Below are positions 1-64,000 of a stretch of 64,000 nt of DNA, in pieces. The stretch spans positions 1,216,001-1,280,000 of the forward strand of contig CAWFGO010000001.1 of NCBI GenBank assembly GCA_963815455.1. The letters are read 5' to 3'. Both the position numbers and the translations under genes were made by a program. The notes beneath the pieces were generated by a model. The model did not search any database. It saw nothing but the letters and a program-made list of their open reading frames with translations, and was not told where the DNA came from. The first letter of the stretch is position 1. Every line of letters begins with the position of its first letter. This stretch comes from an uncultured Verrucomicrobiae bacterium. Lineage in GTDB: Bacteria; Verrucomicrobiota; Verrucomicrobiia; Chthoniobacterales; UBA10450.

Positions 1-2324
1 ACGTCGAGAACCGCGAAACCATTCCCTACGAGCAATTGCCGCGCGACCTCATCAATGCCGTGGTCGCGGTCGAGGACGCAAAGTTTTATCAACATCACGG
101 CTACGATCTGTTTGGCATGGTCCGAGCCGCGCTGAAAAACGCGCTGGCCGGCCATGTGCGCCAGGGGGCGAGCACGATTACGCAACAGCTGGCCCGCAAC
201 ACCTTTTCGCTCAAGGAAAGGACGTTTCATCGCAAGTTGCTCGAGATTTTTCTGGCCCGCCGGATTGAGGACCGGCTCGGCAAACAGAAAATCATGGAGC
301 TGTATCTGAACCGGATTTATTTCGGTGGCGGTTTGTACGGCGCGGAGGCGGCGGCGCGCGGTTACTTTGGCAAACATGCGCGCGAGATGACATTGGCGGA
401 ATGCGCGACCCTGGCGGGCCTAATCAAAAGCCCTAACAGATTATCGCCGTGGAGCGATCCGGCGGCGTCGCGCGAAGCCCGCAATTACGTCCTGAGCAGG
501 ATGCGCGACCTGGAGTTCATCAATCGCCAGAAGTGGGCGAGCGCGCAGCAGGAAGAAGTCGTGGTCGGCAACCGGCAAAACGCGCAAGGGCAAACCTACG
601 CGGTTGATTACATTCGCCAGAAAGTGATCGAGGCAGTGGGTTGGGACCGGGCGATGAATGAAGGCTTTCGCATTCACACCGCGATCGACGCCGATCTGCA
701 AAAAGTGGCGGAAGAATCGTTGCGCCGGAGTTTGGACCACGCCGAGCAGTTTCCCGGTTATGATCACCAGACCTACGCTGAGTACGCGGCAAACTTCCGC
801 AAAGCGAAATCGAATGGCGGAACCGCGAGTCAGCCGCCGCCCGAATATTTGCAGGGCGCAGTCATTGGAATCGACAACGCAACCGGTGGAATTCTGGTGC
901 TGGTGGGTGGCCGCGATTTCGAGCATAACCAATACGATCGCGCGTTGCAGGCGAAGCGGCCGGTGGGCACGGCGATGTTGCCCTTCGTATACGCGGCGGC
1001 GTTCGAAGACGGAATGTTCCCCGGATCGGTGGTGGAGGATTCGCCGCTCGACAATCGCGCGGTCATGATCGGCGGCACGACGGGAATCCTGGGCGAATGG
1101 GGACCGGAAAGCGCGGAGAATCGCTATGAAGGCGCGATTACCGCACGCGAAGCGCTGGTCAAGTCGAAAAACGGCGCCACCATTCGCATTGGCATGAACG
1201 TCGGTGTCGATCCGGTTCTGCAGCTTTGTCGCACAGCCGGGATTCATTCTGCGCTTCGGCCTTATCCGGCGACGTTTCTAGGCAGCAGCGAAATTACCCT
1301 GGCCGAGCTCGGGCTCGCCTATACGATTTTTCCAAACGGCGGCTGGCGCCCACGGGCGCTTCACATTCTCGAGCGGATCGAGGAAAAGGACGGCACGGTT
1401 TGGACAGCGCAACGCGATTACAAGAAAGACAATGTGATCAAGCCTGAGACGGCCTACGAAGTTCACTCGTGCCTGGTCGATGCGTTGATAAAGGGAACGG
1501 GCAAATCCGCGCGCACACAATTCGGTTTGAAAAAATTTCCGGCGGCGGGCAAAACCGGCACAGCCTACGATTTTACCGATGCGCTCTTCGCCGGTTATGA
1601 TAACAATTTCACCTGCGCGGTCTGGGCCGGCTTCGATAAACCGCAAAAGATTTATCGCGGCGCATTTGGAAGCGAGATCGCTCTGCCGGTCTGGGTCGAT
1701 ATCATGAACGCGGCGGCCGAACATTATCCGGCGGAGGAGATCAAGCAGCCGCCCGGCCTGGAGCGAGTCGAGATTTGTTCGCGATCGGGTTTACTCGCCA
1801 CCGACAGATGTTACGACAGCGTCAAGACCGCAACCGGCGATGTCATCCAGCGGCGCACAACCTATATGGAAATCGCGACCCCGGCGCAGAAGCCGACCGA
1901 GTTCTGCAACGTCCACGGCGAACCGCGAACACGCCTGGTTCGCGAGCAACCAGAGGAAGGAGACTTGCCGCGCGCAGAGTTAGCGGTCGATCTCAGCGAA
2001 GTCACGCCGGTAATCATAAAAACGCCAACCCTTCTGGCCGACAAGGATCCGTACAACGCGATAAAGCCAACGGTGAAGCCGCAGGTGGAACAGCTGCCAG
2101 ACCAGGTGCTCTCGCAGCAGCCGGAAAAAGAACAGAATGGCGAGGAACAGATCGACAATCATAATGCCCAACCCCTTTTAAATCCGTCGCCGGTCAAAGC
2201 GCTCGAAGGCCAGCCGATCGAGATTCGGAAGGCGCTCCCGGTCGGCCCCTCGGAGGAAGAGTTGGAGAACACGCTCTTGAAAAACCAGACGCCGTCTCCG
2301 CCAGAGGCTGATTCGGGCGACTAA
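1..2324 (+). CDS. Class A penicillin-binding protein (PBP1A family), 5' end outside window
   Basis: Transglycosylase motifs EDAKFYQHHG, GASTITQQL, RKxxE and YLNRIYFG; transpeptidase KTGT motif; frame open to the window edge. Confidence 0.9.
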   Translation, partial: VENRETIPYEQLPRDLINAVVAVEDAKFYQHHGYDLFGMVRAALKNALAGHVRQGASTITQQLARNTFSLKERTFHRKLLEIFLARRIEDRLGKQKIMELYLNRIYFGGGLYGAEAAARGYFGKHAREMTLAECATLAGLIKSPNRLSPWSDPAASREARNYVLSRMRDLEFINRQKWASAQQEEVVVGNRQNAQGQTYAVDYIRQKVIEAVGWDRAMNEGFRIHTAIDADLQKVAEESLRRSLDHAEQFPGYDHQTYAEYAANFRKAKSNGGTASQPPPEYLQGAVIGIDNATGGILVLVGGRDFEHNQYDRALQAKRPVGTAMLPFVYAAAFEDGMFPGSVVEDSPLDNRAVMIGGTTGILGEWGPESAENRYEGAITAREALVKSKNGATIRIGMNVGVDPVLQLCRTAGIHSALRPYPATFLGSSEITLAELGLAYTIFPNGGWRPRALHILERIEEKDGTVWTAQRDYKKDNVIKPETAYEVHSCLVDALIKGTGKSARTQFGLKKFPAAGKTGTAYDFTDALFAGYDNNFTCAVWAGFDKPQKIYRGAFGSEIALPVWVDIMNAAAEHYPAEEIKQPPGLERVEICSRSGLLATDRCYDSVKTATGDVIQRRTTYMEIATPAQKPTEFCNVHGEPRTRLVREQPEEGDLPRAELAVDLSEVTPVIIKTPTLLADKDPYNAIKPTVKPQVEQLPDQVLSQQPEKEQNGEEQIDNHNAQPLLNPSPVKALEGQPIEIRKALPVGPSEEELENTLLKNQTPSPPEADSGD

Positions 2325-2327
2325 GCA

Positions 2328-3368
2328 ATGACGCAGCCCAGCGCAAACGAGTTTCGGTTGACCGTGCTCAATCCGGGCGGACGCGACCCGGAGCAGAATT
2401 TTCGCGATCCGGCCGGTCCGGCGACTCCGGTGCATCCGCCGGTGAATTTTCACGCTTTCGCCGCCTGCACCCAAGGGATTTTTCAACACGACACCCAGCG
2501 CGCGGTTGTCGATGAGCTACCGGTCCTGCTCTTGTTACGCGGCGATTTTCGGGCCTCCGAGCGCGCCTTCAAAGAACTCAAAAGGAATGGACGAAAAATC
2601 GCCGTTTCTCTAAAGGAAACCGGCCTGCATCAAATCGCGGGGCAAATGCGCAAACGGGCGCAATTGGCGCGTTTCATGAGAATGGCCGAACACGCCGACG
2701 GTTGCATAGCTACGACGCCGGAAGCGGCCGAAGTGTACTGGCGCGCGCGGTTGCACCGCGATCCGGCCACGGTGGCATTTATTCCAACGCCCTACCCGAT
2801 GGAGGATCGACAATGGGACCTTTCCGCGCCGCCTAACGAGCAAGACGGCATTTTTATCGGCACTCGTGAATGGAACGTTCCGTCGCGCAATCATTTCGCC
2901 GCCCTGCTCGTGGCCCGACAACTGTGCGAAGCGAGCGGCGAACGGGTTACGGTTGTCAATCTGGATGGATGGCTGGGACGCCGTCGTCTGGCTCAGCTCA
3001 AATTTCCCGAAGGAAAGTTGCACCTGATCGAGAAACAAATGCCGTATGCGGATTATCTGCGCGAAGTGGCGCGACATAAAATCGTGCTCCAGCTCGACCG
3101 GAGTCGCGTGCCCGGCCAGGTCGCCGGTGACGCCCTTCTGGCCCGCACCATTTGCGTAGGCGGCGACGGCGCGATTGATCGCATCGTCTTCTCCAAAACG
3201 TGCGGTGAAGGCCGCACCATGAACGATCTGGCCAAGCTCGCCGCCGGCCTACTGAAGGATGCGAATAGCCGGGCCACATTGATCCTGGAATCGCAATGGC
3301 GCGCCATGGAACGGCTCTCGTTTCAGGCGATCCGTGCCCAGCTCGCCGCGTTTTTTGCCAAGCTGTGA
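2328..3368 (+). CDS. Hypothetical protein, possibly GT-B glycosyltransferase-like
   Basis: 346 aa ORF starting 3 nt after the PBP stop; C-terminal segment weakly resembles a GT-B donor-binding domain. Confidence 0.55.
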   Translation: MTQPSANEFRLTVLNPGGRDPEQNFRDPAGPATPVHPPVNFHAFAACTQGIFQHDTQRAVVDELPVLLLLRGDFRASERAFKELKRNGRKIAVSLKETGLHQIAGQMRKRAQLARFMRMAEHADGCIATTPEAAEVYWRARLHRDPATVAFIPTPYPMEDRQWDLSAPPNEQDGIFIGTREWNVPSRNHFAALLVARQLCEASGERVTVVNLDGWLGRRRLAQLKFPEGKLHLIEKQMPYADYLREVARHKIVLQLDRSRVPGQVAGDALLARTICVGGDGAIDRIVFSKTCGEGRTMNDLAKLAAGLLKDANSRATLILESQWRAMERLSFQAIRAQLAAFFAKL

Positions 3369-3396
3369 ATCACGGCGCGCTAGAGTAAGGGTGGAT

Positions 3397-3433
3397 TGTC
3401 ATCCCGAGTCGCGCAGATGACGAGGGACCTCGC
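3397..3433. repeat. Palindromic repeat family A (TGTCATCCCGAG type), left arm only
   Basis: TGTCATCCCGAGTCGCG...CGAGGGACCTCGC matches other family A copies. Confidence 0.65.
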
Positions 3434-3524
3434 GAGGAAGTCTAACGCTCCGAACCATGCTGAAGCATGATCGCTGCTACCGGTTCCGGAATCGCCATGG
3501 CTCCGCCGCGGTCAGCGCCCGCGG

Positions 3525-4706
3525 CTACAGCATCGTCCTTAGGTAGATCTCTTCGAGTCGTCGGACCTGCGCGCGCAAATCGAATTTTTCGCGGACGGTT
3601 TCCGCGCCGTTTCGCGCCAGCCGGGCGAGCGATCGTCGATCCTGAGCGGCTTCCAGCAATGCGCCCGACAACGCCTCGAAATCGCGTTCCCCCACCAGGA
3701 TCCCGCTCACGCCGTTCTCGATCGCTTCGGGAATACCGCCGTGATTTGTCGCGAAAACGGGAAGACCGCTGGCCATTGCTTCCAGCATCGAATTGGGAAT
3801 TCCCTCCTGGTTTCCGTCGATTCCGGTCTCGCTCGGATGCAGAAAAATGTGCGACGCATAAAAGATTTCGCGCAGTTCTTCCTGCGAGACAAAACCGGGC
3901 AGCGCCACACGATTGTCGATCCTGAGTTTTTGCGTTAGCTCGCGCAGCTCTTGGAGCATCGGTCCCTCGCCCGCGATCGTCAGTCTCGCCTCCGGGTATT
4001 TGGCCTGGAAACGGGTGAAGGCGTGCAGCGTCGTAGCCAGCCCTTTCTTTTCGATCAACCGGCAGGCCTGGACCAAATGCCACTCGCCATTTTGCGGAAC
4101 CGCGCGTTCGCGAAATGGAAATTGATCAAGCGGAATTCCAGTCCGCGCGATCTCGATCTTGCTCGGATCGCAGCCAAGATCGACAACGGCGCGGCGCAAC
4201 GATTCCGACCGGACCAGAACGAGCTTCACCGCGCCGAGCATTTGCCGGGTCGCGTCTCGATAGAGCGGCTTGTGCATGTCCACCAAAACGTCGGCGCCGT
4301 GAAAAGAAACGATCGACCGCTTTGGCCAGGCCCGAATGAGTGGCAACAAATGCACGGCAATGTGGCCGAAATAGATGTGCAACAATCGCGCGGCCCGGTT
4401 ATCGAGGACTTCCATCAGCGCCCGCGTTTCTCCCGGCGAAATCTGCCAGGGAGTGTCGCGCACCTGGCGAAACCAGAACCGCCGCAGAAAATGCAACGAC
4501 GGTTTGGGGGCGATGTCGATCCTTTCCAACGGGAAACGATCGGCGTTTTCGCGTTTCTGGGTGATGATGAATGGGGCGACGCGCTCGAGCGCGGTAATCT
4601 GCCGGTAGATGTGCAACATCTCCGGCTTCAGGAAGGTCGCGCAGTAACAGGCGACGACCGGGGGCGTATTGATTTCGGCGCTCAAGTTCGACGTTACATC
4701 GAACAT
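3525..4706 (-). CDS. GT4 glycosyltransferase (WcaL-like)
   Basis: SFHGAD, RLIEKKG and EGIPNSMLEAMASGLPV motifs; true start uncertain. Confidence 0.85.
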   Translation of the reverse strand: MFDVTSNLSAEINTPPVVACYCATFLKPEMLHIYRQITALERVAPFIITQKRENADRFPLERIDIAPKPSLHFLRRFWFRQVRDTPWQISPGETRALMEVLDNRAARLLHIYFGHIAVHLLPLIRAWPKRSIVSFHGADVLVDMHKPLYRDATRQMLGAVKLVLVRSESLRRAVVDLGCDPSKIEIARTGIPLDQFPFRERAVPQNGEWHLVQACRLIEKKGLATTLHAFTRFQAKYPEARLTIAGEGPMLQELRELTQKLRIDNRVALPGFVSQEELREIFYASHIFLHPSETGIDGNQEGIPNSMLEAMASGLPVFATNHGGIPEAIENGVSGILVGERDFEALSGALLEAAQDRRSLARLARNGAETVREKFDLRAQVRRLEEIYLRTML

Positions 4707-4729
4707 CCAACCTCAAACATCAAACATCC

Positions 4730-5041
4730 TCAAAAGACCCACTCGAACAGCTTGATCCCTTTCCATTTCCCGGTCACTGGGTCGATTACGACGCTCTGCT
4801 GGGCCGTGCCGTATTTGGCCGGCGCTTTCGGATTGAGCATCTGCACGGGGTTGTTTCCCGGTGCGAACGCCCGTGGCAACACGCCCCGGACTTCCTCTTT
4901 CTGCAGCGGCGGCGGAATCTTTTTCTTGAGCGTGCTTTTCACGGCTCGCTTTGATTTGGCCGGTGCGGTAAACGTTTGAGGCGCAGCCACGACGGCGGTC
5001 GCCATCATAACCAACAATGCCGAGACCAGATACTTCTTCAT
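4730..5041 (-). CDS. Small secreted hypothetical protein
   Basis: Signal-peptide-like MKKYLVSALLVMMATAVVAA; C-terminus ends in FEWVF. Confidence 0.65.
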   Translation of the reverse strand: MKKYLVSALLVMMATAVVAAPQTFTAPAKSKRAVKSTLKKKIPPPLQKEEVRGVLPRAFAPGNNPVQMLNPKAPAKYGTAQQSVVIDPVTGKWKGIKLFEWVF

Positions 5042-5112
5042 GATTTTTCCCTCCCTACAAAGGCGCGCAATTTCTTGTCGGTTAAAACGCCTCGGCACAG
5101 TATTATAGACCA

Positions 5113-6084
5113 ATGGACTACGTTGAGAAGGCCAAACGTGTGCTCGACGTAGAAATTTTCGAGCTCCAGCGGTTGCGGGACCGGCTGGGTGAAAACTTTT
5201 CCCGCGCCGTGCAGTTAATCAAGGAAACGGTGGATGCCCGGGGCAAGGTGGTGGTGGTCGGGGTCGGCAAATCGGGGAACGTGGGCAGCAAAATCGCCGC
5301 CACCCTCACCAGCACCGGTTCGCCTGCCGTGGTGCTGGATTCCTCGAATGCCTTGCATGGCGACCTGGGCGTGGTGGCCGATGGCGATGTGGTCCTGGCC
5401 TTGAGCGCCAGTGGCGAGACGGAGGAACTGCTCCGGATCTTGCCGGCCATCGCTAGGTTCCAGGTCAAAATCGTTGCCGTTTGCGGCGATCCGAAATCGA
5501 CCCTGGCCCAGAACGCCCACATTTTTCTCGATGTAAATGTCGAGCAGGAGGCGTGTCCGTTAAACCTGGCCCCGACATCGAGCACGACGGCGATGCTGGC
5601 CCTGGGCGATGCCCTCGCGATGGTGTTGCTGGAAGCGCGCGGATTCAGGAAGGAAGATTTCGCCAAGCTTCACCCCGGCGGCGTGATCGGACGCAGTTTA
5701 CTCATCCGGGTGCATCAAGTGATGCGGCCGCGCGAATCGATGGCGCTGGTTTCGCCCGATACGCCGATCCGCGACGTGCTCAAGGCGATGACCAGCGTGC
5801 GGGCCGGCGCCGCAGTTGTGGCCGGCGAAGATCGGCAATTGCTCGGTATTTTCACTCACGGCGATTTTGCGCGGCATTTCCAATCCGATCCCAAGGTCGG
5901 CGAACGTCTGGTCGCGGATCTAATGACGCTAAACCCGGTAACGGTGCATCGGGACAGATTGGCGGTGGAAGTGTTGAACCTGCTCGAGCGTCATCGCATC
6001 GACGACTTGGTCGTGGTGGATGATAACAAGGTGCCGGTCGGCATTGTCGATTCGCAGGACCTTACGCGATTGAAGCTGTTGTAA
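5113..6084 (+). CDS. kdsD: Arabinose-5-phosphate isomerase (KdsD/KpsF/GutQ family)
   Basis: SIS domain GVGKSG, HGDLG, EACPLNLAPTSST and HPGG, followed by a CBS pair. Confidence 0.9.
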   Translation: MDYVEKAKRVLDVEIFELQRLRDRLGENFSRAVQLIKETVDARGKVVVVGVGKSGNVGSKIAATLTSTGSPAVVLDSSNALHGDLGVVADGDVVLALSASGETEELLRILPAIARFQVKIVAVCGDPKSTLAQNAHIFLDVNVEQEACPLNLAPTSSTTAMLALGDALAMVLLEARGFRKEDFAKLHPGGVIGRSLLIRVHQVMRPRESMALVSPDTPIRDVLKAMTSVRAGAAVVAGEDRQLLGIFTHGDFARHFQSDPKVGERLVADLMTLNPVTVHRDRLAVEVLNLLERHRIDDLVVVDDNKVPVGIVDSQDLTRLKLL

Positions 6085-6090
6085 TTGTTC

Positions 6091-6212
6091 CGTCATCCCG
6101 AGCGCTGGCCGCGCCGGAGCGCAGCGAAGGCGGGCAGTCGAGGGATCCCGTCGCGCCAGCTTTAAGGTTTCGTCGCGGATCCTTCGACTCGCTTCGCTCT
6201 GCTCAGGATGAC
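6091..6212. repeat. Palindromic repeat family A
   Basis: CGTCATCCCGAGC...GCTCAGGATGAC terminal inverted repeats; intergenic. Confidence 0.85.
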
Positions 6213-6260
6213 CGGAGGTTTGCTTGCGTCAGCCCAATGCGCATGTAACGTCGCGCTCCC

Positions 6261-6818
6261 ATGGCAGCAGCCAACGATCTCCGCAAAGGACAAGCCATTA
6301 AATACAATGGCAACACCGCCATTGTTCTGGAAGTGCATCATCGTACGCCGGGAAATTTGCGCGCGTTTGTTCAGGCCATTATCCGCTACATTAACACCGG
6401 AAAAAGCGCGGACGTTCGGTTCGGCTCAACCGACAAAGTGGAGTTGGTCGATATCGAACGGAAAGAGGTCGAGTTCAGTTACAAAGATCACAGCGGCTAC
6501 CATTTCATCGATCCGCAGACGTACGACACGATCGATCTCGACGAAGCTTTGCTCGGCGAAGCGAAAGATTATCTGGTGGAAAACCTTTCGGTGCAGGTTC
6601 TTTACGCCGAAGGCAAGGCGGTGCAGGTCGAACTGCCCGCGTCGGTAAATTTGAAGGTCGTTGAATCGGCCGAAGGTTTGCGCGGCGATACCGCCAGCAA
6701 CGTGACCAAGCCGGCCAAACTGGAAACCGGCAAAACGATCAACGTTCCTCTTTTTATCAAGGAAGGCGAAACGATCAAGATCGACACCCGCACCGGCGAT
6801 TACATGGGCCGGGCGTAG
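6261..6818 (+). CDS. efp: Elongation factor P
   Basis: TPGNLRAFV loop, GLRGDTA and VPLFIKEGETIKIDTRTGDY. Confidence 0.95.
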   Translation: MAAANDLRKGQAIKYNGNTAIVLEVHHRTPGNLRAFVQAIIRYINTGKSADVRFGSTDKVELVDIERKEVEFSYKDHSGYHFIDPQTYDTIDLDEALLGEAKDYLVENLSVQVLYAEGKAVQVELPASVNLKVVESAEGLRGDTASNVTKPAKLETGKTINVPLFIKEGETIKIDTRTGDYMGRA

Positions 6819-6842
6819 AAATCATTTCTGACGATTGCGCGC

Positions 6843-6965
6843 GCCATCCCGAGCGCTCGCCGCGCCGTAGCGCAGCGAAGGCGGGAAGTCGAGGGACCCC
6901 GTGGCGCAACCACAAGATTAGCCACGGGATCCCTTCGACTCCGCTTTGCTTCGCTCAGGATGACG
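6843..6965. repeat. Palindromic repeat family A
   Basis: GCCATCCCGAGC...GCTCAGGATGACG; closely similar to 6091-6212, so efp is flanked by two copies. Confidence 0.85.
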
Positions 6966-7064
6966 GCCGGGCGCGTGGTTCCTCCTTGCCAAAATCTGCG
7001 CCAATGGATTCGGCTTCCGCTCGCCACGGCGTCTGCGTAATCTGCGGATGAAACTTTCGGCGCG

Positions 7065-7877
7065 ATGAACCACAGACGAACCCGTCGCGGAGCCAAGCCA
7101 TCGGGCCGCGTGAAGATCACTCCTTACGTCGTGCCGACGACGCGAAAACCGCCTGCAGGCCGCTCGCTGCCGCTGATGGTGCCGACCCGCTGGGTAAAAT
7201 TCGTCGTCGCGATCTTTTTGGTGCCGGTCTGCGCGGTTCTCAGTCAGACGTTCTTTACCGTCTTCGCGCGGGCCACCGTGACCCAGCGGCTTTGGGCGGG
7301 TGAAGAATTCTGGTTCTTTACTCTGGGCGCAATTCTTTGGCCGATCGCGTTCTTCGGTTTGCCGCGACCAATCGTTGTCTACGTCTTCGGACATGAGCTG
7401 ACTCACGCCCTCTGGGTTTGGCTAATGGGCGGACGCGTCAGCCAATTCAGTGTCGGCCGCGAAGGCGGCCACATCGTCACCACCAAGAGCAACTTCTGGA
7501 TCGCGCTCGCTCCCTATTTTTTTCCGATCTACAGCATTTTGGCGATCGGCGTTTTCGGTGTGTGGAGCTTGTTCGCCAATCTGCAGCCGTATGGCCGGCT
7601 GCTGTATGCCGTGATTGGCGCGACCTGGGCGTTTCATTTCACATTCACTTGCTGGATGATTCCCAAGAACCAGAGCGACCTGCGCTCTCACGGCACGTTC
7701 TTCTCGCTGACGGTGATCTATCTCATGAATCTGCTGCTCCTGTGCGTGATGCTCGTTCTCGCTTCAAGGCAAATCACGTTCGCCGATTTCGGCGCGGATT
7801 TGTTAACCAATATCGGAAACTTCGCCCAACGGCTTGGCCATCTGGCCGACCGCTTCAGCCAGGGCGCGGGGCATTAG
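7065..7877 (+). CDS. Membrane metalloprotease-like protein (M50-like)
   Basis: HELTH (HExxH) motif in hydrophobic context, LAPY motif, several TM segments. Confidence 0.7.
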   Translation: MNHRRTRRGAKPSGRVKITPYVVPTTRKPPAGRSLPLMVPTRWVKFVVAIFLVPVCAVLSQTFFTVFARATVTQRLWAGEEFWFFTLGAILWPIAFFGLPRPIVVYVFGHELTHALWVWLMGGRVSQFSVGREGGHIVTTKSNFWIALAPYFFPIYSILAIGVFGVWSLFANLQPYGRLLYAVIGATWAFHFTFTCWMIPKNQSDLRSHGTFFSLTVIYLMNLLLLCVMLVLASRQITFADFGADLLTNIGNFAQRLGHLADRFSQGAGH

Positions 7878-7886
7878 CTTCTCGAT

Positions 7887-8022
7887 TGTCATCCCGAGCG
7901 CAGCGAGGGACCTCGCAAACGCACTCCAACCTTCCGAGCCATCCCGAAGCATGATCGCATCGTCGCTCGCGCGCGTTGTCTCTTCCCTTCTCGCGAGATC
8001 CTTCGCTGCGCTCAAGATGACA
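7887..8022. repeat. Palindromic repeat family A
   Basis: TGTCATCCCGAGCGCAGCGAGGGACCTCGC...GCGAGATCCTTCGCTGCGCTCAAGATGACA between convergent genes. Confidence 0.85.
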
Positions 8023-8028
8023 GGCTCG

Positions 8029-10884
8029 TTAACGATTCGCAATCACCGCAAACGGCAGGATCGACATCGCGTCCGACATTTTGAGTTGTCGATCTTGTAT
8101 CCGTAATTCGCGACAGGCAAAAAGCTCGCTCGCGTTCCCGAGCGAAAGCGACTCGGGTAACTCGATAGCCGTATCCTTCCATTTCTCGCCTGTCGGCGGG
8201 AAACCAATTCGCGACGAGAGCCGGGGTGCGATGATTACGATCCAGCGATCATTCAGTTTTCGCGCGAAACTGACGCAGCAATCGGCGAAGGTCCCGCTGG
8301 CGCGAAGCGGCAAATATTCGCCCCGCTGGAAAAGATCGACATTTTCCCGGCGAAATTGCAGCGTCCGCTGGATCAGGAACATTTTGATCCGGCCATCCGG
8401 CCAATTTTGCATCAGTTCCTCCGATTTCGCCTGGCCGAGTGATTCGAGCATTTCGGCGCGCCGTTTGTAATCAACCGGTCGCCGATTGTCGGGATCGACC
8501 AGACTGTAATCCCAGATCTCGTTACCCTGATAAATATCGGGCACGCCGGGCGAAGTGAGCTTGAGCAACGTTTGCATGAGCGAATTGATTGCGCCGAGCT
8601 GGGCGATATCGCGCGCGACCGGCAGAAAATTGGGCAAGAATTTATTTCGCGGCGACGAATCCAAAATCTTCGCGACGAAATCGTGCATCGCTCCATCCCA
8701 AGCCTCGTTTGGCTGAATCCAGCTAGTATTGAGCTTTGCCTCATACAGCGCCTTACCCATGTAGGCCCGAATCCGATCGATGTAGTCAGCCGTCGCGGTC
8801 GTTTCCGGCTCGCCCGACATTTGGATCGGCCAGGTCCCGAGCAATGTCTGATAAAGCAGATATTCCTCGTTCGAGTCCGGCGCTTCCATTTCGTTCACGC
8901 TGCGTTTCCAGCGGCGATTGGCGATCCGCCACTGCTGTAACGATTTGCGCCAGAGCTCGGGCACTTCCGAAAGGGCCACCATCCGCGCACGCACATCCTC
9001 GCTCCGTTTCGTATCGTGGGTCGAAGTGGCGAGTAACGTCGCCGGCCAATTTCGTTGTCGATCCAAATTGCGCTCGTGGAACGCGTCGATGCTCAGACCG
9101 AATTGCTGCGGCTCGCCCCCGACCTCGTTGAGCGCGACCAGCCGATTATAAATATAGAACACCGTGTCCTCGAGTCCCTTGGCCATGACCGGTCCCGTGG
9201 TTTGCTGAAATTTCAGCACGAAATGGGTGTGCGCTTCCCGGGCGGCGTCATCGAGATTTTCCGGAAATCGAAAAAGCAAAACATCGCGCAGAAAATTGAA
9301 GATCGATTCTTCAATGGCCGGGTTCCGGCGCTTGGCCCCGGCGATGGCGCGTTCGACGACTTGTCGATCTTCTTCGCTCACTGGTTGTCCAGGCGCGAGA
9401 TACGTTCGGTAAACAGGGAAGCAGGCGATCGTTTCCCGCACCGCGCGACCGAGCGCCTCCCAGGTAAAATCGCGAAACCAGCGATTCTGTTCGGAAAGTC
9501 GATCCACCATGTTACCGAGAACATCGACATCGTTGGCCAGCGCCAGTTTCATCACCTGGAGTTTTTTTGCGTAAAGGAGATGACCGAAGTGCAACGAGTG
9601 ACCGATGAAGCGATGAAAAATCTTCGTAATCGCCGTCTCAGCAGCCGAATCGGCCAGCAACTGCGTCACCTGATTCGCAAAATCGTAGCCGGTCGTTCCG
9701 TGCACCGGCCAATCTTTCCGCAGGGCTTCCGAACCAGTGAGAATTTTTTCCAGCGCGAGGTAAATTGCGCGCCCGTCGTTTGGCATCGCGATTCCCAGTG
9801 CCTGCGCGCTGCGCCGCTGGAGTTTGTCGAAATATTCCTGCGGCAAATAGAGTCCGTCCGGATGATCGATGCGCAGGCCGGTGACCGCGCCGGCGTGAAT
9901 AAGATCGAGAAGCAGCTGATGCGTGGCCTCGAAAACTTCCGGCACTTCCATCCGAATCGCGGCCAGATCGTTGATATCGAAAAACCGGCGATAATTGATT
10001 TCTTCGGCGGCGACCCGCCAGAATGCCACTCGATAGGCCTGGGCGTTGAGCAACGCGTCGAGCGTGTCGAAACTGCGCGGATCGCCCGGGTGTCCGTTAA
10101 TCTGAGCCAGCGCCTTGTCTATCGCCTGTTGCACCTGCGGCGCTTCCGCGCATCGCCGTTCCAAGCGCCGTTTGATAATTTCCTTCTCCCGGGCCCGTTC
10201 CGCGATCCGTTCTGGATCGGTCTCGGCGCGCTTCGGCAGGTATTCCAGGGCGGTTAGAATACTTTGAAGCTCGGCGTAGAACTCCTCGTCCTTGAATTCC
10301 TCAAGATTCTGGAGCGCGATCTCGATGATGTATTTGTAAGTGCCCGGCGCGATGGGCAGCCGCCGCTCGTAGTAAGTGAGGTAAAATGTGCCTTCCTCGA
10401 AACGCACCTTCAACTCTCCGCGTTCGAGCACCCGCCCGTATTGATCGCCCAGGATCGGAAGCAGAACCTTGTCGTGCAGGTCCGCTTTCAGCGGTTGCCA
10501 GTCGATGTCGAAATAGGGCGCGTAAATCGAGCTCGGGCCGTTTTCGAGCACGTCCATCCACCATTGATTCAGCGGCTCGGAGATGCCCATGTGGTTCGGC
10601 ACGAAATCAAGCAGTTGCCCCATGGAATGCGCGTGCAGCTCCACGATCCAGGCGTCGTACTCCTCGCGCGAACCGATCGCCGCATTCAGTTTATTGTGAT
10701 CGGTGATGTCGTAACCGTGCAGGCTGTCCGGGCGCGCCTGAAAATAGGGCGACGCATAGGCGTCGCTCACGCCTAACGCGTGCAGGTACGGCACGATCTC
10801 GCGCGCTTGCGCAAACGTGAACTGCCGGTTGAACTGCAACCGGTAGGTGCAACTGGGGATGCGCGGGTGTTCCTCTTTTGTCAT
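8029..10884 (-). CDS. treY: Malto-oligosyltrehalose synthase (GH13)
   Basis: TYRLQFN, HGYD, DFVPNHM, GLRIDHPDGL, STHDTKRSED and SLVDPDNRRPVD motifs. Confidence 0.95.
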   Translation of the reverse strand: MTKEEHPRIPSCTYRLQFNRQFTFAQAREIVPYLHALGVSDAYASPYFQARPDSLHGYDITDHNKLNAAIGSREEYDAWIVELHAHSMGQLLDFVPNHMGISEPLNQWWMDVLENGPSSIYAPYFDIDWQPLKADLHDKVLLPILGDQYGRVLERGELKVRFEEGTFYLTYYERRLPIAPGTYKYIIEIALQNLEEFKDEEFYAELQSILTALEYLPKRAETDPERIAERAREKEIIKRRLERRCAEAPQVQQAIDKALAQINGHPGDPRSFDTLDALLNAQAYRVAFWRVAAEEINYRRFFDINDLAAIRMEVPEVFEATHQLLLDLIHAGAVTGLRIDHPDGLYLPQEYFDKLQRRSAQALGIAMPNDGRAIYLALEKILTGSEALRKDWPVHGTTGYDFANQVTQLLADSAAETAITKIFHRFIGHSLHFGHLLYAKKLQVMKLALANDVDVLGNMVDRLSEQNRWFRDFTWEALGRAVRETIACFPVYRTYLAPGQPVSEEDRQVVERAIAGAKRRNPAIEESIFNFLRDVLLFRFPENLDDAAREAHTHFVLKFQQTTGPVMAKGLEDTVFYIYNRLVALNEVGGEPQQFGLSIDAFHERNLDRQRNWPATLLATSTHDTKRSEDVRARMVALSEVPELWRKSLQQWRIANRRWKRSVNEMEAPDSNEEYLLYQTLLGTWPIQMSGEPETTATADYIDRIRAYMGKALYEAKLNTSWIQPNEAWDGAMHDFVAKILDSSPRNKFLPNFLPVARDIAQLGAINSLMQTLLKLTSPGVPDIYQGNEIWDYSLVDPDNRRPVDYKRRAEMLESLGQAKSEELMQNWPDGRIKMFLIQRTLQFRRENVDLFQRGEYLPLRASGTFADCCVSFARKLNDRWIVIIAPRLSSRIGFPPTGEKWKDTAIELPESLSLGNASELFACRELRIQDRQLKMSDAMSILPFAVIANR

Positions 10885-10924
10885 GTCGGGCAAAACACCT
10901 TAGACACGATTAGCATAATAAGCA

Positions 10925-11062
10925 TGTCATCCTGAGCGCAGCGAAGGACCTCGCGATTAAGCACAGCGCTCGCGATCAAACAAGCGATCATGCTTCACTA
11001 TTGCTCGATCCGTTTCCCCGCCTGTGCGAGATCCCTCGTCGTCTACGCGACTCGGGACGACA
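10925..11062. repeat. Palindromic repeat family A
   Basis: TGTCATCCTGAGCGCAGCGAAGGACCTCGC...GCGAGATCCCTCGTCGTCTACGCGACTCGGGACGACA. Confidence 0.85.
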
Positions 11063-11066
11063 CAAT

Positions 11067-12807
11067 TTACATCTTCTCCGGCACTTTGATCCCGAGAAGA
11101 TCGAGCCCACATTGCAGAACGCGCGCAGTCAACTCGCACACCGCCAGTCGCGAGCTCCGCGCCGGTTCTTCCGATTTCAAAACCGGACACGCTTCGTAAA
11201 ACGCATGGAAACGCGTTAGCCAGCTCGAACAAATAGTTCGCCAGAACGTTCGGCCGAAAATCGTTCAGCACCTGCGGAACCGTTTCGGCGAACTGGCAAA
11301 GGCGCTTTGCCAGATTGATCTCAGCCAGTTCGCCCAGAACAAGTGGCATGTGCTTCCAGCCCATGTCCTCATCGGCAGGATGCCGATGCCACGTCCCGCC
11401 CGCCTTGCGAAAAATCGATCGAATTCGCACATAGGCGTTCTGCAAATAGGGCGCGGTGTTCCCCTGAAACGAAAGCATTTTGTCCCAGGAAAAAACGTAA
11501 TCGGTCATCCGGTATTGCGACAGATCGCCATATTTCACCGCGCCGATCCCAATTCTTTGGGCGATGTCGATCTTCTCCGCCTCGCTTAATTCGGGATTCT
11601 TTTCTTCAACGATCTTACGGGCGCGCTTGCAGGCCTCATCGAGAACGTCGCGCAGCGGCACGTTGTCGCCCGAGCGCGTTTTCATCAACTTGCGGTCTTC
11701 GCCCAGAATGCTGCCGAACGTGATATGGCGAAAATCGGCCGTGTATCCTTCGCGGCGCGCAATCGCGAAGATCTGTTTGAAATGCAGACTCTGCGGCGCG
11801 CCCACCACATACCAGACCGTGTCGGCTTTCAAATCATTGACGCGATAATCGACCGTCGCGATGTCGCTGGTGGCGTAATTGAATCCGCCATCCCGTTTGC
11901 GAATGATGCACGGTTTATCCGCCAGCTCGGGGATATCGGGAAAAAAAACGACGACCGCGTCTTCACTTTCCTCGGCGATTTTGGACTTGAGCAAACGATC
12001 CACGACGCCGGGCAACCGGTCGTTGTAAAAGCTTTCGCCGTTTTGAATGTCATAATGAATATCGAGCAGCTTGTAGGTCCGCTCGAAATCTTTCATGGAG
12101 AGATCGACGCACTGTTTCCAGATCGACAAATTTTCGGCGTCGCCGGCCTGAAGCTTCACCAGTTCCTGCCGGCAGGCTTCGCGCACGGCCGGATCGGTTG
12201 TCGATCTTTCGTTCGTCTCCTTGTAAATGCGGACCAGCTCGGCGATCGGGTCGGGCTCGAGCGCCTTTCGATCCAGCAAATGCTTCCAGCCGTAGATCAC
12301 CATCCCGAACTGAGTTCCCCAGTCGCCGATGTGATTGTCGCGAATCACTTCGTGACCGAGAAACGTCGCGATCCGGGCCAGCGCGTCGCCTAGAACGATG
12401 CTCCGAATATGGCCAATGTGCATCGGCTTGGCCACGTTGGGCGATCCGAAATCGATCACGACTCTTCGGGGCGATGTCGATGCTGCCACGCCGAGGCGAT
12501 CGTCGCCTAAAACGGCGGCGGCTTGTTTCGTAATCGCTTCGGTGCGCAAGGCAAAATTGATGAAACCCGCGCCAGCCACAGTGGGCGTGTCACAAATTTC
12601 GCCAACATCGAAGTGCTCGATAATTTTCTTCGCAATCTCTCTCGGATTTTCGCCGCGTTGTTTGGCCAGCACCATGGCGGCGTTCGTTTGATAATCGCCA
12701 AAGCGCGGGTCGGCCGCCTGCGTGACTTCGCCCGCGGCCGGAGGCAAGCCCGCCCTGGACAGCGCGTCGCTCAATCGCTTGGCAAGAATTGTTTGGAACG
12801 TTTCCAT
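11067..12807 (-). CDS. argS: Arginine--tRNA ligase; one apparent frameshift near 11210
   Basis: [22 protein letters not shown] and KTRSG motifs; removing one base restores the C-terminus [11 protein letters not shown]...[13 protein letters not shown]. Confidence 0.93.
11343..11392. repeat. REP-like palindromic doublet inside argS
   Basis: GTGGCATGTGCTTCCAGCCCATG-TCCT-CATCGGCAGGATGCCGATGCCAC: two internal hairpins with GTGGCAT/ATGCCAC inverted ends. Confidence 0.75.
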
Positions 12808-12858
12808 GAAAATTTAAGGAACTGTAGCCGGTTCGTTGCGCGAAGCGAGAATAGCGCT

Positions 12859-12953
12859 TGTCATCCCGAGCGGAGTCGAGGGATCCCGTCGAGCCGCCTC
12901 TAGATCATGCCGCGGGATTTCTTCGACTCCGCTTCGCTGCGCTCAGAATGTCA
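12859..12953. repeat. Palindromic repeat family A
   Basis: TGTCATCCCGAGCGGAGTCGAGGGATCCC...TTCGACTCCGCTTCGCTGCGCTCAGAATGTCA. Confidence 0.8.
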
Positions 12954-12960
12954 GCAGCAA

Positions 12961-13428
12961 CTACGTTTTCTGCGAGCCCTCGCGGAAGATCGACAGGATT
13001 TCCTCAGACGATTTCGCAGTGGCCAGATTTTCGCGAACGGTGCGGTCGTTCAGAAACTTCGCGATCGAAGCGAGCGTCCGCAGATGCGTTTGAAATTGAT
13101 TTTTCGGGACAATGAAAAGGACGACAAATTTCACCGGCGCATTATCGAGCGCGTCGAACTCGATGCCGGTTGTCGATCTTCCAAATGCCGCGACCACCTC
13201 TTCCAGCCGGTCGGACGAGCAATGGGGGATGGCGATGCCAAAGCCGATCCCGGTGCTCATGGTTTCCTCGCGTTGTTTGAGCGCGGCCAGAATGGAGTCG
13301 CGATCCGGGGCTTTGATTTTGCCAAGATCGACAAGCAAGTCGATCAGCTCCACGATGGCCGGCCAACGCTCGGTTGCCTTCATCTCCGGGATGATTTGCT
13401 CGGCGGAAAGTAGGTTGGCCAACGACAT
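12961..13428 (-). CDS. PTS EIIA (fructose/mannitol/Ntr family) domain protein
   Basis: RE..MSTGIGFGIAIPH phosphorylation-site motif. Confidence 0.9.
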   Translation of the reverse strand: MSLANLLSAEQIIPEMKATERWPAIVELIDLLVDLGKIKAPDRDSILAALKQREETMSTGIGFGIAIPHCSSDRLEEVVAAFGRSTTGIEFDALDNAPVKFVVLFIVPKNQFQTHLRTLASIAKFLNDRTVRENLATAKSSEEILSIFREGSQKT

Positions 13429-13507
13429 GCGAGTTTTCTCGGGCGGGGAGGGCAAGCTTAGCGGGGGCGCTTGGGTTGACAAGCGCGTTTTGGGCGGCTT
13501 AGCGGCA

Positions 13508-14210
13508 TCAGGAATCCTGCATTTTATAGTTCAATCGTCGCGACAGCAGCCAGCGGACGCCGAACATGTCGATGGTGGCGCGCAACGCGCGATTGCCCAG
13601 GCCGTATTTGCTCTGGCCGAAGCGGCGGGCCCGGTGGTTTACCGGAATTTCAACCAGCCGGAAGCCGGCGCCTTTGACCAGCGCGGGGATAAACCGATGC
13701 ATCCCTTTGAACGGCACGAGCGCGTCGATGCATTCGCGTCGCATGGCTTTCAATGTGCAACCCGTATCGCGCACGCCGTCATGGGTGAACCGGCTGCGAA
13801 CGGCATTTGCAATCCGGCTCGTTAGCCGTTTGAGGAGTGTATCCTTGCGATTTTCGCGGTAACCGCAGACGAGATCCGCGCCACGCTGGATTTCGGCGAG
13901 CAACTTCGGAATATCGGCGGGATCGTTCTGCAAATCGCCGTCGATGAGGATTGCGGTCGCGCCACGCGCGGCCTGAAGCCCGGCATAGATCGCCGCGCTT
14001 TGCCCGGCGTTTTTCTCGAACCGAATCACGCGAACATTCGGCGCGGTTTCGATTCTTTCGACAGTGCGATCGGTCGAACCATCATCGACAAAAATAATCT
14101 CGTGATCGAGTCCTACCGAGAGCTGCGCGCAACTCCGATTGCAGGATCGACATGTTCTCTTCCTCATTGAAGAGGGGAACGACCACCGAGATTTCCGGAG
14201 AAGTTGTCAT
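13508..14210 (-). CDS. GT2 polyprenyl-phosphate glycosyltransferase (ArnC-like); frameshift near 14117
   Basis: ISVVVPLFNEEEN in one frame, then FVDDGSTD, DGDLQNDP and HRFIPAL in another. Confidence 0.85.
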
Positions 14211-14215
14211 CGGAG

Positions 14216-15796
14216 TCACAACGGGAGGGTCCGATAACTTCGGCAGAGGAAAACTCGCCACGTCCGGACAACCGTGCCGTAGCGCCGCACCTCGATTGTC
14301 CCAACGGTCTCCACCGATTGAAACCCGGCGCTAATGTTGTGCGGAGACACGGTCTTTTATTCCATCGCGGATGAAAAGCGCGCTGCGCCCGACGAACAGA
14401 TTCACGCCGTTCTCTTCGGTATAGACTTGATCGCGCGGGCGCGTCTCGTCCGGCTTCACTTCTACAAATTCATCGTAGCGCGGCCAGAAGGAAAATTGAT
14501 TAACCATGTCCTGCGATTCGGGGATGTAAACCGGCGGGTGCCCCGGCCCTTCCCGGCGTTTATCGCGCAGATAAAATGAAATCTCCGATGCGCGATCGCG
14601 GGCATCGGCAATCAGAAACAATTTCTCGCCCAGTTTCGTTTCCATTTCGTTGCGCATCTCTTCCAGCGCGCCGGTGGCGGATTTCCAGCCCGCGCATCCG
14701 GTCGCTCGGATCGCTCCGCCACAATTTCAAGCCGGCGCTGCGGACCAGATCGGTATCGAGGGCGAGCATGCTCATGAGAAGGCCAAGCGCCAGCGCGACC
14801 CCGGTGCAAATCCGCAAAGCCGCGCGCTCTTCAACCCGTTCCCGCCAGAAATAAATCGCCAGTAATCCAAAACTCAGCATGGCCAGCGCGTCCCAATTCG
14901 GCGCGGCGGCCTTGTTGATGGAGAGAAGCAAATAAAAAGCGAAGACCGGGAGACCGAACCAGAAAAGAAAGAGCACCTTGAATTGTTGATTCACCCGGCG
15001 CCAGCTCGCGATCACGGCCCAGGCCAGGGCCAGAAAAAGAAGAGGCGAATAAGCGAGAAAATGTTGGCCGATGAATTTGAGCGGCTCGACCAAATGAAAA
15101 CCGAAACCGTGTTCGACGCCGCCGCGAGAACGCAGATGGATAAGAGTGATCCAGGCGCGCTGGTCGTTCCAAACGATCGGCGGGATGGTGCAGACCAGCG
15201 AACAGGCCCAGCAACACATAGAGACCGGGCCGGCGAAATTCGTGGCGCAGCCGCGGCGCCAGCGCGAGCACCAGAACGACGGAAACGAGTTCGAACGCAT
15301 TCGTATATTTGCAGAGGAAACCGAGCCCAATGAGCAAACCCGTTAGCGGCCAAAACCAGGAGAATCGCGGACTTTGCTCCAGCGCGATCCAAAACGCGAA
15401 CATCGCGGCAACCCAAAAGAAGATCGACAACGGATCGATCGTCATCAGGAACGAGCCGATGTTGAAAATCGGGGTGACGTTCAATGCGATCACCGTCCAC
15501 AGCGCGGCGTTCGCGTTGAACATTCGCCGGGCGAGATAAAACAAAAGAAGGCTCGTCCCCGCCGCCAGCACCGGGCTGAAAAACCGCACCCCGAATTCGT
15601 TGGCGCCGAAGAGCGCGGTGCCGGCACGAATGACAAAGGCAACGCCGGGCCCCTTGCTGAAATAGGCCGGCGCGAGCCGCTCCGACCACATCCAGTAATG
15701 GGCCTCGTCGAATTCGAGATCGCTCGTCGGGAGCATCGACAATCGCACCAGGGTCAGCGCCAGAACAAAAAACCAAACCGCGCGGGTCGTGCTCAT
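14216..15796 (-). CDS. GT39/ArnT-like membrane glycosyltransferase; about three frameshifts
   Basis: DEAHYWMWS, YFSKGPG and GFLCKYT motifs; the protein continues across ORFs 14560-15330 and 14331-14657 and a final frame ending RSYRTLPL*. Confidence 0.8.
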
Positions 15797-16444
15797 TGGG
15801 TAGGATCGACAACCAGACTTGAATGGCGCGCGAAAACCTGCGGCATCCATTTTTTCGCAGCCGTTCGCCAAATCCATTCCAGGATTCCGATGATGATCAA
15901 CGCCTCGCCGGTCGCGAGAAAAAAAGTCGCGATCACGTCGCTCGGCCAATGCGCGCCCAGATAGATTCGCGAGTAACCGACAAGCGCGGCCACGATCCAA
16001 TAAAGCCAGCCGCGTCGCCGGTAAAACAACGTGCAGCAGACTGCGATGGCAGTGTTGTTCGCCATGTGTCCCGATGGGAACGACGGCCCGGACCGGTTCC
16101 GATCGGTCGTATCGGAATAACGAATCGTCGGCTTTTTAAAGAGCGTCAAAATTTTCGGACTGGCCTTTTGCAACTCGACCATGCGCACGCTTTCCGCTTG
16201 TTTCGGACGCCGCCGATCTATCGCCGATTTGAGCGTGCCGGTTACCTGCTCGACAATCAGAACGGTGATAAGGATGCAAACCATGCAGGCGCGCGCCTTG
16301 AACCGGCCGAAAACAAGAACAACGAGCACGGCCGACAATGAGCAGCGGTCTCCATATGGCCGCATCGCTCAAGACGGCCATGAACAAATCCAGCGCGGGA
16401 TTCGTCCATTGCTCATTGATAAGATGAAAGAGGGCTTGGTCCAT
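15793..16444 (-). CDS. PAP2-family phosphatase; frameshift near 16335
   Basis: KxxxxxxRP, SFPSGH and SRIYLGAHWPSD motifs. Confidence 0.88.
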
Positions 16445-16505
16445 GGAGTCGCAAAGAGGCTGGGTTTAAGCTTTAATCACCACCTGCCAATAAACAATGC
16501 CGTAA

Positions 16506-16637
16506 AATGACGAAGCACGAATGACGAATGACGAAACAAATCCGAATGAACGAATGACCAAACCGCGATCCGACGCTTTAGCTTTGTCATTTGGATTTCG
16601 TCATTCCTTCGGGCTTAGTCATTTGTCATTCGTCATT
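16506..16637. repeat. Inverted heptamer-repeat element (GAATGAC / GTCATTC), family C
   Basis: Left arm AATGACGAA...GAATGACGAATGAC; right arm GTCATTTG...GTCATTCGTCATT. Confidence 0.75.
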
Positions 16638-17282
16638 CCTTTCATCTTCTTGGCGTCGGCTCTGGCCGAGCCTCCGCCGTCCGCCCAGGAAATCCTCGCC
16701 ACGGTTCGAATGCGTCAGGCTCAACAGCAGATCGATCTGAACGGCCAGTTGCGTGAAAACGATGTCGTCGTCCCTTTCCAGCTCACGCAAACGGGTCCGG
16801 TCATTCGCTATTTGTTCCAAGATCCCAAAGAGGTTTTGCAATTGCGGCTTCAGGAGAACGATTCGCGACTTGAAGTAGTATCGGACTCCGATACGGAAAA
16901 GATCCCCGCGTCAAAGCTCGATGAGAAAATTCGTGGCACCGGCGTTACCTATGGCGACCTCGCGCTCAAGTTTCTTTACTGGCCGGACGGCAAAGTATTG
17001 GGCGATGAAACCGTGCACGCCCGGAGTTGCTGGAAAGTGCAATTAAAATCTCCGTCGCGGGACTCGCAATATTCGAACGTCTTGATCTGGGCGGACAAGG
17101 ACAGCAGCGCACTAATGCGCATGGAAGGCTACGATTGGAACGGCAAAATCGCGAAGCGCTTTGAAGTTGTCTCCGCGCAGAAGATCGACAATCGCTGGTT
17201 CCTAAAGCAAATGCGCGTGGAAGAATTCCGGCCCGGGACGAACAAGGTGCAGGCGCGAACGTATTTGGAGATTAAAAAATAG
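16521..17282 (+). CDS. Outer-membrane lipoprotein-sorting (LolA-like) protein
   Basis: Signal-like N-terminus, then GTGVTYGDL, YSNVLIWAD and GYDWNGKIAK typical of the LolA-like family. Confidence 0.7.
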   Translation: MTNDETNPNERMTKPRSDALALSFGFRHSFGLSHLSFVIPFIFLASALAEPPPSAQEILATVRMRQAQQQIDLNGQLRENDVVVPFQLTQTGPVIRYLFQDPKEVLQLRLQENDSRLEVVSDSDTEKIPASKLDEKIRGTGVTYGDLALKFLYWPDGKVLGDETVHARSCWKVQLKSPSRDSQYSNVLIWADKDSSALMRMEGYDWNGKIAKRFEVVSAQKIDNRWFLKQMRVEEFRPGTNKVQARTYLEIKK

Positions 17283-17389
17283 CGTAAGCATCTCGCCTGG
17301 CCGGGAGGAGCTTCTGTCAGGCCCGAGGCAGGCCAAATGACGCGCACAACCGAACCTCCGCCCCCCGGTGTTGTGCAAATACACGTGCA

Positions 17390-17417
17390 TTTACACGTTT
17401 ATTCATCTAATTATAGT
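17390..17417 (+). promoter_or_regulatory. Candidate sigma70 promoter overlapping the attI-like site
   Basis: TTTACA (17390-17395), 16-nt spacer, TATAGT (17412-17417). Confidence 0.4.
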
Positions 17418-17422
17418 TAGGT
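17401..17422 (+). other. attI-like recombination site at the head of the cassette array
   Basis: ATTCATCTAATTATAG/TTAGGT; core GTTAGGTCT is the reverse complement of AGACCTAAC that ends cassette 1; no attC stem upstream. Confidence 0.65.
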
Positions 17423-17462
17423 CTTAGGAAACGCCGCGTGAAATCGTCGAGGGACAGTCACT

Positions 17463-17768
17463 GTGGGAGATACTCAGTTCCGGTGGAGTGTGCACCGCCA
17501 ACCGACTTGGGCCACATCGCGTCATGAGCAAATCGGCTTACGTGGGTTAGCGATTCTTGTCGAGCCGGTGGAGGCGAGTCGACGGCAATTGCTCCTGGAG
17601 TTCAGCATTGATCGGTCGCTACACGGTGACATGCCACAGCACCAGCGCTTTCGCATTCCGGACCGTCGTTTGGTCGAGTGTATTGAGAAGGCTGTCGGCG
17701 CAGGCTATGATCCTTCGAGACGTGGAAAACCATTTGTTTATGAGGCCGGACCTCCGTACGAGTTCTAG
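17463..17768 (+). CDS. Cassette 1 hypothetical protein
   Basis: 101 aa ORF filling the interval between the attI-like site and attC1; start uncertain. Confidence 0.65.
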   Translation: MGDTQFRWSVHRQPTWATSRHEQIGLRGLAILVEPVEASRRQLLLEFSIDRSLHGDMPQHQRFRIPDRRLVECIEKAVGAGYDPSRRGKPFVYEAGPPYEF

Positions 17769-17773
17769 CGCAG

Positions 17774-17902
17774 ACCTAACCAGACGATGAAGCTAACGGC
17801 CACTGTCCTGCGTTTTGGTGATGCCTTTCTGGCGGTTACTTTACTTTCACTGCGTTGTGGCCGCTACCCCAGTGGCCGTAGCTTATCTTATTCTCGTTAG
17901 AT
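17774..17902 (+). other. attC site 1
   Basis: R'' ACCTAAC, L'' GATGAAGC, L' GCTTATC, R' GTTAGAT. Confidence 0.92.
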
Positions 17903-17903
17903 C

Positions 17904-18290
17904 ATGAGCAAGCGCGCAACAGAAGATGCCATCCGGAAGGACATCGAAGCGCATCGCCAACGGAACGTTATGCTGGTCCAGCACATCACCAAAAGAGGTG
18001 CCGACACCGCGCGGGAGCGTGACATCGATTGTTTCTTTCACACACGCGGCGAGGATGCCGCCATCACACTGTCGGCATTTTTGCAGTCACGTGGGTTTCG
18101 GGACATTTCCATTGTGGACACCGAGGATGGGGGCGATCACCCGTGGACTGTTCAGGCCGTCCTTACCGGCACAGTAGTCGCCTTTACAGCGGCCGATCGC
18201 ACTGAGGAACTGGTTCGTATCGCAGCAGACCATGACGCACTGTTCGATGGTTGGGGAACACTGCTGGACGAAGTGCCACCGACGATCTAA
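17904..18290 (+). CDS. Cassette 2: RraB-like (ribonuclease E inhibitor domain) protein
   Basis: 128 aa; RDIDCFF...LVRIAADHDALFDGWG pattern; stop TAA lies within R'' of attC2. Confidence 0.65.
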   Translation: MSKRATEDAIRKDIEAHRQRNVMLVQHITKRGADTARERDIDCFFHTRGEDAAITLSAFLQSRGFRDISIVDTEDGGDHPWTVQAVLTGTVVAFTAADRTEELVRIAADHDALFDGWGTLLDEVPPTI

Positions 18291-18409
18291 CCAGACGATG
18301 CAGCGAACGGCTTTCCCGGCATGCGTTTACATTTTGCGATGACTAACATACGCTCACTTCAATTCAGCCTCGGTGTCGAAAGCCGTCGCTGATCTTATTC
18401 TCGTTAGGC
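18285..18409 (+). other. attC site 2
   Basis: ATCTAAC CAGAC GATGCAGC...GCTGATC TTATTCTC GTTAGGC. Confidence 0.92.
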
Positions 18410-18649
18410 GAAGAAGCGAATGACCGTATCGTGACTCACGAATGCACACCGCAATCCGCAGCTGCTGGCAAAAGCCAGTACCTGCTCTCTCCAGCTTCGC
18501 GGGTCCGCTGGATCACACCGAAACCACGTAAAGAAGCCGTCAGTCGTTACCGAGACGCTGCTATAGTCGCTCGCCAGAGATTCGCGTATGCGGTTTCTCA
18601 GCGTTGGGATGCAATCGCTCCACTCATATCCTGTTGTGCTTCTGTTCAT
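18404..18649 (-). CDS. Possible inverted small ORF in cassette 3 (81 aa)
   Basis: MNRSTTGY...VIRFFA; its stop coincides with the TTA of the GTTAGGC core. Confidence 0.4.
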   Translation of the reverse strand: MNRSTTGYEWSDCIPTLRNRIRESLASDYSSVSVTTDGFFTWFRCDPADPRSWREQVLAFASSCGLRCAFVSHDTVIRFFA

Positions 18650-18670
18650 ATCTTGTGTAAGCATCTCGGC

Positions 18671-19252
18671 TTGCTTGCGCGTTCGGCTCTCGATTGCAAG
18701 ATCCTTTTTGTTGTTTTTTTCGCGATTTCCGCCACTGCAGCAAACACATTGATAGCGGGCGAGCCTTACACTGTGCCGAGCAGCGCCCTTACGGACGCAG
18801 CTCGGCAAAATCTCGTCGGTGGCTTCACATACCACCTTCCGCCCGGTTGGTCGCAGAAGAATCTTCCCGGTGCACAGTTCAAGGCAGCATTCGGACGCGA
18901 GGAAGACGGCAATCCCGGAAACATTAGTTTTCAGGTTGCCGCTTTCAGCGGCAGCCTTGGCGAGTTTCAGGCCACGATGTTAAAAGAGATGCCGTCGGTT
19001 TTCTCCAAGATGGGCATTTCGGATTCCCGAGTCGTAAATCAATCGGCATTCGAAACATCCTCAAAGCTGGTTGGCTTGCAGGCAGTCGTCGAGGCTGAGC
19101 GCCTCGACGGGAAGACTGCGCGACAGCTCCTCTATTTCTTCGAGCGGAAGGACGGTCAAAAGATTCTCGTAACTTGCTCGGTCGTGGACGAGGGCACGCG
19201 ATACGATGCGATCTTTGATGCGATCATGAAGACATTCGAGGTCACAAAGTGA
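18671..19252 (+). CDS. Cassette 3: secreted PsbP/DcrB-like protein
   Basis: Hydrophobic signal (KILFVVFFAISATAA), FTYHLPPGW, and C-terminal FDAIMKTFEV; TTG start inferred. Confidence 0.6.
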   Translation: MLARSALDCKILFVVFFAISATAANTLIAGEPYTVPSSALTDAARQNLVGGFTYHLPPGWSQKNLPGAQFKAAFGREEDGNPGNISFQVAAFSGSLGEFQATMLKEMPSVFSKMGISDSRVVNQSAFETSSKLVGLQAVVEAERLDGKTARQLLYFFERKDGQKILVTCSVVDEGTRYDAIFDAIMKTFEVTK

Positions 19253-19265
19253 TTGCCACCCATTC

Positions 19266-19388
19266 GCCTAACCAGACGATGGAGCTAACGGCCACCCGGC
19301 GTATGTTTACCTTTCTCGTGACTTTAACACTATTGCTTCGATCATCGCTCGCTCTCGGTGGCCGTAGCTCATCTTGTTCTCGTTAGAT
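19266..19388 (+). other. attC site 3
   Basis: GCCTAAC CAGAC GATGGAGC...GCTCATC TTGTTCTC GTTAGAT. Confidence 0.92.
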
Positions 19389-19410
19389 GTAATGCAAACT
19401 GTTCGGCGGT

Positions 19411-19794
19411 ATGGAATCCTTCCTTCACTTCGTCATGACATTTGCCGGAGCACTCGCTGCCGCAATCGGGATTTTGCTCGGTGCGATTCTGATTTTTCTC
19501 CTCGTCGTTTGGATCAGCGATAAGATGCCGAGCGCGAACAAGCGTATCCGCAATCAAGCGCTCGGCGGCATTGGCTTGGTGCTATTCGGCTTTCTCATGC
19601 TTTGGAACGCGCGATGGGCACTGTTGCACCATACCATCTTGTTTCGACGCTACCCCTCGTGGGGAAGGTCTGCATGGATGAATCCGTGGCAGGCGATTGC
19701 CGTCGCTGCCATTTGCTTCATCCTCGGAGCGGTCCTCGTGATAGATGCCGTGCGCAAGAAAAGAGAACCAGATGCAAATTTCTCGGCAAATTGA
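19411..19794 (+). CDS. Cassette 4: small membrane protein (about 3 TM segments)
   Basis: 127 aa with three hydrophobic stretches, between attC3 and attC4. Confidence 0.7.
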   Translation: MESFLHFVMTFAGALAAAIGILLGAILIFLLVVWISDKMPSANKRIRNQALGGIGLVLFGFLMLWNARWALLHHTILFRRYPSWGRSAWMNPWQAIAVAAICFILGAVLVIDAVRKKREPDANFSAN

Positions 19795-19803
19795 ACGTCT
19801 CGC

Positions 19804-19927
19804 ATCTAACCAATCGCTCGAGCCAACCGCTGGCCGTCGCGATGTCCACATTTGATTTCATGAAACAGTTCTCGATGTTTGCCATGCTCGCTCTCGCCAG
19901 CGGTGCCTGAGCTCATTCTCGTTAGAC
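19804..19927 (+). other. attC site 4 (divergent variant)
   Basis: ATCTAAC CAATC GCTCGAGC CAACCGCTGGC...GCCAGCGGTG CCTGAGC TCATTCTC GTTAGAC. Confidence 0.88.
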
Positions 19928-19997
19928 CTGTTGGATTGCTCTGCGCGATGAGAAGGCGAAGTGAAAAAGCGCGAATCTTGCGCGAGCGAGCGAAGCC

Positions 19998-20741
19998 ATG
20001 AACGACGTTCCCGATGAAAAGCCGGTGGCAGCTACCTCAGGCGTGGCCCGCCAGCGGCGCGGTCTTGATTGGTCCCAGGCGCTAGTTGAGCTCGCTACGG
20101 TCGTCATCGGCATCTTAATCGCATTAGCGGCGAACAACTGGGCGGAGGGGCGACATAACGCTGCGCTGGAAGCTCGTTATCTGGAGCGACTCCTCGCGGA
20201 CAGCACGGAGAATCTTACCATGCTTCAGGAGAGGATTGATCTGCTGACGCGCCGGACCGACGAACTGACTCGCTTGAGCGGCTGGCTGACAGGCGGAACA
20301 GAGCGTCCCATAGATGCGGAAATTTCGGACGTTCTCTGCCGCTGGTTTATCCAACCAGCCTTACGCCTGCGCCGCGAGACCTACGCCGAACTGGTGAGCA
20401 CGGGTAACCTCTCTCTGCTGCGCGACGTGCCACTGCGCGCACTGCTTGAGCAAGCGGAAACCAGACACGAAGAATTGCTCAGGCTCGATCGCTTTACCGA
20501 TATTCTTCAGCGAGAGACGGAGCCATTGAATCGATATCGCCAGTGGAAAATCGATCCGGGTGCTGGCCCGAAGGTCGGCTGCCGTTTTGATCTCAATGCT
20601 ATGCGCTCTGACCCGGTCATCCCCTCGATCCTCGCCCAGATCTGTCGTGACGAGACTATAAACCGCTCGTTCTGTGAGCAGGAATTGGTCGCAGTCCGCG
20701 CCGTGCGCGACCGTATAACAAGAATGCAATCGCCGCGATGA
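19998..20741 (+). CDS. Cassette 5: single-TM helical protein (DUF6090-like)
   Basis: ELATVVIGILIALAANNW and TYAELVSTGNLSLL patterns. Confidence 0.7.
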   Translation: MNDVPDEKPVAATSGVARQRRGLDWSQALVELATVVIGILIALAANNWAEGRHNAALEARYLERLLADSTENLTMLQERIDLLTRRTDELTRLSGWLTGGTERPIDAEISDVLCRWFIQPALRLRRETYAELVSTGNLSLLRDVPLRALLEQAETRHEELLRLDRFTDILQRETEPLNRYRQWKIDPGAGPKVGCRFDLNAMRSDPVIPSILAQICRDETINRSFCEQELVAVRAVRDRITRMQSPR

Positions 20742-20803
20742 GACTGCTTGCCGAAGTGACAATGGCAGAGCGGGGCGGCCACATTCTGACCAAACACGAA
20801 AAG

Positions 20804-20926
20804 GCCTAACCAGACGGTGGAGCGAACAGCGACCGGCCTTTTCTCCACGCGCAGAGTAGATACAATGTCTTCCATGTTCTCCACCCTCGCTCTCGGTCGC
20901 CGCCGCTCACCTTGGTCTCGTTAGAT
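20804..20926 (+). other. attC site 5
   Basis: GCCTAAC CAGAC GGTGGAGC...GCTCACC TTGGTCTC GTTAGAT. Confidence 0.92.
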
Positions 20927-21383
20927 GAATCGGTTGCGTCTTGTCGCGTTGATAATTCTGTGCGTCACGGCCTCGTTCCGTGCGCAGGGCACTGGCTACT
21001 ACACTGCGGGGAGCCACATGACTAGCGCTGTCGACGCCAAGGGTGTCCGGCACGATGGGCACTCCTATAAAGGCGCTCCGCCTTGGCTCGCAGATCGCAC
21101 CTCAGGACCGTCACCAGATTACCCCATTCGCGAGCGCGCATTGCACCATCAAGGCCGAGTCATCGTTCGCCTCACCCTCGATCTTAAGACTGGCCGTGTT
21201 ATCAAGACCTCTTTGCTGAAGTCCTCGGGCTACCCCGAACTTGATCGCTGCGCGATTGCCGCTTTTAGCCGCTGGACGTGGCGTCCGGGCCGTTGGAAGG
21301 AGATAGACATGCCTACGAGATTTGAGATGGCCGATCCGTCTCAGCCGCCAGTCCCAGGGGCGACCCGGTTGCCGCACTCATGA
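20925..21383 (+). CDS. Cassette 6: secreted TonB C-terminal domain protein
   Basis: Signal peptide, PDYPIRERALHHQGRVIV, KSSGYPELDRCA and RWTWRPG; ATG overlaps R' of attC5. Confidence 0.8.
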   Translation: MNRLRLVALIILCVTASFRAQGTGYYTAGSHMTSAVDAKGVRHDGHSYKGAPPWLADRTSGPSPDYPIRERALHHQGRVIVRLTLDLKTGRVIKTSLLKSSGYPELDRCAIAAFSRWTWRPGRWKEIDMPTRFEMADPSQPPVPGATRLPHS

Positions 21384-21393
21384 TTCATCTAAC
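21382..21393 (+). other. Truncated terminal attC (R'' box only)
   Basis: GATTCATCTAAC is the exact reverse complement of GTTAGATGAATC that starts cassette 6; no L boxes or R' follow. Confidence 0.7.
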
Positions 21394-21565
21394 CATACAT
21401 CTGAGGTGGTCCGTCAAACATTTGGATTGAAGTTATTGGTAGGATTTTCAGGCGGCTTTAGGGAGTTGTTGATCGGCCATGAATAACTGCTGGATGACCA
21501 ATAATGCGATGCATTCGTTTTGATGAAGTGTTCCCCTAATTGTTCGCGAGCGAGAATCTCTTTTC

Positions 21566-21602
21566 GCGAGATCCTTCGCCGTCTACGCGGCTCAGGATGA
21601 CA
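21566..21602. repeat. Palindromic repeat family A, right arm
   Basis: CGCGAGATCCTTCGCCGTCTACGCGGCTCAGGATGACA. Confidence 0.7.
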
Positions 21603-21613
21603 AGGCCACGCTA

Positions 21614-22375
21614 TTAATGCTGCGCAGCTTTGACAATTTGCGCGAAGCTGCGCGGGTCGAGGCTGGCGCCGCCGACCAGGGCGCCGTCGATATCCGGTTG
21701 CGACATGAGCTCGCGCGCGTTTTCCGGTTTCACACTGCCGCCATATTGAATGCGGACGCGGTCGGCCGTCGTCTGATCGGAGAGTTCGAGAAGCGTGTGC
21801 CGAATAAAAGCGTGCGCCTCCTGCGCTTGCGCGGGAGTGGCGTTGCGGCCAGTGCCTATGGCCCAGACTGGTTCGTAGGCCACGATTGTTTCTTGTAACT
21901 CTTTGGCATCGAGACCGGCCAGGCTCCCGCGTAATTGGATCGACAATATCTTTTCCACGTTGCCGTGATCGCGTTGATCGAGCGTTTCGCCGACGCAAAC
22001 AATCGGACGCAGACTTGCTTCGTGCGCGGCGCGCACTTTGCGATTTACAATTTCATCGGTTTCGCCAAACAAGGCGCGCCGTTCGCTGTGGCCGAGCACG
22101 ACGTAGCGCACGAATAAATCGCGCAACATCGCCGACGAGATCTCGCCCGTGAACGCGCCGTTGCGCTCCCAATGCATGTTTTGCGCGCCGACCTTGATGT
22201 TCTGCGCGTCGCCCAGGGCTTCGTTCACTTTTGCAATCGCGGTGAACGGCGGAATGATCACGATTTCGGCATCCGCCGCGTCGCCGATTTCGAGTAGAAA
22301 GGTTTGGACGAACCGCGCAGCCTCGGCCTGCGTCATGTTCATCTTCCAATTCGCGGCAATAATTTTCTTACGCAT
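21614..22375 (-). CDS. tpiA: Triosephosphate isomerase
   Basis: ANWKMN, GHSERR, AYEPVWAIGTG, YGGSV and LVGGASL motifs. Confidence 0.97.
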   Translation of the reverse strand: MRKKIIAANWKMNMTQAEAARFVQTFLLEIGDAADAEIVIIPPFTAIAKVNEALGDAQNIKVGAQNMHWERNGAFTGEISSAMLRDLFVRYVVLGHSERRALFGETDEIVNRKVRAAHEASLRPIVCVGETLDQRDHGNVEKILSIQLRGSLAGLDAKELQETIVAYEPVWAIGTGRNATPAQAQEAHAFIRHTLLELSDQTTADRVRIQYGGSVKPENARELMSQPDIDGALVGGASLDPRSFAQIVKAAQH

Positions 22376-22388
22376 AATGAGCCGACGC

Positions 22389-22555
22389 GCGAGATCCCTC
22401 GCTACGCTCGGGATGACGGGAAGGGCTGGCGACGATTTTCTTTCTCATATCACGTGATCGTCAGCCCGAGCCCCGAACGCTTTCGGGGTTGAGGGATCCC
22501 GTGGCAAAAGGTACCGGTAACGCATCGGGATCCTTCGACTTCGCTCAGGATGACG
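22389..22555. repeat. Palindromic repeat family A: one right arm plus one full copy
   Basis: GCGAGATCCCTCGCTACGCTCGGGATGACG (22389-22418) and CGTCAGCCCGAGC...GCTCAGGATGACG (22460-22555). Confidence 0.8.
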
Positions 22556-22580
22556 GGGAAAGCGGGCGCGATTTTCTTTC

Positions 22581-23790
22581 TCATTTGTCAGTCAACGCGG
22601 CGACGCCCGGCAGTTCCTTGCCCTCGATTAATTCCAGCGATGCGCCGCCGCCGGTTGATATGAACGTCATTTTATCCGCGAGGCCGGCCTGTTTCACCGC
22701 GGTCACGGAATCGCCGCCGCCGATGATCGTGGTGGCGCCCGATTGGGCGAGGGCTTCGGCGATGGCAATTGTTCCTTCGGCGAACTCCGGGATCTCGAAT
22801 ACACCCAGCGGCCCGTTCCACAAAATCGTTTCGGCCTTGGCAATCTCCTCCTGGTAAAGCGCGATCGTGGCCGCGCCGATATCGACCGCGTGCCACCCAT
22901 CGCGAATGCCGTGCTCCTGGGAAAGCCGGCTCGTGTTCTCCATCGAAGCGCCGGCCTGGACTGCCTCCGCCTCCACAACATCGACCGGCAACAAAAAATT
23001 CACGCCGCGCTTTTTGGCAAGATCGACAATCTCATGCGCGAGATTGACCTTGTCGGACTCGACCCGGCTGGCGCCAATCGGGATTCCCTGCGCTTTGAAA
23101 AAAGTGTTAGCCATGGCGCCGCCGATCAGAATCGTGTCGGCCTTTTCCATGAGCGCTTTGAGCACGCCGATTTTATCGGAAACTTTCGAGCCGCCCATGA
23201 TCACGAGAAACGGCTTGGCCGGTTTGGCCAGTTCTTCGCGCAAATACTTCAGCTCCTTCTCCATCAACAGACCCATCGCCGATTGTTTCACGAACTTGGT
23301 GATTCCAGCAGTCGAGGCATGGGCGCGATGGGCCGCGCCGAAAGCATCGTTAACATAAAGGTCGCCGAGCTTGGCCAGCGCTTCGGCAAATTTCGGATCG
23401 TTCGCTTCTTCCTCGGGTTGGAACCGGACGTTTTCGAGCAACGCGACGTCCCCGTCGTGCATGGAATCGATGATGGTTTTCGGCACATTGCCGATCGTGT
23501 CGTGACTGAAAATGACCGGATGATGGATGAGCGAATGCAAATGATCGCCCACTGGCCGCAGTGAATATTTTTCCACCGGTTTTCCCTTGGGCCGGCCGAA
23601 GTGGGCCATCAAAATCGTCTTCGCCTTATGCTCGCGCAGATAATTGATGGTGGGAAGGCTCTCGCGAATCCGGGTGTCATCGGTGATACGAAATTTCCCG
23701 CCATGGGTATCGGTCGGCACATTAAAATCGACCCGGACGAGGACGCGCTTCCCCCGGACGTCAAGATCGCGAACGGTGAGCTTAGCTCAT
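22581..23790 (-). CDS. pgk: Phosphoglycerate kinase; one extra base directly after the start codon
   Basis: VLVRVDFNVP, HFGRP, LLENVRF, GGGDS and ISTGGGASLE; the start reads ATG-A-GCT AAG CTC. Confidence 0.95.
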
Positions 23791-23791
23791 A

Positions 23792-24220
23792 TTACTCGTG
23801 CTCGTAATCGTAATCGTGCTCGTAATCGATCCCTGCTTGTTCTCCTTCCCGCACTCGTCCAGCGCGATCGGAAAATCGGCGCAACAATCCGACAAGCATC
23901 TCAACGATGCGAACCAGCTGCTCCTTCCGTTCGTTGGCAATCTTTTGCTTGGCGAGTTTTCGCGCCACCAAGACATCGAGACGCGCCGCGCATTCGACTG
24001 CCGAGCCACGCGCGATTTCGAAGAACCGGGAACGATCGGCCGCAGAAAATTTGCCGTTCCCCTCGGCGATATTCAGCGGCACGCTGGTCGAGGCCCGGTC
24101 GAGCTGGTCTTTCGCGGCCGCCTTCTCGGTGATTGTTTTCAAAAAGTCACCCACCCATCCACAGAAGTCGATCGCTTGGACGTAAACGTCCAGTTTCTCG
24201 TGATCAAAGTGGATTTTCAT
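23792..24220 (-). CDS. Four-helix-bundle protein (23S rRNA intervening-sequence protein family)
   Basis: EKLDVY, DQLDRASTSVPLNIAEG and FFEIARGSAVEC motifs. Confidence 0.9.
   Translation of the reverse strand: MKIHFDHEKLDVYVQAIDFCGWVGDFLKTITEKAAAKDQLDRASTSVPLNIAEGNGKFSAADRSRFFEIARGSAVECAARLDVLVARKLAKQKIANERKEQLVRIVEMLVGLLRRFSDRAGRVREGEQAGIDYEHDYDYEHE
23795..23828. repeat. Hexamer tandem repeat (TAATCG/TGCTCG), one arm of an inverted pair
   Basis: CTCGTGCTCGTAATCGTAATCGTGCTCGTAATCG; encodes the DYEHDYDYEHE tail of the four-helix-bundle protein. Confidence 0.85.
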
Positions 24221-24234
24221 GGGCTAATGAAAAC

Positions 24235-24267
24235 CGATTACGATTACGAGCACGAGCACGATTACGA
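24235..24267. repeat. Hexamer tandem repeat (CGATTA/CGAGCA), other arm of the inverted pair
   Basis: CGATTACGATTACGAGCACGAGCACGATTACGA. Confidence 0.85.
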
Positions 24268-24268
24268 A

Positions 24269-25271
24269 CTATTTGCCGAGCATTTCCAGCATTTCCACGC
24301 AGCGATTGCTGTAGCCCCATTCGTTGTCGTACCACCCCACGATCTTGGCGAACCGGTTCCCAAGTGTGATGGTCAGTTTGCTGTCGAAAATGCACGAGTG
24401 CGGGTTGCCTACGATGTCCTGCGAAACCAGCGGCTCGTCGCTGAATTCGAGCACGCCTTTGTAACTCTTGTCCGCGGCGGCCTCTTTGAATGCGGCGTTA
24501 ATCGCATCCACCGAGGCATCCTTCTCCAGGACCACGGTGAAATCTGTGACCGAACCGTCCGGCGTGGGGACGCGGAAGGCGCCGCCGTTCAGTTTTCCCT
24601 TTAGAGCGGGAATCACTTCACCGATCGCTTTGGCCGCGCCGGTGCTGGATGGAATGATGCTGACTCGCCGCCGCCCGGGCCCGTCGCAAATCCTCGTGGG
24701 GCAGATCGAGAATCCGTTGATCGTTGGTATAACTGTGGATCGTGCTCATGAACCCGTGGGCGATACCGAACTTGTCATTCATCACTTTGGCCAACGGCGC
24801 GAGGCAATTCGTCGTGCAACTGGCGTTGGAAACGATCGTGTGCTTGGCCGGATCGTAGACGTCGTCATTAATCCCGACGCAAATCGTGGCGTCGGGGTTT
24901 TTCGCCGGCGCGGAGATCAGGACCCGTTTCGCGCCGCCTTTGCTGATATGCAGCTCGGCTTTGTCGCGACTGGTGAAAAATCCGGTCGATTCGAGGACAA
25001 CATCGACATCGAGCTTTTTCCACGGGAGATTTCCCGGGTCGCGCTCTTTGAAGATTCTGATCTTATGGCCGCGCACGATGATGTTTTCATCGTCGTAACC
25101 GATTTCACCGTCGAATTTGCCGTGGACCGAGTCCCACTTGAGCAAGTGGGCCAGCGTATGCGTGTCGGTTAGATCGTTAATGCTCCGGACACGCTCGACT
25201 TGTTTCTGTGACATGGCGCGCAGGACATTGCGCCCGATGCGGCCGAAGCCGTTGATTGCGAAGTTTGCCAT
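24269..25271 (-). CDS. gap: Type I glyceraldehyde-3-phosphate dehydrogenase; frameshift near 24665
   Basis: [30 protein letters not shown] and WYDNEWGYS split over two ORFs. Confidence 0.95.
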
Positions 25272-25343
25272 AGTATATTTGCGAGTTTCGATTTGCGATC
25301 GCTGATCAAATTACATCAGCAAGGAAAGGGATGGGAAACTAAA

Positions 25344-26099
25344 GTGGGTGAACGACCGAAGCAATTCCGAACTGCCGCCTTGATTGCAGGATTGTCGATC
25401 CTGTCCGCGCCAAGCCTGTCTGCTTCTCCGGTGAAAAGGATCCTCGTGTTTGGGGACAGTTTATCGGACGGCTTGAGCCTGAACCGCAGCCAGGCCTACC
25501 CGGCGTTGCTCGTTCACAAGTTGCGCGAAGCGGGATTGAATTACGAAGTCACCAATGCCAGCGCCAGCGGCGGCACGACCGATGGAGGATTGCGCCGGTT
25601 GCCGCCGCATCTAAAACGCAAGATCGACATCTTCATCTTGGAATTGGGAATCAACGATCTCTTTCTCGGCACGCCGGTTGAAGAAATTCGCAATAATCTC
25701 CAGGCGATTATCGACAAGGTGAAAACGCGTAACCCGAACGTGCGGATCATCATCTGCGGGATGCAGTTGCCGAACTCTTCCTCCGGCAATTACGTGGGCG
25801 CGTTTGGACAAATGTTTGCCGATCTCGCGGCTAAGAATCATGCCGCGCTCGTCCCGTATCTGCTGCAAGGCGTCGGGGGCGATCCGTTATTGAACCTGCC
25901 CGATCACATCCATCCCAACGCGGCCGGGCAACGCGTTTTGGCGGAAAATGTCTGGCGGGTGCTCAAGCCGATTGCCCGCGATACGGCCGCCGAGAACGCC
26001 GTCGCACGAAAGATAAAACTAAGATGGACCCAGCACGACCCAACCAACTCGAACCGGCCGACCCGTTCTTTCACGAGCGCGCCGATCACGCCATTTTGA
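25344..26099 (+). CDS. SGNH/GDSL arylesterase (TesA-like)
   Basis: FGDSLSDG, SASGGTT, ELGIND and DHIHPN blocks; 3' end overlaps the next gene and may be over-extended. Confidence 0.85.
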   Translation: MGERPKQFRTAALIAGLSILSAPSLSASPVKRILVFGDSLSDGLSLNRSQAYPALLVHKLREAGLNYEVTNASASGGTTDGGLRRLPPHLKRKIDIFILELGINDLFLGTPVEEIRNNLQAIIDKVKTRNPNVRIIICGMQLPNSSSGNYVGAFGQMFADLAAKNHAALVPYLLQGVGGDPLLNLPDHIHPNAAGQRVLAENVWRVLKPIARDTAAENAVARKIKLRWTQHDPTNSNRPTRSFTSAPITPF

Positions 26100-26314
26100 A
26101 CAAGATCGAGATCGCCACCGAGGGAGAGGATTGCGATGAGTGCGTGCGACGTCTGCGCCCGGTGCTGATGAAGATCAACGGCGTCCACGGCGTGGACGTC
26201 GATCTCGAAAATGAACGCGTCGTGGTAACGTTCGACGCCCGCAAAACGCACGCCCCGGATTTGCACGACGCGATTTTGGCCAGCAAATACAAGCCCGGGC
26301 TGGCGGCCGAGTGA
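26024..26314 (+). CDS. Heavy-metal-associated (HMA/CopZ-like) protein
   Basis: GEDCDEC (CxxC) with GVHGVDVDLE...VTFD HMA pattern. Confidence 0.75.
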   Translation: MDPARPNQLEPADPFFHERADHAILNKIEIATEGEDCDECVRRLRPVLMKINGVHGVDVDLENERVVVTFDARKTHAPDLHDAILASKYKPGLAAE

Positions 26315-27363
26315 CTAGACCGCGGGTTGCTGCTGGGTGAGGCAATGGAATGTGCCGAGGCCCCAGATCAATTCACGGCAATCGATGCCGATGACGCGGC
26401 GATTGGGAAATAGCTCGCGCAGGATCGACAACGCTTTTTCGTCGGCGGGATCGGCGAAAGTCGGGACGAGCACACAGGTGTTTGCGATATAGAAATTGGC
26501 GTAGCTGGCGGGGAGATGCAGGCCTTCACGCACAGTCTGCTTCGGCATCGGCATGGTGACGATGTCGATGTTGCGACCACCAATCTTCATATCGCGCAGC
26601 CGGGCGAGATTTTCCTGGAGCGGCTCGAAATTTTCGTTGTCGCGATCTTCTTCGATCACGGTGACGACCTTTGTTCTCCGAGACAAAACGCGCGAGATCG
26701 TCGATGTGCCCGTCGGTGTCGTCGCCGACGATCCCGTCGCCAAGCCAGAGAATTTCGCGAACTCCGAGAAAATCGCGGAGACGCTGTTCGATCTGGCTCG
26801 CGGGAAAGATTCGGGTTCCGATTTTTGTTGAGCAAACACGATTCGCTGGTGAGCAATGCGCCCGAGCCGTTCACGTCGATCGAGCCGCCTTCCAGAATCA
26901 TCCGCGGATAAAACACCGGCAGTCTTAGGAGCTCGGCCACCCGGGTGGGCACGACTTCATCGAGATCGAATGGCGGATACTTGTTGCCCCAGGCGTTATA
27001 ATCCCAATCGACAATCGCAAGCTTTGGATCGACATCACGGGTAAGAAAAATCGGGCCGTGATCGCGGCACCACGGCTCGTTTGTTGGAATTTCGTAGTAG
27101 GTAATGCATTCCTGGTGCGGCAACGAATCCAGGACCGCTCGCGCTTCAGCTTCGTGGGCACCGTTGACGACATTGATGCATACCGGCTCCGATTCGGTCA
27201 GGGCCGCGACCAACTCGTATAGCGTCGGCAGCACGCGATCGAACGAATCGGGAAAACTGATTCCTTCGCGGCGCGGCCAGGAGAGCCAGGTGGCGGCGTG
27301 CGGCTCCCATTCGGCCGGCATTCGATAGCCGAGCTGGGCGGGAGTTTCAGAATATTGAGGCAT
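26315..27363 (-). CDS. aguA: Agmatine deiminase family protein; two frameshifts (about 26795 and 26680)
   Basis: RMPAEWEPH, WCRDHGP, EGGSIDVNG, GDDTDGHID (intermediate frame), ASYANFY and GTFHCLTQQ. Confidence 0.88.
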
Positions 27364-27377
27364 GCGTTAAATTTCAC

Positions 27378-27471
27378 CGTCATTCCGAGCGAAGTCGAGG
27401 AATCCCGATGCGCTAGCTTAAGCCTGCAACCCGGGATCCCTCGACTTCGCTACGCTTCGCTCGGGATGACA
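27378..27471. repeat. Palindromic repeat family A
   Basis: CGTCATTCCGAGCGAAGTCGAGGAATCCC...GGGATCCCTCGACTTCGC...GCTCGGGATGACA. Confidence 0.85.
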
Positions 27472-27546
27472 ATCGGTAATGCACGCGGCGTGGTTTCAGG
27501 ATTCGTATTGATTACTTAAAGCAAGAGATACAATGATTCTGGAAAC

Positions 27547-30006
27547 GTGGAATCAGCAAAGCCAACGCCTAAGCCGCGTCCGATCTGGGCGACATACGGT
27601 GTCGCTCTTTTTAGCGTTGGCGCGGCCATCCTCATTCGCTGGCTGCTCGATCCGTTTTTGCATGACCAGCTCCAACTGCTCACTCTTTACGGCGCAGTGG
27701 CGATGGCGGTTTGGTTTGGCGGGTGGCGACCGGCGCTGTTGGCCAGCATGGCTGGGTACGTCCTCGCCCAATATATTTTTATTTCGCCACGTTATGCGTT
27801 TGATTTCGCGAGCCCGGTTATTTGGGCGGGGTTGATCGGCTATTCGCTCTCGTGCGGGATCATCATTTTTCTGGGCGAAGCGATGCGCCGGGCCCGGGGG
27901 CGCGTGGAAGAGCATAGCTCGCGTTTGGAGCAGGAAATGGCCGAACGCGAGCGGACCGAGCAGGCCCTGGCGGAAAGCGCACGCCGTCGGGAAGTGTTGT
28001 ACAAATTTGTGGAACGCCGCCGTCGCGCGACGTCGTTGAAGGACATTTACGATTCGGCATTGGACGCGATTCTCGGTGCGCTCCGCTGTGATCGCGCCTC
28101 AATTCTGCTTCTGGACGATTCCGGCACAATGCGCTTCACCGCCTGGCGGCATTTGTCCGATGCCTACTGCGAGGCAGTCGATGGTCATTCGCCTTGGAAA
28201 ACAGACGACCCGGAGCCGGAGCCGATTTGGATTGCCGATGTCGCCGATTCGGACCTCGACGTTTCCCTAAAGGCGCTGGTGCGAAGGGAAGGAATCCGTG
28301 CGCTCGCCTTTGTTCCGCTGATCGCCGAAGACCGCCTGATCGGCAAATTCACGATTTACTACAACGCGCCTCATGTTTTCAGCGATGACGAAATCGAACT
28401 AAGCCTGAGCATCGCTCTGCAACTCGCCCTCGGCACGGAGCGCAAGCGCGCGGAAGAACAGTTGCACGCCAACGAGGAGCGGCTGCGGCTGGCTACGCAA
28501 ACCGGCAAGATTGGAATCTGGGAGTGGGACATTCCCAAAAATCGCGTCTCTTGGACCGATTCGCTCTTCGTGATGCACGGCGTAAAGAAGGAAGATTTTA
28601 ACGCCACGGCGGAAGGATTTGCCGCGCTGGTTCATCCGGACGATCGCGAATTTGTTTCCAAAGCCATCGAGCAAACCTTGACCAACGATGCGCCCTATGA
28701 ACTGACATTTCGAGCTTTGCGATCGGATGGGACCGTTGTTTGGCTTTTCACAAACGCCATGGTGGTGCGAGACGGCCAGGAGCCGTTGCGAATGATCGGA
28801 ACGACGACCGATATCACCGAGCTCAAGCAAGCCGAAGAAGCGTTGTCGCGGGCCAAGGGCCAGGCGGAGGAAGCCAACCGCGCCAAGGATCAGTTCCTGG
28901 CTATGTTGTCACACGAACTGCGCACGCCGCTAACGCCAGTTCTGATGACGGCCTCGGCTCTGGAAGGCGACCGCACAATCGCGACCGATCTGCGCGAGCA
29001 GCTCGGCATGATTCGGCGCAACATCGAACTGGAAGCGCGGCTAATCGACGATTTGTTGGACGTAACGCGAATCGCGCACGGAAAATTCGATCTCCGTGAT
29101 GAGACTGTCGATCTTCACGCAGCGATTGAGCACGCCCTCAGCATCTCCGCGTTAGAACTGGAGACAAAGAAACTACACGTCACGAAAAAGCTCGAAGCGA
29201 CCGAGTATCACTGCCGGGGCGACGCGGCCAGACTGCAGGAAGTTTTCTGGAACATTCTGCGCAACGCCGTGAAATTCACGCCCCGGGGCGGCAAGATCGA
29301 CATCTCCACCCGAAACGATGGCGACCACAGCGCGATCATCGAATTCAGCGACAGCGGCATCGGCATCGAGCCGGAATTGCGACCCCGGATCTTCGACGCG
29401 TTTGAGCAGGGCGCACGCGCTCATGGCGTGCGATATGGCGGCCTCGGACTCGGCCTGGCGATTTCGAAACGGATCGTCGATTTGCACAAGGGAAAGATTG
29501 AAGCGCGGAGCCCCGGCCCCGGCCAGGGATCCACGTTCAGCGTAACGCTAAATACCATTCAGGCGCCGCAAGCCCCTGAACGCGCAAAGCCTTTGCCAGC
29601 GAAACATCCAGCCGATGCCGCTCAAATATTGATTGTCGAAGACCACAAGGACACGTCCGATGTTCTGCGCCGGATTTTGGAAAACAGCGGTTACTCAGTA
29701 ACAGTCTGTAACACCACCGAGAAAGCGCGAACCGCCGCCGACAGACGGAAATTCAACCTGGTGATCAGCGATATCGCGCTATCGGACGGAAGTGGCCTCG
29801 ATTTGATGCGCCACTTGAGCGAGGCGCAGGGCCTGAATGGGATCGCGCTGAGCGGCTTCGGCACTCAGGAAGATGTGAGGGCGAGCAAAAAAGCCGGATT
29901 CGCCGCGCACCTGACTAAACCCGTCGATTTGGAACGATTACGCGAGACAATTGTCGAATTGTTAGGGCAAGGGAAGTCTATCGAACCCCAAACAACATCT
30001 CCTTGA
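27547..30006 (+). CDS. Hybrid sensor histidine kinase (membrane sensor-GAF-PAS-HisKA-HATPase-REC)
   Basis: SHELRTPL, NAVKFT, GGLGLGL and receiver ILIVED...SDIAL...HLTKP. Confidence 0.92.
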   Translation: MESAKPTPKPRPIWATYGVALFSVGAAILIRWLLDPFLHDQLQLLTLYGAVAMAVWFGGWRPALLASMAGYVLAQYIFISPRYAFDFASPVIWAGLIGYSLSCGIIIFLGEAMRRARGRVEEHSSRLEQEMAERERTEQALAESARRREVLYKFVERRRRATSLKDIYDSALDAILGALRCDRASILLLDDSGTMRFTAWRHLSDAYCEAVDGHSPWKTDDPEPEPIWIADVADSDLDVSLKALVRREGIRALAFVPLIAEDRLIGKFTIYYNAPHVFSDDEIELSLSIALQLALGTERKRAEEQLHANEERLRLATQTGKIGIWEWDIPKNRVSWTDSLFVMHGVKKEDFNATAEGFAALVHPDDREFVSKAIEQTLTNDAPYELTFRALRSDGTVVWLFTNAMVVRDGQEPLRMIGTTTDITELKQAEEALSRAKGQAEEANRAKDQFLAMLSHELRTPLTPVLMTASALEGDRTIATDLREQLGMIRRNIELEARLIDDLLDVTRIAHGKFDLRDETVDLHAAIEHALSISALELETKKLHVTKKLEATEYHCRGDAARLQEVFWNILRNAVKFTPRGGKIDISTRNDGDHSAIIEFSDSGIGIEPELRPRIFDAFEQGARAHGVRYGGLGLGLAISKRIVDLHKGKIEARSPGPGQGSTFSVTLNTIQAPQAPERAKPLPAKHPADAAQILIVEDHKDTSDVLRRILENSGYSVTVCNTTEKARTAADRRKFNLVISDIALSDGSGLDLMRHLSEAQGLNGIALSGFGTQEDVRASKKAGFAAHLTKPVDLERLRETIVELLGQGKSIEPQTTSP

Positions 30007-31468
30007 GCGATATTTGCGCGCTCTCGTGAAAGCGGGCGGCGACCTCCGCCGGTGCGTGATACTTGTGGCAGGTAATGCACTCGGCGACGACTCGGCCTTG
30101 CGGGCTGTGACAATTGACGCAGTTCGCTTTCACCGGCATGAGAATGTCGGACGTGTCCCGGCTTTGCCCGGCGTGATGGCAATAATTGCAATCGAGCGGT
30201 TTTTGCGTGGCCGGCTCGGTCCGGTGTTTGGAATGATCGAACCTTGCCTGCGGCATCCAGCGATCGACCAGGGTCGGTTTGGTCACGAGCGGAGTTGCAT
30301 TCGACACCGGTTTCACTTCGTGGCAAAACGCACAACCGTAGAATGCCGCGCGTGACCGCGGCGCGTTCCCGAGCTGCGGTTTGTAAGGATCGTTCGTAAA
30401 GAAAACCTGGCGCTCGAGTTCTTCGCCGGAACGAACCCGCCCGCGCAACTGCGCCATTTGTTTGGCCGCGAAATCCTGAATCTCGCGCGTGGCCGTCATG
30501 CCTTTCTTCACGGCAAGTTCGGCATATTGGGTCGGCAAAGTTCGCAAAAACGCCCGTACGCCGCTGGCGTTCCCATGGGGAAGGGTCAGCTCCGGATTTT
30601 TCGGATCGAACTGAAGCGAGTGACAAGGCTGGCAATTCGCGGCGAAACTGATTCGCTGCATGTATCGGCCATCGGCATCCGGTCTATGGCAGTAATTGCA
30701 ATCGAGTTTCTGGCCATTCACCAGCGGGATGTCGTTTGCAAAATGGCGCTGATGATTAAATCGAAGCACATCCGGGTCGCGGATTTTCGCCGGACTCTTA
30801 GTTTTTTCGACATTGAGTTGAAATTCCGGATGCGCGCCCCAGAAAGAATCAAAGGTTTGGGTGTAACCTCGACTCGGTCGCGGGAGTTGAAAGACGACCC
30901 TCTGCGCCGGGTGCGGATGTCGATCGAAATTCGCCAGGTCCATTCGCATCCCCTTTTGCGCGGCGGCAGCCATGGTCGCGGAATTGTTGTGACACGACGC
31001 GCACTGCGCGCTGGCCACGGCGTCCATCGGTCCCGGGCCTTTGTGTTCCTGATGACATGCTGAGCACGAGCGATTTTCGATCACGACGGGTTCGTGAAAA
31101 GCGTGCAGTTGATGGCATTTCTCGCATTTTCGATCGATCGAATTGAATGGAACGCCTGCGTGAAAACGTTCGCTCGCGACCTGTTTCATCCTATCCGGCG
31201 TGACCGGTCCGCCGGCAGTGAGCGTTTTATCGTGGCAACTTGCGCACTTGTCGCCGAAGGCGGCGTGCTCGGCCGAAATTTGGCCCACGCTAAAGAACGT
31301 CTCCCGGCCGCGCTTTTGATAAAGCACGATGCCGGCGATTCCGGCAACGATTACGATCAGGCTGGCCGCCATCCGGATGCGGCGCCAGACGTGGAGTCGA
31401 TTGTAATAACCGAGGTTTCCCCCGTAGCGCTGGGAGATTTGTTTTTGGGTTCGGCGCGGCGCGGCCAT
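29978..31468 (-). CDS. Membrane-anchored decaheme c-type cytochrome
   Basis: Ten CxxCH motifs counted (CASCH, CEKCH, CSACH, CASCH, CNYCH, CQPCH, CAFCH, CNYCH, CVNCH, CITCH); N-terminal TM segment. Confidence 0.88.
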   Translation of the reverse strand: MAAPRRTQKQISQRYGGNLGYYNRLHVWRRIRMAASLIVIVAGIAGIVLYQKRGRETFFSVGQISAEHAAFGDKCASCHDKTLTAGGPVTPDRMKQVASERFHAGVPFNSIDRKCEKCHQLHAFHEPVVIENRSCSACHQEHKGPGPMDAVASAQCASCHNNSATMAAAAQKGMRMDLANFDRHPHPAQRVVFQLPRPSRGYTQTFDSFWGAHPEFQLNVEKTKSPAKIRDPDVLRFNHQRHFANDIPLVNGQKLDCNYCHRPDADGRYMQRISFAANCQPCHSLQFDPKNPELTLPHGNASGVRAFLRTLPTQYAELAVKKGMTATREIQDFAAKQMAQLRGRVRSGEELERQVFFTNDPYKPQLGNAPRSRAAFYGCAFCHEVKPVSNATPLVTKPTLVDRWMPQARFDHSKHRTEPATQKPLDCNYCHHAGQSRDTSDILMPVKANCVNCHSPQGRVVAECITCHKYHAPAEVAARFHESAQISLKEMLFGVR

Positions 31469-31481
31469 AATGGGCGCTTAA

Positions 31482-32522
31482 TCAATAATAGAAGAGCGTG
31501 ATGTAGGCGTGCCACGCCGTGAAGAGAATAAGGAAATAAGAAATCGGCACGTGCACGAAAAGCCAGGCGTGCAGCCAATGCTGCAATCGAAGTTGCAAAT
31601 CGAGAGTGCGCCGTTCGTCGCACCACGACTGAATTTCTTCGATGCGCCCACGGTAGAACTCCCCGACTCTCAGTTTCACTACGCGAAAGAGATCTTCGGA
31701 GTACCGATTGTTCCCGAGCCGTAACCGATCGCCACGCCGGGCGGACAGATATGGCAGTATTTCCGTGTCGAGAAATGCGACCAGGACTGCTTCCGAGTCC
31801 ATGTCGCGTTCGGGCGCCGCGGACGAAGCCGCCGCCGGCGCCTCTACGGTCGACTGCGCCGCCGCGCCGCGCTCGCCATTCGCGGCCACGAGATCGGTGG
31901 CGACTGTCGATTCTGTGGCGAATTCCTCGGACGGACCTGCCGCTGATGCGCCGGGGGCAGTCCTTGCCGGCAACGCAGACGCGAACGAATCGCGCATTTC
32001 TTGCGCGGCCGTAGCCAGCTGCGATCGAATGTACGGAATCTCCTCGTAAACGGGTTCGGCCTGGAGTCGCTCCTTCATAATTCGGGGCAGTTGATGTTGC
32101 AGGGCTAAACCGTAAATGCCACTCACCATCACAATCGCGTAGATCGCCCAGAGCCATATCGTCATCGCGCCCCCCATGCGAAATCCGCTGTGGAAAAGGA
32201 CCAGCGGAATCGTCAGCAACGTGAGCCAGATATGCGCTCGCATCCAGAGTTGCACCGTCCCGAACCGCCAAAGCACAATTCGTTTTCGCATCCCAAGCAG
32301 CCCGGCGAAAATAAAAATACCAAACGCGACGATGCCAAAAATCAGGCCGAGTGGCGTTCCTCCCACGCTGCGATGACCGAAAGGCGTCTGAATCAAAAAC
32401 GACGGCAGCCGAATTACCGCCGGCAAAGCGCCGAAATTTCCGATGTAGAGCCAGGCGGAAACGGCCGTCGCCACCAGGACAAAGAGGAACCATGGAACGT
32501 GCGCACGATTAAAGATGCGCAT
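31482..32522 (-). CDS. Multi-TM membrane protein with paired histidines (possible heme-b carrier)
   Basis: WMRAHIWL...VLFHSG and WLFVHVP...AWHAY; 13 nt upstream of the cytochrome gene. Confidence 0.7.
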   Translation of the reverse strand: MRIFNRAHVPWFLFVLVATAVSAWLYIGNFGALPAVIRLPSFLIQTPFGHRSVGGTPLGLIFGIVAFGIFIFAGLLGMRKRIVLWRFGTVQLWMRAHIWLTLLTIPLVLFHSGFRMGGAMTIWLWAIYAIVMVSGIYGLALQHQLPRIMKERLQAEPVYEEIPYIRSQLATAAQEMRDSFASALPARTAPGASAAGPSEEFATESTVATDLVAANGERGAAAQSTVEAPAAASSAAPERDMDSEAVLVAFLDTEILPYLSARRGDRLRLGNNRYSEDLFRVVKLRVGEFYRGRIEEIQSWCDERRTLDLQLRLQHWLHAWLFVHVPISYFLILFTAWHAYITLFYY

Positions 32523-32744
32523 AATTCACAGGTCGTTCCGCGCGAACCGCAGCAGAAATTCGATGAGCGGGTCGATGCTCAATGGCTCGCCGTTCGCTAG
32601 TTGGCCAACGATCTCATCCATAGGCGAATGCAAACAATGTATTCCCCGCGCTCCGGCCGTGGAAGCAATTTCGCCGCCGCTATCCCAAGGCAAGAACCCT
32701 GCGCTTGACCGGGCCCCAAATTTTTCAGACAACGACCTCGCCAG

Positions 32745-33389
32745 ATGGTGCAAATCTACATTAAGCGGCACGGCCAGCGCGTGGGGCCATTCTCGCTAGC
32801 CGAGGTGAATCGACAGCTCGCCGCCGGTTCTCTCAATCCGTCGGAGCAAGCATGGTACGAAGGCGCGCCGGGTTGGAAGCCGGTGTTCAGTATCGCCGGA
32901 GTGATCCTGCCCGGCGCCGCTTCCGCTTCAGCCAGACCCATCGGCATCGCGACTCCCAACCCTCCCAAATCGCCGACCTACGCCGGATTTTGGATTCGGG
33001 CCGTTGCTCTCTTTCTCGACAGCATCATTCTGGCGATTCCGATTGGTGTTCTGTGGTTCGTATTCTGGCCGGACCCAAGCGATCCCGGGTCCGGCAACCT
33101 GTTTTTTGCCGCGAGCGCCGCGGCCGGACTCAAGATCTTTTATTTCGCCGGTCTATGGGCGTCACCGATGCAAGCCACGCTCGGACAGAAAATGTGCGGC
33201 CTTCGCGTGATCAGCGACAGAGACGATCCGCGCATTACCTTTTCGCGAGCAGTTGGCCGGCTGTTCGCGATGGCGCTGTCAACGGTCACGCTCGGCATCG
33301 GTTACATCATGGCCGCATTCACCGAACGGAAACGCGCTTTGCACGATATGATCGCGGGCACTTGCGTGGTGAAGATACTCCAAATGTAG
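32745..33389 (+). CDS. GYF_2 (DUF4339) + RDD family protein
   Basis: GPFSLAE...AWYEGAPGW; YAGFWIRAVALFLD, TLGQK and LHDMIAGT. Confidence 0.85.
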   Translation: MVQIYIKRHGQRVGPFSLAEVNRQLAAGSLNPSEQAWYEGAPGWKPVFSIAGVILPGAASASARPIGIATPNPPKSPTYAGFWIRAVALFLDSIILAIPIGVLWFVFWPDPSDPGSGNLFFAASAAAGLKIFYFAGLWASPMQATLGQKMCGLRVISDRDDPRITFSRAVGRLFAMALSTVTLGIGYIMAAFTERKRALHDMIAGTCVVKILQM

Positions 33390-33406
33390 ATCTCGGTGCT
33401 GTCGAG

Positions 33407-33811
33407 TTAAACTGCACTCGGCTTATAGATCGCGCCGATAATCGCGCCGGCGATAGCAAACTCCAGGACGTCGCCAATACCGCCTAGAACAAGAATCTTG
33501 GTGGTCAATGGTTCAACAGCAAAACGAATGAAGTGCAGCCCAACGCAAATAAGCCCGACGAGAATGCCGAGCTTGATTCCCGCTCCCACGCCGCCACCTG
33601 CGGCAAAGCGCGCGCAAATCCAGGTGAAAAAGAACGCCATTACGGCATGACCGAACAGCATCGACGGCCAGATCATGTCGTCGTGAGCGCGATAGTGACT
33701 CGCGATTTCCATGTAAGCCGACTTCATCAGGATGCCGTGCCAGACGAAGCCGAAGAAAAAGACGAAGATGAACGCTGCGATGAATGCGATAAAGAATTTC
33801 TTCCAGTTCAT
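33407..33811 (-). CDS. Four-TM membrane protein of unknown function
   Basis: 134 aa hydrophobic ORF. Confidence 0.7.
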   Translation of the reverse strand: MNWKKFFIAFIAAFIFVFFFGFVWHGILMKSAYMEIASHYRAHDDMIWPSMLFGHAVMAFFFTWICARFAAGGGVGAGIKLGILVGLICVGLHFIRFAVEPLTTKILVLGGIGDVLEFAIAGAIIGAIYKPSAV

Positions 33812-33924
33812 AATTGTTGTGATTGTTGTGATTGAGGTCTGCTATCCCAAATTCCCTGGCCCGTTAGTCGCAAATCGCAGATTGGTTGTCGATCTAAATT
33901 GTGGCTACTCTCCTGAGCAGCGGG

Positions 33925-34040
33925 GTCATCCCGAGTCGCGGAGACGACGAGGGACCCCACATAAGCCGGGAAAAACTTTCTTCCGCCGCGTGTACACCCA
34001 AACTTCGAGTGCGAGGTTCCTCGCTTCGCTCGGAATGACA
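33925..34040. repeat. Palindromic repeat family A
   Basis: GTCATCCCGAGTCGCGGAGACGACGAGGGACC...GGTTCCTCGCTTCGCTCGGAATGACA. Confidence 0.8.
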
Positions 34041-34058
34041 ACGATGGTAACGTCGGCC

Positions 34059-35795
34059 ATGCAAAGATCGTTTCGCTTGGTTCCGCTCTTCTTGTGGGCA
34101 TGCTGGTTGTCGAACGCTTCGGCACAAATCGATCGAATCACCGGAAAGAATTTTGCAACGCGCTCCGAAGTCTTGGCCCGGCATGGAATGGTTTGCACCA
34201 GTGTGCCCGCTGCAACTCAAGTCGGCATCGACATCCTCAAGCGCGGCGGCAGCGCGGTTGATGCGGCCATCGCGGCGAATGCGACGCTCGGGTTAATGGA
34301 GCCGGTCTCGAACGGAATCGGCGGCGATCTTTTCGCGATCGTTTACAGCGCCAAGGAAAACAAACTTTACGGAATTAATGGCAGCGGACGTTCCCCGCTC
34401 GGGTTGAGCTATGAACAAATGAAAACCGAGCTCGCGAAATTGAAACGCGAGACCATTCCGCCAACCGGCATGTTGCCCATCAGCGTGCCGGGAACAGTCG
34501 ATGCCTGGGCCGAGCTGCACAAAAAATTCGGCAAATTGAAATTCGCCGACGATCTGGCTCCGGCGATCAAATACGCTGAGGAAGGCTTCCCGGTTACGGA
34601 GCTGATTGCGTATTACTGGGGATTTGGTCCGCGCATCTATAAAGATTTGCCGGGTGGATTCTTTGAAACTTACACGCTCGACGGCAAAGGCCGGACGCCG
34701 GCCAAAGGCGACATTTTCAAAAATCCAGCGCTGGCAAAAACTCTGCGGCTAATCGGGGAGAAAGGGCGTGACGTTTTTTACAAAGGCGAAATCGCCGACA
34801 AGATCGACAAGTTCATGCGCGAGAACGGTGGCTATCTGCGCAAAGACGATTTCGAAAAGCACGCATCGACATGGGTCGAACCGGTTTCGACTAACTATCG
34901 CGGATACGATGTCTTCGAGCTGCCCCCGAACGGTCAGGGAATTGCAACGTTGCAAATACTGAACATTCTCGAAGGCTTCGACCTGCGCGCGATGGGCCGC
35001 AATTCACCGGAGACGCTGCACGCGATGATCGAAGCGAAGAAGATTGCGTGGGCCGATCGCGCGAAATTCTATGCCGATCCGGCCTTCGCCAAAATTCCGT
35101 TGAAAGGGTTGCTCTCGAAAGAATACGCGACGGAGCGGCGCAAGTTGATCGATCCGCAGCATGCGAACAAACTTGTCGATGCTGGAAATCCGGCGCTGGA
35201 TCAGGGCGACACGATCTACATGTGCGCCGCCGATGACGAAGGCAACATGGTCTCGCTCATTCAAAGCAATTACCGCGGCATGGGCAGCGGCATTGTTGTG
35301 CCGGGGCTCGGCTTCATGTTTCAAGACCGCGGCGAACTTTTTTCCATGGAGCCCGGTCACGCGAACGTCTACGCGCCGGGCAAACGCCCGTTTCACACCA
35401 TCATCCCCGGGTTCGTCATGAAAGATGGCAAACCGTGGGAAGCCTTCGGCGTCATGGGCGGCGGGATGCAGCCGCAGGGCCACGTCCAGGTGCTCACCAA
35501 TCAGATCGATTTCGATCTAAACGTGCAGGAAGCGGGCGACGCTTCGCGCTGGCAGCACGAAGGCGACAACGAACCGACCGGCGAAAAAATGACCGCCTCG
35601 GGTGGCTACGTCGAAGTCGAAAGCGGGATTCCCTACGAAACTGTGCGCGAACTGAAGAAGCGTGGCCACGATGTCCGATTCGATGTGGGCGGCTACGGCG
35701 GTTATCAAGCGATCAGAGTGGAAATGCACGACGGCCAGCGCGTTTACGTCGGAGCCAGCGAATCGCGCAAGGATGGCCAGGCAGCAGGTTATTGA
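34059..35795 (+). CDS. ggt: Gamma-glutamyltransferase (Ntn hydrolase)
   Basis: GGSAVDAAIA, GIGGDLF, SVPGTV, GDT autoprocessing site, PGKRPFHTI and GVMGG; signal peptide; upstream ORF extension is repeat-derived. Confidence 0.92.
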   Translation: MQRSFRLVPLFLWACWLSNASAQIDRITGKNFATRSEVLARHGMVCTSVPAATQVGIDILKRGGSAVDAAIAANATLGLMEPVSNGIGGDLFAIVYSAKENKLYGINGSGRSPLGLSYEQMKTELAKLKRETIPPTGMLPISVPGTVDAWAELHKKFGKLKFADDLAPAIKYAEEGFPVTELIAYYWGFGPRIYKDLPGGFFETYTLDGKGRTPAKGDIFKNPALAKTLRLIGEKGRDVFYKGEIADKIDKFMRENGGYLRKDDFEKHASTWVEPVSTNYRGYDVFELPPNGQGIATLQILNILEGFDLRAMGRNSPETLHAMIEAKKIAWADRAKFYADPAFAKIPLKGLLSKEYATERRKLIDPQHANKLVDAGNPALDQGDTIYMCAADDEGNMVSLIQSNYRGMGSGIVVPGLGFMFQDRGELFSMEPGHANVYAPGKRPFHTIIPGFVMKDGKPWEAFGVMGGGMQPQGHVQVLTNQIDFDLNVQEAGDASRWQHEGDNEPTGEKMTASGGYVEVESGIPYETVRELKKRGHDVRFDVGGYGGYQAIRVEMHDGQRVYVGASESRKDGQAAGY

Positions 35796-36195
35796 ATCCA
35801 AAAAGGCGTCGGATCCGGCAGCGATGCAACGGCCGGACGAAACTCAGGAGGCATATTCCGCGCGATTGCGGAAAGAACAGGCCGAACGCCTCGAAAAGGG
35901 CAGCATCCTCGGTAATTACGTCGTGATTGACCACGGCCAGAGCGAGTTCTCGCTTTATGCGCACTTCCAACCCGGCAGCGTGCGGGTCAAGAAGGGTGAC
36001 CAGGTCAAAGCGGGCGATGTGATTGGCAAACTCGGCTCATCCGGAAATTCAACCGAACCTCATCTTCACTTCCAGATAACTGATAGGCCCGATCTGGGGG
36101 GCGCGGGAATCCCGATGAACTTCAGCAACGTGACGATTCTCTGGGCCGATCTGCCGCGTCCGATTCAAAGCGGCGACATCGTCATAGCGAAATGA
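35796..36195 (+). pseudogene. C-terminal fragment of an M23 peptidase
   Basis: GNYVVIDHG, YAHF, GSSGNSTEPHLHF present; N-terminal part of the M23 domain absent. Confidence 0.65.
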
Positions 36196-36221
36196 TGTAA
36201 GACGACGGCGCGTCTTTGTCC

Positions 36222-36352
36222 GGGGAGCACAGGCTGCCAGCCTCTTGATTTCGGGAGCTTGCCGGAATTTCCATGCCGGATCACGCGGATGGGCGTTTAC
36301 AAATGTTGCCGGCAAGCTGCCGGCAACTACAGGCCAGCGGCCTGTGCTCCCC
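36222..36352. repeat. Palindromic repeat family B
   Basis: GGGGAGCACAGGCTGCCAGCCT...ACAGGCCAGCGGCCTGTGCTCCCC with inner AGCTTGCCGG/CCGGCAAGCT. Confidence 0.85.
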
Positions 36353-36394
36353 AAGCCACAATCCAGACTTGATCGGTGTGCTACGATTTCATCG

Positions 36395-36814
36395 ATGCCT
36401 AATCTTTTTTCGTCCGATAACACAACGTCGCTGCTCCAGGTTCTGGTGTCGGCGTTTCTGGCCATCCTGTTTTTGCAATCCGGGATCGACAAGATCGTGG
36501 ACCGCCGCGGCAACCTTGAATGGTTAAAAGGGCATTTCGCCAAAAGCCCGCTGGCCGGACTGGTGCCGCTGATGGTTTTCGTAATCACGATTCTTGAGAT
36601 CTCGGCCGGCGCCTTGAGCGCGGTCGGCTGCGCGCTGATAATTCTGTCGCGCGGCTCAACAATCGCATTCTACGGCGCAATAATTTCGGCGATATCGATC
36701 CTCGCTCTCTTTTTTGGCCAGCGAATGGCCAAGGAATACGCCGGCGCCGCGGTTTTGGTTCCGTATTTTCTCGTCACGCTCGCCGCGATTTATGTCCTCG
36801 CGCCCGCTGATTGA
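36395..36814 (+). CDS. DoxX-family membrane protein
   Basis: AILFLQSGIDKI...WLKGHF and FFGQRMAKEY patterns. Confidence 0.8.
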   Translation: MPNLFSSDNTTSLLQVLVSAFLAILFLQSGIDKIVDRRGNLEWLKGHFAKSPLAGLVPLMVFVITILEISAGALSAVGCALIILSRGSTIAFYGAIISAISILALFFGQRMAKEYAGAAVLVPYFLVTLAAIYVLAPAD

Positions 36815-36824
36815 ACCGCGCGAA

Positions 36825-37985
36825 TCACCCGTAACAATCGAGATATTTGATCCCGGAGCCGGTGTTGAAGATCACAACGCGCTCGCCGATGTCGATCTTG
36901 TTCGCAGTGCGAAGCTTTGTGAAAGCCGCGAAACAGGCGGCGCCCTCGGGGGCGACAAATAGTCCTTCGCTTTTCCCAACTTCGCGCCCAACGCGAATCA
37001 TTTCATCGTCGTCGATCGCGATGGCGCCACCATTCGATTCGCGAAGAATCTTCAGCATGAGAAAATCGCCAATCGCTTTGGGAACACGCAGGCCCGATGC
37101 GATGGTGTGAGCGTTTGGAAACTCGCCTGCGAATTTTTCGCCGGCTTCGAAAGCACGCACGATCGGCGCGCATCCCTTCGCCTGCACCGAAAACATCCGA
37201 GGGCGGGGACCCGTAAGCCAGCCCAGCATTTCCATTTCGTCGAAGGCTTTCCACATTCCGATGAGGCCGGTGCCGCCGCCGGTCGGATAAAGGATCACGT
37301 CGGGTAATTTCCAGTTCAATTGCTCGGCCAACTCGTAGCCCAGCGTTTTCTTTCCTTCCACGCGATATGGTTCCTTGAGCGTGGACATATCGAACCAGCC
37401 TTCCTTGTCTTTCCGCCGCGCGATTTCCGCACCGCAATCGGTGATCAGTCCGTCGATAAGATCGACATGCGCGCCCAGCTCGCGGCATTCGATGATGTTC
37501 GCGCGCGGCGTGTCCCGCGGCATGAAGATGTGCGCTTCGAGTCCGGCTCGGGCGGCGTAAGCGGCCAGCGCGCCGCCGGCATTGCCTGCGCTTGGCACAG
37601 CAAGCTTCGTTGCGCCAAGATATTTCGCCATTGAAACAGCTACACTCATCCCCCGCGCCTTGAAGCTCTGGGTCGGATTGAGCGATTCGTCCTTGATCCA
37701 AAGATCGACATCGTCAGCGAACTTTGCCGCCCGGAGCAGCGGCGTCCCGCCTTCGCCAAGCGAAACAGGATCGACATTCGCCGGCAACGGCAATACCTCG
37801 CGATAACGCCAGAGTGATTTCTCACGGATCGTTAGACTTGACCGCTTAAAGCGGTCAAGTTTTCCAATCGCAGCCAAGTCAATAATTGCGAACAACGGTT
37901 TGCCGCAGGTCGTGCAGAGATTTTGCAGCCGCGTCCAATCGTGGTGAAGACCGCATGCAGTGCATTCGAGATGGCTCAGGAACAT
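36825..37985 (-). CDS. thrC: Threonine synthase (PLP fold type II)
   Basis: [37 protein letters not shown] and NTGSG. Confidence 0.88.
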
Positions 37986-38027
37986 CTAGAGATTTGAATG
38001 TACTTTTCACCTCGGCGCGAGCAATTC

Positions 38028-38158
38028 CGGGGAGCACAGGCTGCCAGCCTGTTGGTCTCGGCAGCTTGCCGAGACATCTCTGTCCGATCGAAAATTTGTT
38101 ACGCGAAATATCGCCGGCAAGCTGCCGGCGATTACAGGCTGGCAGCCTGTGCTCCCCG
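38028..38158. repeat. Palindromic repeat family B
   Basis: Perfect 25-bp terminal inverted repeat CGGGGAGCACAGGCTGCCAGCCTGT / ACAGGCTGGCAGCCTGTGCTCCCCG. Confidence 0.9.
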
Positions 38159-38210
38159 AAATCAAAAACCACGCTGTTTGTAATCCGCCCTTTGTGTTAA
38201 TCACAACACG

Positions 38211-39554
38211 ATGATTTCGATAACCGCCCGCCGCCCGTGGTACCGGCCGTCGCTCACGACCCAGATCATGATCGGCCTGGTCGTGGGCGGGCTGATCGGC
38301 TGGGTGCGACCCGACTGGGGTAACGCCGTCTTTTTTCTGCGCGATATTTTTCTCAACCTGATCAAGTCGATCATCGCTCCTCTGGTTTTCTCGACCATCG
38401 TGATCGGAATCGCCGGAGCCGGCGCGCTCAAGAAGGTGGGGCGCATGGGCGTGAAAGCGATTGTCTACTTCGAGACCGCTACGACCGCCGCGCTGGCCAT
38501 CGGGTTGGTCGTTGTCAATTTCATGAAGCCGGGCGTGGGCGTCACGCTCGTGGCCGGCAATACCGATATCGTTAAAGCAATCGGGCAAAGTCATCCCAAA
38601 ACGCTGATCGAAACGCTGGTGCACGCGTTTCCGTCCAGCGTGATTGAAGCGATGGTGCGCGGCGACGTGCTGCAAATCGTCGCGTTCAGTGTGCTCTTCG
38701 CCCTTGCGGTGTCAGCGATCGGCGAAAAAGGGAAACCGATCGTGCGCGCGATGGAGAGCCTGTCGCAGGTGATGTTCAAATTCACCAATTACGTCATGAT
38801 GTTCGCACCCATCGGAGTCGGCGCGGCCATGGCTCACACTGTCGGCACTCAGGGCTTGGGGGTTCTTTTCTATCTCGGCAAACTGATCCTTTCGCTTTAT
38901 CTCGCGTTGATCATCTTCATCGTCCTGGTCTTTGGGCTCGTCATTTTCATCGCCCGCGTCCCGTTGCGGCAATTTTTCCGCGCGGTGCGCGAGCCAGCCG
39001 CGCTCGCCTTCGCCACTACCAGCAGCGAATCGGCGCTCCCCAAGGCGATGGAACAAATGGAGCGGTTTGGCGTGCCGCGCCACATCGTCGGCTTCGTGAT
39101 GCCGACCGGTTATTCATTCAACCTCGACGGATCGACATTGTATCTGGCGATGGCCTCGGTGTTCGTCGCTCAAGCAGCCGAAACGACAATGGGCTGGCAC
39201 ATGGGGATCGGTCAGCAGATCACCATGATGCTGACGTTGATGCTCACTTCCAAAGGCGTGGCCGCGGTTCCGCGCGCGTCCCTGGTGATCTTGCTCGCAA
39301 CCTTGAACACGTTCCTTCCCGCCGGACTCGGCCCGATTGGCGTCGCGGTAATATTCGGCGTGGATGAACTAATGGACATGGGGCGCACGTGCGTGAACCT
39401 GGTTGGTAATTGTCTGGCCACCGTTGTCGTCGCCCGCTGGGAAGGCGAATTTGACGACGACCGTGCCCGTGTCTTCGGCACGCGCAAGGAAGTCGAACTC
39501 GATTTGAAATCCGGTGATGTCGCGTTCGCCGACGCGATGCGGCAGGGGGACTGA
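38211..39554 (+). CDS. Dicarboxylate/amino acid:cation symporter (GltP/DctA family)
   Basis: FATTSSESALP, GYSFNLDG, SKGVAAVP and DMGRTCVN motifs. Confidence 0.92.
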   Translation: MISITARRPWYRPSLTTQIMIGLVVGGLIGWVRPDWGNAVFFLRDIFLNLIKSIIAPLVFSTIVIGIAGAGALKKVGRMGVKAIVYFETATTAALAIGLVVVNFMKPGVGVTLVAGNTDIVKAIGQSHPKTLIETLVHAFPSSVIEAMVRGDVLQIVAFSVLFALAVSAIGEKGKPIVRAMESLSQVMFKFTNYVMMFAPIGVGAAMAHTVGTQGLGVLFYLGKLILSLYLALIIFIVLVFGLVIFIARVPLRQFFRAVREPAALAFATTSSESALPKAMEQMERFGVPRHIVGFVMPTGYSFNLDGSTLYLAMASVFVAQAAETTMGWHMGIGQQITMMLTLMLTSKGVAAVPRASLVILLATLNTFLPAGLGPIGVAVIFGVDELMDMGRTCVNLVGNCLATVVVARWEGEFDDDRARVFGTRKEVELDLKSGDVAFADAMRQGD

Positions 39555-39567
39555 TTAGTCGAATAAA

Positions 39568-39589
39568 TTTCGCCTACTTCTAGTTAGAC
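39568..39589 (+). other. Second attI-like site
   Basis: TTTCGCCTACTTCTAG/TTAGAC aligns without gaps to ATTCATCTAATTATAG/TTAGGT at 17401. Confidence 0.55.
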
Positions 39590-40369
39590 CTAAACGGGCG
39601 CGCCATCTATTTTCAAAATCTATCAAGCTGATCAAACAGATTTTTCAGCACATTCGACGTATTTCGAATGCGCGTCGCTTTGGGGTTCCTTTTGTCCGGC
39701 GCGCTTCATTCAGCCTTCCAACGGCGATCCGACTCCGAGGTCAGTCCGTGCTCCTTTCTTCCCCCGACGAGGGCGGCGCTGCGATTGACTTCTTAACATG
39801 CTTTATCGAGGACGAATACGGATTGAGCGCGGTCGATTTCCCCGTGCATACCGTTGCGGACATTGGGGCGAATATTGGCCTCTTCTCAATGGCGGCGCGA
39901 GGGTATTTCCCCACCGCAAGAATCCATTCCTACGAACCAAATCCCCGGGTGCTCGAGCATTCATCAAAGAATGCCGCCGCTGCTGAGTTCACCCTATTCG
40001 CCGAGGCTGTTGGCGCGAGGGCTGGGTATGTCTCGATCGACGAGTCGGGCGGCTCCAACCAAGCCAGGACAATCGCCGCTTCGAAGTCTGGCCATCGGAT
40101 TCCACAAGTCTCGCTCTCTACCGTCGTCGAACGGCTTGGCGGGCGAATTGATTTCGCCAAGATTGATTCCGAAGGAGCTGAGTGGGAGCTATTGGCCGAC
40201 CCTACTGCTTGGCCCGCTATTAAGAACATCCGCATGGAATATCATCTTTGGGGTCGGCGTGTCTTTACGGATGTCGAGCAATCTCTTGGCAGAATTGGGT
40301 TCCAGATTCATCACCATAGTTCAGCTGGCGAATGGGGCACCGTTTGGGCTCGCAACACAAAGGCCTAAC
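39584..40369 (+). mobile_element. Solitary gene cassette with R''-only attC
   Basis: Core GTTAGACCT (39583) and inverse core AGGCCTAAC (40361-40369), the latter holding the ORF stop; same end pair as cassette 5. Confidence 0.55.
39748..40368 (+). CDS. FkbM-family SAM methyltransferase (frame open upstream; may start at CTG 39628)
   Basis: DIGANIG, SYEPNP and KIDSEGAE motifs. Confidence 0.88.
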   Translation: MLLSSPDEGGAAIDFLTCFIEDEYGLSAVDFPVHTVADIGANIGLFSMAARGYFPTARIHSYEPNPRVLEHSSKNAAAAEFTLFAEAVGARAGYVSIDESGGSNQARTIAASKSGHRIPQVSLSTVVERLGGRIDFAKIDSEGAEWELLADPTAWPAIKNIRMEYHLWGRRVFTDVEQSLGRIGFQIHHHSSAGEWGTVWARNTKA

Positions 40370-40497
40370 CCCTATGAAGGGTGTCAACGGTGATTGTGAA
40401 GGGTAAGGTTTACACTGGGTGGATGGGTTGAAGGTGGAGTTGGTCTGGAACGCTTCCACTTCGGGTGCGCGCTTTTGTTTTTCAGCGGCTGATACTT

Positions 40498-40737
40498 CTA
40501 TCCGCGCATGTCGAACGTGAGCTTGTTCTCCCCCTCGATCCAGTTCCGCGTTGCCTTGGAATCGGCGTTCTCGAGCGGGCGATACGGATCGGCGACCTTC
40601 GTGCCGAAATAATCATCAACCTGATCGCTCTTCGGCGGGTGCGGATAAACGAGATGCTCCGTAGCCTCCGCGGCAAACGCGGAAGCAAAGGCAGCGAGCA
40701 GTGGCGGAATCGCGATGAGACGCAAGAGAAGTTTCAT
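40498..40737 (-). pseudogene. N-terminal fragment of a prolyl oligopeptidase (S9A)
   Basis: Signal peptide plus YP...VDDYFGTKVADPYRPLEN...WIEGENKLT, then a stop with no continuation. Confidence 0.75.
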
Positions 40738-40787
40738 AAAGTAAACAAGATCGACATCCTGTTAGCGGGCATAGGCAATCGCGCCAG

Positions 40788-41393
40788 TTAATTCTTCTGC
40801 GCCTTGAGCTCGGCAACCTTCTGTTCGGCGCGGTTGACGTCGGATTTTCGCGCTGTTCTCGTGGCGAGAAGCTTCTGTTGTCGATGCAAATTTGCCTCCG
40901 CGGCTTCGAGTTCTGCCCGCTGAAGATTGGCCGCGGCGATTTGAACGGATTCCCTGGCGTCGCCGGCGGCCTTCGTTGCCCGGGCCAATTCTGCTTCCGA
41001 TATTTCACCGGCAGTTAACCGGCCTTGCTGGGTGACAAGTTCTTCCTCAGCCAAGGCAAGCCGGGCATTAGCCAAGACCGATTCGAGCCGGACAACTTTC
41101 AACGCGCGCTGCTCGACTTCGACTTTCGAAAGCGCGCCAATTTTGCAGAGCCGGTCTGCCCGGGCCGCTCGCTCCTTGGCTCGCGCGAGTTCCTTTTCCA
41201 GGCGCGCGGGATCGCCCTCGGCGGTTCCGGGCGGCGCGACAGCCAGCGGCTCATCGGATCGGTTTGGGATGAGCAGCGGCGGCTCAATTTCAAATGAATC
41301 ATCGGACTCGTCTTCGGGCGATTGATCCGCGGCCAACGCTGCCATTCCTGCGATGACAATTGCGGCGGCCGCCAACGCAGACATCCGTGTCAT
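40788..41393 (-). CDS. Secreted coiled-coil hypothetical protein
   Basis: Signal peptide, acidic linker, then Ala/Glu/Leu-rich helical hairpins. Confidence 0.65.
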   Translation of the reverse strand: MTRMSALAAAAIVIAGMAALAADQSPEDESDDSFEIEPPLLIPNRSDEPLAVAPPGTAEGDPARLEKELARAKERAARADRLCKIGALSKVEVEQRALKVVRLESVLANARLALAEEELVTQQGRLTAGEISEAELARATKAAGDARESVQIAAANLQRAELEAAEANLHRQQKLLATRTARKSDVNRAEQKVAELKAQKN

Positions 41394-41560
41394 CCGGCAA
41401 GATTATGATGAAACTCGGCCCGCAGACCAGATCAACCCAACTCCCGAGGGTGGAAATTTGCATGAATTGTTCCGACGTCGTGCTTGAACTTTCTTTCATC
41501 CCTGCTACAGATTGGCGATTCCAATCTGGAACCTTTTTTGGCATAGCAGCGGCTAAGAAA

Positions 41561-42085
41561 ATGTCGATGAACTCCGTAATACGAATTTTTGCCTTGGCGA
41601 TTCCGGCCCTCGTGGCGGCTCCTCTTTTCGCAGGTAGTTTTCCCGCTTCCGGCCCGACCGTGCCCGGGACCAAAGCTCGCCTTCGCGGCAAGGTCGCGTG
41701 TGCACCGACGAACGCGCCGCTGGCAGTGAAGCGCGCGATTTGGGCCGCCAACCAACTTCATACCAAGCCGTATCGTTACGGCGGCGGGCACCGGTCTTTT
41801 ATCGATCGCAGCTACGATTGCTCCGGCACCGTTTCCTATGCGCTCGGCGCGGCCGGTCTGATCAAGTCGCCCATGAGTTCCTCCGAGTTTCGCCGGTTCG
41901 GGGAGCGCGGCCGGGGAAAGTGGATCACGATTTATGCAAAAAGCGGGCACACCTTTGCCGTCATCGCGGGATTGAGACTCGATACGACGCCGTATGTAAC
42001 TGGTCGCGAAAAATGGGCCCCGGGATGGCAACCAACTTTCCGTGGCCCCTACGGTTTCGAAGTCCGACACCCGGTGGGTCTGTAA
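41561..42085 (+). CDS. Secreted NlpC/P60-like peptidoglycan endopeptidase
   Basis: PYRYGGGH, YDCSG and GHTF motifs; signal peptide. Confidence 0.8.
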   Translation: MSMNSVIRIFALAIPALVAAPLFAGSFPASGPTVPGTKARLRGKVACAPTNAPLAVKRAIWAANQLHTKPYRYGGGHRSFIDRSYDCSGTVSYALGAAGLIKSPMSSSEFRRFGERGRGKWITIYAKSGHTFAVIAGLRLDTTPYVTGREKWAPGWQPTFRGPYGFEVRHPVGL

Positions 42086-42086
42086 T

Positions 42087-42602
42087 TTAGGCCGCGGGGC
42101 CGCTTGCTTTCTTGCGCATTACGCTTGCGGCAATGAGTCCACTGAACGCGCCAAAGATTCCTGACATGATGGCTATCGCTATCACCTGAATAAGAATGAT
42201 GTACCAGGCGAAACTTTTCGCCGCCTGCTCGGCCATCGAATCCTTCATCGCGTCCATCGTCTGATCGCTGGCAAAGGAGCGAAAAATGGCCAGCATAAAG
42301 TCTCCATTTTGTTTCCCCCAAAGTTGATAATCAAAAATCTGCCAGATCAGGTCGCCGACCACCGCCGCGGCGGCGGTCCCGAGCGCAGTGCTCAAAAACC
42401 CGAGCTTTGCCCCGTCCTTCAGGGTGAGTGTCTGGCCTTGTTTCGTGATCGCGTACCATACCGCCACCACGGCACCGATAACGTAACTTGGAAAAATGCA
42501 TACGTTGATGTAGGGAAGAAGAGAAAGGACGCAGGTCGCAATCGCTCCTACGTACATTGCTTGTTCGACATCCGGCTTTGCTGTGTTCAAGTCGTTTGAC
42601 AT
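42087..42602 (-). CDS. Membrane protein of unknown function
   Basis: 171 aa with about four TM segments. Confidence 0.7.
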   Translation of the reverse strand: MSNDLNTAKPDVEQAMYVGAIATCVLSLLPYINVCIFPSYVIGAVVAVWYAITKQGQTLTLKDGAKLGFLSTALGTAAAAVVGDLIWQIFDYQLWGKQNGDFMLAIFRSFASDQTMDAMKDSMAEQAAKSFAWYIILIQVIAIAIMSGIFGAFSGLIAASVMRKKASGPAA

Positions 42603-42644
42603 GGCCCTGTTAGATCAAACTTTCCGGTTTCAGACCAGCCAAAG

Positions 42645-43277
42645 ATGACAACAGGAAAACGGCGCTCCATCGCGTCGGATTTGCGTTTTACACAATCGGA
42701 ATTGCGAACATTGCGCGCGTTGAAAACGCCGGCCGGCGTTCAGCGCTTTTTGGACGATCTGCCTTACAATCTCAGCTTCACCGCGCGATCGCCGAAAAAA
42801 GTTCTGCACGATCGCACCGCCTCTTGTCTGGAGGGTGGAATTTTTGCCGCCGCCGCCCTGCGCGTGCTCGGCTTTCCGCCGCTCATTTTCGACCTGGAAG
42901 CCGATCGGGATACCGATCACGTGATTGCGCTTTTCAAAGTGCGCGGTCATTGGGGAGCCGTGGCCAAATCGAATTTCACCGGCTGCCGGTATCGAGAACC
43001 GGTTTACCGCACGCTACGCGAGCTGGCCATGAGTTACTTCAACGTCTATTTCAATTTGCGATTCGAGCGGACGCTGCGGCGCTATTCACGACCGGTAAAT
43101 CTCGCCCGGTTCGATCGGCGCAACTGGATGACGACAGATAAGCCGATTTGGTTTATCGCCGAACATCTTTGCGAAATCCCCCACATCCGCCTGTTAACAT
43201 CGACAATGGAAAGAACTCTCACCCGCGTCGATTCGCGCACCGTTCGCGCCGAAATGGTTGGACACCGGAAAAATTAA
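42645..43277 (+). CDS. Conserved hypothetical protein, transglutaminase/papain-like
   Basis: ASCLEGGIFAAA and DTDHVIALF (Cys/His) pattern. Confidence 0.65.
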   Translation: MTTGKRRSIASDLRFTQSELRTLRALKTPAGVQRFLDDLPYNLSFTARSPKKVLHDRTASCLEGGIFAAAALRVLGFPPLIFDLEADRDTDHVIALFKVRGHWGAVAKSNFTGCRYREPVYRTLRELAMSYFNVYFNLRFERTLRRYSRPVNLARFDRRNWMTTDKPIWFIAEHLCEIPHIRLLTSTMERTLTRVDSRTVRAEMVGHRKN

Positions 43278-43289
43278 TCCGGCCCCCGA

Positions 43290-43763
43290 TTAAGCGGAAC
43301 AAATGCGCTGGGCGATATCGACTGCCTCTTTTTCGAGCGGCGCTTTGCGGTAACCAATGGTGAAACATTCGACCAGATACCTTTTCAAAAATGGAAAAAT
43401 TCCGCCGAGCCGTTCGTACTGAGACGCGTGCACCAGCTCGTGCACGAGGAGATGTCGATCCTGCCGGCAATCGCGCCGGACAAAGATACCATAGTGAAAG
43501 GTGAGTCCGCGCGGGGCCGACGCGAGCAAATTGATCGCGCCGCAGGCGGCCCTCAACATCGGATGCGCCGGCGCCGGGATCGCGTCCACCTGGAGCAGGC
43601 GGATCCGCTCCGGTTCTTTGACGCCGGCGGCCTTGGCATCGGCGATTTCTCGTTCTGACAGCGGCGTGCCCTCGCTCAAGATTCGCGCTTCCTGTTCAGC
43701 CGCCCAGTTTGCCGCTAAAGGCAGTAGAGCTTCCATTTGCTCGGGTGAAAATTGCCCCTCCAT
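43290..43763 (-). CDS. HExxH zincin-like hypothetical protein
   Basis: GLTF, LLVHELVHASQYE and PLEKEA. Confidence 0.7.
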   Translation of the reverse strand: MEGQFSPEQMEALLPLAANWAAEQEARILSEGTPLSEREIADAKAAGVKEPERIRLLQVDAIPAPAHPMLRAACGAINLLASAPRGLTFHYGIFVRRDCRQDRHLLVHELVHASQYERLGGIFPFLKRYLVECFTIGYRKAPLEKEAVDIAQRICSA

Positions 43764-43834
43764 CCGATGCAAAACAGCAGGAATGCGGCCAAAAACGCCC
43801 TACAATTTTTCGACGACGCATTCTATCTTGTGCC

Positions 43835-44242
43835 ATGAGCGTACAAGTTTACGGCTGCAATCATGTGGCCATCGAAGTAGGCGATATCAAGAAGGCGATC
43901 GCGTTTTACGAAGACGTTTTCCACCTCGAACAAATGAGCGGAGGCGAGGGCGACGCGTTTTTCAAGCTGGGCGAGCACCAGTTCCTGGCCATGTTCGAAG
44001 TGAAAAATCCGCAACCGGCCAGGATGGGGCATTTCGGGATCATGGTGCGCGATGAGAAACAACTCGAAGAAGTGCGCCAAAAACTGACTAAGAAATACAA
44101 ATTGAAACTGGAGCCGCCGTTCCGCTGCGATTTTCGCGATCCGTGGGGCAACCGGATTCAGGTTGTCGATCTTCACGACGAATCGCTCGTTTGGCTTCTG
44201 CCTTATCGTGAAGTTCAAAAGGCGGGAGTTCGATTCAGATAA
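43835..44242 (+). CDS. VOC/glyoxalase family protein
   Basis: NHVAIEVGD...FYEDVF, HFGI and FRDPWGNRIQ. Confidence 0.85.
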   Translation: MSVQVYGCNHVAIEVGDIKKAIAFYEDVFHLEQMSGGEGDAFFKLGEHQFLAMFEVKNPQPARMGHFGIMVRDEKQLEEVRQKLTKKYKLKLEPPFRCDFRDPWGNRIQVVDLHDESLVWLLPYREVQKAGVRFR

Positions 44243-44250
44243 GCCTGGCC

Positions 44251-44781
44251 ATGGAGCTCGTGCTCAGCCGCTGCACGTTGCGGGACTGGCGTCGAGATGA
44301 CGCCGCCGGCATCGCAAAACACGCCAACAATCGTCAGGTTTGGCTCGGTGTGCGCGACATTTTTCCGCATCCCTATGGCCTGGCGGATGCAGAAGAGTTC
44401 CTGGCCCGGGCGTTGAGCGAGAATCCACGCACAAGATTTTGTATCGATATCGGCGGAGAAGCCGTGGGCGGTATTGGAATACATCGAGGCAAGGACGTGT
44501 ACCGTCGTACCGCCGAGATCGGTTACTGGCTGGCCGAGGAATTCTGGGGCCGCGGAATTATGACCGAGGTAGTCACCGCTGTTACCGAATATTCCTTTGC
44601 GAATTTTGACCTCCTGCGGGTTGCTGGTCATGTGTTTTCGAATAATCCGGCATCGGCTCGCGTTTTGGAAAAGGCCGGCTTTGTCTTGGAGGGCCGGATG
44701 CGCCAGAATGTGATCAAGGACGGGAAGGTGCTGGATTCCCTGCTTTACGCCAAAACAATCGAACTGAAGCCAAACCAATGA
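44251..44781 (+). CDS. GNAT N-acetyltransferase (RimJ/RimL-like)
   Basis: AEIGYWL, WGRGIMTE and NPASARVLEKAGF. Confidence 0.9.
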   Translation: MELVLSRCTLRDWRRDDAAGIAKHANNRQVWLGVRDIFPHPYGLADAEEFLARALSENPRTRFCIDIGGEAVGGIGIHRGKDVYRRTAEIGYWLAEEFWGRGIMTEVVTAVTEYSFANFDLLRVAGHVFSNNPASARVLEKAGFVLEGRMRQNVIKDGKVLDSLLYAKTIELKPNQ

Positions 44782-45122
44782 AGAACGAAAATCCCTGGAT
44801 CGAAATTTGCCCCGGAATCAAACGGCAGACGGCAGCGAGCGGGCAGACAATGTATCAAATGGTGGCGCGTCTGGCCGCTGGCAGCAAAATGCCGGAGCAT
44901 CAACATCCGCAGGAGCAGATCGTTCACATTCTCGAAGGCCGGATGAAATTGATTGTCGCCGGGGCTGTGCATGAATTGGCGACTGGAGATTCGTACTATC
45001 TGGCCAGCAATATCCCACACGGCGTGGAAACAATGGAAGAGACGCGAGTCCTCGACACCTTCAGTCCACCCCGGATCGAGTATCTCGCCATCGACGAAGC
45101 GAATCGCCGAAGAGCGTCATGA
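44778..45122 (+). CDS. Cupin domain protein
   Basis: PEHQHPQEQ, PHG and LDTFSPPR. Confidence 0.88.
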   Translation: MKNENPWIEICPGIKRQTAASGQTMYQMVARLAAGSKMPEHQHPQEQIVHILEGRMKLIVAGAVHELATGDSYYLASNIPHGVETMEETRVLDTFSPPRIEYLAIDEANRRRAS

Positions 45123-45832
45123 TTTCGTTTGTCGTTCCGGCTTACAACGAAGAGCTGGAACTTCCATCGACAATCGCCGCGATCGGCCAGGCTGCGGCCG
45201 AGGGCGCAGGCCAGCCGTTTGAGATTATTGTGGTCGACGACGGGTCCACAGACACGACGGCGAACGTGGCCGCGCAAGCTGGAGCACGAGTTGTCTCAAT
45301 CAATCGTCGCCAGATTGCGGCGGCTCGCAACGCCGGAGCGCGGACCGCACAAGGCGATATTTTGTTTTTTGTCGATGCTGATACGCGCATTAACCGTGGA
45401 CACGTCGCCGATGCCATCGCCGCACTGGAATCGAATTGTGCCGGCGGCAGTGCACGGGTGCTTCCCGACGGATTCATCCCGCTCTGGGGACGCATTTTCG
45501 TAAGCGCATTTTGCCGCGTCTATTTTGGGCTCAACCTCGGCGCGGGCGCTTTTCTTTTTACCACTCGGCGCAATTTCGACGCAATCGGCGGCTTCGACGA
45601 ACAATACTTCATCGGCGAGGAGGTCTATTTCAGTCTTGCCCTTCGAAAGCTGGGCCGGTTCAAGATCCTGCCGCAACCGGTCCTGACCTCCGGCCGAAAA
45701 TTACGCATGTATTCGGCCCGCGAAGTCTTCGCCCGCTCGTTGTCGATCGTCATTCGGGGCCCCCGTGGCGCCCGGTCGAGGGACCGGCTCGATCTTTGGT
45801 ACGGAGGGAAGCGCGAGGAAAGGCGAGCGTAG
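45119..45832 (+). CDS. GT2 glycosyltransferase
   Basis: ISFVVPAYNEE, VDDGSTD, ARNAGA and FVDAD. Confidence 0.88.
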   Translation: MISFVVPAYNEELELPSTIAAIGQAAAEGAGQPFEIIVVDDGSTDTTANVAAQAGARVVSINRRQIAAARNAGARTAQGDILFFVDADTRINRGHVADAIAALESNCAGGSARVLPDGFIPLWGRIFVSAFCRVYFGLNLGAGAFLFTTRRNFDAIGGFDEQYFIGEEVYFSLALRKLGRFKILPQPVLTSGRKLRMYSAREVFARSLSIVIRGPRGARSRDRLDLWYGGKREERRA

Positions 45833-45842
45833 AGCGCGTCGC

Positions 45843-46871
45843 TCAGGACCCCGCTTTCATCGACGCATCGCCATTGGTTTGGAGCGCAAAGAGCTCAGAG
45901 CCTAACATTTCTTCCACGGCACGATATACCTTCAGGCTACAGACGCCGCAACGCTGGTAAAGGTTCTCCAGTGAAATCGGTTGGCTGTAAGCAATTTGCC
46001 AAATCTCCTCGGCCAATGGTCGCAGCTCCTCGAGATCGGTCCGAGGCCAGACAAAGTTCAATTGCTTTCGTTTTAGGCTGGCTGTCTCCGCCTTCATGCG
46101 CTTGCACAAATCTTCAAATTCGTCGCGCATATGGATAGCTTTCAGAAGTATCTCGTCCGCGTTCCCGCTAATCGCGCTTTCATCGGTCCACTCGGCACTG
46201 GGCACGGCTTCTTGCGAAAAGGAGAATGTCCAGCCTCGGCGAGCCTGGATGAAAAGCTGCCAAAATGCCTCCTCGCCTTTTAGATGTTGAAAGCGGCCCC
46301 GGCGCGGAATTCCTTTGTCGAAATAGAATTCGCAAGTCGTCTCGCCATTTTCGTCAACAATGGCAAGGAGGCCAGTCTGCATCGATCGGACGATCATTTG
46401 ATATATCGTGACGACATCGAAGTTGGCCAAACTTCCGACCAACTCGCGGGCGCCATTTTGCGATCTTCCGATCTCCCGCGCCTGAAACAATTGATGCGCG
46501 AGCTTTTGACACAAGAAAAAGAAAAAAGGCGGCACTTGCTGACGAAGTTCCGGAAAATCATCTCCCCGAAAGCACTGCACACTCAGAGGCCCGCGGGCCC
46601 GAGCCGTCTGGCTGCGAGCAACGCCAAGAAATGGGCCGATTTCGCCAAAAATATCGCCCCGAGAGAGGATGGTCGGCATCCCGGAATGAGAAGCTTCGGA
46701 GGTGATCTCGACCAGCCCACGATTGATAACGAAAAGCTCGTCGCCCGGGTCGCCCGGGGAGTAAACACGTTCGTCTTGTAAAAAGTGCCTGACCCGTGAC
46801 AGTTTGCTGATAGCTCTCAACTCCGGCAAAGGGAGCGAGCTACAGAAGGCAAAAAAATCGTTCTCGGGCAT
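45843..46871 (-). CDS. cNMP-binding domain + DUF4388 (PatA-N-like) protein
   Basis: GDPGDELFVI.RG and GDIFGE...RSQTA; LVGSLANFD...SMQTGLL...G...FYFDKG; start uncertain. Confidence 0.75.
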   Translation of the reverse strand: MPENDFFAFCSSLPLPELRAISKLSRVRHFLQDERVYSPGDPGDELFVINRGLVEITSEASHSGMPTILSRGDIFGEIGPFLGVARSQTARARGPLSVQCFRGDDFPELRQQVPPFFFFLCQKLAHQLFQAREIGRSQNGARELVGSLANFDVVTIYQMIVRSMQTGLLAIVDENGETTCEFYFDKGIPRRGRFQHLKGEEAFWQLFIQARRGWTFSFSQEAVPSAEWTDESAISGNADEILLKAIHMRDEFEDLCKRMKAETASLKRKQLNFVWPRTDLEELRPLAEEIWQIAYSQPISLENLYQRCGVCSLKVYRAVEEMLGSELFALQTNGDASMKAGS

Positions 46872-46993
46872 TCCTTCTGCGAAGCAAGAGTTGTGCGGGA
46901 CATTGGAATTCAATCGCTTCCTTGGATCGACCAGAGGGCTGCTGAGGACGCACTTGCGAATCGGCATTATTCATCTAGAATAGGCCCTTCGAA

Positions 46994-47257
46994 ATGGCAG
47001 AGAATACGGAAACGTTGAGCCTGAAGGAGTTCCAGCTGCACGAAAAAGACACCGGCAGCGCGGATGTGCAAGTCGCACTTCTGACGCGCCGGATCGAGCA
47101 TCTGACCGAACACCTTAAGACCAACCGCAAAGATCACTCCTCGCGCCGCGGCCTTTTAAAAATGGTCGCGCAGCGCCGCAGTCTGCTCGATTACTTGAGC
47201 AAGACCAAAGCCGATCGCTATAAGAAGCTGCTCGACGGGTTAAACCTGCGGAAGTAA
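46994..47257 (+). CDS. rpsO: 30S ribosomal protein S15
   Basis: [13 protein letters not shown] and KDHSSRRGL. Confidence 0.97.
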
Positions 47258-47328
47258 TCGAGTCGATCTTCGTGCGGACATCAGCAGTTCCCGATTCGAA
47301 GCCAAACGTAATTAGAAAAAACAACAGC

Positions 47329-47449
47329 AGTCCAGGCCGCAGTAACCACCTTGGATTTTAGGTTTTAGTTTCGACGGAACGGCGCTCGCCGCGGCGAGCG
47401 ATCCTCGTGCGGGTTTAAAACCTACAGTCAAGGTGACCGGCCTGGGACT
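47329..47449 (+). promoter_or_regulatory. Long stem-loop in the pnp leader
   Basis: CCAGGCCG..CACCTTG..TAGGTTTTA pairs with TAAAACCTA..CAAGGTG..CGGCCTGG. Confidence 0.65.
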
Positions 47450-47469
47450 CGCACATCCAGGAAACTACA

Positions 47470-49620
47470 ATGCAAAAGAAGGTCACGGCCCAAATCGGGG
47501 CCAATCAAATCTCAATCGAAACCGGCAAAATCGCCAAACTGGCAGACGGGGCGGTCATCGTTTCATGCGGCGAGACCATGGTGATGGCGAGCGCGGTTTC
47601 GGCTACGTCGATCAAGGAAGGCCAGGACTGGTTCCCTCTCACGGTCGATTACCGAGAAAAAGCCGCGGCGGTCGGAAAATTTCCCGGCGGCTATTTCAAA
47701 CGCGAAGGCCGTCCCTCCGAAAAGGAAACATTGACTTCACGAATGACGGACCGGCCGCTTCGGCCGCTGTTTCCGCAGGGATATTTTTACGACACGCAAG
47801 TCATCAGTTTGTTGCTCAGCGCCGACGGTGAAAACGATCCCGACATTTTAGCGATCAACGGTGCGTCGGCGGCGCTTTGCGTTTCCGATATTCCGTTCGC
47901 CGGACCGGTTGGCGCGGTGCGCGTCGGTCGCGTGAATGGCCAATTCGTCGCCAACCCGACCCATGCAGAGCGCGAACAAAGCGATCTCGATCTTATTTAC
48001 GTAGGCACCGAGAACGACGTGATCATGATTGAAGGGGCGGCCGATGAAATCCCGGAAGCGGAGTTCGTGAAATCGCTCGAATTTGCGCATGGACACGCGC
48101 GCGAGATGATTCGCATTCAGAAGGAATTAGCCGCGCAAGTGGGCAAGCCGAAACGCGAGATGCCGCTACTGAATGTCGATCCAACGTTACTCGACATTGC
48201 GTATCAGGTGGCCGGCGACAAGATCGAAGCCGCGCTTTACACCGAAGGCAAAGTCGCGCGCAGCAAGGCCGTCGAAGCGCTCCGGGAACAGGTGAAGGCG
48301 GCGATCCTGGAAAAACATCCCGAGGCCGACAAATTCGCCATGACCCAGGCGTTCGACTACGTCCAGAAGAAGGCGTTTCGCAAAAGCATCCTGGAAAAAC
48401 AAAAGCGCATGGACGGTCGCGGTTATCAGGATTTGCGGCAAATAACCTGCGAAGTTGGCCTGCTGCCGCGGGCACATGGCTCGGCGATTTTCCAGCGTGG
48501 TGAGACACAGGCGCTCGCGCTGACAACACTCGCCCCGATCGAAGAAGCGCAAAACATCGACGCCTACGGCGGCGGGGAAACGTCGAAGCGCTTCATTTTG
48601 CATTATAATTTTCCGCCGTTTAGCGTCGGCGAAACTGGGCGAACCGGCGGCACCAGCCGGCGAGAGATCGGACACGGGGCATTGGCGGAGCGTTCGCTGG
48701 AGCCCATCATTCCGAGCGAAACGGATTTTCGTTATGCCATTCGAATATCGAGCGAGATCATGGAATCAAATGGATCGACCTCGATGGCCAGCGTGTGCGG
48801 CGGAATGCTCGCGCTCATGGACGCGGGTGTGCCAATCAAGACGCTTGTTGCCGGAATCTCTGTCGGTCTGGTGACGGAACATGGCGAAGATCGACAACTC
48901 AAGCGCTACGAATTACTGACGGACATCATCGGCTCCGAGGATCACTTCGGCGATATGGATTTCAAACTGTGCGGCACCGACAACGGCGTCACCGGTTTCC
49001 AGCTCGATCTGAAACTTCCGGGCGTAAGCCACAAGATCATGGCCGAGGCGATCGGGCGGGCAAAAGAAGCGCGCACGAAAATTCTCGCAATCATGCGGAC
49101 CGCTCTCGACAAACCGCGGACGGAATTGTCGAAGTACGCGCCGCGCATTGAGACAATCAAGATCAATCCGGAGAAGATTGGCGCGCTCATCGGGCCCGGT
49201 GGCAAGACCATCAAGGGAATTGTAGCTGAAACCGGCGCGGAAATTAACATCGAGGACGACGGCTCGGTGCACATTTACGCGACGAGTGGCGAATCGATGG
49301 CGCGGGCAAAAGAAATCATCGGGGGAATGTCCCGCGAGATTGAGATTGGCCAAACCTACCAGGGACGCGTCGTTTCGACCAAGGAGTTTGGCGCGTTTGT
49401 CGAAGTTCTGCCGGGCAAGGATGGACTCGTTCACATTTCCGAGCTGGCGGATTTCCGGGTCAAACGCACCGAGGACGTGGTGAAGATCGGCGACATGGTT
49501 TGGGTCAAATGCATCGGTATCGACGATAAAGGGCGGGTTAAACTCTCGCGCAAGGCCGCTCTTAAAGAGCGGGCCGAGGCCGAAACCGGCCAGCCGGCGC
49601 CCGCCGAGCAGGCTCATTAG
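47470..49620 (+). CDS. pnp: Polyribonucleotide nucleotidyltransferase
   Basis: FPLTVDY, RREIGHG, ESNGSTSMAS, GDMDFK, plus KH and S1 domains. Confidence 0.97.
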   Translation: MQKKVTAQIGANQISIETGKIAKLADGAVIVSCGETMVMASAVSATSIKEGQDWFPLTVDYREKAAAVGKFPGGYFKREGRPSEKETLTSRMTDRPLRPLFPQGYFYDTQVISLLLSADGENDPDILAINGASAALCVSDIPFAGPVGAVRVGRVNGQFVANPTHAEREQSDLDLIYVGTENDVIMIEGAADEIPEAEFVKSLEFAHGHAREMIRIQKELAAQVGKPKREMPLLNVDPTLLDIAYQVAGDKIEAALYTEGKVARSKAVEALREQVKAAILEKHPEADKFAMTQAFDYVQKKAFRKSILEKQKRMDGRGYQDLRQITCEVGLLPRAHGSAIFQRGETQALALTTLAPIEEAQNIDAYGGGETSKRFILHYNFPPFSVGETGRTGGTSRREIGHGALAERSLEPIIPSETDFRYAIRISSEIMESNGSTSMASVCGGMLALMDAGVPIKTLVAGISVGLVTEHGEDRQLKRYELLTDIIGSEDHFGDMDFKLCGTDNGVTGFQLDLKLPGVSHKIMAEAIGRAKEARTKILAIMRTALDKPRTELSKYAPRIETIKINPEKIGALIGPGGKTIKGIVAETGAEINIEDDGSVHIYATSGESMARAKEIIGGMSREIEIGQTYQGRVVSTKEFGAFVEVLPGKDGLVHISELADFRVKRTEDVVKIGDMVWVKCIGIDDKGRVKLSRKAALKERAEAETGQPAPAEQAH

Positions 49621-49707
49621 CAACTCGGTGGCGGCGTTCCAGGAGCGTCACATTCTTCCGGGTCGAAATTTGCGACGGTCGCAGACCGCCGCTACAGAAG
49701 AATAGCC

Positions 49708-50694
49708 ATGACAACGTCGGCTCGACTTTGGTACGGCCTGCTCGCGCTCACGCTGATATTGGCGGGGCTGCTAAAGCTGGGAGGGCCGTTGCTGGTGGCG
49801 TTTTTTTCCTATTTCGCCCTGCGCAAGCTTGTTCGGCTGACAAAGAAAAAATGGCTCGCTCTGATTCTGTTTACATTAATGGTGGCGGGACTGGCCTTTG
49901 CCGCCGTGTATTTTACCCGGGCGGCGCTTCGCGCGCTGCCGGACGTGGCTGATACGTCCATCCCAACGGCCAGCGCCTGGGCTCAAAAACGGCAGATCGA
50001 ATTGCCCTTCACCGATTTCGATAGCCTGAGGGACCTGATCGTCACGACGGTAAAGGAAGAAGCGAAGTACCTGCAAAACGTGGCCCACTTCGCCGGAAGC
50101 ACAACCGCGTTGGCGCTCTTTACGGTGATTTCGATTGTCGCGGCCTCGAGCTTGTTTTTGAAAAGCGGCCTTGATCTTGATCCGCACACTCACCTCCTAA
50201 AGAACAATCTCTATTCGGTTTTCAGCGAAGAGGTCTCCGCGCGATTCCGAGACTTCTACAACAGCTTCTCTACGGTAATGGGCGCGCAGATCATGATATC
50301 ACTGATCAATACGATCTTGACCGCAATTTTCGTCATCGCGGTCCATCTGCCCCATGGTCCCCTTATTATTGCCCTGACGTTTCTCTGCGGTCTCGTTCCC
50401 ATCGTGGGCAATTTGATCAGCAATACGGTCATCGTCTGCGTTGCCCTGACGGTGTCGCTAAACCTGGGGATTGGCGCTCTGGTGTTCCTGGTTTTGATCC
50501 ACAAGCTCGAATATTTTCTAAATAGCAAGATTATTGGGCTCCGCATTCGGAACCCGGTTTGGTTAACGCTGATTGGCTTGATTATCGGCGAAAGAATCAT
50601 GGGAATTCCCGGTCTGATCCTGGCGCCCGTGGTGTTGAACTATGTGCGGATGGAGATGTTGCAAATCGAAGTACCGCCGCCGAGGGAACAGTAA
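49708..50694 (+). CDS. AI-2E family transporter
   Basis: Multi-TM; LVPIVGN, KLEYFLNSKIIG and GIPGLILAP. Confidence 0.85.
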   Translation: MTTSARLWYGLLALTLILAGLLKLGGPLLVAFFSYFALRKLVRLTKKKWLALILFTLMVAGLAFAAVYFTRAALRALPDVADTSIPTASAWAQKRQIELPFTDFDSLRDLIVTTVKEEAKYLQNVAHFAGSTTALALFTVISIVAASSLFLKSGLDLDPHTHLLKNNLYSVFSEEVSARFRDFYNSFSTVMGAQIMISLINTILTAIFVIAVHLPHGPLIIALTFLCGLVPIVGNLISNTVIVCVALTVSLNLGIGALVFLVLIHKLEYFLNSKIIGLRIRNPVWLTLIGLIIGERIMGIPGLILAPVVLNYVRMEMLQIEVPPPREQ

Positions 50695-50808
50695 CTACGA
50701 ATAGACACGAATGGGAGGGTGTGGTGGCAGACTTGGAGGCCTTCGGGAATTTGGGTATGGCTTCGCGACGCTACGTCCATTCGTGTTCATTCGTGTTTAT
50801 TCGTCGTT
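50692..50808. repeat. Inverted repeat element (ACGAATAGACACGAAT / ATTCGTGTTCATTCGTGTTTATTCGT), family D
   Basis: Complementary tandem-unit arms in the intergenic region. Confidence 0.7.
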
Positions 50809-50814
50809 GAAACC

Positions 50815-52032
50815 ATGAAAGCGGGCTTTCTTGAGAAACTAATCGAGCGACTCGGCCGCGTGGGCCCGGAAGATGTGCAGAATTATCTCATCCGGCTGGC
50901 GCAGGAGAAAGGCTTTCTCGAAACGGTTTTCAACGCGATTCAGGAAGGAATTATCGTTACCGATTCGAAAGGGCGCATCAGCTACCTTAACGACGCGGCC
51001 TGCGAAATATTCGGGCTCGATGCCGACGACGCGGTTGGCAAACGCCTCGACGAACGGGTGCGCGGTCTGGACTGGGACGCATTGACGAAAAGCGGCGCGG
51101 CGCTCAGCCGGGACATGGAGATTTTTTATCCGGTCAACCGTTTTATCAATTTTTACGTGGTTCCATTGCTGATCGAGCAGCGAGACACAGCGGAGACGCG
51201 CTACGGCGAGCAGGTGGGCCACGCCATGATCCTGCGGGACATCACAGAAAGCCGACGCACCGCGCAGCAGACGATCGAGTCGGAGCGACTAAATGCGCTG
51301 ACGTTACTCGCCGCCGGCGTAGCCCACGAAATAGGCAATCCGCTAAATTCGCTTCACATTCATTTGCAGTTGATGGAGCGACAGGCGCATAAACTGGATG
51401 GCGCGGCCCGGGAAGAATTCGAGGAATCCATCGACATCGCCCGCGCTGAAGTGACGCGGCTCGATTCGATTGTAACGCAATTCCTCCGCGCGATCCGGCC
51501 TTCAAGACCCCAGTTGCATCCGGAGAATTTGAACGCTTTGGTCGACGAATCCGTCCGTTTTTTTGCGCCCGAGATAATGGACCGAAACATTGTAGTCGAA
51601 CAGGAATTGCGTTCCGATTTGCCGCTTCTCCAACTGGATCGCGACCAGATGAAGCAGGCGTTTTACAACGTGATCAAGAACAGCTTGGAGGCGATGAAAC
51701 GCCGAGGCGTGCTGCGCATTCGCACGGATATGGACGACACCCACGTGCTAGTTAGTTTTATCGACACCGGCGGCGGAATGTCCGCGGAAAATTTGAGCCG
51801 CGTGTATGAGGCATACTTTACCACGAAACCATCTGGAACCGGCCTCGGGCTGTTGATCGTGCGACGCATCGTTCGCGAACACGGCGGGGAGCTCTCCATC
51901 GAGAGCAGCGAGGGCAAAGGCTTTACTCTCACGATACGCCTGCCTTACATCGACAGACGTGTCAGAATGCTGGAAGCGGGGAGCGCAGGAAGTCCGAAAA
52001 TGGAAGGGACTGAACGGGCCGACGGCGCTTAG
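50815..52032 (+). CDS. PAS-domain sensor histidine kinase (NtrB-like)
   Basis: AHEIGNPL, NVIKNS, DTGGG and YFTTKPSGTGLGL. Confidence 0.9.
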   Translation: MKAGFLEKLIERLGRVGPEDVQNYLIRLAQEKGFLETVFNAIQEGIIVTDSKGRISYLNDAACEIFGLDADDAVGKRLDERVRGLDWDALTKSGAALSRDMEIFYPVNRFINFYVVPLLIEQRDTAETRYGEQVGHAMILRDITESRRTAQQTIESERLNALTLLAAGVAHEIGNPLNSLHIHLQLMERQAHKLDGAAREEFEESIDIARAEVTRLDSIVTQFLRAIRPSRPQLHPENLNALVDESVRFFAPEIMDRNIVVEQELRSDLPLLQLDRDQMKQAFYNVIKNSLEAMKRRGVLRIRTDMDDTHVLVSFIDTGGGMSAENLSRVYEAYFTTKPSGTGLGLLIVRRIVREHGGELSIESSEGKGFTLTIRLPYIDRRVRMLEAGSAGSPKMEGTERADGA

Positions 52033-52081
52033 CTACTGCTCACACTCGCGAGCCCGGTTGACGCGAACACGGCCCACAACC

Positions 52082-52110
52082 CGCAGCCGGGGTCAAGGAC
52101 CCCGGCTACA
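52082..52110. repeat. Short REP-like hairpin or terminator between convergent genes
   Basis: AGCCGGGGTC-AAG-GACCCCGGCT followed by ACA (TGTAG end on the minus strand). Confidence 0.55.
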
Positions 52111-52133
52111 GGGATAAAGACTGCAAAACGGGA

Positions 52134-55100
52134 CTAGGGAATCTTGGATTTTACCAGCGTAACATCGGAGGCGTTAACGACCCCGTTAGCATTCACGTCG
52201 GTGCGGAAGTTGGATCCATCGATGGCCTCTCCCAGCTGAGATTTCACCATGGTCACGTCGGACGAATTGACCACGTCGTTGCCGGTCACATCGCCGATAC
52301 GGAGGTGCATTCGCACGCCTACGTCGCTGATGTTCGAGCCGTTATCGGTGTCGAACAACGCAACGGTGATCGTCTGCACGTCGGTTACGCCGCTAAGATT
52401 AATCGTTACGATGGTACTGGGCGATCCGTCGACGACGAGCGGGCTGCTAGTCACGCTGTCGACCATGCCGGTGCCCGAAGTCACCGCCGCGCCGCTAAAG
52501 GTGACCGTGTCTTCGAAAGTCAGCACGATCTTATAAAGATTAGTCGCTGCTCCGGTACCGCGGCTTTCAATGCCGACCGCGCCCATCAGTGGCAGAGAGA
52601 CATCGAAGTCACCTGCGCCCCCGTGAGTCTTGCGCGAAGCGGCCATGCTGGGATGAACGCCGGGCGCGAGCTCGATCGCGCCGATATCGCTCCCGTCACC
52701 GCCAGCGGCGTTCATGACGGCCGGATCATCAACCGGCCGAGCGAATCCGCGCTGGTCCTCGCCAGTGGCGGTGTAAGCCGGGCCGAACGGACCAATGTCC
52801 TTGCCCTGGTCAATCGCCGGGCTATTGACGAGCGGTGCGTGGGTGAATGTCGGGCCGCCATTGTACTTCAGCGGACCAAGCATCGGGTCGGTATTGATCT
52901 GATCACCGGTTCCAGTGAGGAATCCGCCAAAGTTGTCGCTGCTCAGGTTGAAGCCGAGCGAGCTGACCAGGCTGGTGCCGAGGGCGGAAATGTTCGTCCC
53001 CGAGGCACCGGTGTTGAAGATCGTGTTGCCGACGATCAACGACGCATCCTGGAGGAGGATTGCCGCGCCGCCAGGCGAGTTTTCGGTCAGGGTGCTGTTC
53101 GTGATCGTGACGTTGGCCGTACCGCTGGTGCCAATGGCATTCAGCGCACCACCGCTCGCAGCAGTGTTGCCGCTCAATGTGCTGTTGGTAATGGTCAGCG
53201 TCGCCGGATCCGCTACCGAACCCGGGGCGTCCACATTGGTGGCGTTGACCTGGGCCGCCCGGCTCATTCCGGCAATGGTGCATCCGGTCACGTGCGCGGT
53301 CGCCAACGGGCCGATGACTTCGACGCCATTAGCTCCTACGCCGCTGATCGCGCTACCTGTGACTTCAGCCGTGCTCGAGACATCGGCCGCGGCTGTGCGC
53401 GAATTTTGAACCTTCACTCCGGTCCCGGATTCGACGTTAATCGGCATTCCGTTAACTCTAACCGCGATGGCGTTGGCAGCGCCGGTATACGCGTTGCTGG
53501 TCAGATCAGTCGTACCCACCGGGTTGACCGTCAGGTTGTCGGTAAGATAAACGCCGGCAATCTTGGTCCCGCTCATCGCATTCGTATCATCCAAGGTGAT
53601 TACGTTGCTGGTCGACGTATTGGTCAATTCGATGCCATAGTCGGTGTCGTCGACCGAGTTGTTAGTCAGAGTCGGGCTCACGCCGTTCTGGACGGTCACG
53701 AACGACATGCCGAAGTTGTTTGGCACGGCGCCGGTCTCAGCGGTGACCGAGTTGTTATCGATCAATGCACTGGTGGCGCTATTGAAGTGCAGCCAGTAGA
53801 GAATGCCTCCGGCATAACTGTGGATCTCGTTCCCCGAGATCACCCAGCTGGCCGAACCTTCGCCCGCCGCCGGGGGAATCGCCGCCGAGAAGTTATTCGT
53901 GTGCACGCCAGTCCAGACGCGAGTCATCAGGTTATCAACGACATCCGCGTAGTAACCCGTGCGCAGCGAGACGGCATACCCGAAGTCATAGAAGCCGACA
54001 CTGTCGAACCAGTTCTCGGCTACCAGGTTGGCAAATGACAACCCATCGCCGCGGAAGCCAATGGCCACCCGGGTGATAATGTTGTCGCGGACAACGACGT
54101 GGTGGAAGGCGCCAACTGGCCGCACGCCGTAGCTGGCGTTGGTATCTTCGCCACTTTCCAGAGTTGTTCCGACAAAGCCCGGATCGTCGCCATCGATTTC
54201 GAACCCGTTAATCGTGACATTCGGCATCGAAACCGTGAACACCGCGGTCTGCGCCGCGCCAACTGTGCGCACATATGCCTCGGCCACTCGCGAACCGCTG
54301 CTGCCGGGGATTCCGGCGTTCGGTCCCATAATATTCAACTCCTTGTTCACGTTCGGATTTTCGAAGTAATTACCCGCGTAAACAATCACTGTGCCCGGAT
54401 TAGCGACGCCATTGATACCATCCTGGATCGTGGCAAAAGCGTCGTAACCGATTTCCGTCGCGGGCCCACCAGCATCGGGGTCGACTCCGTTAGGCAAGCC
54501 GGTCCAATCGTCGTCTACGTAGACAATCGCAGCCGGCGGCCGTGCTTCACGCGTTACTACAACCGTGTAGGTCTTGGTGGTCATCGGCGCATGGATGCCC
54601 ATCTCGTCCTGAGCGGATACAACCACCGTGATCGTGTTCATGCCCACGCTGAGATTGATCGGATCACTCGGGGTGCCCGATGCGACCGGCGTTCCGTTAA
54701 CCGTCACCGTTGCCGTCGGGTCCTGGACTGTCGGCGTGACGGTGGTGTTCATGGTCGAGAACGGCACTGTCAGCGTGTAATCGGTCGTGTCTGGATCGAA
54801 CGCGGGCATGATCGCGCCGGCGCTCAGGACCAGGTTCGACAAGTTTGCATTCGAGCTTGGGGCGCGGGTAACGACGACCGTGTAGGTCTTCATGTTGCCG
54901 GCCGGCGCGGTGACAACCGTCGTGATGGTGTTCATCCCAACGTTCAGCGGGATTGGGGCGCTTGCCATACCCGAGGCGACTGGATCGCCGTTGACCGTGA
55001 TCGTAGCATTCGCGTCCGCCGCAGTCGGCGTTTCTGTAATGCTCGTAGTCGAATTCGGGACGCTTGCTGTGTAGCTCGTTATTGCCGGATCGAAGTCCGG

Positions 55101-58100
55101 CGATAACATGCCGTCGCTCAATGTCAGGTTCGACAAATCCGCATTGGTGCTGGCCGCACGGGTGACCGTGACCGTGTAGGTCTTCATCGTAGTACCATCC
55201 TGGGCGGTGACGACCGTGGTAATGGCATTCGGACCCACCGCCAGCGGGATCGAGCCGCTTGGGGTGCCGGATACGACCGGGTTCCCGTTGACGGTTATGG
55301 TCGAGGTGGAGTCGGCCGAGGTTGGAGTTTCAGTAATGCTGGTCGTCGAATTCGGGACCATTGCCGTGTAGCTCGTTATTGCCGGATCGAAGTCCGGTGA
55401 CAACATGCCGTCGCTCAATGTCAGGTTCGAGAGATCGGCGTTGAAGGCCAGCGCCATACCTCCGAATTCATCCGCACCGACGTCAGGCGCAGTGCCTGTT
55501 CCGGCATAGCCCGGGTTGCCCTGACGGATGTCATTATCGTAGTCGTCTGTAATGCCCGCCACGTTAGCCGCCATGCTTTCCAAATGGGTCGCCGTCGCCG
55601 AATTGATGTGCAGGAAGGTTGGGTCCGAACCAGTTGTGCTAAGGAACGGCGGATTCTCCGTGAACGAGGCCGAATCGCGAGAAGCGACCCGAGCCCGGTA
55701 AGCCTGGATGGTCTGATCGGAATTGGTTCCGTCAAAGAAGACGAGGTGCGAAGCACTCGGCGTCCCGGCGTAGAAGTCGTTGTTATTGGAGGTCGGCCCG
55801 TAGTTGGTCAGAGTCGCATTGCTTCTGCGATAGGCTGCTGCTACGCCCGTGCCATTAGCAATGGAGTTGTTCACAACGACGTTGTTGCGCAGATTCAACG
55901 CCGCCGTTGTCGCCGTGCCGCTGGTGGTATGGAAGATCCCCGACGTCGAGAAGTTCGCTCCTCCCATCGCCGCGCTCAGATAAATCGTGTTATAAGACAC
56001 GTTGAGGGTCGACGTCGATGTTGTTGAGGTCAGGTTGATTCCTCTGATCGCATCCGTCGCACTGCTGGTAGACGGAGCCCTCAAATCTCCGATCAGATTG
56101 TCGTAGATATTGAACGTCGTCCCCGAGGAAACGAGAATTCCGTTCACCGTTGCGGTGGCGCCATTCGACTGTAGATCGTAGATCTTGTTCTTGAAGATAT
56201 TCTGGGTCGTCGCCCCGGTCATCTGAATGCCAGTCACCACCGCGGCAGCTCCCGTAGAGGAGAGCCCGCTCACGCTGTTGTTGAAGAAGTTCTGGTTCTG
56301 GCCATCGGAGAAGATGGCCGAGATGCTTCCGGCGCCGCTGATGTTGCTGATGGCATTCCCGCTCACGTTGTTAGCAGCGAACGTGTTGTCGCTAAATCCA
56401 ACGTATAGGATCGATGAAATCGCGCTCGTCCCGCCAGTAATATTGCTGAAGGTGTTGTTGGTAATCGTCTTTCTCGATCCCGGCGTGGTTCCATCGGCGC
56501 TTCTCCATCCGGCGATGCTGGTCGCCCCCGTGAAGGTCATGTTGGAGAAATTGTTCCCGGTGTTTGTCTCTGTGACTGTCGAACCCGACGATCCAAACGC
56601 GTTATAAAACAGCACGGTCCCGCCAACTCCAGTTTTGCTGTAGCCGGTCACAATCGAGTTGTTATTGACGTTGTGAGTCGAATTCGCCGCGTGAGTAACG
56701 CTGTTACCGATCATCGTCACGCTGCCGGTCGTATTCGCGGTAATGTTGGTGATGGTGTTGTTGTTAATGTTCGTCGAACCGGTGAACACCTGGTTGTTCA
56801 GGTAATTATGCGATCCCGACCCAGTGACGTTTTGCACAAAGCCCCTCACATCATTACCCGACATCGTTAGCGTCGCGGTTGCAGCTCCGGCGGCGTTAAC
56901 CAAACCGAAGAAGGCGCCGCTCGACGCCGCACTGTAGGTAAAGGAGTTCGACGTTGCGGTGCCGATGTGGTTGTTGTTCATGTTGATCGCAACACCCACT
57001 GTGGCGGCCTGCTGAACCAGACCCGCCGCCTGGCCTGACGATACGAGCGAGAACCGGCGGATATTATTTCCGTTCATGTTCACCGTCGCGGTCGCTGCAC
57101 CGGCCGTGTTGGTGATAGCGGAAATGCCGCCCGTCGTGGCCGCGGAGAACGTTGCAGCGTTGACCGTCTCAGTCCCGACATCGTTGTTGAGGATATTCAC
57201 CGTATTGACCACAGCGCCCTGATTGGTCACACCGACAAATCCACCAGTAGTGGCAGCGGAGGTATTGCCGCTGACCTCGTTGTTGTTCATGTTCAGGGTT
57301 CCGTAAGGACCGAGGTTGGCCACGCCGAAAATCGTGACCGCGCCCGCGGTCGTAACGGCATTGTTGACAGCCTTATTGCTGTTCAGATTCATCGTCACGT
57401 TGCTCATCGCCCCCGCAGTCGCCGCGGTAGTGATACACTGCATGCCTCCCGCGCCCGCCTGAGTGAACGTAACGGTATTATTGATGACGTTGTTGGTGAT
57501 CGCCCCGACTGGAACCGCGCCGTAGTCGGTCAGAATACCTCGCAATGCCGTAGCCGTATTGAGGCTCGCGCTGATGAACGAGTTATTCGACACGTTGTAG
57601 TTGTTCTCATTCAGAACATACGCGCCGCCGACGATCGTAGTCGGATAGCCCACGTATGCTGTCGCCGCCGGGAGCCCACCGTAATTACTAACGGCGTTGC
57701 CGGTTGCCACCGAGGGACTGTCGATGACGACTGGCCCACCGATATCGTTGCCGACGTCCATGTTGGCCGCTGTCGCCGAGCCGATAAAGATGATGCCGTG
57801 GGCAACATTACTGATCCCGTTGGTATAAACTTTGTTACCGCTAGCCGGACCAGTCGTGTTGTTCGTTACTTCTTCCGCTACCGTAATGTTGGTCGCGCTG
57901 TGACGATTGTTGCTGTAAACGCCGAAGGTGTTCCCGTAGATCTTGTTCAGCGAGATCGTGTTGTTCTGGATCGTGTTGTTCTGCGAACCTTGTGTCAAAG
58001 ACGCGTGAAGCAACGCAACGCCCCATTCGGTCATGTTGTTTGACGCCGGCGTTGTCACGGTGTTGGCCGGGTTTTCCTGCATCGTGAAGTTCTGCAGAGT

Positions 58101-61100
58101 GATCCAGTTGCCGCCGATCAGCTTGAAGATGGCGTCATTCAATGCGCCCGCTACAAGAACGGGCGAGGCAGTAATCGTGCTCGCGTTGCCCTGAATTGTG
58201 ATCGTGTTGGCCGCCGTCCCGCCCTGTTGGGTGATGGCGTAACCGCCGGCGGGAGCTGTTTCGTTTCCGTTCAGCGTAATCACCACTGGATCGGTAATTG
58301 TCGCGGCGTTCAATGCGGTGATCGCGTCGGCTAAACTCGCGTAATCCGGCGCCAGGCCCGAGGCGCCATTGGTTGTTACCGGTCCCGCACGGTGGACCGT
58401 GACCGTATAGGTCTTCATGGTCGTGGTGTCCGCAGCGGTAACAACGGTCGTAATTACGTTATCGCCCACGGCCAGAGCGATCGGATCGCTGGCGTTGCCG
58501 GACACAATCGGGCTGCCGTTAACAGTGATCGTCGCGCCTGCATCTTGCGCGGTCGGCGTAACCGTCGTGCTGGTCGTCGCGTTCGGTACGGTCAGCGTGT
58601 AGCTGATCGTGTCGGGGTCGAACACGGGCATGATCGCACCGGCGCTCAAGACCAAGTCCGATAGATTGGCGTTCGAACTAACCGCGGTCGCACGAGTGAC
58701 GTCAACCGTATAGGTCTTTGTCGTTTGCGGCGTGCGAATGCCCATCTCATCCTGGGCTGACACTACGATGCTGATCATGTTGCTGCCCACGGCGAGATTG
58801 ATCGGGTCGCTCGCCATGCCGGAAACGACCGGCATTCCATTAATCGTCACGGTGGCCGTCGGATCCTGCACGGTTGGAGTCACGGTAATGCTCGAGGTCG
58901 AGTTTGGTACGCTCGCCGCATAACTTGTGGTGTTTGGATCAAACGCCGGCACCAGGGTCCCATCACTCAGAACCAAACTCGAAAGGTTTGCATTCGAACT
59001 CGGCGCGCGCGTGACGGTGACCGTGTAAACTTTCATCGTCGTCGTGTCCTGCGCCGTCACTTTTACGTCCACGGTGTTCATCCCGACGTTCAAAGCGAGT
59101 GCGCCGCTGGTTCCACCGGAGGGGACCGGACTGTACATCCCGCCGTTCACCCGAACCTGAATCGTGGCGTTTGGATCAGCCGCAGTGGGCGTAACCGTCG
59201 TACTCGTCGTGGCATTAGGCACGCTTAGTGTGTAGCTGGTCGTGGCCGGATCGAACGGGGGCGAGAAGGCGCCTGCGCTCAACATCAGGTCGGAGAGGTC
59301 GGCGTTCGCGCTCGCGAGCCGGGTGACGACCACTGTGTAGGTATTCGGTGTCCCCGCATTGGGCTGATCGGCCGAGAACGGTCCGAACTCAGGCGTCACC
59401 ACCACGGTGACGGTATTCATGCCCACATTGAGCGGAATAGGATCGCTGGCCATCCCCGAGGGCACGGGATTGCCGTTGACTGTGACTGAAGCGTTCGAAT
59501 CCTGGACTGTCGGGGTGAATGTGATGCTGTTGGTCGCATTCGATACTGTCTCCGTGTAGCTGGTTATGTCAGGATCGAATGTCTCGTTAAGCGAGCCCAT
59601 TCCGGGCACCAGGTTGGAAAGCTTGTTCGACGCAATTTCGTCCGCGCCTATATCCGGCTTCATTGCGCTGCGGCTATTGCCATCGATGTCAGTCGTGACA
59701 GAGCCGATTGGCGTGCCCGCGTTGGCGGCAGCTACACTATGTGAACTCAAGTGTAGGTCTGTATTGCTTACAAATGGCGCCGCTGTCGTAGTTGCAAGTG
59801 AAGCGTTATCGTTGGTGCCTGCGGCGGAAAGAGTGCTGGAATAGCTGCGGAAGTTGGTCGGGGGCACTACGGCGCCAGGGTTGAAGTTAACCGCGGCGAA
59901 ATCTCCCGACCCGCTCGTGGTGCCTACAACAGCCATTCTGCAGTTCGCGTCGGTCCCTTCGTAATACGCATTATTATTGAGGGTAAGGTTCATTGCGCTC
60001 GTTCCACTCGACGGCAGATTAATTGCAACAAACCTGGTATTACCGCCGCTGGCTCCACCGGTCATTTGGTTCGACAGAACGTTGTCCCGAACATCGCAGC
60101 CGGTCACGGACGTGGCGCTAACCGCCAGGGCTATTGTCATGTTGGTGCTGACCGTACCACCCATGGCTCCGTAAAGATGGACAGAATTACTGTGGACCTG
60201 GTGCCCGGTCCCAGCGTTTAGCCGGATCCCTGATGCACCAAAGCTTGGCCCGAATGCACCTGTTCCTGCGGTTTGATCGTTCTTAACGTTCGCTACGAAA
60301 TTATTGCGAACGATATTGTTGTTGCCGCCGTTGAGGTTGATGCCGACCGCGGGCCAGCTGGCCGTGTTCGTATTGAGGATATTTTGAACATTGTTCTTTT
60401 CAATGGTGATGCCGCCGGTCGTGCCGCTTACCGAAATTCCGCACACCAAAGAGGTCGAACTACTGCCGCCGGACGACATGTTCATCACGGAATTTCCGCT
60501 GATAATGTCGGCGGAATTTGCAATCGTTGACGTGACGTTGATGCCGACGGGCGAAACTGTGCTGGTGCCCGTGTAATTCAACGCCGAGAGGGTGTTCCCC
60601 GATACCGTCGCGTTAATTGTCCCCGTTGCCAGCCAGATCCCAACATCGTTTTCGGCGGTCGCCGCCTCGAAATTGCCGACAGTGTTGTTGCTGACGGTAG
60701 CTCCATTCACGCCCTGCATGTACAGACCGACGTTCCGAATGGCATTCGCGCCGCTCGTATTAAGCGTATTCTGCGTGTAGACAAGATTCGATCCGCCTTG
60801 CGGGGTCGTGCCGCCGGTGGCAAAGACGCCAACGAACGCTTTTTGAACGTCGTTGTTCTGAATCGTGATGTTGGAGAAGAACCCGGCATTTCCCAGGGTC
60901 GTGCCATCCGAAATGACGACGGCGGAGCTCGTCTGCGCCCCGTTGACGATGATGCAATTCTTAAGGGTATCGTCCGTGACTGGCGTTGTCCCGGTTGACC
61001 CGAACAACACAACGCTCGGAGAAGTTGTATTGGTGTTCGTAATCGTGAGGCTGCGGTCTGATCCGCCAACCATGTTAGATCCGTCTATGGTGCAATAACT

Positions 61101-64000
61101 GGCTTTGATCGTAATTAGGGCCCCGCTCGCCACAGAGCCGGTGATCGTCGCAACGACGCCTGGAGCCGGCTTGATCGTAATCGTATTGGCCGCGCTCGAC
61201 CCGGGATTAGCGTTGATCGTAAGCGGGAACGAAACAATCGTCTCTCCCGCGCCGCCTGAATAGCTGGTGTCGGTCAAAATGAAGGTAACCGGTCCGGTCA
61301 TCACTTTGCTGTTCAAGTCAGTGATGGCTGCGGTCAGATCAGCATAAGTCTGTCCGGTGCCGACGTTGAACGAGCCCATGATTGTCCCCAGGATTGTATA
61401 ACTGTTAGGGGTTGTCGGCGGCGTTGACGCGGCCGGCGGATTCGCCGTGAATCCGGATGCACCTGCCGACGGGTTTGATCCCACGTTCGGCGTGCCAGCG
61501 CTGTCTTGGGCAACGACATAGTAGAATACCATGTCGCCAGTCGTCACACCTGAGCCGAAAGTAAATTGATACTGATTGCCGCCGAGCGAGGTCGCTACGG
61601 CTGAATTGTAACTGCCACCATTGATCCTCCAATAAAGGACCGGCAACCCTGCGCCTGAGGTCGGCACGCCGGAAGCGTCGGTAATTGTTGCGGTCAACAT
61701 CCGAGCGCCCGTGCTTGCGGTGTTACCAAACGGCGTATACGAAATTGCCGGCGGACTCAAGTCCAATAGGATTCCAGCGAATTCGTCCGCGCCAACATCC
61801 GGTGTGCTGGCGTTGCGCGTGTCACCGTCAAAGTCATCCGTAATCCCCGCGATTGGGGCAGCGCCGCTTTCCAGCTGCGTAGGAACAGTTGTATTGATGT
61901 GCAGGAAGTTCGCGCTCGAGCCGGTTGTGCTTAAGAACGGCGGATTCTCGCTAAAGGATGCCGAGTCCCTGGGGGCAATGGTTCCCGCAGTGAACACTCC
62001 GTTTTTATAATCGGTGATCGATTGCCCGGTGCTTGTGCCATCAAAGTAAACAACGTTGGTTGCACTGGGTGTTCCCGCGTAAAAATCATTATTGTTGGAA
62101 GTGCTCCCGTAGTTCGCAAGAGTGCCGGCCGTTCCTGCGCTGCGGCGATAAGCAACTGTCAGCCCGGCCCCATTTTGGACCGAAGTGTTGACAATGATGT
62201 TGTTTCTTAGGTTGAGCGTTGAGGTTGTTGCCGTCGAGCTCGCCAGGGTTGAGATACCCGACGAACCAAACCCGGCGCCCGAGGTCGTGTTATTAACGTA
62301 TACCGTGTTGTAATACACGTTGTAGTTCGACGTGCTCGCCGAGCCGGTGATGTTTATCCCAATGACCGCATTCGATCCGGTCGCGGCTGGCGCGGTCAAA
62401 TTACCTATCAGATTATTGGCAAGCGTCACCGTGCTCGAAGCGGTTGAGTTCGTGATGGCAACACCGCTGACTACAGATCCGGCCACGAGTACCGCTAAGA
62501 TCGTAGATCTTGTTCTTCGAAAGAACGGCACCCGGCGCGGCGGTCGAAATGCCGATCACACTTGTCCCGCCCGAAATGATCGGATCGATGGTGTTTCCTG
62601 AAACGGTTATGGTCGCGGCATTTGATGATCCTATCAGCAAAGCCGTGATGGAGTTGCCGGTGGTGATGCCCGTGATCGTGTTATTGTTTACGGTTGTGCC
62701 GGCGCCGCTGAAGTTGACACTCATCGGCACGACCGTTCCCGCGCCGGTGGTAATGTTACTAAACGTGTTTCCGTTAATGGTCTTAACCGGCGCGCCGCCG
62801 TCAGTGTTAAGGATACCATTAAAAGCCGAAGCGCCGGTCAGGGTGATGTTTGAAAAATTGTTGTTGCTATTCACCATCGTGGATCCGGCCACAGATGAGG
62901 CGTTGGTCGAATAAACCGTGGTCGTCCCGGCACCCGTCCGGGTAAAACCCGTAACGATTGAATTTCCGCTGAGGGACATTGACGCGCCGGAGATCAACGA
63001 CGGGGCAAACGAAAAGAAAGTTATCGCGCCGGTCGTGTTCACCGACATGTTGGTGAACGTGTTGTTGTTAATATTTTGAACCAGCGGATTGCCGCCTTGG
63101 GAAATGAAAGTGATCGTCCCCGACGCGGCTACCGTATGACCGAAGGTATTGAAATCGTTGTTGTTAATACTGTTGGTAGTAGTCGCATTGACACTGGTGC
63201 TCGGCATGGTGATACCGACGATGGCGCCCGCTGCCACGGCGCTACGCAAAGAGATACTGTTGTTATTGATCGTCTGAGTGAGCGTACCCGTCGGCGCAAC
63301 ACTCGATGCCGGTATTTGAATACCGTTCAATGTTCCGGAGGTCATGCCGCCGTTGGAACTGTTCACCGTATTGCGTGAAATATTGAAGTTCTTCGTGTTG
63401 CGAACGAGAATTCCGTTCACCGTACCGGAAACGTTGGCGTACCCAGAAAATGTCGCTGTCGTGCCGAAGTTGGTGATGCTGTTTCCGGTTGGCGCCGTCG
63501 TGCCGCCAATGTCGGCAGTCGTGTTTTGGTCAGCTGCTGCCGTTGGTCCGATGTGAACGATACCCATATTCACGTCGGTGATGTTATTGCCGTAAATTTT
63601 CAGGTTGTCATTGCCGCCGGCTGCGCCTGTGGCAGTAGCGGAAGTGGTGACTGCGGTCGCGCTGTGAGTGGAGTTGCTGTAAATGCCGAACGTATTCTGA
63701 TACGTACGGTCGAGATCGATCGTGTTGTTTTGAATCGTAATGTTCTGAGAGCCGTCAGTCGTGGTCACATAAAGCAGGGCCACGCCCCACTCGGTCATGT
63801 TGTTGGTTCCAGCCACCGTGATTGTGTTCGCCGGATTCTCCAACATTGTGAAGTTTTGGATGGTGACCCAGTCCGCGCCAATCAGTTTGAAGATGCCGTC
63901 ATTGAGAGCGCCGGAGGTTTGTGGAGTCGGCGCGGTGATGGTGTTGCCGCCGCCGTCGAAAACGATCGGGTTTGCCGCGCTTGCGCTGGTCAGCACTGCC
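52134..64000 (-). CDS. Giant secreted repeat protein (>3900 aa; 5' end outside window; frameshift near 62487)
   Basis: Asn/Thr/Gly-rich beta-helix modules, seven cadherin-like repeats (LSxLxLS..G...FDP..TSYT), choice-of-anchor-Q-like DPMLGPL..NGGPT.TH...SPAID, and C-terminal dockerin-like GDVTGNDVVNSSDV/DVNANGVVNASDV. Confidence 0.85.

Follow-up and report, generated by a model that had tools for sequence, protein, structure and literature searches.

A truncated, integrase-less integron platform in a Verrucomicrobiae genome, probably served in trans

How six gene cassettes come to lie in a row with no integrase gene beside them is the question raised by a 64,000-nt stretch of the genome of an uncultured Verrucomicrobiae soil bacterium (the window, i.e., the whole DNA analysed here). 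The array of six cassettes and five attC sites stands between a lolA-like gene and tpiA, flanks that an earlier note on this DNA had named and that PF17131 on the left and PF00121 on the right bear out (Table 1). It has the properties of a CALIN, with five folded attC sites and no intI within 4–10 kb. According to the accessible text of PMC4889954, half of the CALINs occur in genomes with intI, and most (95%) have no intI pseudogene or other remnant nearby. CALINs are usually read as products of decay or off-target insertion; mobilisation in trans is stated in the available part of PMC12444791. The CALIN definition ignores attI, and IntegronFinder recognises the attI of classes 1–3 only; the array described here begins with a genuine attI, and the class to which this attI belongs comes with a conserved gene of its own.

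The palindromes of 123–129 bp with R''/L''/L'/R' boxes described in the earlier note are five attC sites of exactly those sizes, the bottom strands of which fold with paired R and L boxes (−21.4 to −24.4 kcal/mol) and which align with a mean column identity of 72%. They belong to a single attC family with 66 two-arm matches genome-wide, detected by a family motif and an HMM, both made from the sites of this genome, instead of a generic structural attC scan, which was too noisy and missed one site of the window. The complementarity between each cassette start and its own R'' was recomputed with lengths identical to those claimed before (Table 1). Outside the invariant GTTAG, the own pairings gave 30 matching positions against a mean of 15.8 in permutations, and 30 was reached by one of 720 orders, the observed one alone. 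Such footprints are indirect evidence for IntI-catalysed recombination. All six ORFs are open (101, 128, 273, 127, 247, and 152 aa); the protein of cassette 3 had no Pfam, NCBIfam or PADLOC match, and the match of the cassette 5 N-terminus (PF19578, E 2e-4) is below the cut-off. The boundary of cassette 1 at the head is confirmed by its homolog (83% amino acid identity, same first 13 nt) behind an attC of the intI-B array at C1:1485.9 kb. Copies of cassette 4 with about 87% identity occur in two soil metagenomes, and copies of cassette 6 with about 99% identity, ending at 21398, in three.

Table 1. Features of the array and its surroundings (positions in the window)
Feature	Position	Strand	Basis or remarks
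LolA-like gene, left flank, host	16521..17282	+	PF17131, E 9.6e-20
Possible decayed orfX 5' end, weak	17283..17322	-	Local alignments to orfX-type heads
orfX-type attI	17323..17416	+	Rank by matrices; alignments to orfX-type heads
Sigma-70-like match, possible cassette promoter	17390..17417	+	10/12 consensus, overlaps the crossover
Cassette 1	17417..17896	+	101-aa unknown protein 17463-17768; footprint 9 nt
attC 1 (cassette 1)	17774-17902		129 nt
Cassette 2	17897..18403	+	RraB/DUF695-like protein 17904-18290, PF06877, E 2e-12; footprint 8 nt
attC 2 (cassette 2)	18285-18409		125 nt
Cassette 3	18404..19382	+	Unknown protein, ORF 18431-19252, start uncertain; footprint 10 nt
attC 3 (cassette 3)	19266-19388		123 nt
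Cassette 4	19383..19921	+	Small hydrophobic protein 19411-19794, weak DUF2613 match; footprint 8 nt
attC 4 (cassette 4)	19804-19927		124 nt
Cassette 5	19922..20920	+	247-aa protein 19998-20741, DUF6090-like N-terminus; footprint 8 of 9 nt
attC 5 (cassette 5)	20804-20926		123 nt
Cassette 6	20921..21398	+	TonB C-terminal domain protein 20925-21383, PF03544, E 1.4e-13; footprint 12 nt
IS110-family remnant, internally deleted, attC-targeting	21399..21505		About 107 bp, matches both element ends
Last 8 nt of sixth attC	21506..21513	+	Alignment to the interrupted attC, array A; remainder deleted
Dispersed short repeat, host intergenic family	21562..21604		Dozens of blastn matches, five contigs
tpiA, right flank, host	21614..22375	-	PF00121 (TIM), E 1.8e-98

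Cassette 6 has kept just the beginning of its attC, with R'' at 21387–21393. An IS110-family element destroyed this sixth attC after the cassette had been inserted, and its remnant interrupts the site just after its start. A full 1.7-kb element, both ends of which are matched by the remnant and which has a transposase of PF01548/PF02371, interrupts another attC at C1:1708.9–1710.6 kb. The parent of the remnant, inserted in the left arm of attC, resembles the attC-targeting IS110-family elements of the IS1111-attC group cited in PMC11187229; the full copy has a long non-coding region upstream of the transposase, which PMC11187229, in its accessible part, gives to the IS110 and not the IS1111 type.

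The head of the array contains the attI core of a complete integron (inverted L box, short spacer, G/TT crossover), namely an L-box-like ATCTAAT at 17405–17411, a 4-nt spacer, and the crossover at 17416/17417. Among 108,537 GTT sites it ranks 21st with a core matrix made from 24 intI-adjacent sites of relatives and second with an orfX-type matrix of 60 nt, but 34,923rd with a matrix of the intI-type upstream part. The head that accompanies orfX elsewhere in this genome shares 40 of 44 nt with it, and about 92 bp can be aligned with orfX-type platforms from unrelated loci and from other genomes. Judged by sequence, the head is thus a genuine attI that belongs to a separate class, set apart from the intI-adjacent type upstream of the core and apparently undescribed until now; the attI-like head of the earlier note holds when scored against sites of other genomes. 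The overlapping sigma-70-like match is one of two found where shuffles gave 2.8, which is not significant, and an exact 31-nt head pattern had no match in metagenome contigs.

The conserved head bears directly on the idea that a cassette entered at a chance GWT in the lolA/tpiA spacer and others followed behind it, the head being host DNA. Many GWT sites in genomes do receive cassettes through IntI (bioRxiv 10.1101/2022.09.11.507474, partial text), and such SALIN/attG insertions likewise place cassettes outside a complete integron with the IntI coming from elsewhere. In the accessible text of that preprint, however, the consensus of attG is limited to GWT and its structure differs from that of attI, whereas here the L box and about 92 bp are conserved; moreover, the spacers of relatives (20–127 bp) contain no attI-like site, and we regard an origin of this kind as most improbable.

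Sites of the orfX type are located about 105 bp upstream of orfX, a conserved and divergently oriented orphan gene of 66 aa that takes the place of intI, and the full platform of about 305 bp comprises orfX (66–69 aa) and the divergent attI. The earlier note missed that the attI class of the head normally accompanies this small orphan gene, not intI, and that the platform is truncated here. The class, as delimited here, has an attI core accompanied by TGCAC-type repeats between −65 and −14 and lacks the distal core repeat; with both motifs defined after inspection of the alignments, the distal core repeat occurs at none of 29 orfX-adjacent and all 24 intI-adjacent sites, the TGCAC-type repeats at 28 of 29 and none of 24, respectively. 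The distal core-like direct repeat follows the DR1/DR2 naming of class 1. It is absent from the window head, where two TGCAC-type motifs (17373–17377 and 17385–17389) place the site in the orfX-type class; the divergent orfX expected about 105 bp upstream is missing. OrfX had no tblastn match in the head region, and alignments to orfX-type heads start at 17281–17305 in four cases out of nine and at 17323–17332 in the other five.

The association of gene and site extends far beyond this genome. A GTTA site lies at +104 to +115 of orfX in 29/30 genome loci, and a GTTRR at +102 to +114 in 59/76 metagenome loci against a background of 7.8%; the remaining 17, which include one near miss and several near-identical copies, lack a site at that distance. 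The attC sites are on the divergent strand at 31 of 34 loci and on the orfX strand at one, and the first-cassette footprints reach 59/60 and 95/99, a level attained by none of 10,000 permutations. From these footprints it appears that orfX-type sites have captured circular cassettes. Five pairs of loci have a common left flank and none of them a common first cassette. The 29 loci represent 24 chromosomal contexts, although the platforms are related and not independent. The platform is present in about 16% (58/355) of the genomes of the family, the named members being Chthoniobacterales and Ca. Udaeobacter, and an identical layout recurs in two other families with low sequence identity and attI cores that follow the lineage. 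By eye, no shared boundary motif was seen past the orfX stop codon, and an Rfam search gave no matches. The literature searched (main texts, few subscription papers) yielded no description of such a platform, and none of the three routes given in the available part of PMC8618304 starts from one. With the sedentary chromosomal integron (intI, attI, Pc, attC array), represented by the intI arrays of this genome, the locus has the attC family, the attI core, and cassettes in common, and the orfX platform has the same geometry, the start codon of the divergent partner gene being about 95–115 bp from the crossover. Unlike such an integron, it has no intI at the site, its partner is a 66-aa orphan, and the distal core-like repeat is absent.

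Could a complete intI integron have entered this locus and been stripped of its intI by a later deletion? The same fate has befallen sites elsewhere in the genome: at C2:421869 an intI-B-type attI remains together with about 44 bp that match the start of intI-A, and this site and four more are bare sites resembling intI-adjacent types. In total, eight further bare attI-like sites were found, thus the loss of partner genes is common in this genome. However, none of the genome's eight PF00589 and 11 TIGR02249 matches falls in the window, and a permissive tblastn for an integrase remnant found nothing below E 0.2 there, in agreement with the lack of a tyrosine-recombinase ORF reported before. No intI was found beside orfX-type loci in 40 loci (467 kb in total), nor was the class found beside intI in sets of 80 (mostly short) or 8 loci, and the upstream part of the head is unlike that of intI-type sites. 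Comparison of the interval across related genomes, as the earlier note had proposed, revealed neither the array nor intI at this position: the lolA-like gene directly adjoins tpiA in 16 of 24 family relatives, and intI, orfX, and attC are absent from all 24 loci. The empty site in relatives therefore argues that there was no intI deletion at the window locus, and the reading by intI loss, to which we give very little credence, is largely refuted. Outside the family, a single relative carries a tyrosine recombinase of 30% identity near its lolA-like gene, without attC.

The enzyme could instead come from elsewhere in the genome, where two full-length IntI are encoded (TIGR02249, 456 and 454 bits at a cut-off of 265), along with broken copies. 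IntI-A and IntI-B are intact with their catalytic motifs, the nearest intact intI is 258 kb from the array, and the absence of intI from the whole genome, which would have spoken against a platform served in trans, was thus not found. Genomes with orfX are only slightly richer in intI (27/32 vs 69/98 in the family, with differing thresholds), and some well-assembled ones had no intI found. The orfX-type arrays probably capture genes via an integrase encoded elsewhere in the genome, and for the window copy we infer activity in trans. The locus is thus probably a truncated, non-autonomous integron platform without its own integrase. A platform fragment, with an attI core that is probably the one used by the IntI of the host lineage, sits between two genes adjacent in relatives, orfX is absent from this copy, and all six cassettes bear the footprint of integration as circles; a distant IntI would have inserted them singly at G/TT. 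Should newer cassettes have entered next to attI, the sixth would be the oldest, and its identity of about 99% to copies elsewhere would make the entire array recent. The window copy and two relatives carry the head without orfX, therefore the gene is unnecessary for keeping a site. The earlier contrast between a docking platform and a decayed fragment is half right on both sides, as the attI is real and the platform is truncated.

An array assembled, at this or another locus, on an orfX platform that was then still complete, and frozen when orfX was lost or the block was moved, would look similar, with orfX absent and the last attC destroyed. The tail carries an IS110 remnant that could have brought about a rearrangement; Cury et al. 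tie IS to CALIN formation (PMC4889954, accessible text). Strain-level variation was not seen: no metagenome contig matched at 85% likeness spans the array, joins between attC sites in the matched contigs most likely belong to other organisms and were left out, and no reads of the strain were found, the runs listed being three with small word shares (0.05–0.06) and none of RNA. We nevertheless consider an end of uptake unlikely, as the attI core and five attC sites are intact and the six ORFs open, and cassette 6 has nearly identical copies in three metagenomes.

What OrfX contributes to a platform served in trans is the more speculative part. The protein is basic and under purifying selection (median dN/dS 0.17). 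Its homodimer model scored 0.67 against 0.02 for the best control, with 100% contact agreement between runs and pLDDT of at least 83, a mark that 20 of 30 solved pairs and one of 23 single chains attained. OrfX as a query gave no Pfam or NCBIfam match, no useful PHROG or PADLOC match, no PDB sequence match, and none among plasmids or phages; no Pfam family is common to more than two of 63 members, and no convincing fused form was seen among five longer matches inspected. The ESM Atlas returned only an unnamed cluster (0.82–0.85). In fold searches with models of pLDDT 64 and 88, all matches stayed below a Z of 5 and none had an E below 0.001, these non-significant matches including a best Z of 4.4, the 2ra8 N-terminal domain (Z 3.8, rmsd 2.3, 50 aligned), and Pur-alpha (Z 2.4). 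OrfX may bear a likeness to three-strand-plus-helix nucleic-acid-binding domains of the Arm-type, AP2, WGR, PUR, and PC4 kinds. PC4 dimers appear to have a geometry unlike the modelled OrfX dimer, which pairs through the first strand. PF02229 (PC4) was not found in 121 genomes of the phylum. The TATAAT within orfX is not conserved (Tyr8 TAT 15, TAC 15), so that the notion of a conserved Pc in this gene was discarded.

In the most speculative step, an OrfX dimer would bind the TGCAC-type repeats, placed where intI-type sites have the distal IntI-binding repeat, and act as an accessory or regulatory factor, possibly supplied in trans by the single, intact orfX at C1:294285. Small basic divergent genes are often regulators, and there is close to an even chance that OrfX acts wholly outside recombination: it might regulate its own promoter or the transcription of the cassettes, or it might be no more than the gene whose promoter held an ancestral attG hotspot that turned into an attI, all of which is compatible with a platform served in trans. 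Heads persist without orfX and orfX without heads, and no fold or family match ties OrfX to recombination; yet the link of orfX to the site in three families, at low identity and with cores following the lineage, and the nearly absolute replacement of the distal core repeat by another repeat argue for more. No accessory factor dedicated to the attI sites of integrons came up in the literature searched. We only tentatively suggest, as a possibility short of likely, a second, non-autonomous kind of integron in Verrucomicrobiota, in which a dimeric DNA-binding OrfX replaces intI and licenses or controls capture through repeats replacing the IntI accessory sites.

The orfX-type arrays form a class of CALIN with its own conserved attI and gene, many contexts, cassette turnover, and no adjoining integrase. 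Their sites allow a direct test of attI function in trans as dedicated platforms, and of whether another protein can replace the accessory binding sites of IntI, while orfX itself is a marker gene for locating hidden attI sites. If the proposed role of OrfX is true, one integrase would serve a genome-wide network of docking sites.

The array comprises six cassettes and five attC sites of one family (129, 125, 123, 124 and 123 nt), the bottom strands of which fold so that the R and L boxes pair, and by definition it qualifies as a CALIN. Pairing of cassette starts with their own R'' gives 30 matches vs. a mean of 15.8, and tops all 719 alternative permutations. An earlier note had reported the footprint lengths, which proved exact, the LolA-like gene and tpiA as flanks, and no tyrosine recombinase in the window, where we likewise found none. 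Cassette 1 has a homolog in the array of IntI-B, one of two intact integrases of this genome (G000), that corresponds to the whole cassette, shares its first 13 nt and encodes a protein 83% identical; because this homolog sits directly 3' of an attC, the crossover at 17416 is fixed independently. The cassette proteins with profile matches are RraB-like, TonB C-terminal and, weakly, DUF2613 and DUF6090, two of the six had no profile match, and comparison with PADLOC gave zero matches.

In relatives, tpiA lies 20-127 bp downstream of the lolA-like gene at 16 of 24 family-level loci (14/21 without the unpublished genomes G015, G008 and G003), with other neighbours at 8, and the interval in same-genus G001 is ~59 bp. 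As none of these 24 loci with their 1.5-kb flanks contained intI, orfX or attC, the array is a lineage-specific insertion in G000, not a remnant of an ancestral integron at lolA/tpiA. The array may be recent.

The array head is identical at 40/44 nt to the head of a second intI-less G000 array, and its motif occurs in 5/354 other family genomes, the extracted regions around it containing no intI. With both G000 heads counted, orfX, a small divergent gene, begins ~105 bp upstream at 4/7 head sites. We built matrices from sites in other genomes, 24 intI-adjacent and 28 orfX-adjacent, and used them to score every GTT site of G000 (n=108,537); among these, the array head ranked 21 by the intI core and 5 by the orfX core, 946 and 2 by the respective 60-nt matrices, and 34,923 and 2 by the upstream part alone. 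A distal core-like repeat is present at 24/24 intI-adjacent and 0/29 orfX-adjacent sites, and TGCAC-type motifs at 0/24 and 28/29 (mean 2.3; shuffled 0.15). In class 1, such attI repeats are named DR1/DR2. Metagenome orfX sites (n=59), which played no part in defining these features, have the repeat in 0 and the motifs in 57, and the array head has two motifs and no repeat. At this copy orfX is gone; similarly, the gene that has both head and orfX behind it in G322 is followed in G325 by the head alone. Beside the orfX-type head and the empty loci of relatives, deletion of intI from the array locus is very improbable, and growth of the array by attG accretion slightly more so.

Close homologs of orfX number 71 (named sources Spartobacteria and Ca. 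Udaeobacter) and cluster representatives 164, and matches occur in 58/355 family and 9/401 phylum genomes. Among 30 coding sequences, one from unpublished G216, pN was below pS in 435/435 pairs, and median dN/dS was 0.17 over 168 unsaturated pairs. GTTA stands on the strand opposite orfX at +104 to +115 in 29 of 30 loci (30 listed of 94 matches), and the G216 locus has GTTAT at ~+100. No intI-like match was found in 40 GTDB orfX loci, which overlap the 30-locus set and have flanks up to 8 kb (>5 kb on both sides in 18), nor orfX in 43 intI loci. Where at least 1 kb upstream was available, attC lay on the divergent strand in 31/34 loci and on the orfX strand in 1/34. Among the best 80 of 202 metagenome loci, whose mostly short contigs contained no intI, GTTRR at +102 to +114 was present in 59 of the 76 with enough upstream DNA (background 7.8%) and missing in 17; genes lacking attI at the usual offset form a group including L192-L195, L197, L200, L209 and others. 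In two other families, 8 orfX loci gave no intI-like match, and in 6/8 a divergent GTT lay at +99 to +238, its footprint to an attC-like start being 7-9 nt long. In a single example, a non-family genome, one intI-adjacent site and the orfX sites have a lineage-specific core in common. Conservation of the platform ends at the orfX stop codon. Tandem orfX-attI units with their own cassettes were seen in L141 (three within 7 kb), L143 and L154 (two each), and in L157 and L158 (G288, G349) an insert of ~250-260 bp after codon 40 splits orfX, with arrays still present behind it (10 attC in L158).

The circle footprint of first cassettes held at 59/60 positions in 20 genome orfX loci and at 95/99 in 33 unique metagenome cassettes, and 0/10,000 permutations reached either value. 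There were 24 flank contexts among 29 loci; five locus pairs had a common flank (one over just 85 bp) and 0/5 a common first cassette, so that cassettes turn over at orthologous sites. For the array in the window, it is unlikely that it is frozen or was moved as a block.

Coordinates of the array and related features (window positions unless a G000 contig, C, or extracted locus, L, is named)
Feature	Coordinates	Description
Array	17401..21393	Between LolA-like gene and tpiA
Array head	17416/17417	Crossover G/TT
orfX-type intergenic DNA	from ~17323	Alignable; weak traces reach back to lolA stop
Array tail		3' of cassette 6 R'': ~107 bp IS110-like, 8 nt attC, host DNA
Short dispersed repeats, hairpins	16505-16638, 21562-21604, 22402-22568	21562-21604 family: dozens of G000 copies
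Frameshift-split housekeeping genes	10957-25271	Several, e.g. gap gene 24269-25271; probably long-read indels
Second bare attI-like site	39545-40390	Crossover 39583, directly 3' of transporter-like gene; short type, resembles intI-adjacent site of G188; single FkbM methyltransferase cassette (PF05050), attC cut after R'' by IS110-family element end
Same ending as preceding	C1:196702	
Full-length IntI	C1:1718441, C1:1495265	Catalytic motifs present
Second intI-less array	C1:294 kb	
intI-less array	C2:421869	Head joins ~44 bp of intI-A start to 97% copy of intI-B attI
Bare intI-type sites	C3:607150, C3:579908, C3:85925, window 39583	intI-type likeness seems to start at distal GAT/GTT repeat
Inverted layout (L020, L021, L022)	C1:1495 kb, C3:785 kb, C2:708 kb	attI and cassettes 3' of intI, same strand; intI-A has usual divergent layout
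Two IS110-family elements, 1.7 and 1.5 kb	L019:1040-2551, L020:3073-4437	Distinct; in attC left arms of several arrays

Besides the two intact integrases, G000 (3.6 Mb on 7 contigs, 90% complete) has two partial intI copies and one with a frameshift, which may stem from an error in the assembly given that the window also contains split housekeeping genes. A two-arm motif scan gave 66 matches to the array's attC family in about a dozen clusters (at least one match spurious), and of 14 attI-like sites examined 4 lie beside intI, 1 beside orfX and 9, counting the array head, are bare. IntI may cut at the distal GAT/GTT repeat of bare intI-type sites, excising attI and cassettes as a circle that re-inserts elsewhere; C1:196702 and C2:421869, which retain more upstream DNA, are misfits. 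Among 65 genomes searched for intI, 63 carrying orfX and 2 just the head, 46 had a match, including 27/32 of high quality and 7/7 outside the family, against a family background of 69/98 at a stricter threshold (unpublished G217 included). These counts fit supply in trans, yet the enrichment is small, and some orfX genomes had no intI detected. We consider it likely that the array is a truncated orfX-type platform loaded in trans, at whose head an IntI encoded elsewhere in G000 would catalyse cassette insertion. The docking platform proposed earlier gains support and is extended by an attI class and orfX.

The ~107-bp tail matches the left and right ends of the 1.7-kb IS110-family element, which interrupts attC in array A and has a long non-coding region upstream of its transposase. 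Cassette 6 recurs at ~99% identity on contigs of three soil metagenomes, which contain the cassette and not the G000 strain, with matches ending at 21398.

Between them, passages of PMC4889954, PMC8618304 and bioRxiv 10.1101/2022.09.11.507474 trace CALINs to loss of intI, to rearrangement and to insertion at secondary sites, and a passage of PMC12444791 mentions mobilisation in trans. A class of attI paired with a non-integrase gene of its own is absent from the passages of these four sources, PMC11187229 and bioRxiv 10.1101/2022.02.06.479319, and literature searches outside subscription papers and supplements surfaced none.

The OrfX family is basic (median pI 10.6), and its model (pLDDT 88) has four strands, one of them short, and a C-terminal helix, with a possible likeness to Arm, AP2, PUR or PC4 folds; structural comparison of the model gave zero significant matches. 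A two-copy model scored 0.67 vs. 0.02 for the best of 3 controls, by a score mark that 20/30 solved pairs and 1/23 single chains reach and that is only rough for OrfX's custom alignment; its contacts were 100% consistent between runs, with pLDDT at least 83. The modelling supports a symmetric homodimer with antiparallel strand 1 pairing and helix contacts, and because this predicted dimer is basic, two-fold and beside palindromic repeats, it suggests that OrfX may bind DNA. OrfX may have some role at the platform; the chance that it takes no part in recombination, which is independent of how the array was loaded, falls just short of even, and it is doubtful that non-autonomous integrons are defined by OrfX as their dedicated accessory protein. 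As a platform probably loaded in trans, the array may be likened to a sedentary integron working without its own intI.

What the first reader, a model, noticed from the sequence alone, without database searches (positions are those of the whole stretch)
39568..40369. Second attI-like site 22 kb away holding one FkbM cassette: a possible distributed integron
Seen: TTTCGCCTACTTCTAGTTAG (39568) matches ATTCATCTAATTATAGTTAG (17401) at 15 of 20 positions without gaps (WTTCRYCTAMTTMTAG/TTAG). It lies 13 nt after the symporter stop. The following methyltransferase gene stops inside AGGCCTAAC, which pairs with the GTTAGACCT core exactly as in cassette 5. Inference: the chromosome may carry several stand-alone attI-like sites downstream of ordinary genes that capture cassettes with one shared integrase. 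This would differ from the classical single intI-attI-Pc locus.
Basis: partly seen in the sequence, partly recalled or inferred. Interest (0 to 1): 0.8.

Follow-up and report, generated by a model that had tools for sequence, protein, structure and literature searches.

The report
Orphan attI site holding one cassette
A stray integron docking site just after a transporter gene holds one captured methyltransferase gene whose far end was cut by a jumping gene; it is one of several integrase-less integron fragments scattered around this chromosome.

Summary
The 15-of-20 match is real but weak alone: 31 of 200 shuffled windows give one. Independent evidence makes the site convincing. A weight matrix built from nine other array-heading sites scores it 28.3 bits, the best non-training position in 7.2 M. 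It scores 2.1 bits as an attC 3' arm.

The genome has two intact intI genes, at least 76 attC sites and 11 attI-type sites. Seven of the 11 have no integrase nearby.

The FkbM gene has no complete attC. Its stop lies in an R'' box (GCCTAAC). That box abuts about 145 nt of the end of an IS110/IS1111-family element that inserts at exactly this position in attC sites in five other genomes. The element stub is fused to codon 75 of a truncated prolyl oligopeptidase gene.

The same-genus relative has symporter, then intact peptidase, with no attI and no FkbM.

Verdict: a genuine orphan attI with one cassette, now a decayed fragment. The "distributed integron" pattern is real as anatomy. Its activity, and how such modules reach new loci, are unshown.

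The parts
38211..39554 (+). Sodium:dicarboxylate symporter gene, the conserved left neighbour
   Evidence: Pfam SDF, E 2e-111. It is 89% identical to the same-genus G001 protein over its full length. DNA homology to G001 stops at the stop codon.
39554..39563 (+). Accessory box ATTAGTCGAA, an inverted copy of the L-box motif. It resembles the GTTAGACGAA box upstream of the intI-linked attI sites.
   Evidence: Read from the upstream flanks printed and from L020/L026. The similarity was judged by eye, without statistics.
39569..39589 (+). attI-type simple site TTCGCCTACTTCTAG|TTAGAC (L box, spacer, R box). The inferred crossover lies between G39583 and T39584.
   Evidence: PWM 28.3 bits, the best non-training site in the genome. 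The left 15 nt score 19.3 bits, unique apart from the training sites. It scores only 2.1 bits on the attC-arm PWM.
39584..40369 (+). Single gene cassette, from TTAGAC to R'' GCCTAAC
   Evidence: Bounded by the attI-type crossover and R''. The first 9 nt (with the G before them) and the last 9 nt are complementary at 8 of 9 positions, as in cassettes 1-6 of the first array. It is not found in same-genus G001 or in 6 other relatives at this locus.
39748..40368 (+). FkbM-family methyltransferase ORF as called mechanically (GTG start, 206 aa). Homology-supported coding sequence reaches back to about 39589. The Met of homologues aligns with CTG at 39628.
   Evidence: Pfam PF05050, E 1e-11. The frame is open from 39559. 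Aligned with 5 homologues. It is 63% identical to a Sinobacteraceae MAG protein and 60% to a G003 protein (G003 is an unpublished genome).
40363..40369 (+). R'' box (GCCTAAC), the only surviving part of the cassette's attC
   Evidence: Sequence. No attC match by the covariance model with filters off anywhere in 40363-40520 at E up to 10.
40370..40514 (-). Truncated transposase-distal end (non-coding region) of an IS110/IS1111-family element of the attC-targeting kind
   Evidence: nhmmer E 1.1e-40 with a profile of 7 copies. It is 81% identical to C1:1480328-1480491 at the distal end of the main intI-linked array. In G002 the same element continues into a PF01548+PF02371 transposase gene and sits in an attC. 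Conservation starts right after YCTAAC in 7 of 7 copies.
40498..40737 (-). Remnant of a prolyl oligopeptidase gene. Codons 1-75 are retained and homology ends at about 40513.
   Evidence: Pfam Peptidase_S9_N, N-terminal part only. Residues 1-75 align with residues 1-75 of the intact 709-aa G001 protein at 57% identity.
17402..17422 (+). First orphan attI-type site of the window, heading a 6-cassette array
   Evidence: PWM 32.1 bits. No intI lies within 3 kb upstream. It shares 25 nt of upstream sequence with the orphan at C1:294194.
17770..20929 (+). Five canonical attC sites of the first array (17770-17905, 18281-18412, 19262-19391, 19800-19930, 20800-20929)
   Evidence: Covariance model R1 was built from these five sites, 107-133 bits. 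The model finds 71 further sites in the genome.
21386..21438 (-). Remnant of the end of a second IS110-family element type, abutting R'' (ATCTAAC) of the last cassette of the first array
   Evidence: 85% identical to C1:1710561-1710613. That stretch lies next to a 458-aa PF01548+PF02371 transposase gene inside an array.

Best explanation
The locus is a decayed, integrase-less integron fragment with three parts. First, a genuine attI-type recombination site (accessory box plus simple site, 39554-39589). Second, one gene cassette encoding an FkbM-family methyltransferase, integrated at the attI crossover G|TTAGAC. Third, the stump of the cassette's attC. That attC was hit, right after its R'' box, by an IS110/IS1111-family insertion sequence of the kind that specifically targets attC sites. 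A later deletion removed most of the IS, the rest of the attC, anything that lay beyond it, and all but 75 codons of the neighbouring prolyl oligopeptidase gene.

The block is specific to this genome. The same-genus relative has symporter, about 340 nt, then an intact oligopeptidase gene. It is one of seven attI-type sites in the genome that lack an adjacent integrase, while two intact intI genes sit elsewhere.

Shown: site type and significance, cassette ends, IS identity and junction, the deletion junction, and the empty allele. Inferred: that IntI put the cassette there, the order of events, and how the attI-bearing block reached this locus (unknown).
For: (1) Site type. The PWM from 9 other array-heading sites gives 28.3 bits, rank 1 among non-training positions. 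The left half alone gives 19.3 bits, unique in 7.24 M positions. The attC-arm PWM gives 2.1 bits, whereas true arms score 26.8 or more.
(2) The motif marks cassette arrays. Nine of 11 sites are followed by covariance-model attCs, and a tenth (C3:193942) by a short attC-like site seen by eye. Four of the 11 sit beside intI genes or fragments.
(3) IS evidence. A 145-nt element begins right after GCCTAAC. It is homologous to 6 other copies in 5 genomes, and all 7 start after YCTAAC. nhmmer gives E 1e-40. The G002 copy carries a PF01548+PF02371 transposase gene antisense to the cassettes, with the remaining attC on its far side. All 7 other IS110-family transposase loci found in G000 lie in or at the end of arrays. 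Passages read in PMC11187229 state that the IS1111 members ISKpn4 and ISPst6 target one end of attC sites, and that the guide-RNA region lies downstream of tnp.
(4) G004:C3 shows the same layout still attached to a degraded intI: intI, attI (30.9 bits), one short cassette, R'', the same IS end.
(5) The oligopeptidase remnant aligns to residues 1-75 of the intact G001 protein and ends where the IS stub ends.
(6) Empty allele. G001 has no FkbM, no attI PWM hit and an intact 709-aa peptidase.
(7) Contigs of a soil run carry the IS continuing beyond 40514, a peptidase continuing before 40511, and other sequences in front of 40364/40365 (contigs only, small share of the stretch).
Against: No complete attC is present, so cassette status rests on R'', end complementarity and the IS junction. 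None of 9 loci holding FkbM homologues has an attC by model R1. R1 is lineage-specific, so this is weak for the 8 loci from distant genomes. The ninth, in family relative G003, sits in an ordinary operon-like context (unpublished genome).

Only about 34 nt of attI-like sequence is present, against about 70 nt conserved at the intI-linked sites, so the site may be incomplete. No IntI remnant lies within 3 kb upstream. The left flank is a conserved housekeeping neighbour, so simple in-place loss of intI does not explain the position. The mechanism that brought the block here is unexplained.

The FkbM frame lacks a canonical start where homologues have Met.
Confidence: 0.7

Rival explanations
1. 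Active distributed integron. The orphan attI-type sites, this one included, are working docking sites served in trans by the two intact IntI proteins, and FkbM was captured in place at 39584.
For: Two full-length intI genes score above the TIGR02249 cut-off with no stops. Seven orphan attI-type sites exist, five of them followed by high-scoring attCs. Whole attI-plus-array blocks are absent from otherwise syntenic loci in relatives: LolA|tpiA in 5 of 5 genomes examined, the C3:85939 locus in 3 of 5, and the C2:421855 locus in 3 of 5. Passages read in PMC4889954 consider CALIN cassettes mobilisable by integrases elsewhere.
Against: There is no evidence of cassette turnover at any orphan site. 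G001 has no attI or attC at the two loci checked. This site keeps only a short attI. Its cassette has lost its attC, so it can no longer be excised, and the locus carries deletion scars. Orphan C2:421855 retains the 3' end of an intI gene, which points to decay.
Confidence: 0.2
2. The 21-mer is the 3' arm of an attC from a lost upstream cassette. The block would then be an internal piece of an array, not an attI-headed one.
For: attI-type sites and attC 3' arms of this genome share TTCTCGTTAG, and array fragments are common here.
Against: The attC-arm PWM gives 2.1 bits, against 26.8 or more for 30 true arms. The attI PWM gives 28.3 bits, against 18.0 or less for those arms. The upstream 15 nt resemble the attI accessory box rather than the L' stem.
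Confidence: 0.05
3. The FkbM cassette went into a non-classical secondary (attG-type) site, and the resemblance of the left flank to attI is fortuitous.
For: IntI can insert cassettes outside att sites (abstract of bioRxiv 10.1101/2022.09.11.507474 seen in the listing; passage in PMC12444791).
Against: The 15 nt left of the crossover score 19.3 bits, reached nowhere else in 7.24 M positions except at the training sites. The same-genus genome has no such sequence after the symporter stop.
Confidence: 0.03
4. Chance motif next to a vertically inherited FkbM gene.
For: The 15/20 match alone occurs in 15.5% of shuffled windows. A 60%-identical FkbM homologue exists in a family relative in a non-cassette context (unpublished G003).
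Against: PWM significance. FkbM was not found at this locus in 7 of 7 relatives examined. The IS stub and the truncated neighbour gene also argue against it.
Confidence: 0.02

Closest known systems
CALIN (cluster of attC sites lacking an integron integrase; Cury et al. 2016, PMC4889954, passages read)
   Same: Cassette DNA sits away from any intI, in a genome that also encodes IntI. The origins proposed there (rearrangement, loss of intI, secondary-site insertion) are the same candidates here.
   Different: A CALIN is defined by at least two attC sites. This locus has only an R'' stump, so it would not be called one. It keeps an attI-type site at its head. IntegronFinder looks for attI only by exact match to classes 1-3. 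The attI-headed blocks here lie at loci that are empty in relatives and have no intI remnant.
attI sites of complete integrons (the attI1 simple site with L and R boxes and upstream direct repeats is recalled, not checked by a call)
   Same: YCTAA, a spacer of about 6 nt, then GTTAGRY, with the crossover at G|TT and an extra box upstream. Four copies of the motif sit beside intI genes in this genome.
   Different: There is no adjacent intI. Only about 34 nt of the roughly 70-nt conserved attI region is present. Recombination activity is untested.
IS1111-attC group of insertion sequences (ISPst6, ISKpn4; PMC11187229 passages read; Tetu & Holmes 2008 and Post & Hall 2009 seen only as references)
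   Same: A DEDD (IS110-family) transposase. Insertion at one fixed point and in one orientation at one end of attC sites. A long non-coding region downstream of tnp. Subterminal inverted repeats are visible in the resident copies.
   Different: Only a 145-nt stub survives in the window. Sequence relatedness to the named IS was not tested. The host is not a proteobacterium; the nearest phosphoglycerate kinase cluster in the protein atlas is mostly Verrucomicrobiota, a weak lead. At least three IS types with two different insertion points occur: after CTAAC, and about 13 nt further in.
Integrons with intI co-oriented with the cassettes ('inverted-integrase' type, e.g. Treponema; recalled, not checked by a call)
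   Same: Three of the four intI-linked attI sites of this genome lie 54-65 nt downstream of the intI 3' end on the same strand.
   Different: This applies to the parent integrons, not to the orphan site itself. The fourth intI is divergent.

Membership tests
Integron attI site | Sequence matches the attI sites that adjoin intI genes of the same genome | tested here: met
   PWM 28.3 bits, built from 9 sites of which 4 adjoin intI. Two mismatches to the 15-nt left-half consensus.
Integron attI site | Lies next to an integron integrase gene | tested here: not met
   No IntI similarity within 3 kb upstream. The nearest intI is about 240 kb away on the same contig.
Integron attI site | Recombines with attC under IntI | not testable with these tools
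   Needs an in vivo or in vitro recombination assay.
Integron gene cassette | Begins at a G|TTRRRY crossover | tested here: met
   G|TTAGAC at 39583/39584.
Integron gene cassette | Ends in a complete, foldable attC (R''-L''-L'-R') | tested here: not met
   The covariance model with filters off finds nothing in 40363-40520 at E up to 10. Only R'' GCCTAAC remains, and the rest is replaced by the IS stub.
Integron gene cassette | R'' is complementary to the cassette's own start | tested here: met
   8 of 9 positions (AGGCCTAAC versus the reverse complement of GTTAGACCT), within the 8/9 to 11/11 range read for cassettes 1-6. This is weak statistically.
Integron gene cassette | Variable presence: absent from the same locus in relatives | tested here: met
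   Not found at this locus in 7 of 7 relatives. The same-genus G001 has an intact peptidase gene instead.
CALIN | At least two attC sites with no intI nearby | tested here: not met
   No complete attC at this locus. The first array of the window (5 attCs, no intI) does qualify.
IS1111-attC-like IS (IS110/IS1111 family) | DEDD transposase (PF01548 + PF02371) | tested here: inconclusive
   Met for the homologous G002 copy, which is frameshifted, and as a 77-aa C-terminal remnant at C1:1479894-1480124. No transposase-coding part survives in the window.
IS1111-attC-like IS (IS110/IS1111 family) | Fixed insertion point and orientation in attC sites | tested here: met
   7 of 7 aligned copies start right after YCTAAC, plus a 40-nt copy at C1:196818. 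The copies in G002 (L018), G004:C1 (L019) and G013 (L021) lie in or at the end of attC arrays. The G004:C3 (L020) and G025 (L022) copies lie beside intI genes.
FkbM methyltransferase family (PF05050) | Profile match above the curated cut-off | tested here: met
   45.7 bits against a cut-off of 22.7.
FkbM methyltransferase family (PF05050) | Intact full-length gene | tested here: inconclusive
   The frame is open and conserved over the N-terminal region, but CTG stands where homologues have Met. The first canonical start removes about 40 conserved residues.

The most novel reading that the evidence does not exclude
attI-headed cassette modules may themselves be relocatable units. In this lineage, blocks made of an attI-type site plus cassettes have been placed at several ordinary intergenic spots that are tight and empty in relatives. 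They carry no integrase remnant. Two intact IntI proteins encoded elsewhere could keep using these sites in trans. The chromosome would then run a multi-site integron rather than one intI-attI-Pc locus with passive debris. The accessory box at the exact left junction (TGA|TTAGTCGAA, resembling G|TTAGACGAA) leaves open that IntI itself cut and pasted attI-bearing circles.
Probability: 0.15. Interest if true: 0.75.

Novelty: new variant of a known kind. Interest (0 to 1): 0.42.

Why it matters
The origin of integrase-less cassette clusters is an open question, and standard tools cannot see attI sites outside classes 1-3. This genome offers a compact natural test case. It has a lineage-specific attI motif that separates cleanly from attC arms. 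It has seven orphan attI-type sites, two intact integrases, at least three attC-targeting IS types, and empty alleles in relatives.

If the orphan sites recombine, integron capture capacity in environmental bacteria is spread over many loci and is under-counted. If they do not, the genome documents how attC-targeting insertion sequences and deletions break up and fossilise arrays. For the finding itself the practical message is modest: it is a decayed one-cassette remnant.

Tried and rejected
(1) Complete attC after FkbM. Model R1, filters off, gave nothing in 40363-40520. The only nearby weak hit is the attI-type site itself (39545-39592, 8.3 bits, E 3.7).
(2) Rfam. No family matched in the window at gathering score, nor in 39500-40800 at E up to 1, so the 145-nt element is not a described RNA family.
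(3) FkbM as a widely circulating cassette. Eight homologue loci from public genomes and one in G003 (unpublished) show no attC with R1. R1 is lineage-specific, so this is weak.
(4) IntI remnants upstream of the orphan sites. None at E below 0.1 within 3 kb.
(5) Promoter and terminator scan of 39300-40800: none found.
(6) Sequencing runs. Only one soil run held a small share (0.06) of the stretch. Laid as contigs, it gave loose ends consistent with the junctions, but no read-level test of excision and no habitat claim.
(7) The 10-nt repeat ATTCATCTAA at both ends of the first array looked like a target duplication. It is explained instead by 11/11 complementarity between cassette 6's start and its own R''.
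(8) Tetu & Holmes 2008 (PMC2447020) is not held. The exact published insertion point of IS1111-attC elements could not be compared. The resident copies of this genome served as the internal standard.
(9) No attI-type site or attC was found in G001 at the loci matching C3:579894 and C3:85939, so no evidence of cassette turnover at a shared orphan site.

Full report
**1. Observation**

The sequences and coordinates are as stated.
- The 20-mers at 39568 and 17401 agree at 15 of 20 positions.
- The symporter gene (38211-39554; Pfam SDF, E 2e-111) ends 13 nt before the site.
- The ORF 39748-40368 is an FkbM-family methyltransferase (PF05050, 45.7 bits, cut-off 22.7).
- Its TAA stop lies inside GCCTAAC (40363-40369).
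- Cassette 5 of the first array and this unit both start GTTAGACCT and end AAAGGCCTAAC.

Taken alone the 15/20 match is weak. In 200 block-shuffled windows, 31 contained at least one such match.

**2. The genome is rich in integrons**

The window is G000:C1:1216001-1280000. It holds no integrase. Upstream of 17401 lies a LolA-like gene and downstream of the array lies tpiA.

The genome holds:
- two full-length integron integrase genes above the TIGR02249 cut-off with no stops: C1:1718441-1719418 (+) and C1:1495265-1496200 (-);
- one frameshifted copy on C3;
- fragments on C2 and C1.

A covariance model built from the five clear attC sites of the first array finds 76 matches at E up to 1 in the genome. 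Only 150 of 783 candidates were scored, so this is a lower bound. The matches are grouped in about a dozen arrays.

IntI occurs in 23 of 40 other genomes of the family that were searched. None was found in the same-genus G001, which is 95% complete in 200 contigs. The phylum is probably Verrucomicrobiota; this is a weak lead from the nearest phosphoglycerate kinase cluster in the protein atlas.

**3. The motif is a real attI-type site**

- Four lie beside intI genes or fragments. Three of these are 54-65 nt downstream of the intI 3' end on the same strand. One is divergent, 155 nt away.
- Nine of the 11 are followed by model-detected attC arrays.
- A tenth (C3:193942) is followed by a short attC-like site of about 52 nt that the model misses; this was seen by eye.
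- The consensus is TTCGTCTAMTTCTCG|TTAGRY: YCTAA, a spacer, then GTTAGRY. This is the layout I recall for the attI1 simple site (recalled, not checked by a call).
- The intI-linked sites also carry an upstream box, GTTAGACGAA, which is the inverse of the L box.

A PWM from the nine array-heading sites, leaving out the finding, scores the finding 28.3 bits. That is the best non-training position on both strands. The next scores 20.3, and attC 3' arms score 18.0 or less.

The 15 nt left of the crossover alone score 19.3 bits. Only the nine training sites reach that among 7,237,876 positions.

Under a PWM of 30 attC 3' arms the site scores 2.1 bits, whereas true arms score 26.8 or more.

The 15 nt between the symporter stop and the simple site (ATTAGTCGAATAAAT) resemble the accessory box; this similarity is by eye.

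**4. The FkbM unit has no complete attC, but has an R'' cut by an attC-targeting IS**

With filters off, the attC model finds nothing after the gene, and Rfam finds nothing.

However, window 40352-40514 is 81% identical to C1:1480328-1480491. That stretch is the distal end of the main intI-linked array, which has 25 model hits. Copies also occur in G002, G004 (two), G013 and G025.

In all 7 aligned copies, conservation begins right after YCTAAC, and the upstream sequences are unrelated. A profile of the 7 copies finds in G000:
- two long copies (E 7e-42 and 1e-40);
- one 40-nt copy at C1:196818;
- one doubtful match.

In G002 the element runs on for about 540 nt into a gene antisense to the cassettes. 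That gene matches DEDD_Tnp_IS110 and Transposase_20 and is frameshifted. The rest of the attC lies on the far side (58.8 bits).

G000 holds six further IS110-family transposase loci of a second type (38% identical). All lie inside arrays and all are antisense to the cassettes. They are inserted about 13 nt after R'' and have visible subterminal inverted repeats. A third type (458 aa) lies at C1:1709177-1710553.

Passages read in PMC11187229 state that the IS1111 members ISKpn4 and ISPst6 target one end of attC sites. They also state that the guide-RNA-coding non-coding region lies downstream of tnp in IS1111 elements. The stub next to R'' here is that transposase-distal end.

The original description of the IS1111-attC group is not held. 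The published insertion point was therefore not compared.

**5. Deletion scar**

The minus-strand ORF 40498-40737 matches only the N-terminus of Peptidase_S9_N. Its residues 1-75 align with residues 1-75 of the intact 709-aa prolyl oligopeptidase of G001 at 57% identity. Homology therefore ends at about 40513, which is where the IS stub ends.

Contigs of one soil run show three kinds of loose end: the IS continuing beyond 40514, a peptidase continuing before 40511, and other sequences in front of 40364/40365. These are contigs covering a small share of the stretch, so they are supportive only.

**6. Empty alleles**

In G001 the order is PALP gene, symporter, about 340 nt with a small ORF, then the intact convergent peptidase gene. 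There is no FkbM and no attI-type site. DNA homology between G000 and G001 stops at the symporter stop codon.

Six other family genomes have other neighbours after the symporter and no attI PWM hit there. So 39555-40514 (about 960 nt) replaces about 2.2 kb of ancestral DNA.

The first array of the window is likewise an insertion. LolA-like and tpiA are 21-49 nt apart in 5 of 5 relatives read, against 4,331 nt in G000. That array also ends in a stub of an IS110-family end after R''.

Two more orphan loci behave the same way:
- The C3:85939 locus is 22-32 nt in G001, G009 and G007. G000 has a flank duplication of about 60 nt there.
- The C2:421855 locus is 103-535 nt in G002, G011 and G001. G009 has 6.2 kb with one attC at that place.

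**7. The gene**

FkbM's closest relatives are 63% identical (a Sinobacteraceae MAG) and 60% identical (G003, an unpublished genome; this claim rests on it).

Homologues occur patchily across phyla. None of the 9 homologue loci shows an attC with model R1, but the model is lineage-specific.

The reading frame is open from 39559 and is conserved with the N-termini of homologues. CTG (39628) stands where they have Met. The first canonical start (GTG 39748) would drop about 40 conserved residues. The gene may be decaying or may use a non-canonical start.

No promoter-like or terminator-like site was found in 39300-40800. Any expression would probably be by read-through from the symporter gene; this is inference.

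**8. Interpretation**

Best reading (0.7): an orphan attI-type site carrying one cassette. The cassette's attC was invaded by an attC-targeting IS. Most of the IS, the remaining attC and the neighbouring peptidase gene were then lost in a deletion. G004:C3 shows the same layout still attached to a degraded intI: intI, attI (30.9 bits), one short cassette, R'', the same IS end.

How an attI-bearing block came to lie right after the symporter stop is not explained. No IntI remnant lies within 3 kb of any of the seven orphan sites. One orphan (C2:421855) keeps 59 nt identical to the intI-proximal flank, including the end of intI. Others keep 25-34 nt.

The active "distributed integron" reading (0.2) is not excluded, but no evidence of turnover was found. 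The remaining rivals are disfavoured:
- attC-arm origin;
- secondary-site insertion with a chance resemblance to attI;
- chance motif.

**9. Comparison and novelty**

Integrase-less cassette clusters, their possible origins and their possible mobilisation in trans are established ideas (PMC4889954, passages read; PMC12444791, passages read). attC-targeting IS1111 elements are also known.

What is less usual:
- a lineage-specific attI motif recurs at seven integrase-less places;
- whole attI-plus-array blocks sit at spots that are empty in relatives;
- array ends are repeatedly sealed by truncated attC-targeting IS.

My two literature searches did not show a description of attI-headed CALINs as such. 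This is not proof of absence, and supplements were not consulted. I rate it a new variant of a known kind, of moderate interest.

Noticed in passing
window 38025-38164: A palindromic repeat of about 135 nt lies between the PALP gene and the symporter gene. It matches on both strands and has many copies in G000 and in family relatives. It is probably a REP/MITE-like element.
   Followed up: no
window 17283-21613: The whole first array (attI-type site, 6 cassettes, IS-end stub) is a 4.3-kb insertion between the LolA-like gene and tpiA. These two genes are 21-49 nt apart in 5 of 5 relatives read.
   Followed up: yes
window 21562-21604: A repeat of about 40 nt just before tpiA has roughly 28 copies across contigs C1, C2, C3 and C5.
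   Followed up: no
G000 C1:1495200 and C1:1718286 (loci L002, L001): One genome carries both integron layouts. In one, intI is co-oriented with the cassettes and attI lies about 64 nt after its stop. In the other, intI is divergent, 155 nt from attI.
   Followed up: partly
G000 C2:708045-712663, C3:784758-792293, C6:21015-22691: These arrays share 98% identical flanks and near-identical IS copies, and they lie near contig ends. They may be one locus assembled more than once, or strain variants. Counts of intI genes and arrays may therefore be inflated.
   Followed up: no
G000 C1:196600-196860 (locus L030): A miniature of the finding. Right after a gene stop comes a degenerate AATTCTCGTTAGGC, then about 110 nt, then R'' GCCTAAC and a 40-nt stub of the same IS end.
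   Followed up: partly
G000 C3:193942-194720 (locus L034): An attI-type site (20.3 bits) is followed by an ORF and a short attC-like site of about 52 nt (GGCTAAC...CGTTAGGC) that model R1 misses. This suggests a second attC class in the genome.
   Followed up: partly
G000 C3:84900-86150 (locus L033) versus G001 (locus L051): The orphan block at C3:85939 is flanked by a duplication of about 60 nt covering the overlapping 3' ends of two convergent genes. The left copy is much more diverged than the right one. This may hint at import by homologous recombination from a relative.
   Followed up: partly
locus L052 (G009:C1:1679000-1686200): A different genus has 6.2 kb with one attC (42.9 bits) at the locus where G000 has the orphan array C2:421855. 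No attI PWM hit was found there. It may be a recurrent insertion hotspot.
   Followed up: partly
locus L026 position 6075 (G017:C24): An orphan attI-type site (29.9 bits) with an adjacent GTTAGACGAA box lies 2.6 kb downstream of the orthologous symporter gene. No intI lies in the 8-kb locus and no R1 attC was found.
   Followed up: partly
window 40788-41393 (-): A 201-aa ORF without a Pfam match lies between the peptidase remnant and the next conserved gene. It has no counterpart at this place in G001.
   Followed up: no
window 52134-62531 (-): A very long ORF of 3,465 aa. Not examined.
   Followed up: no
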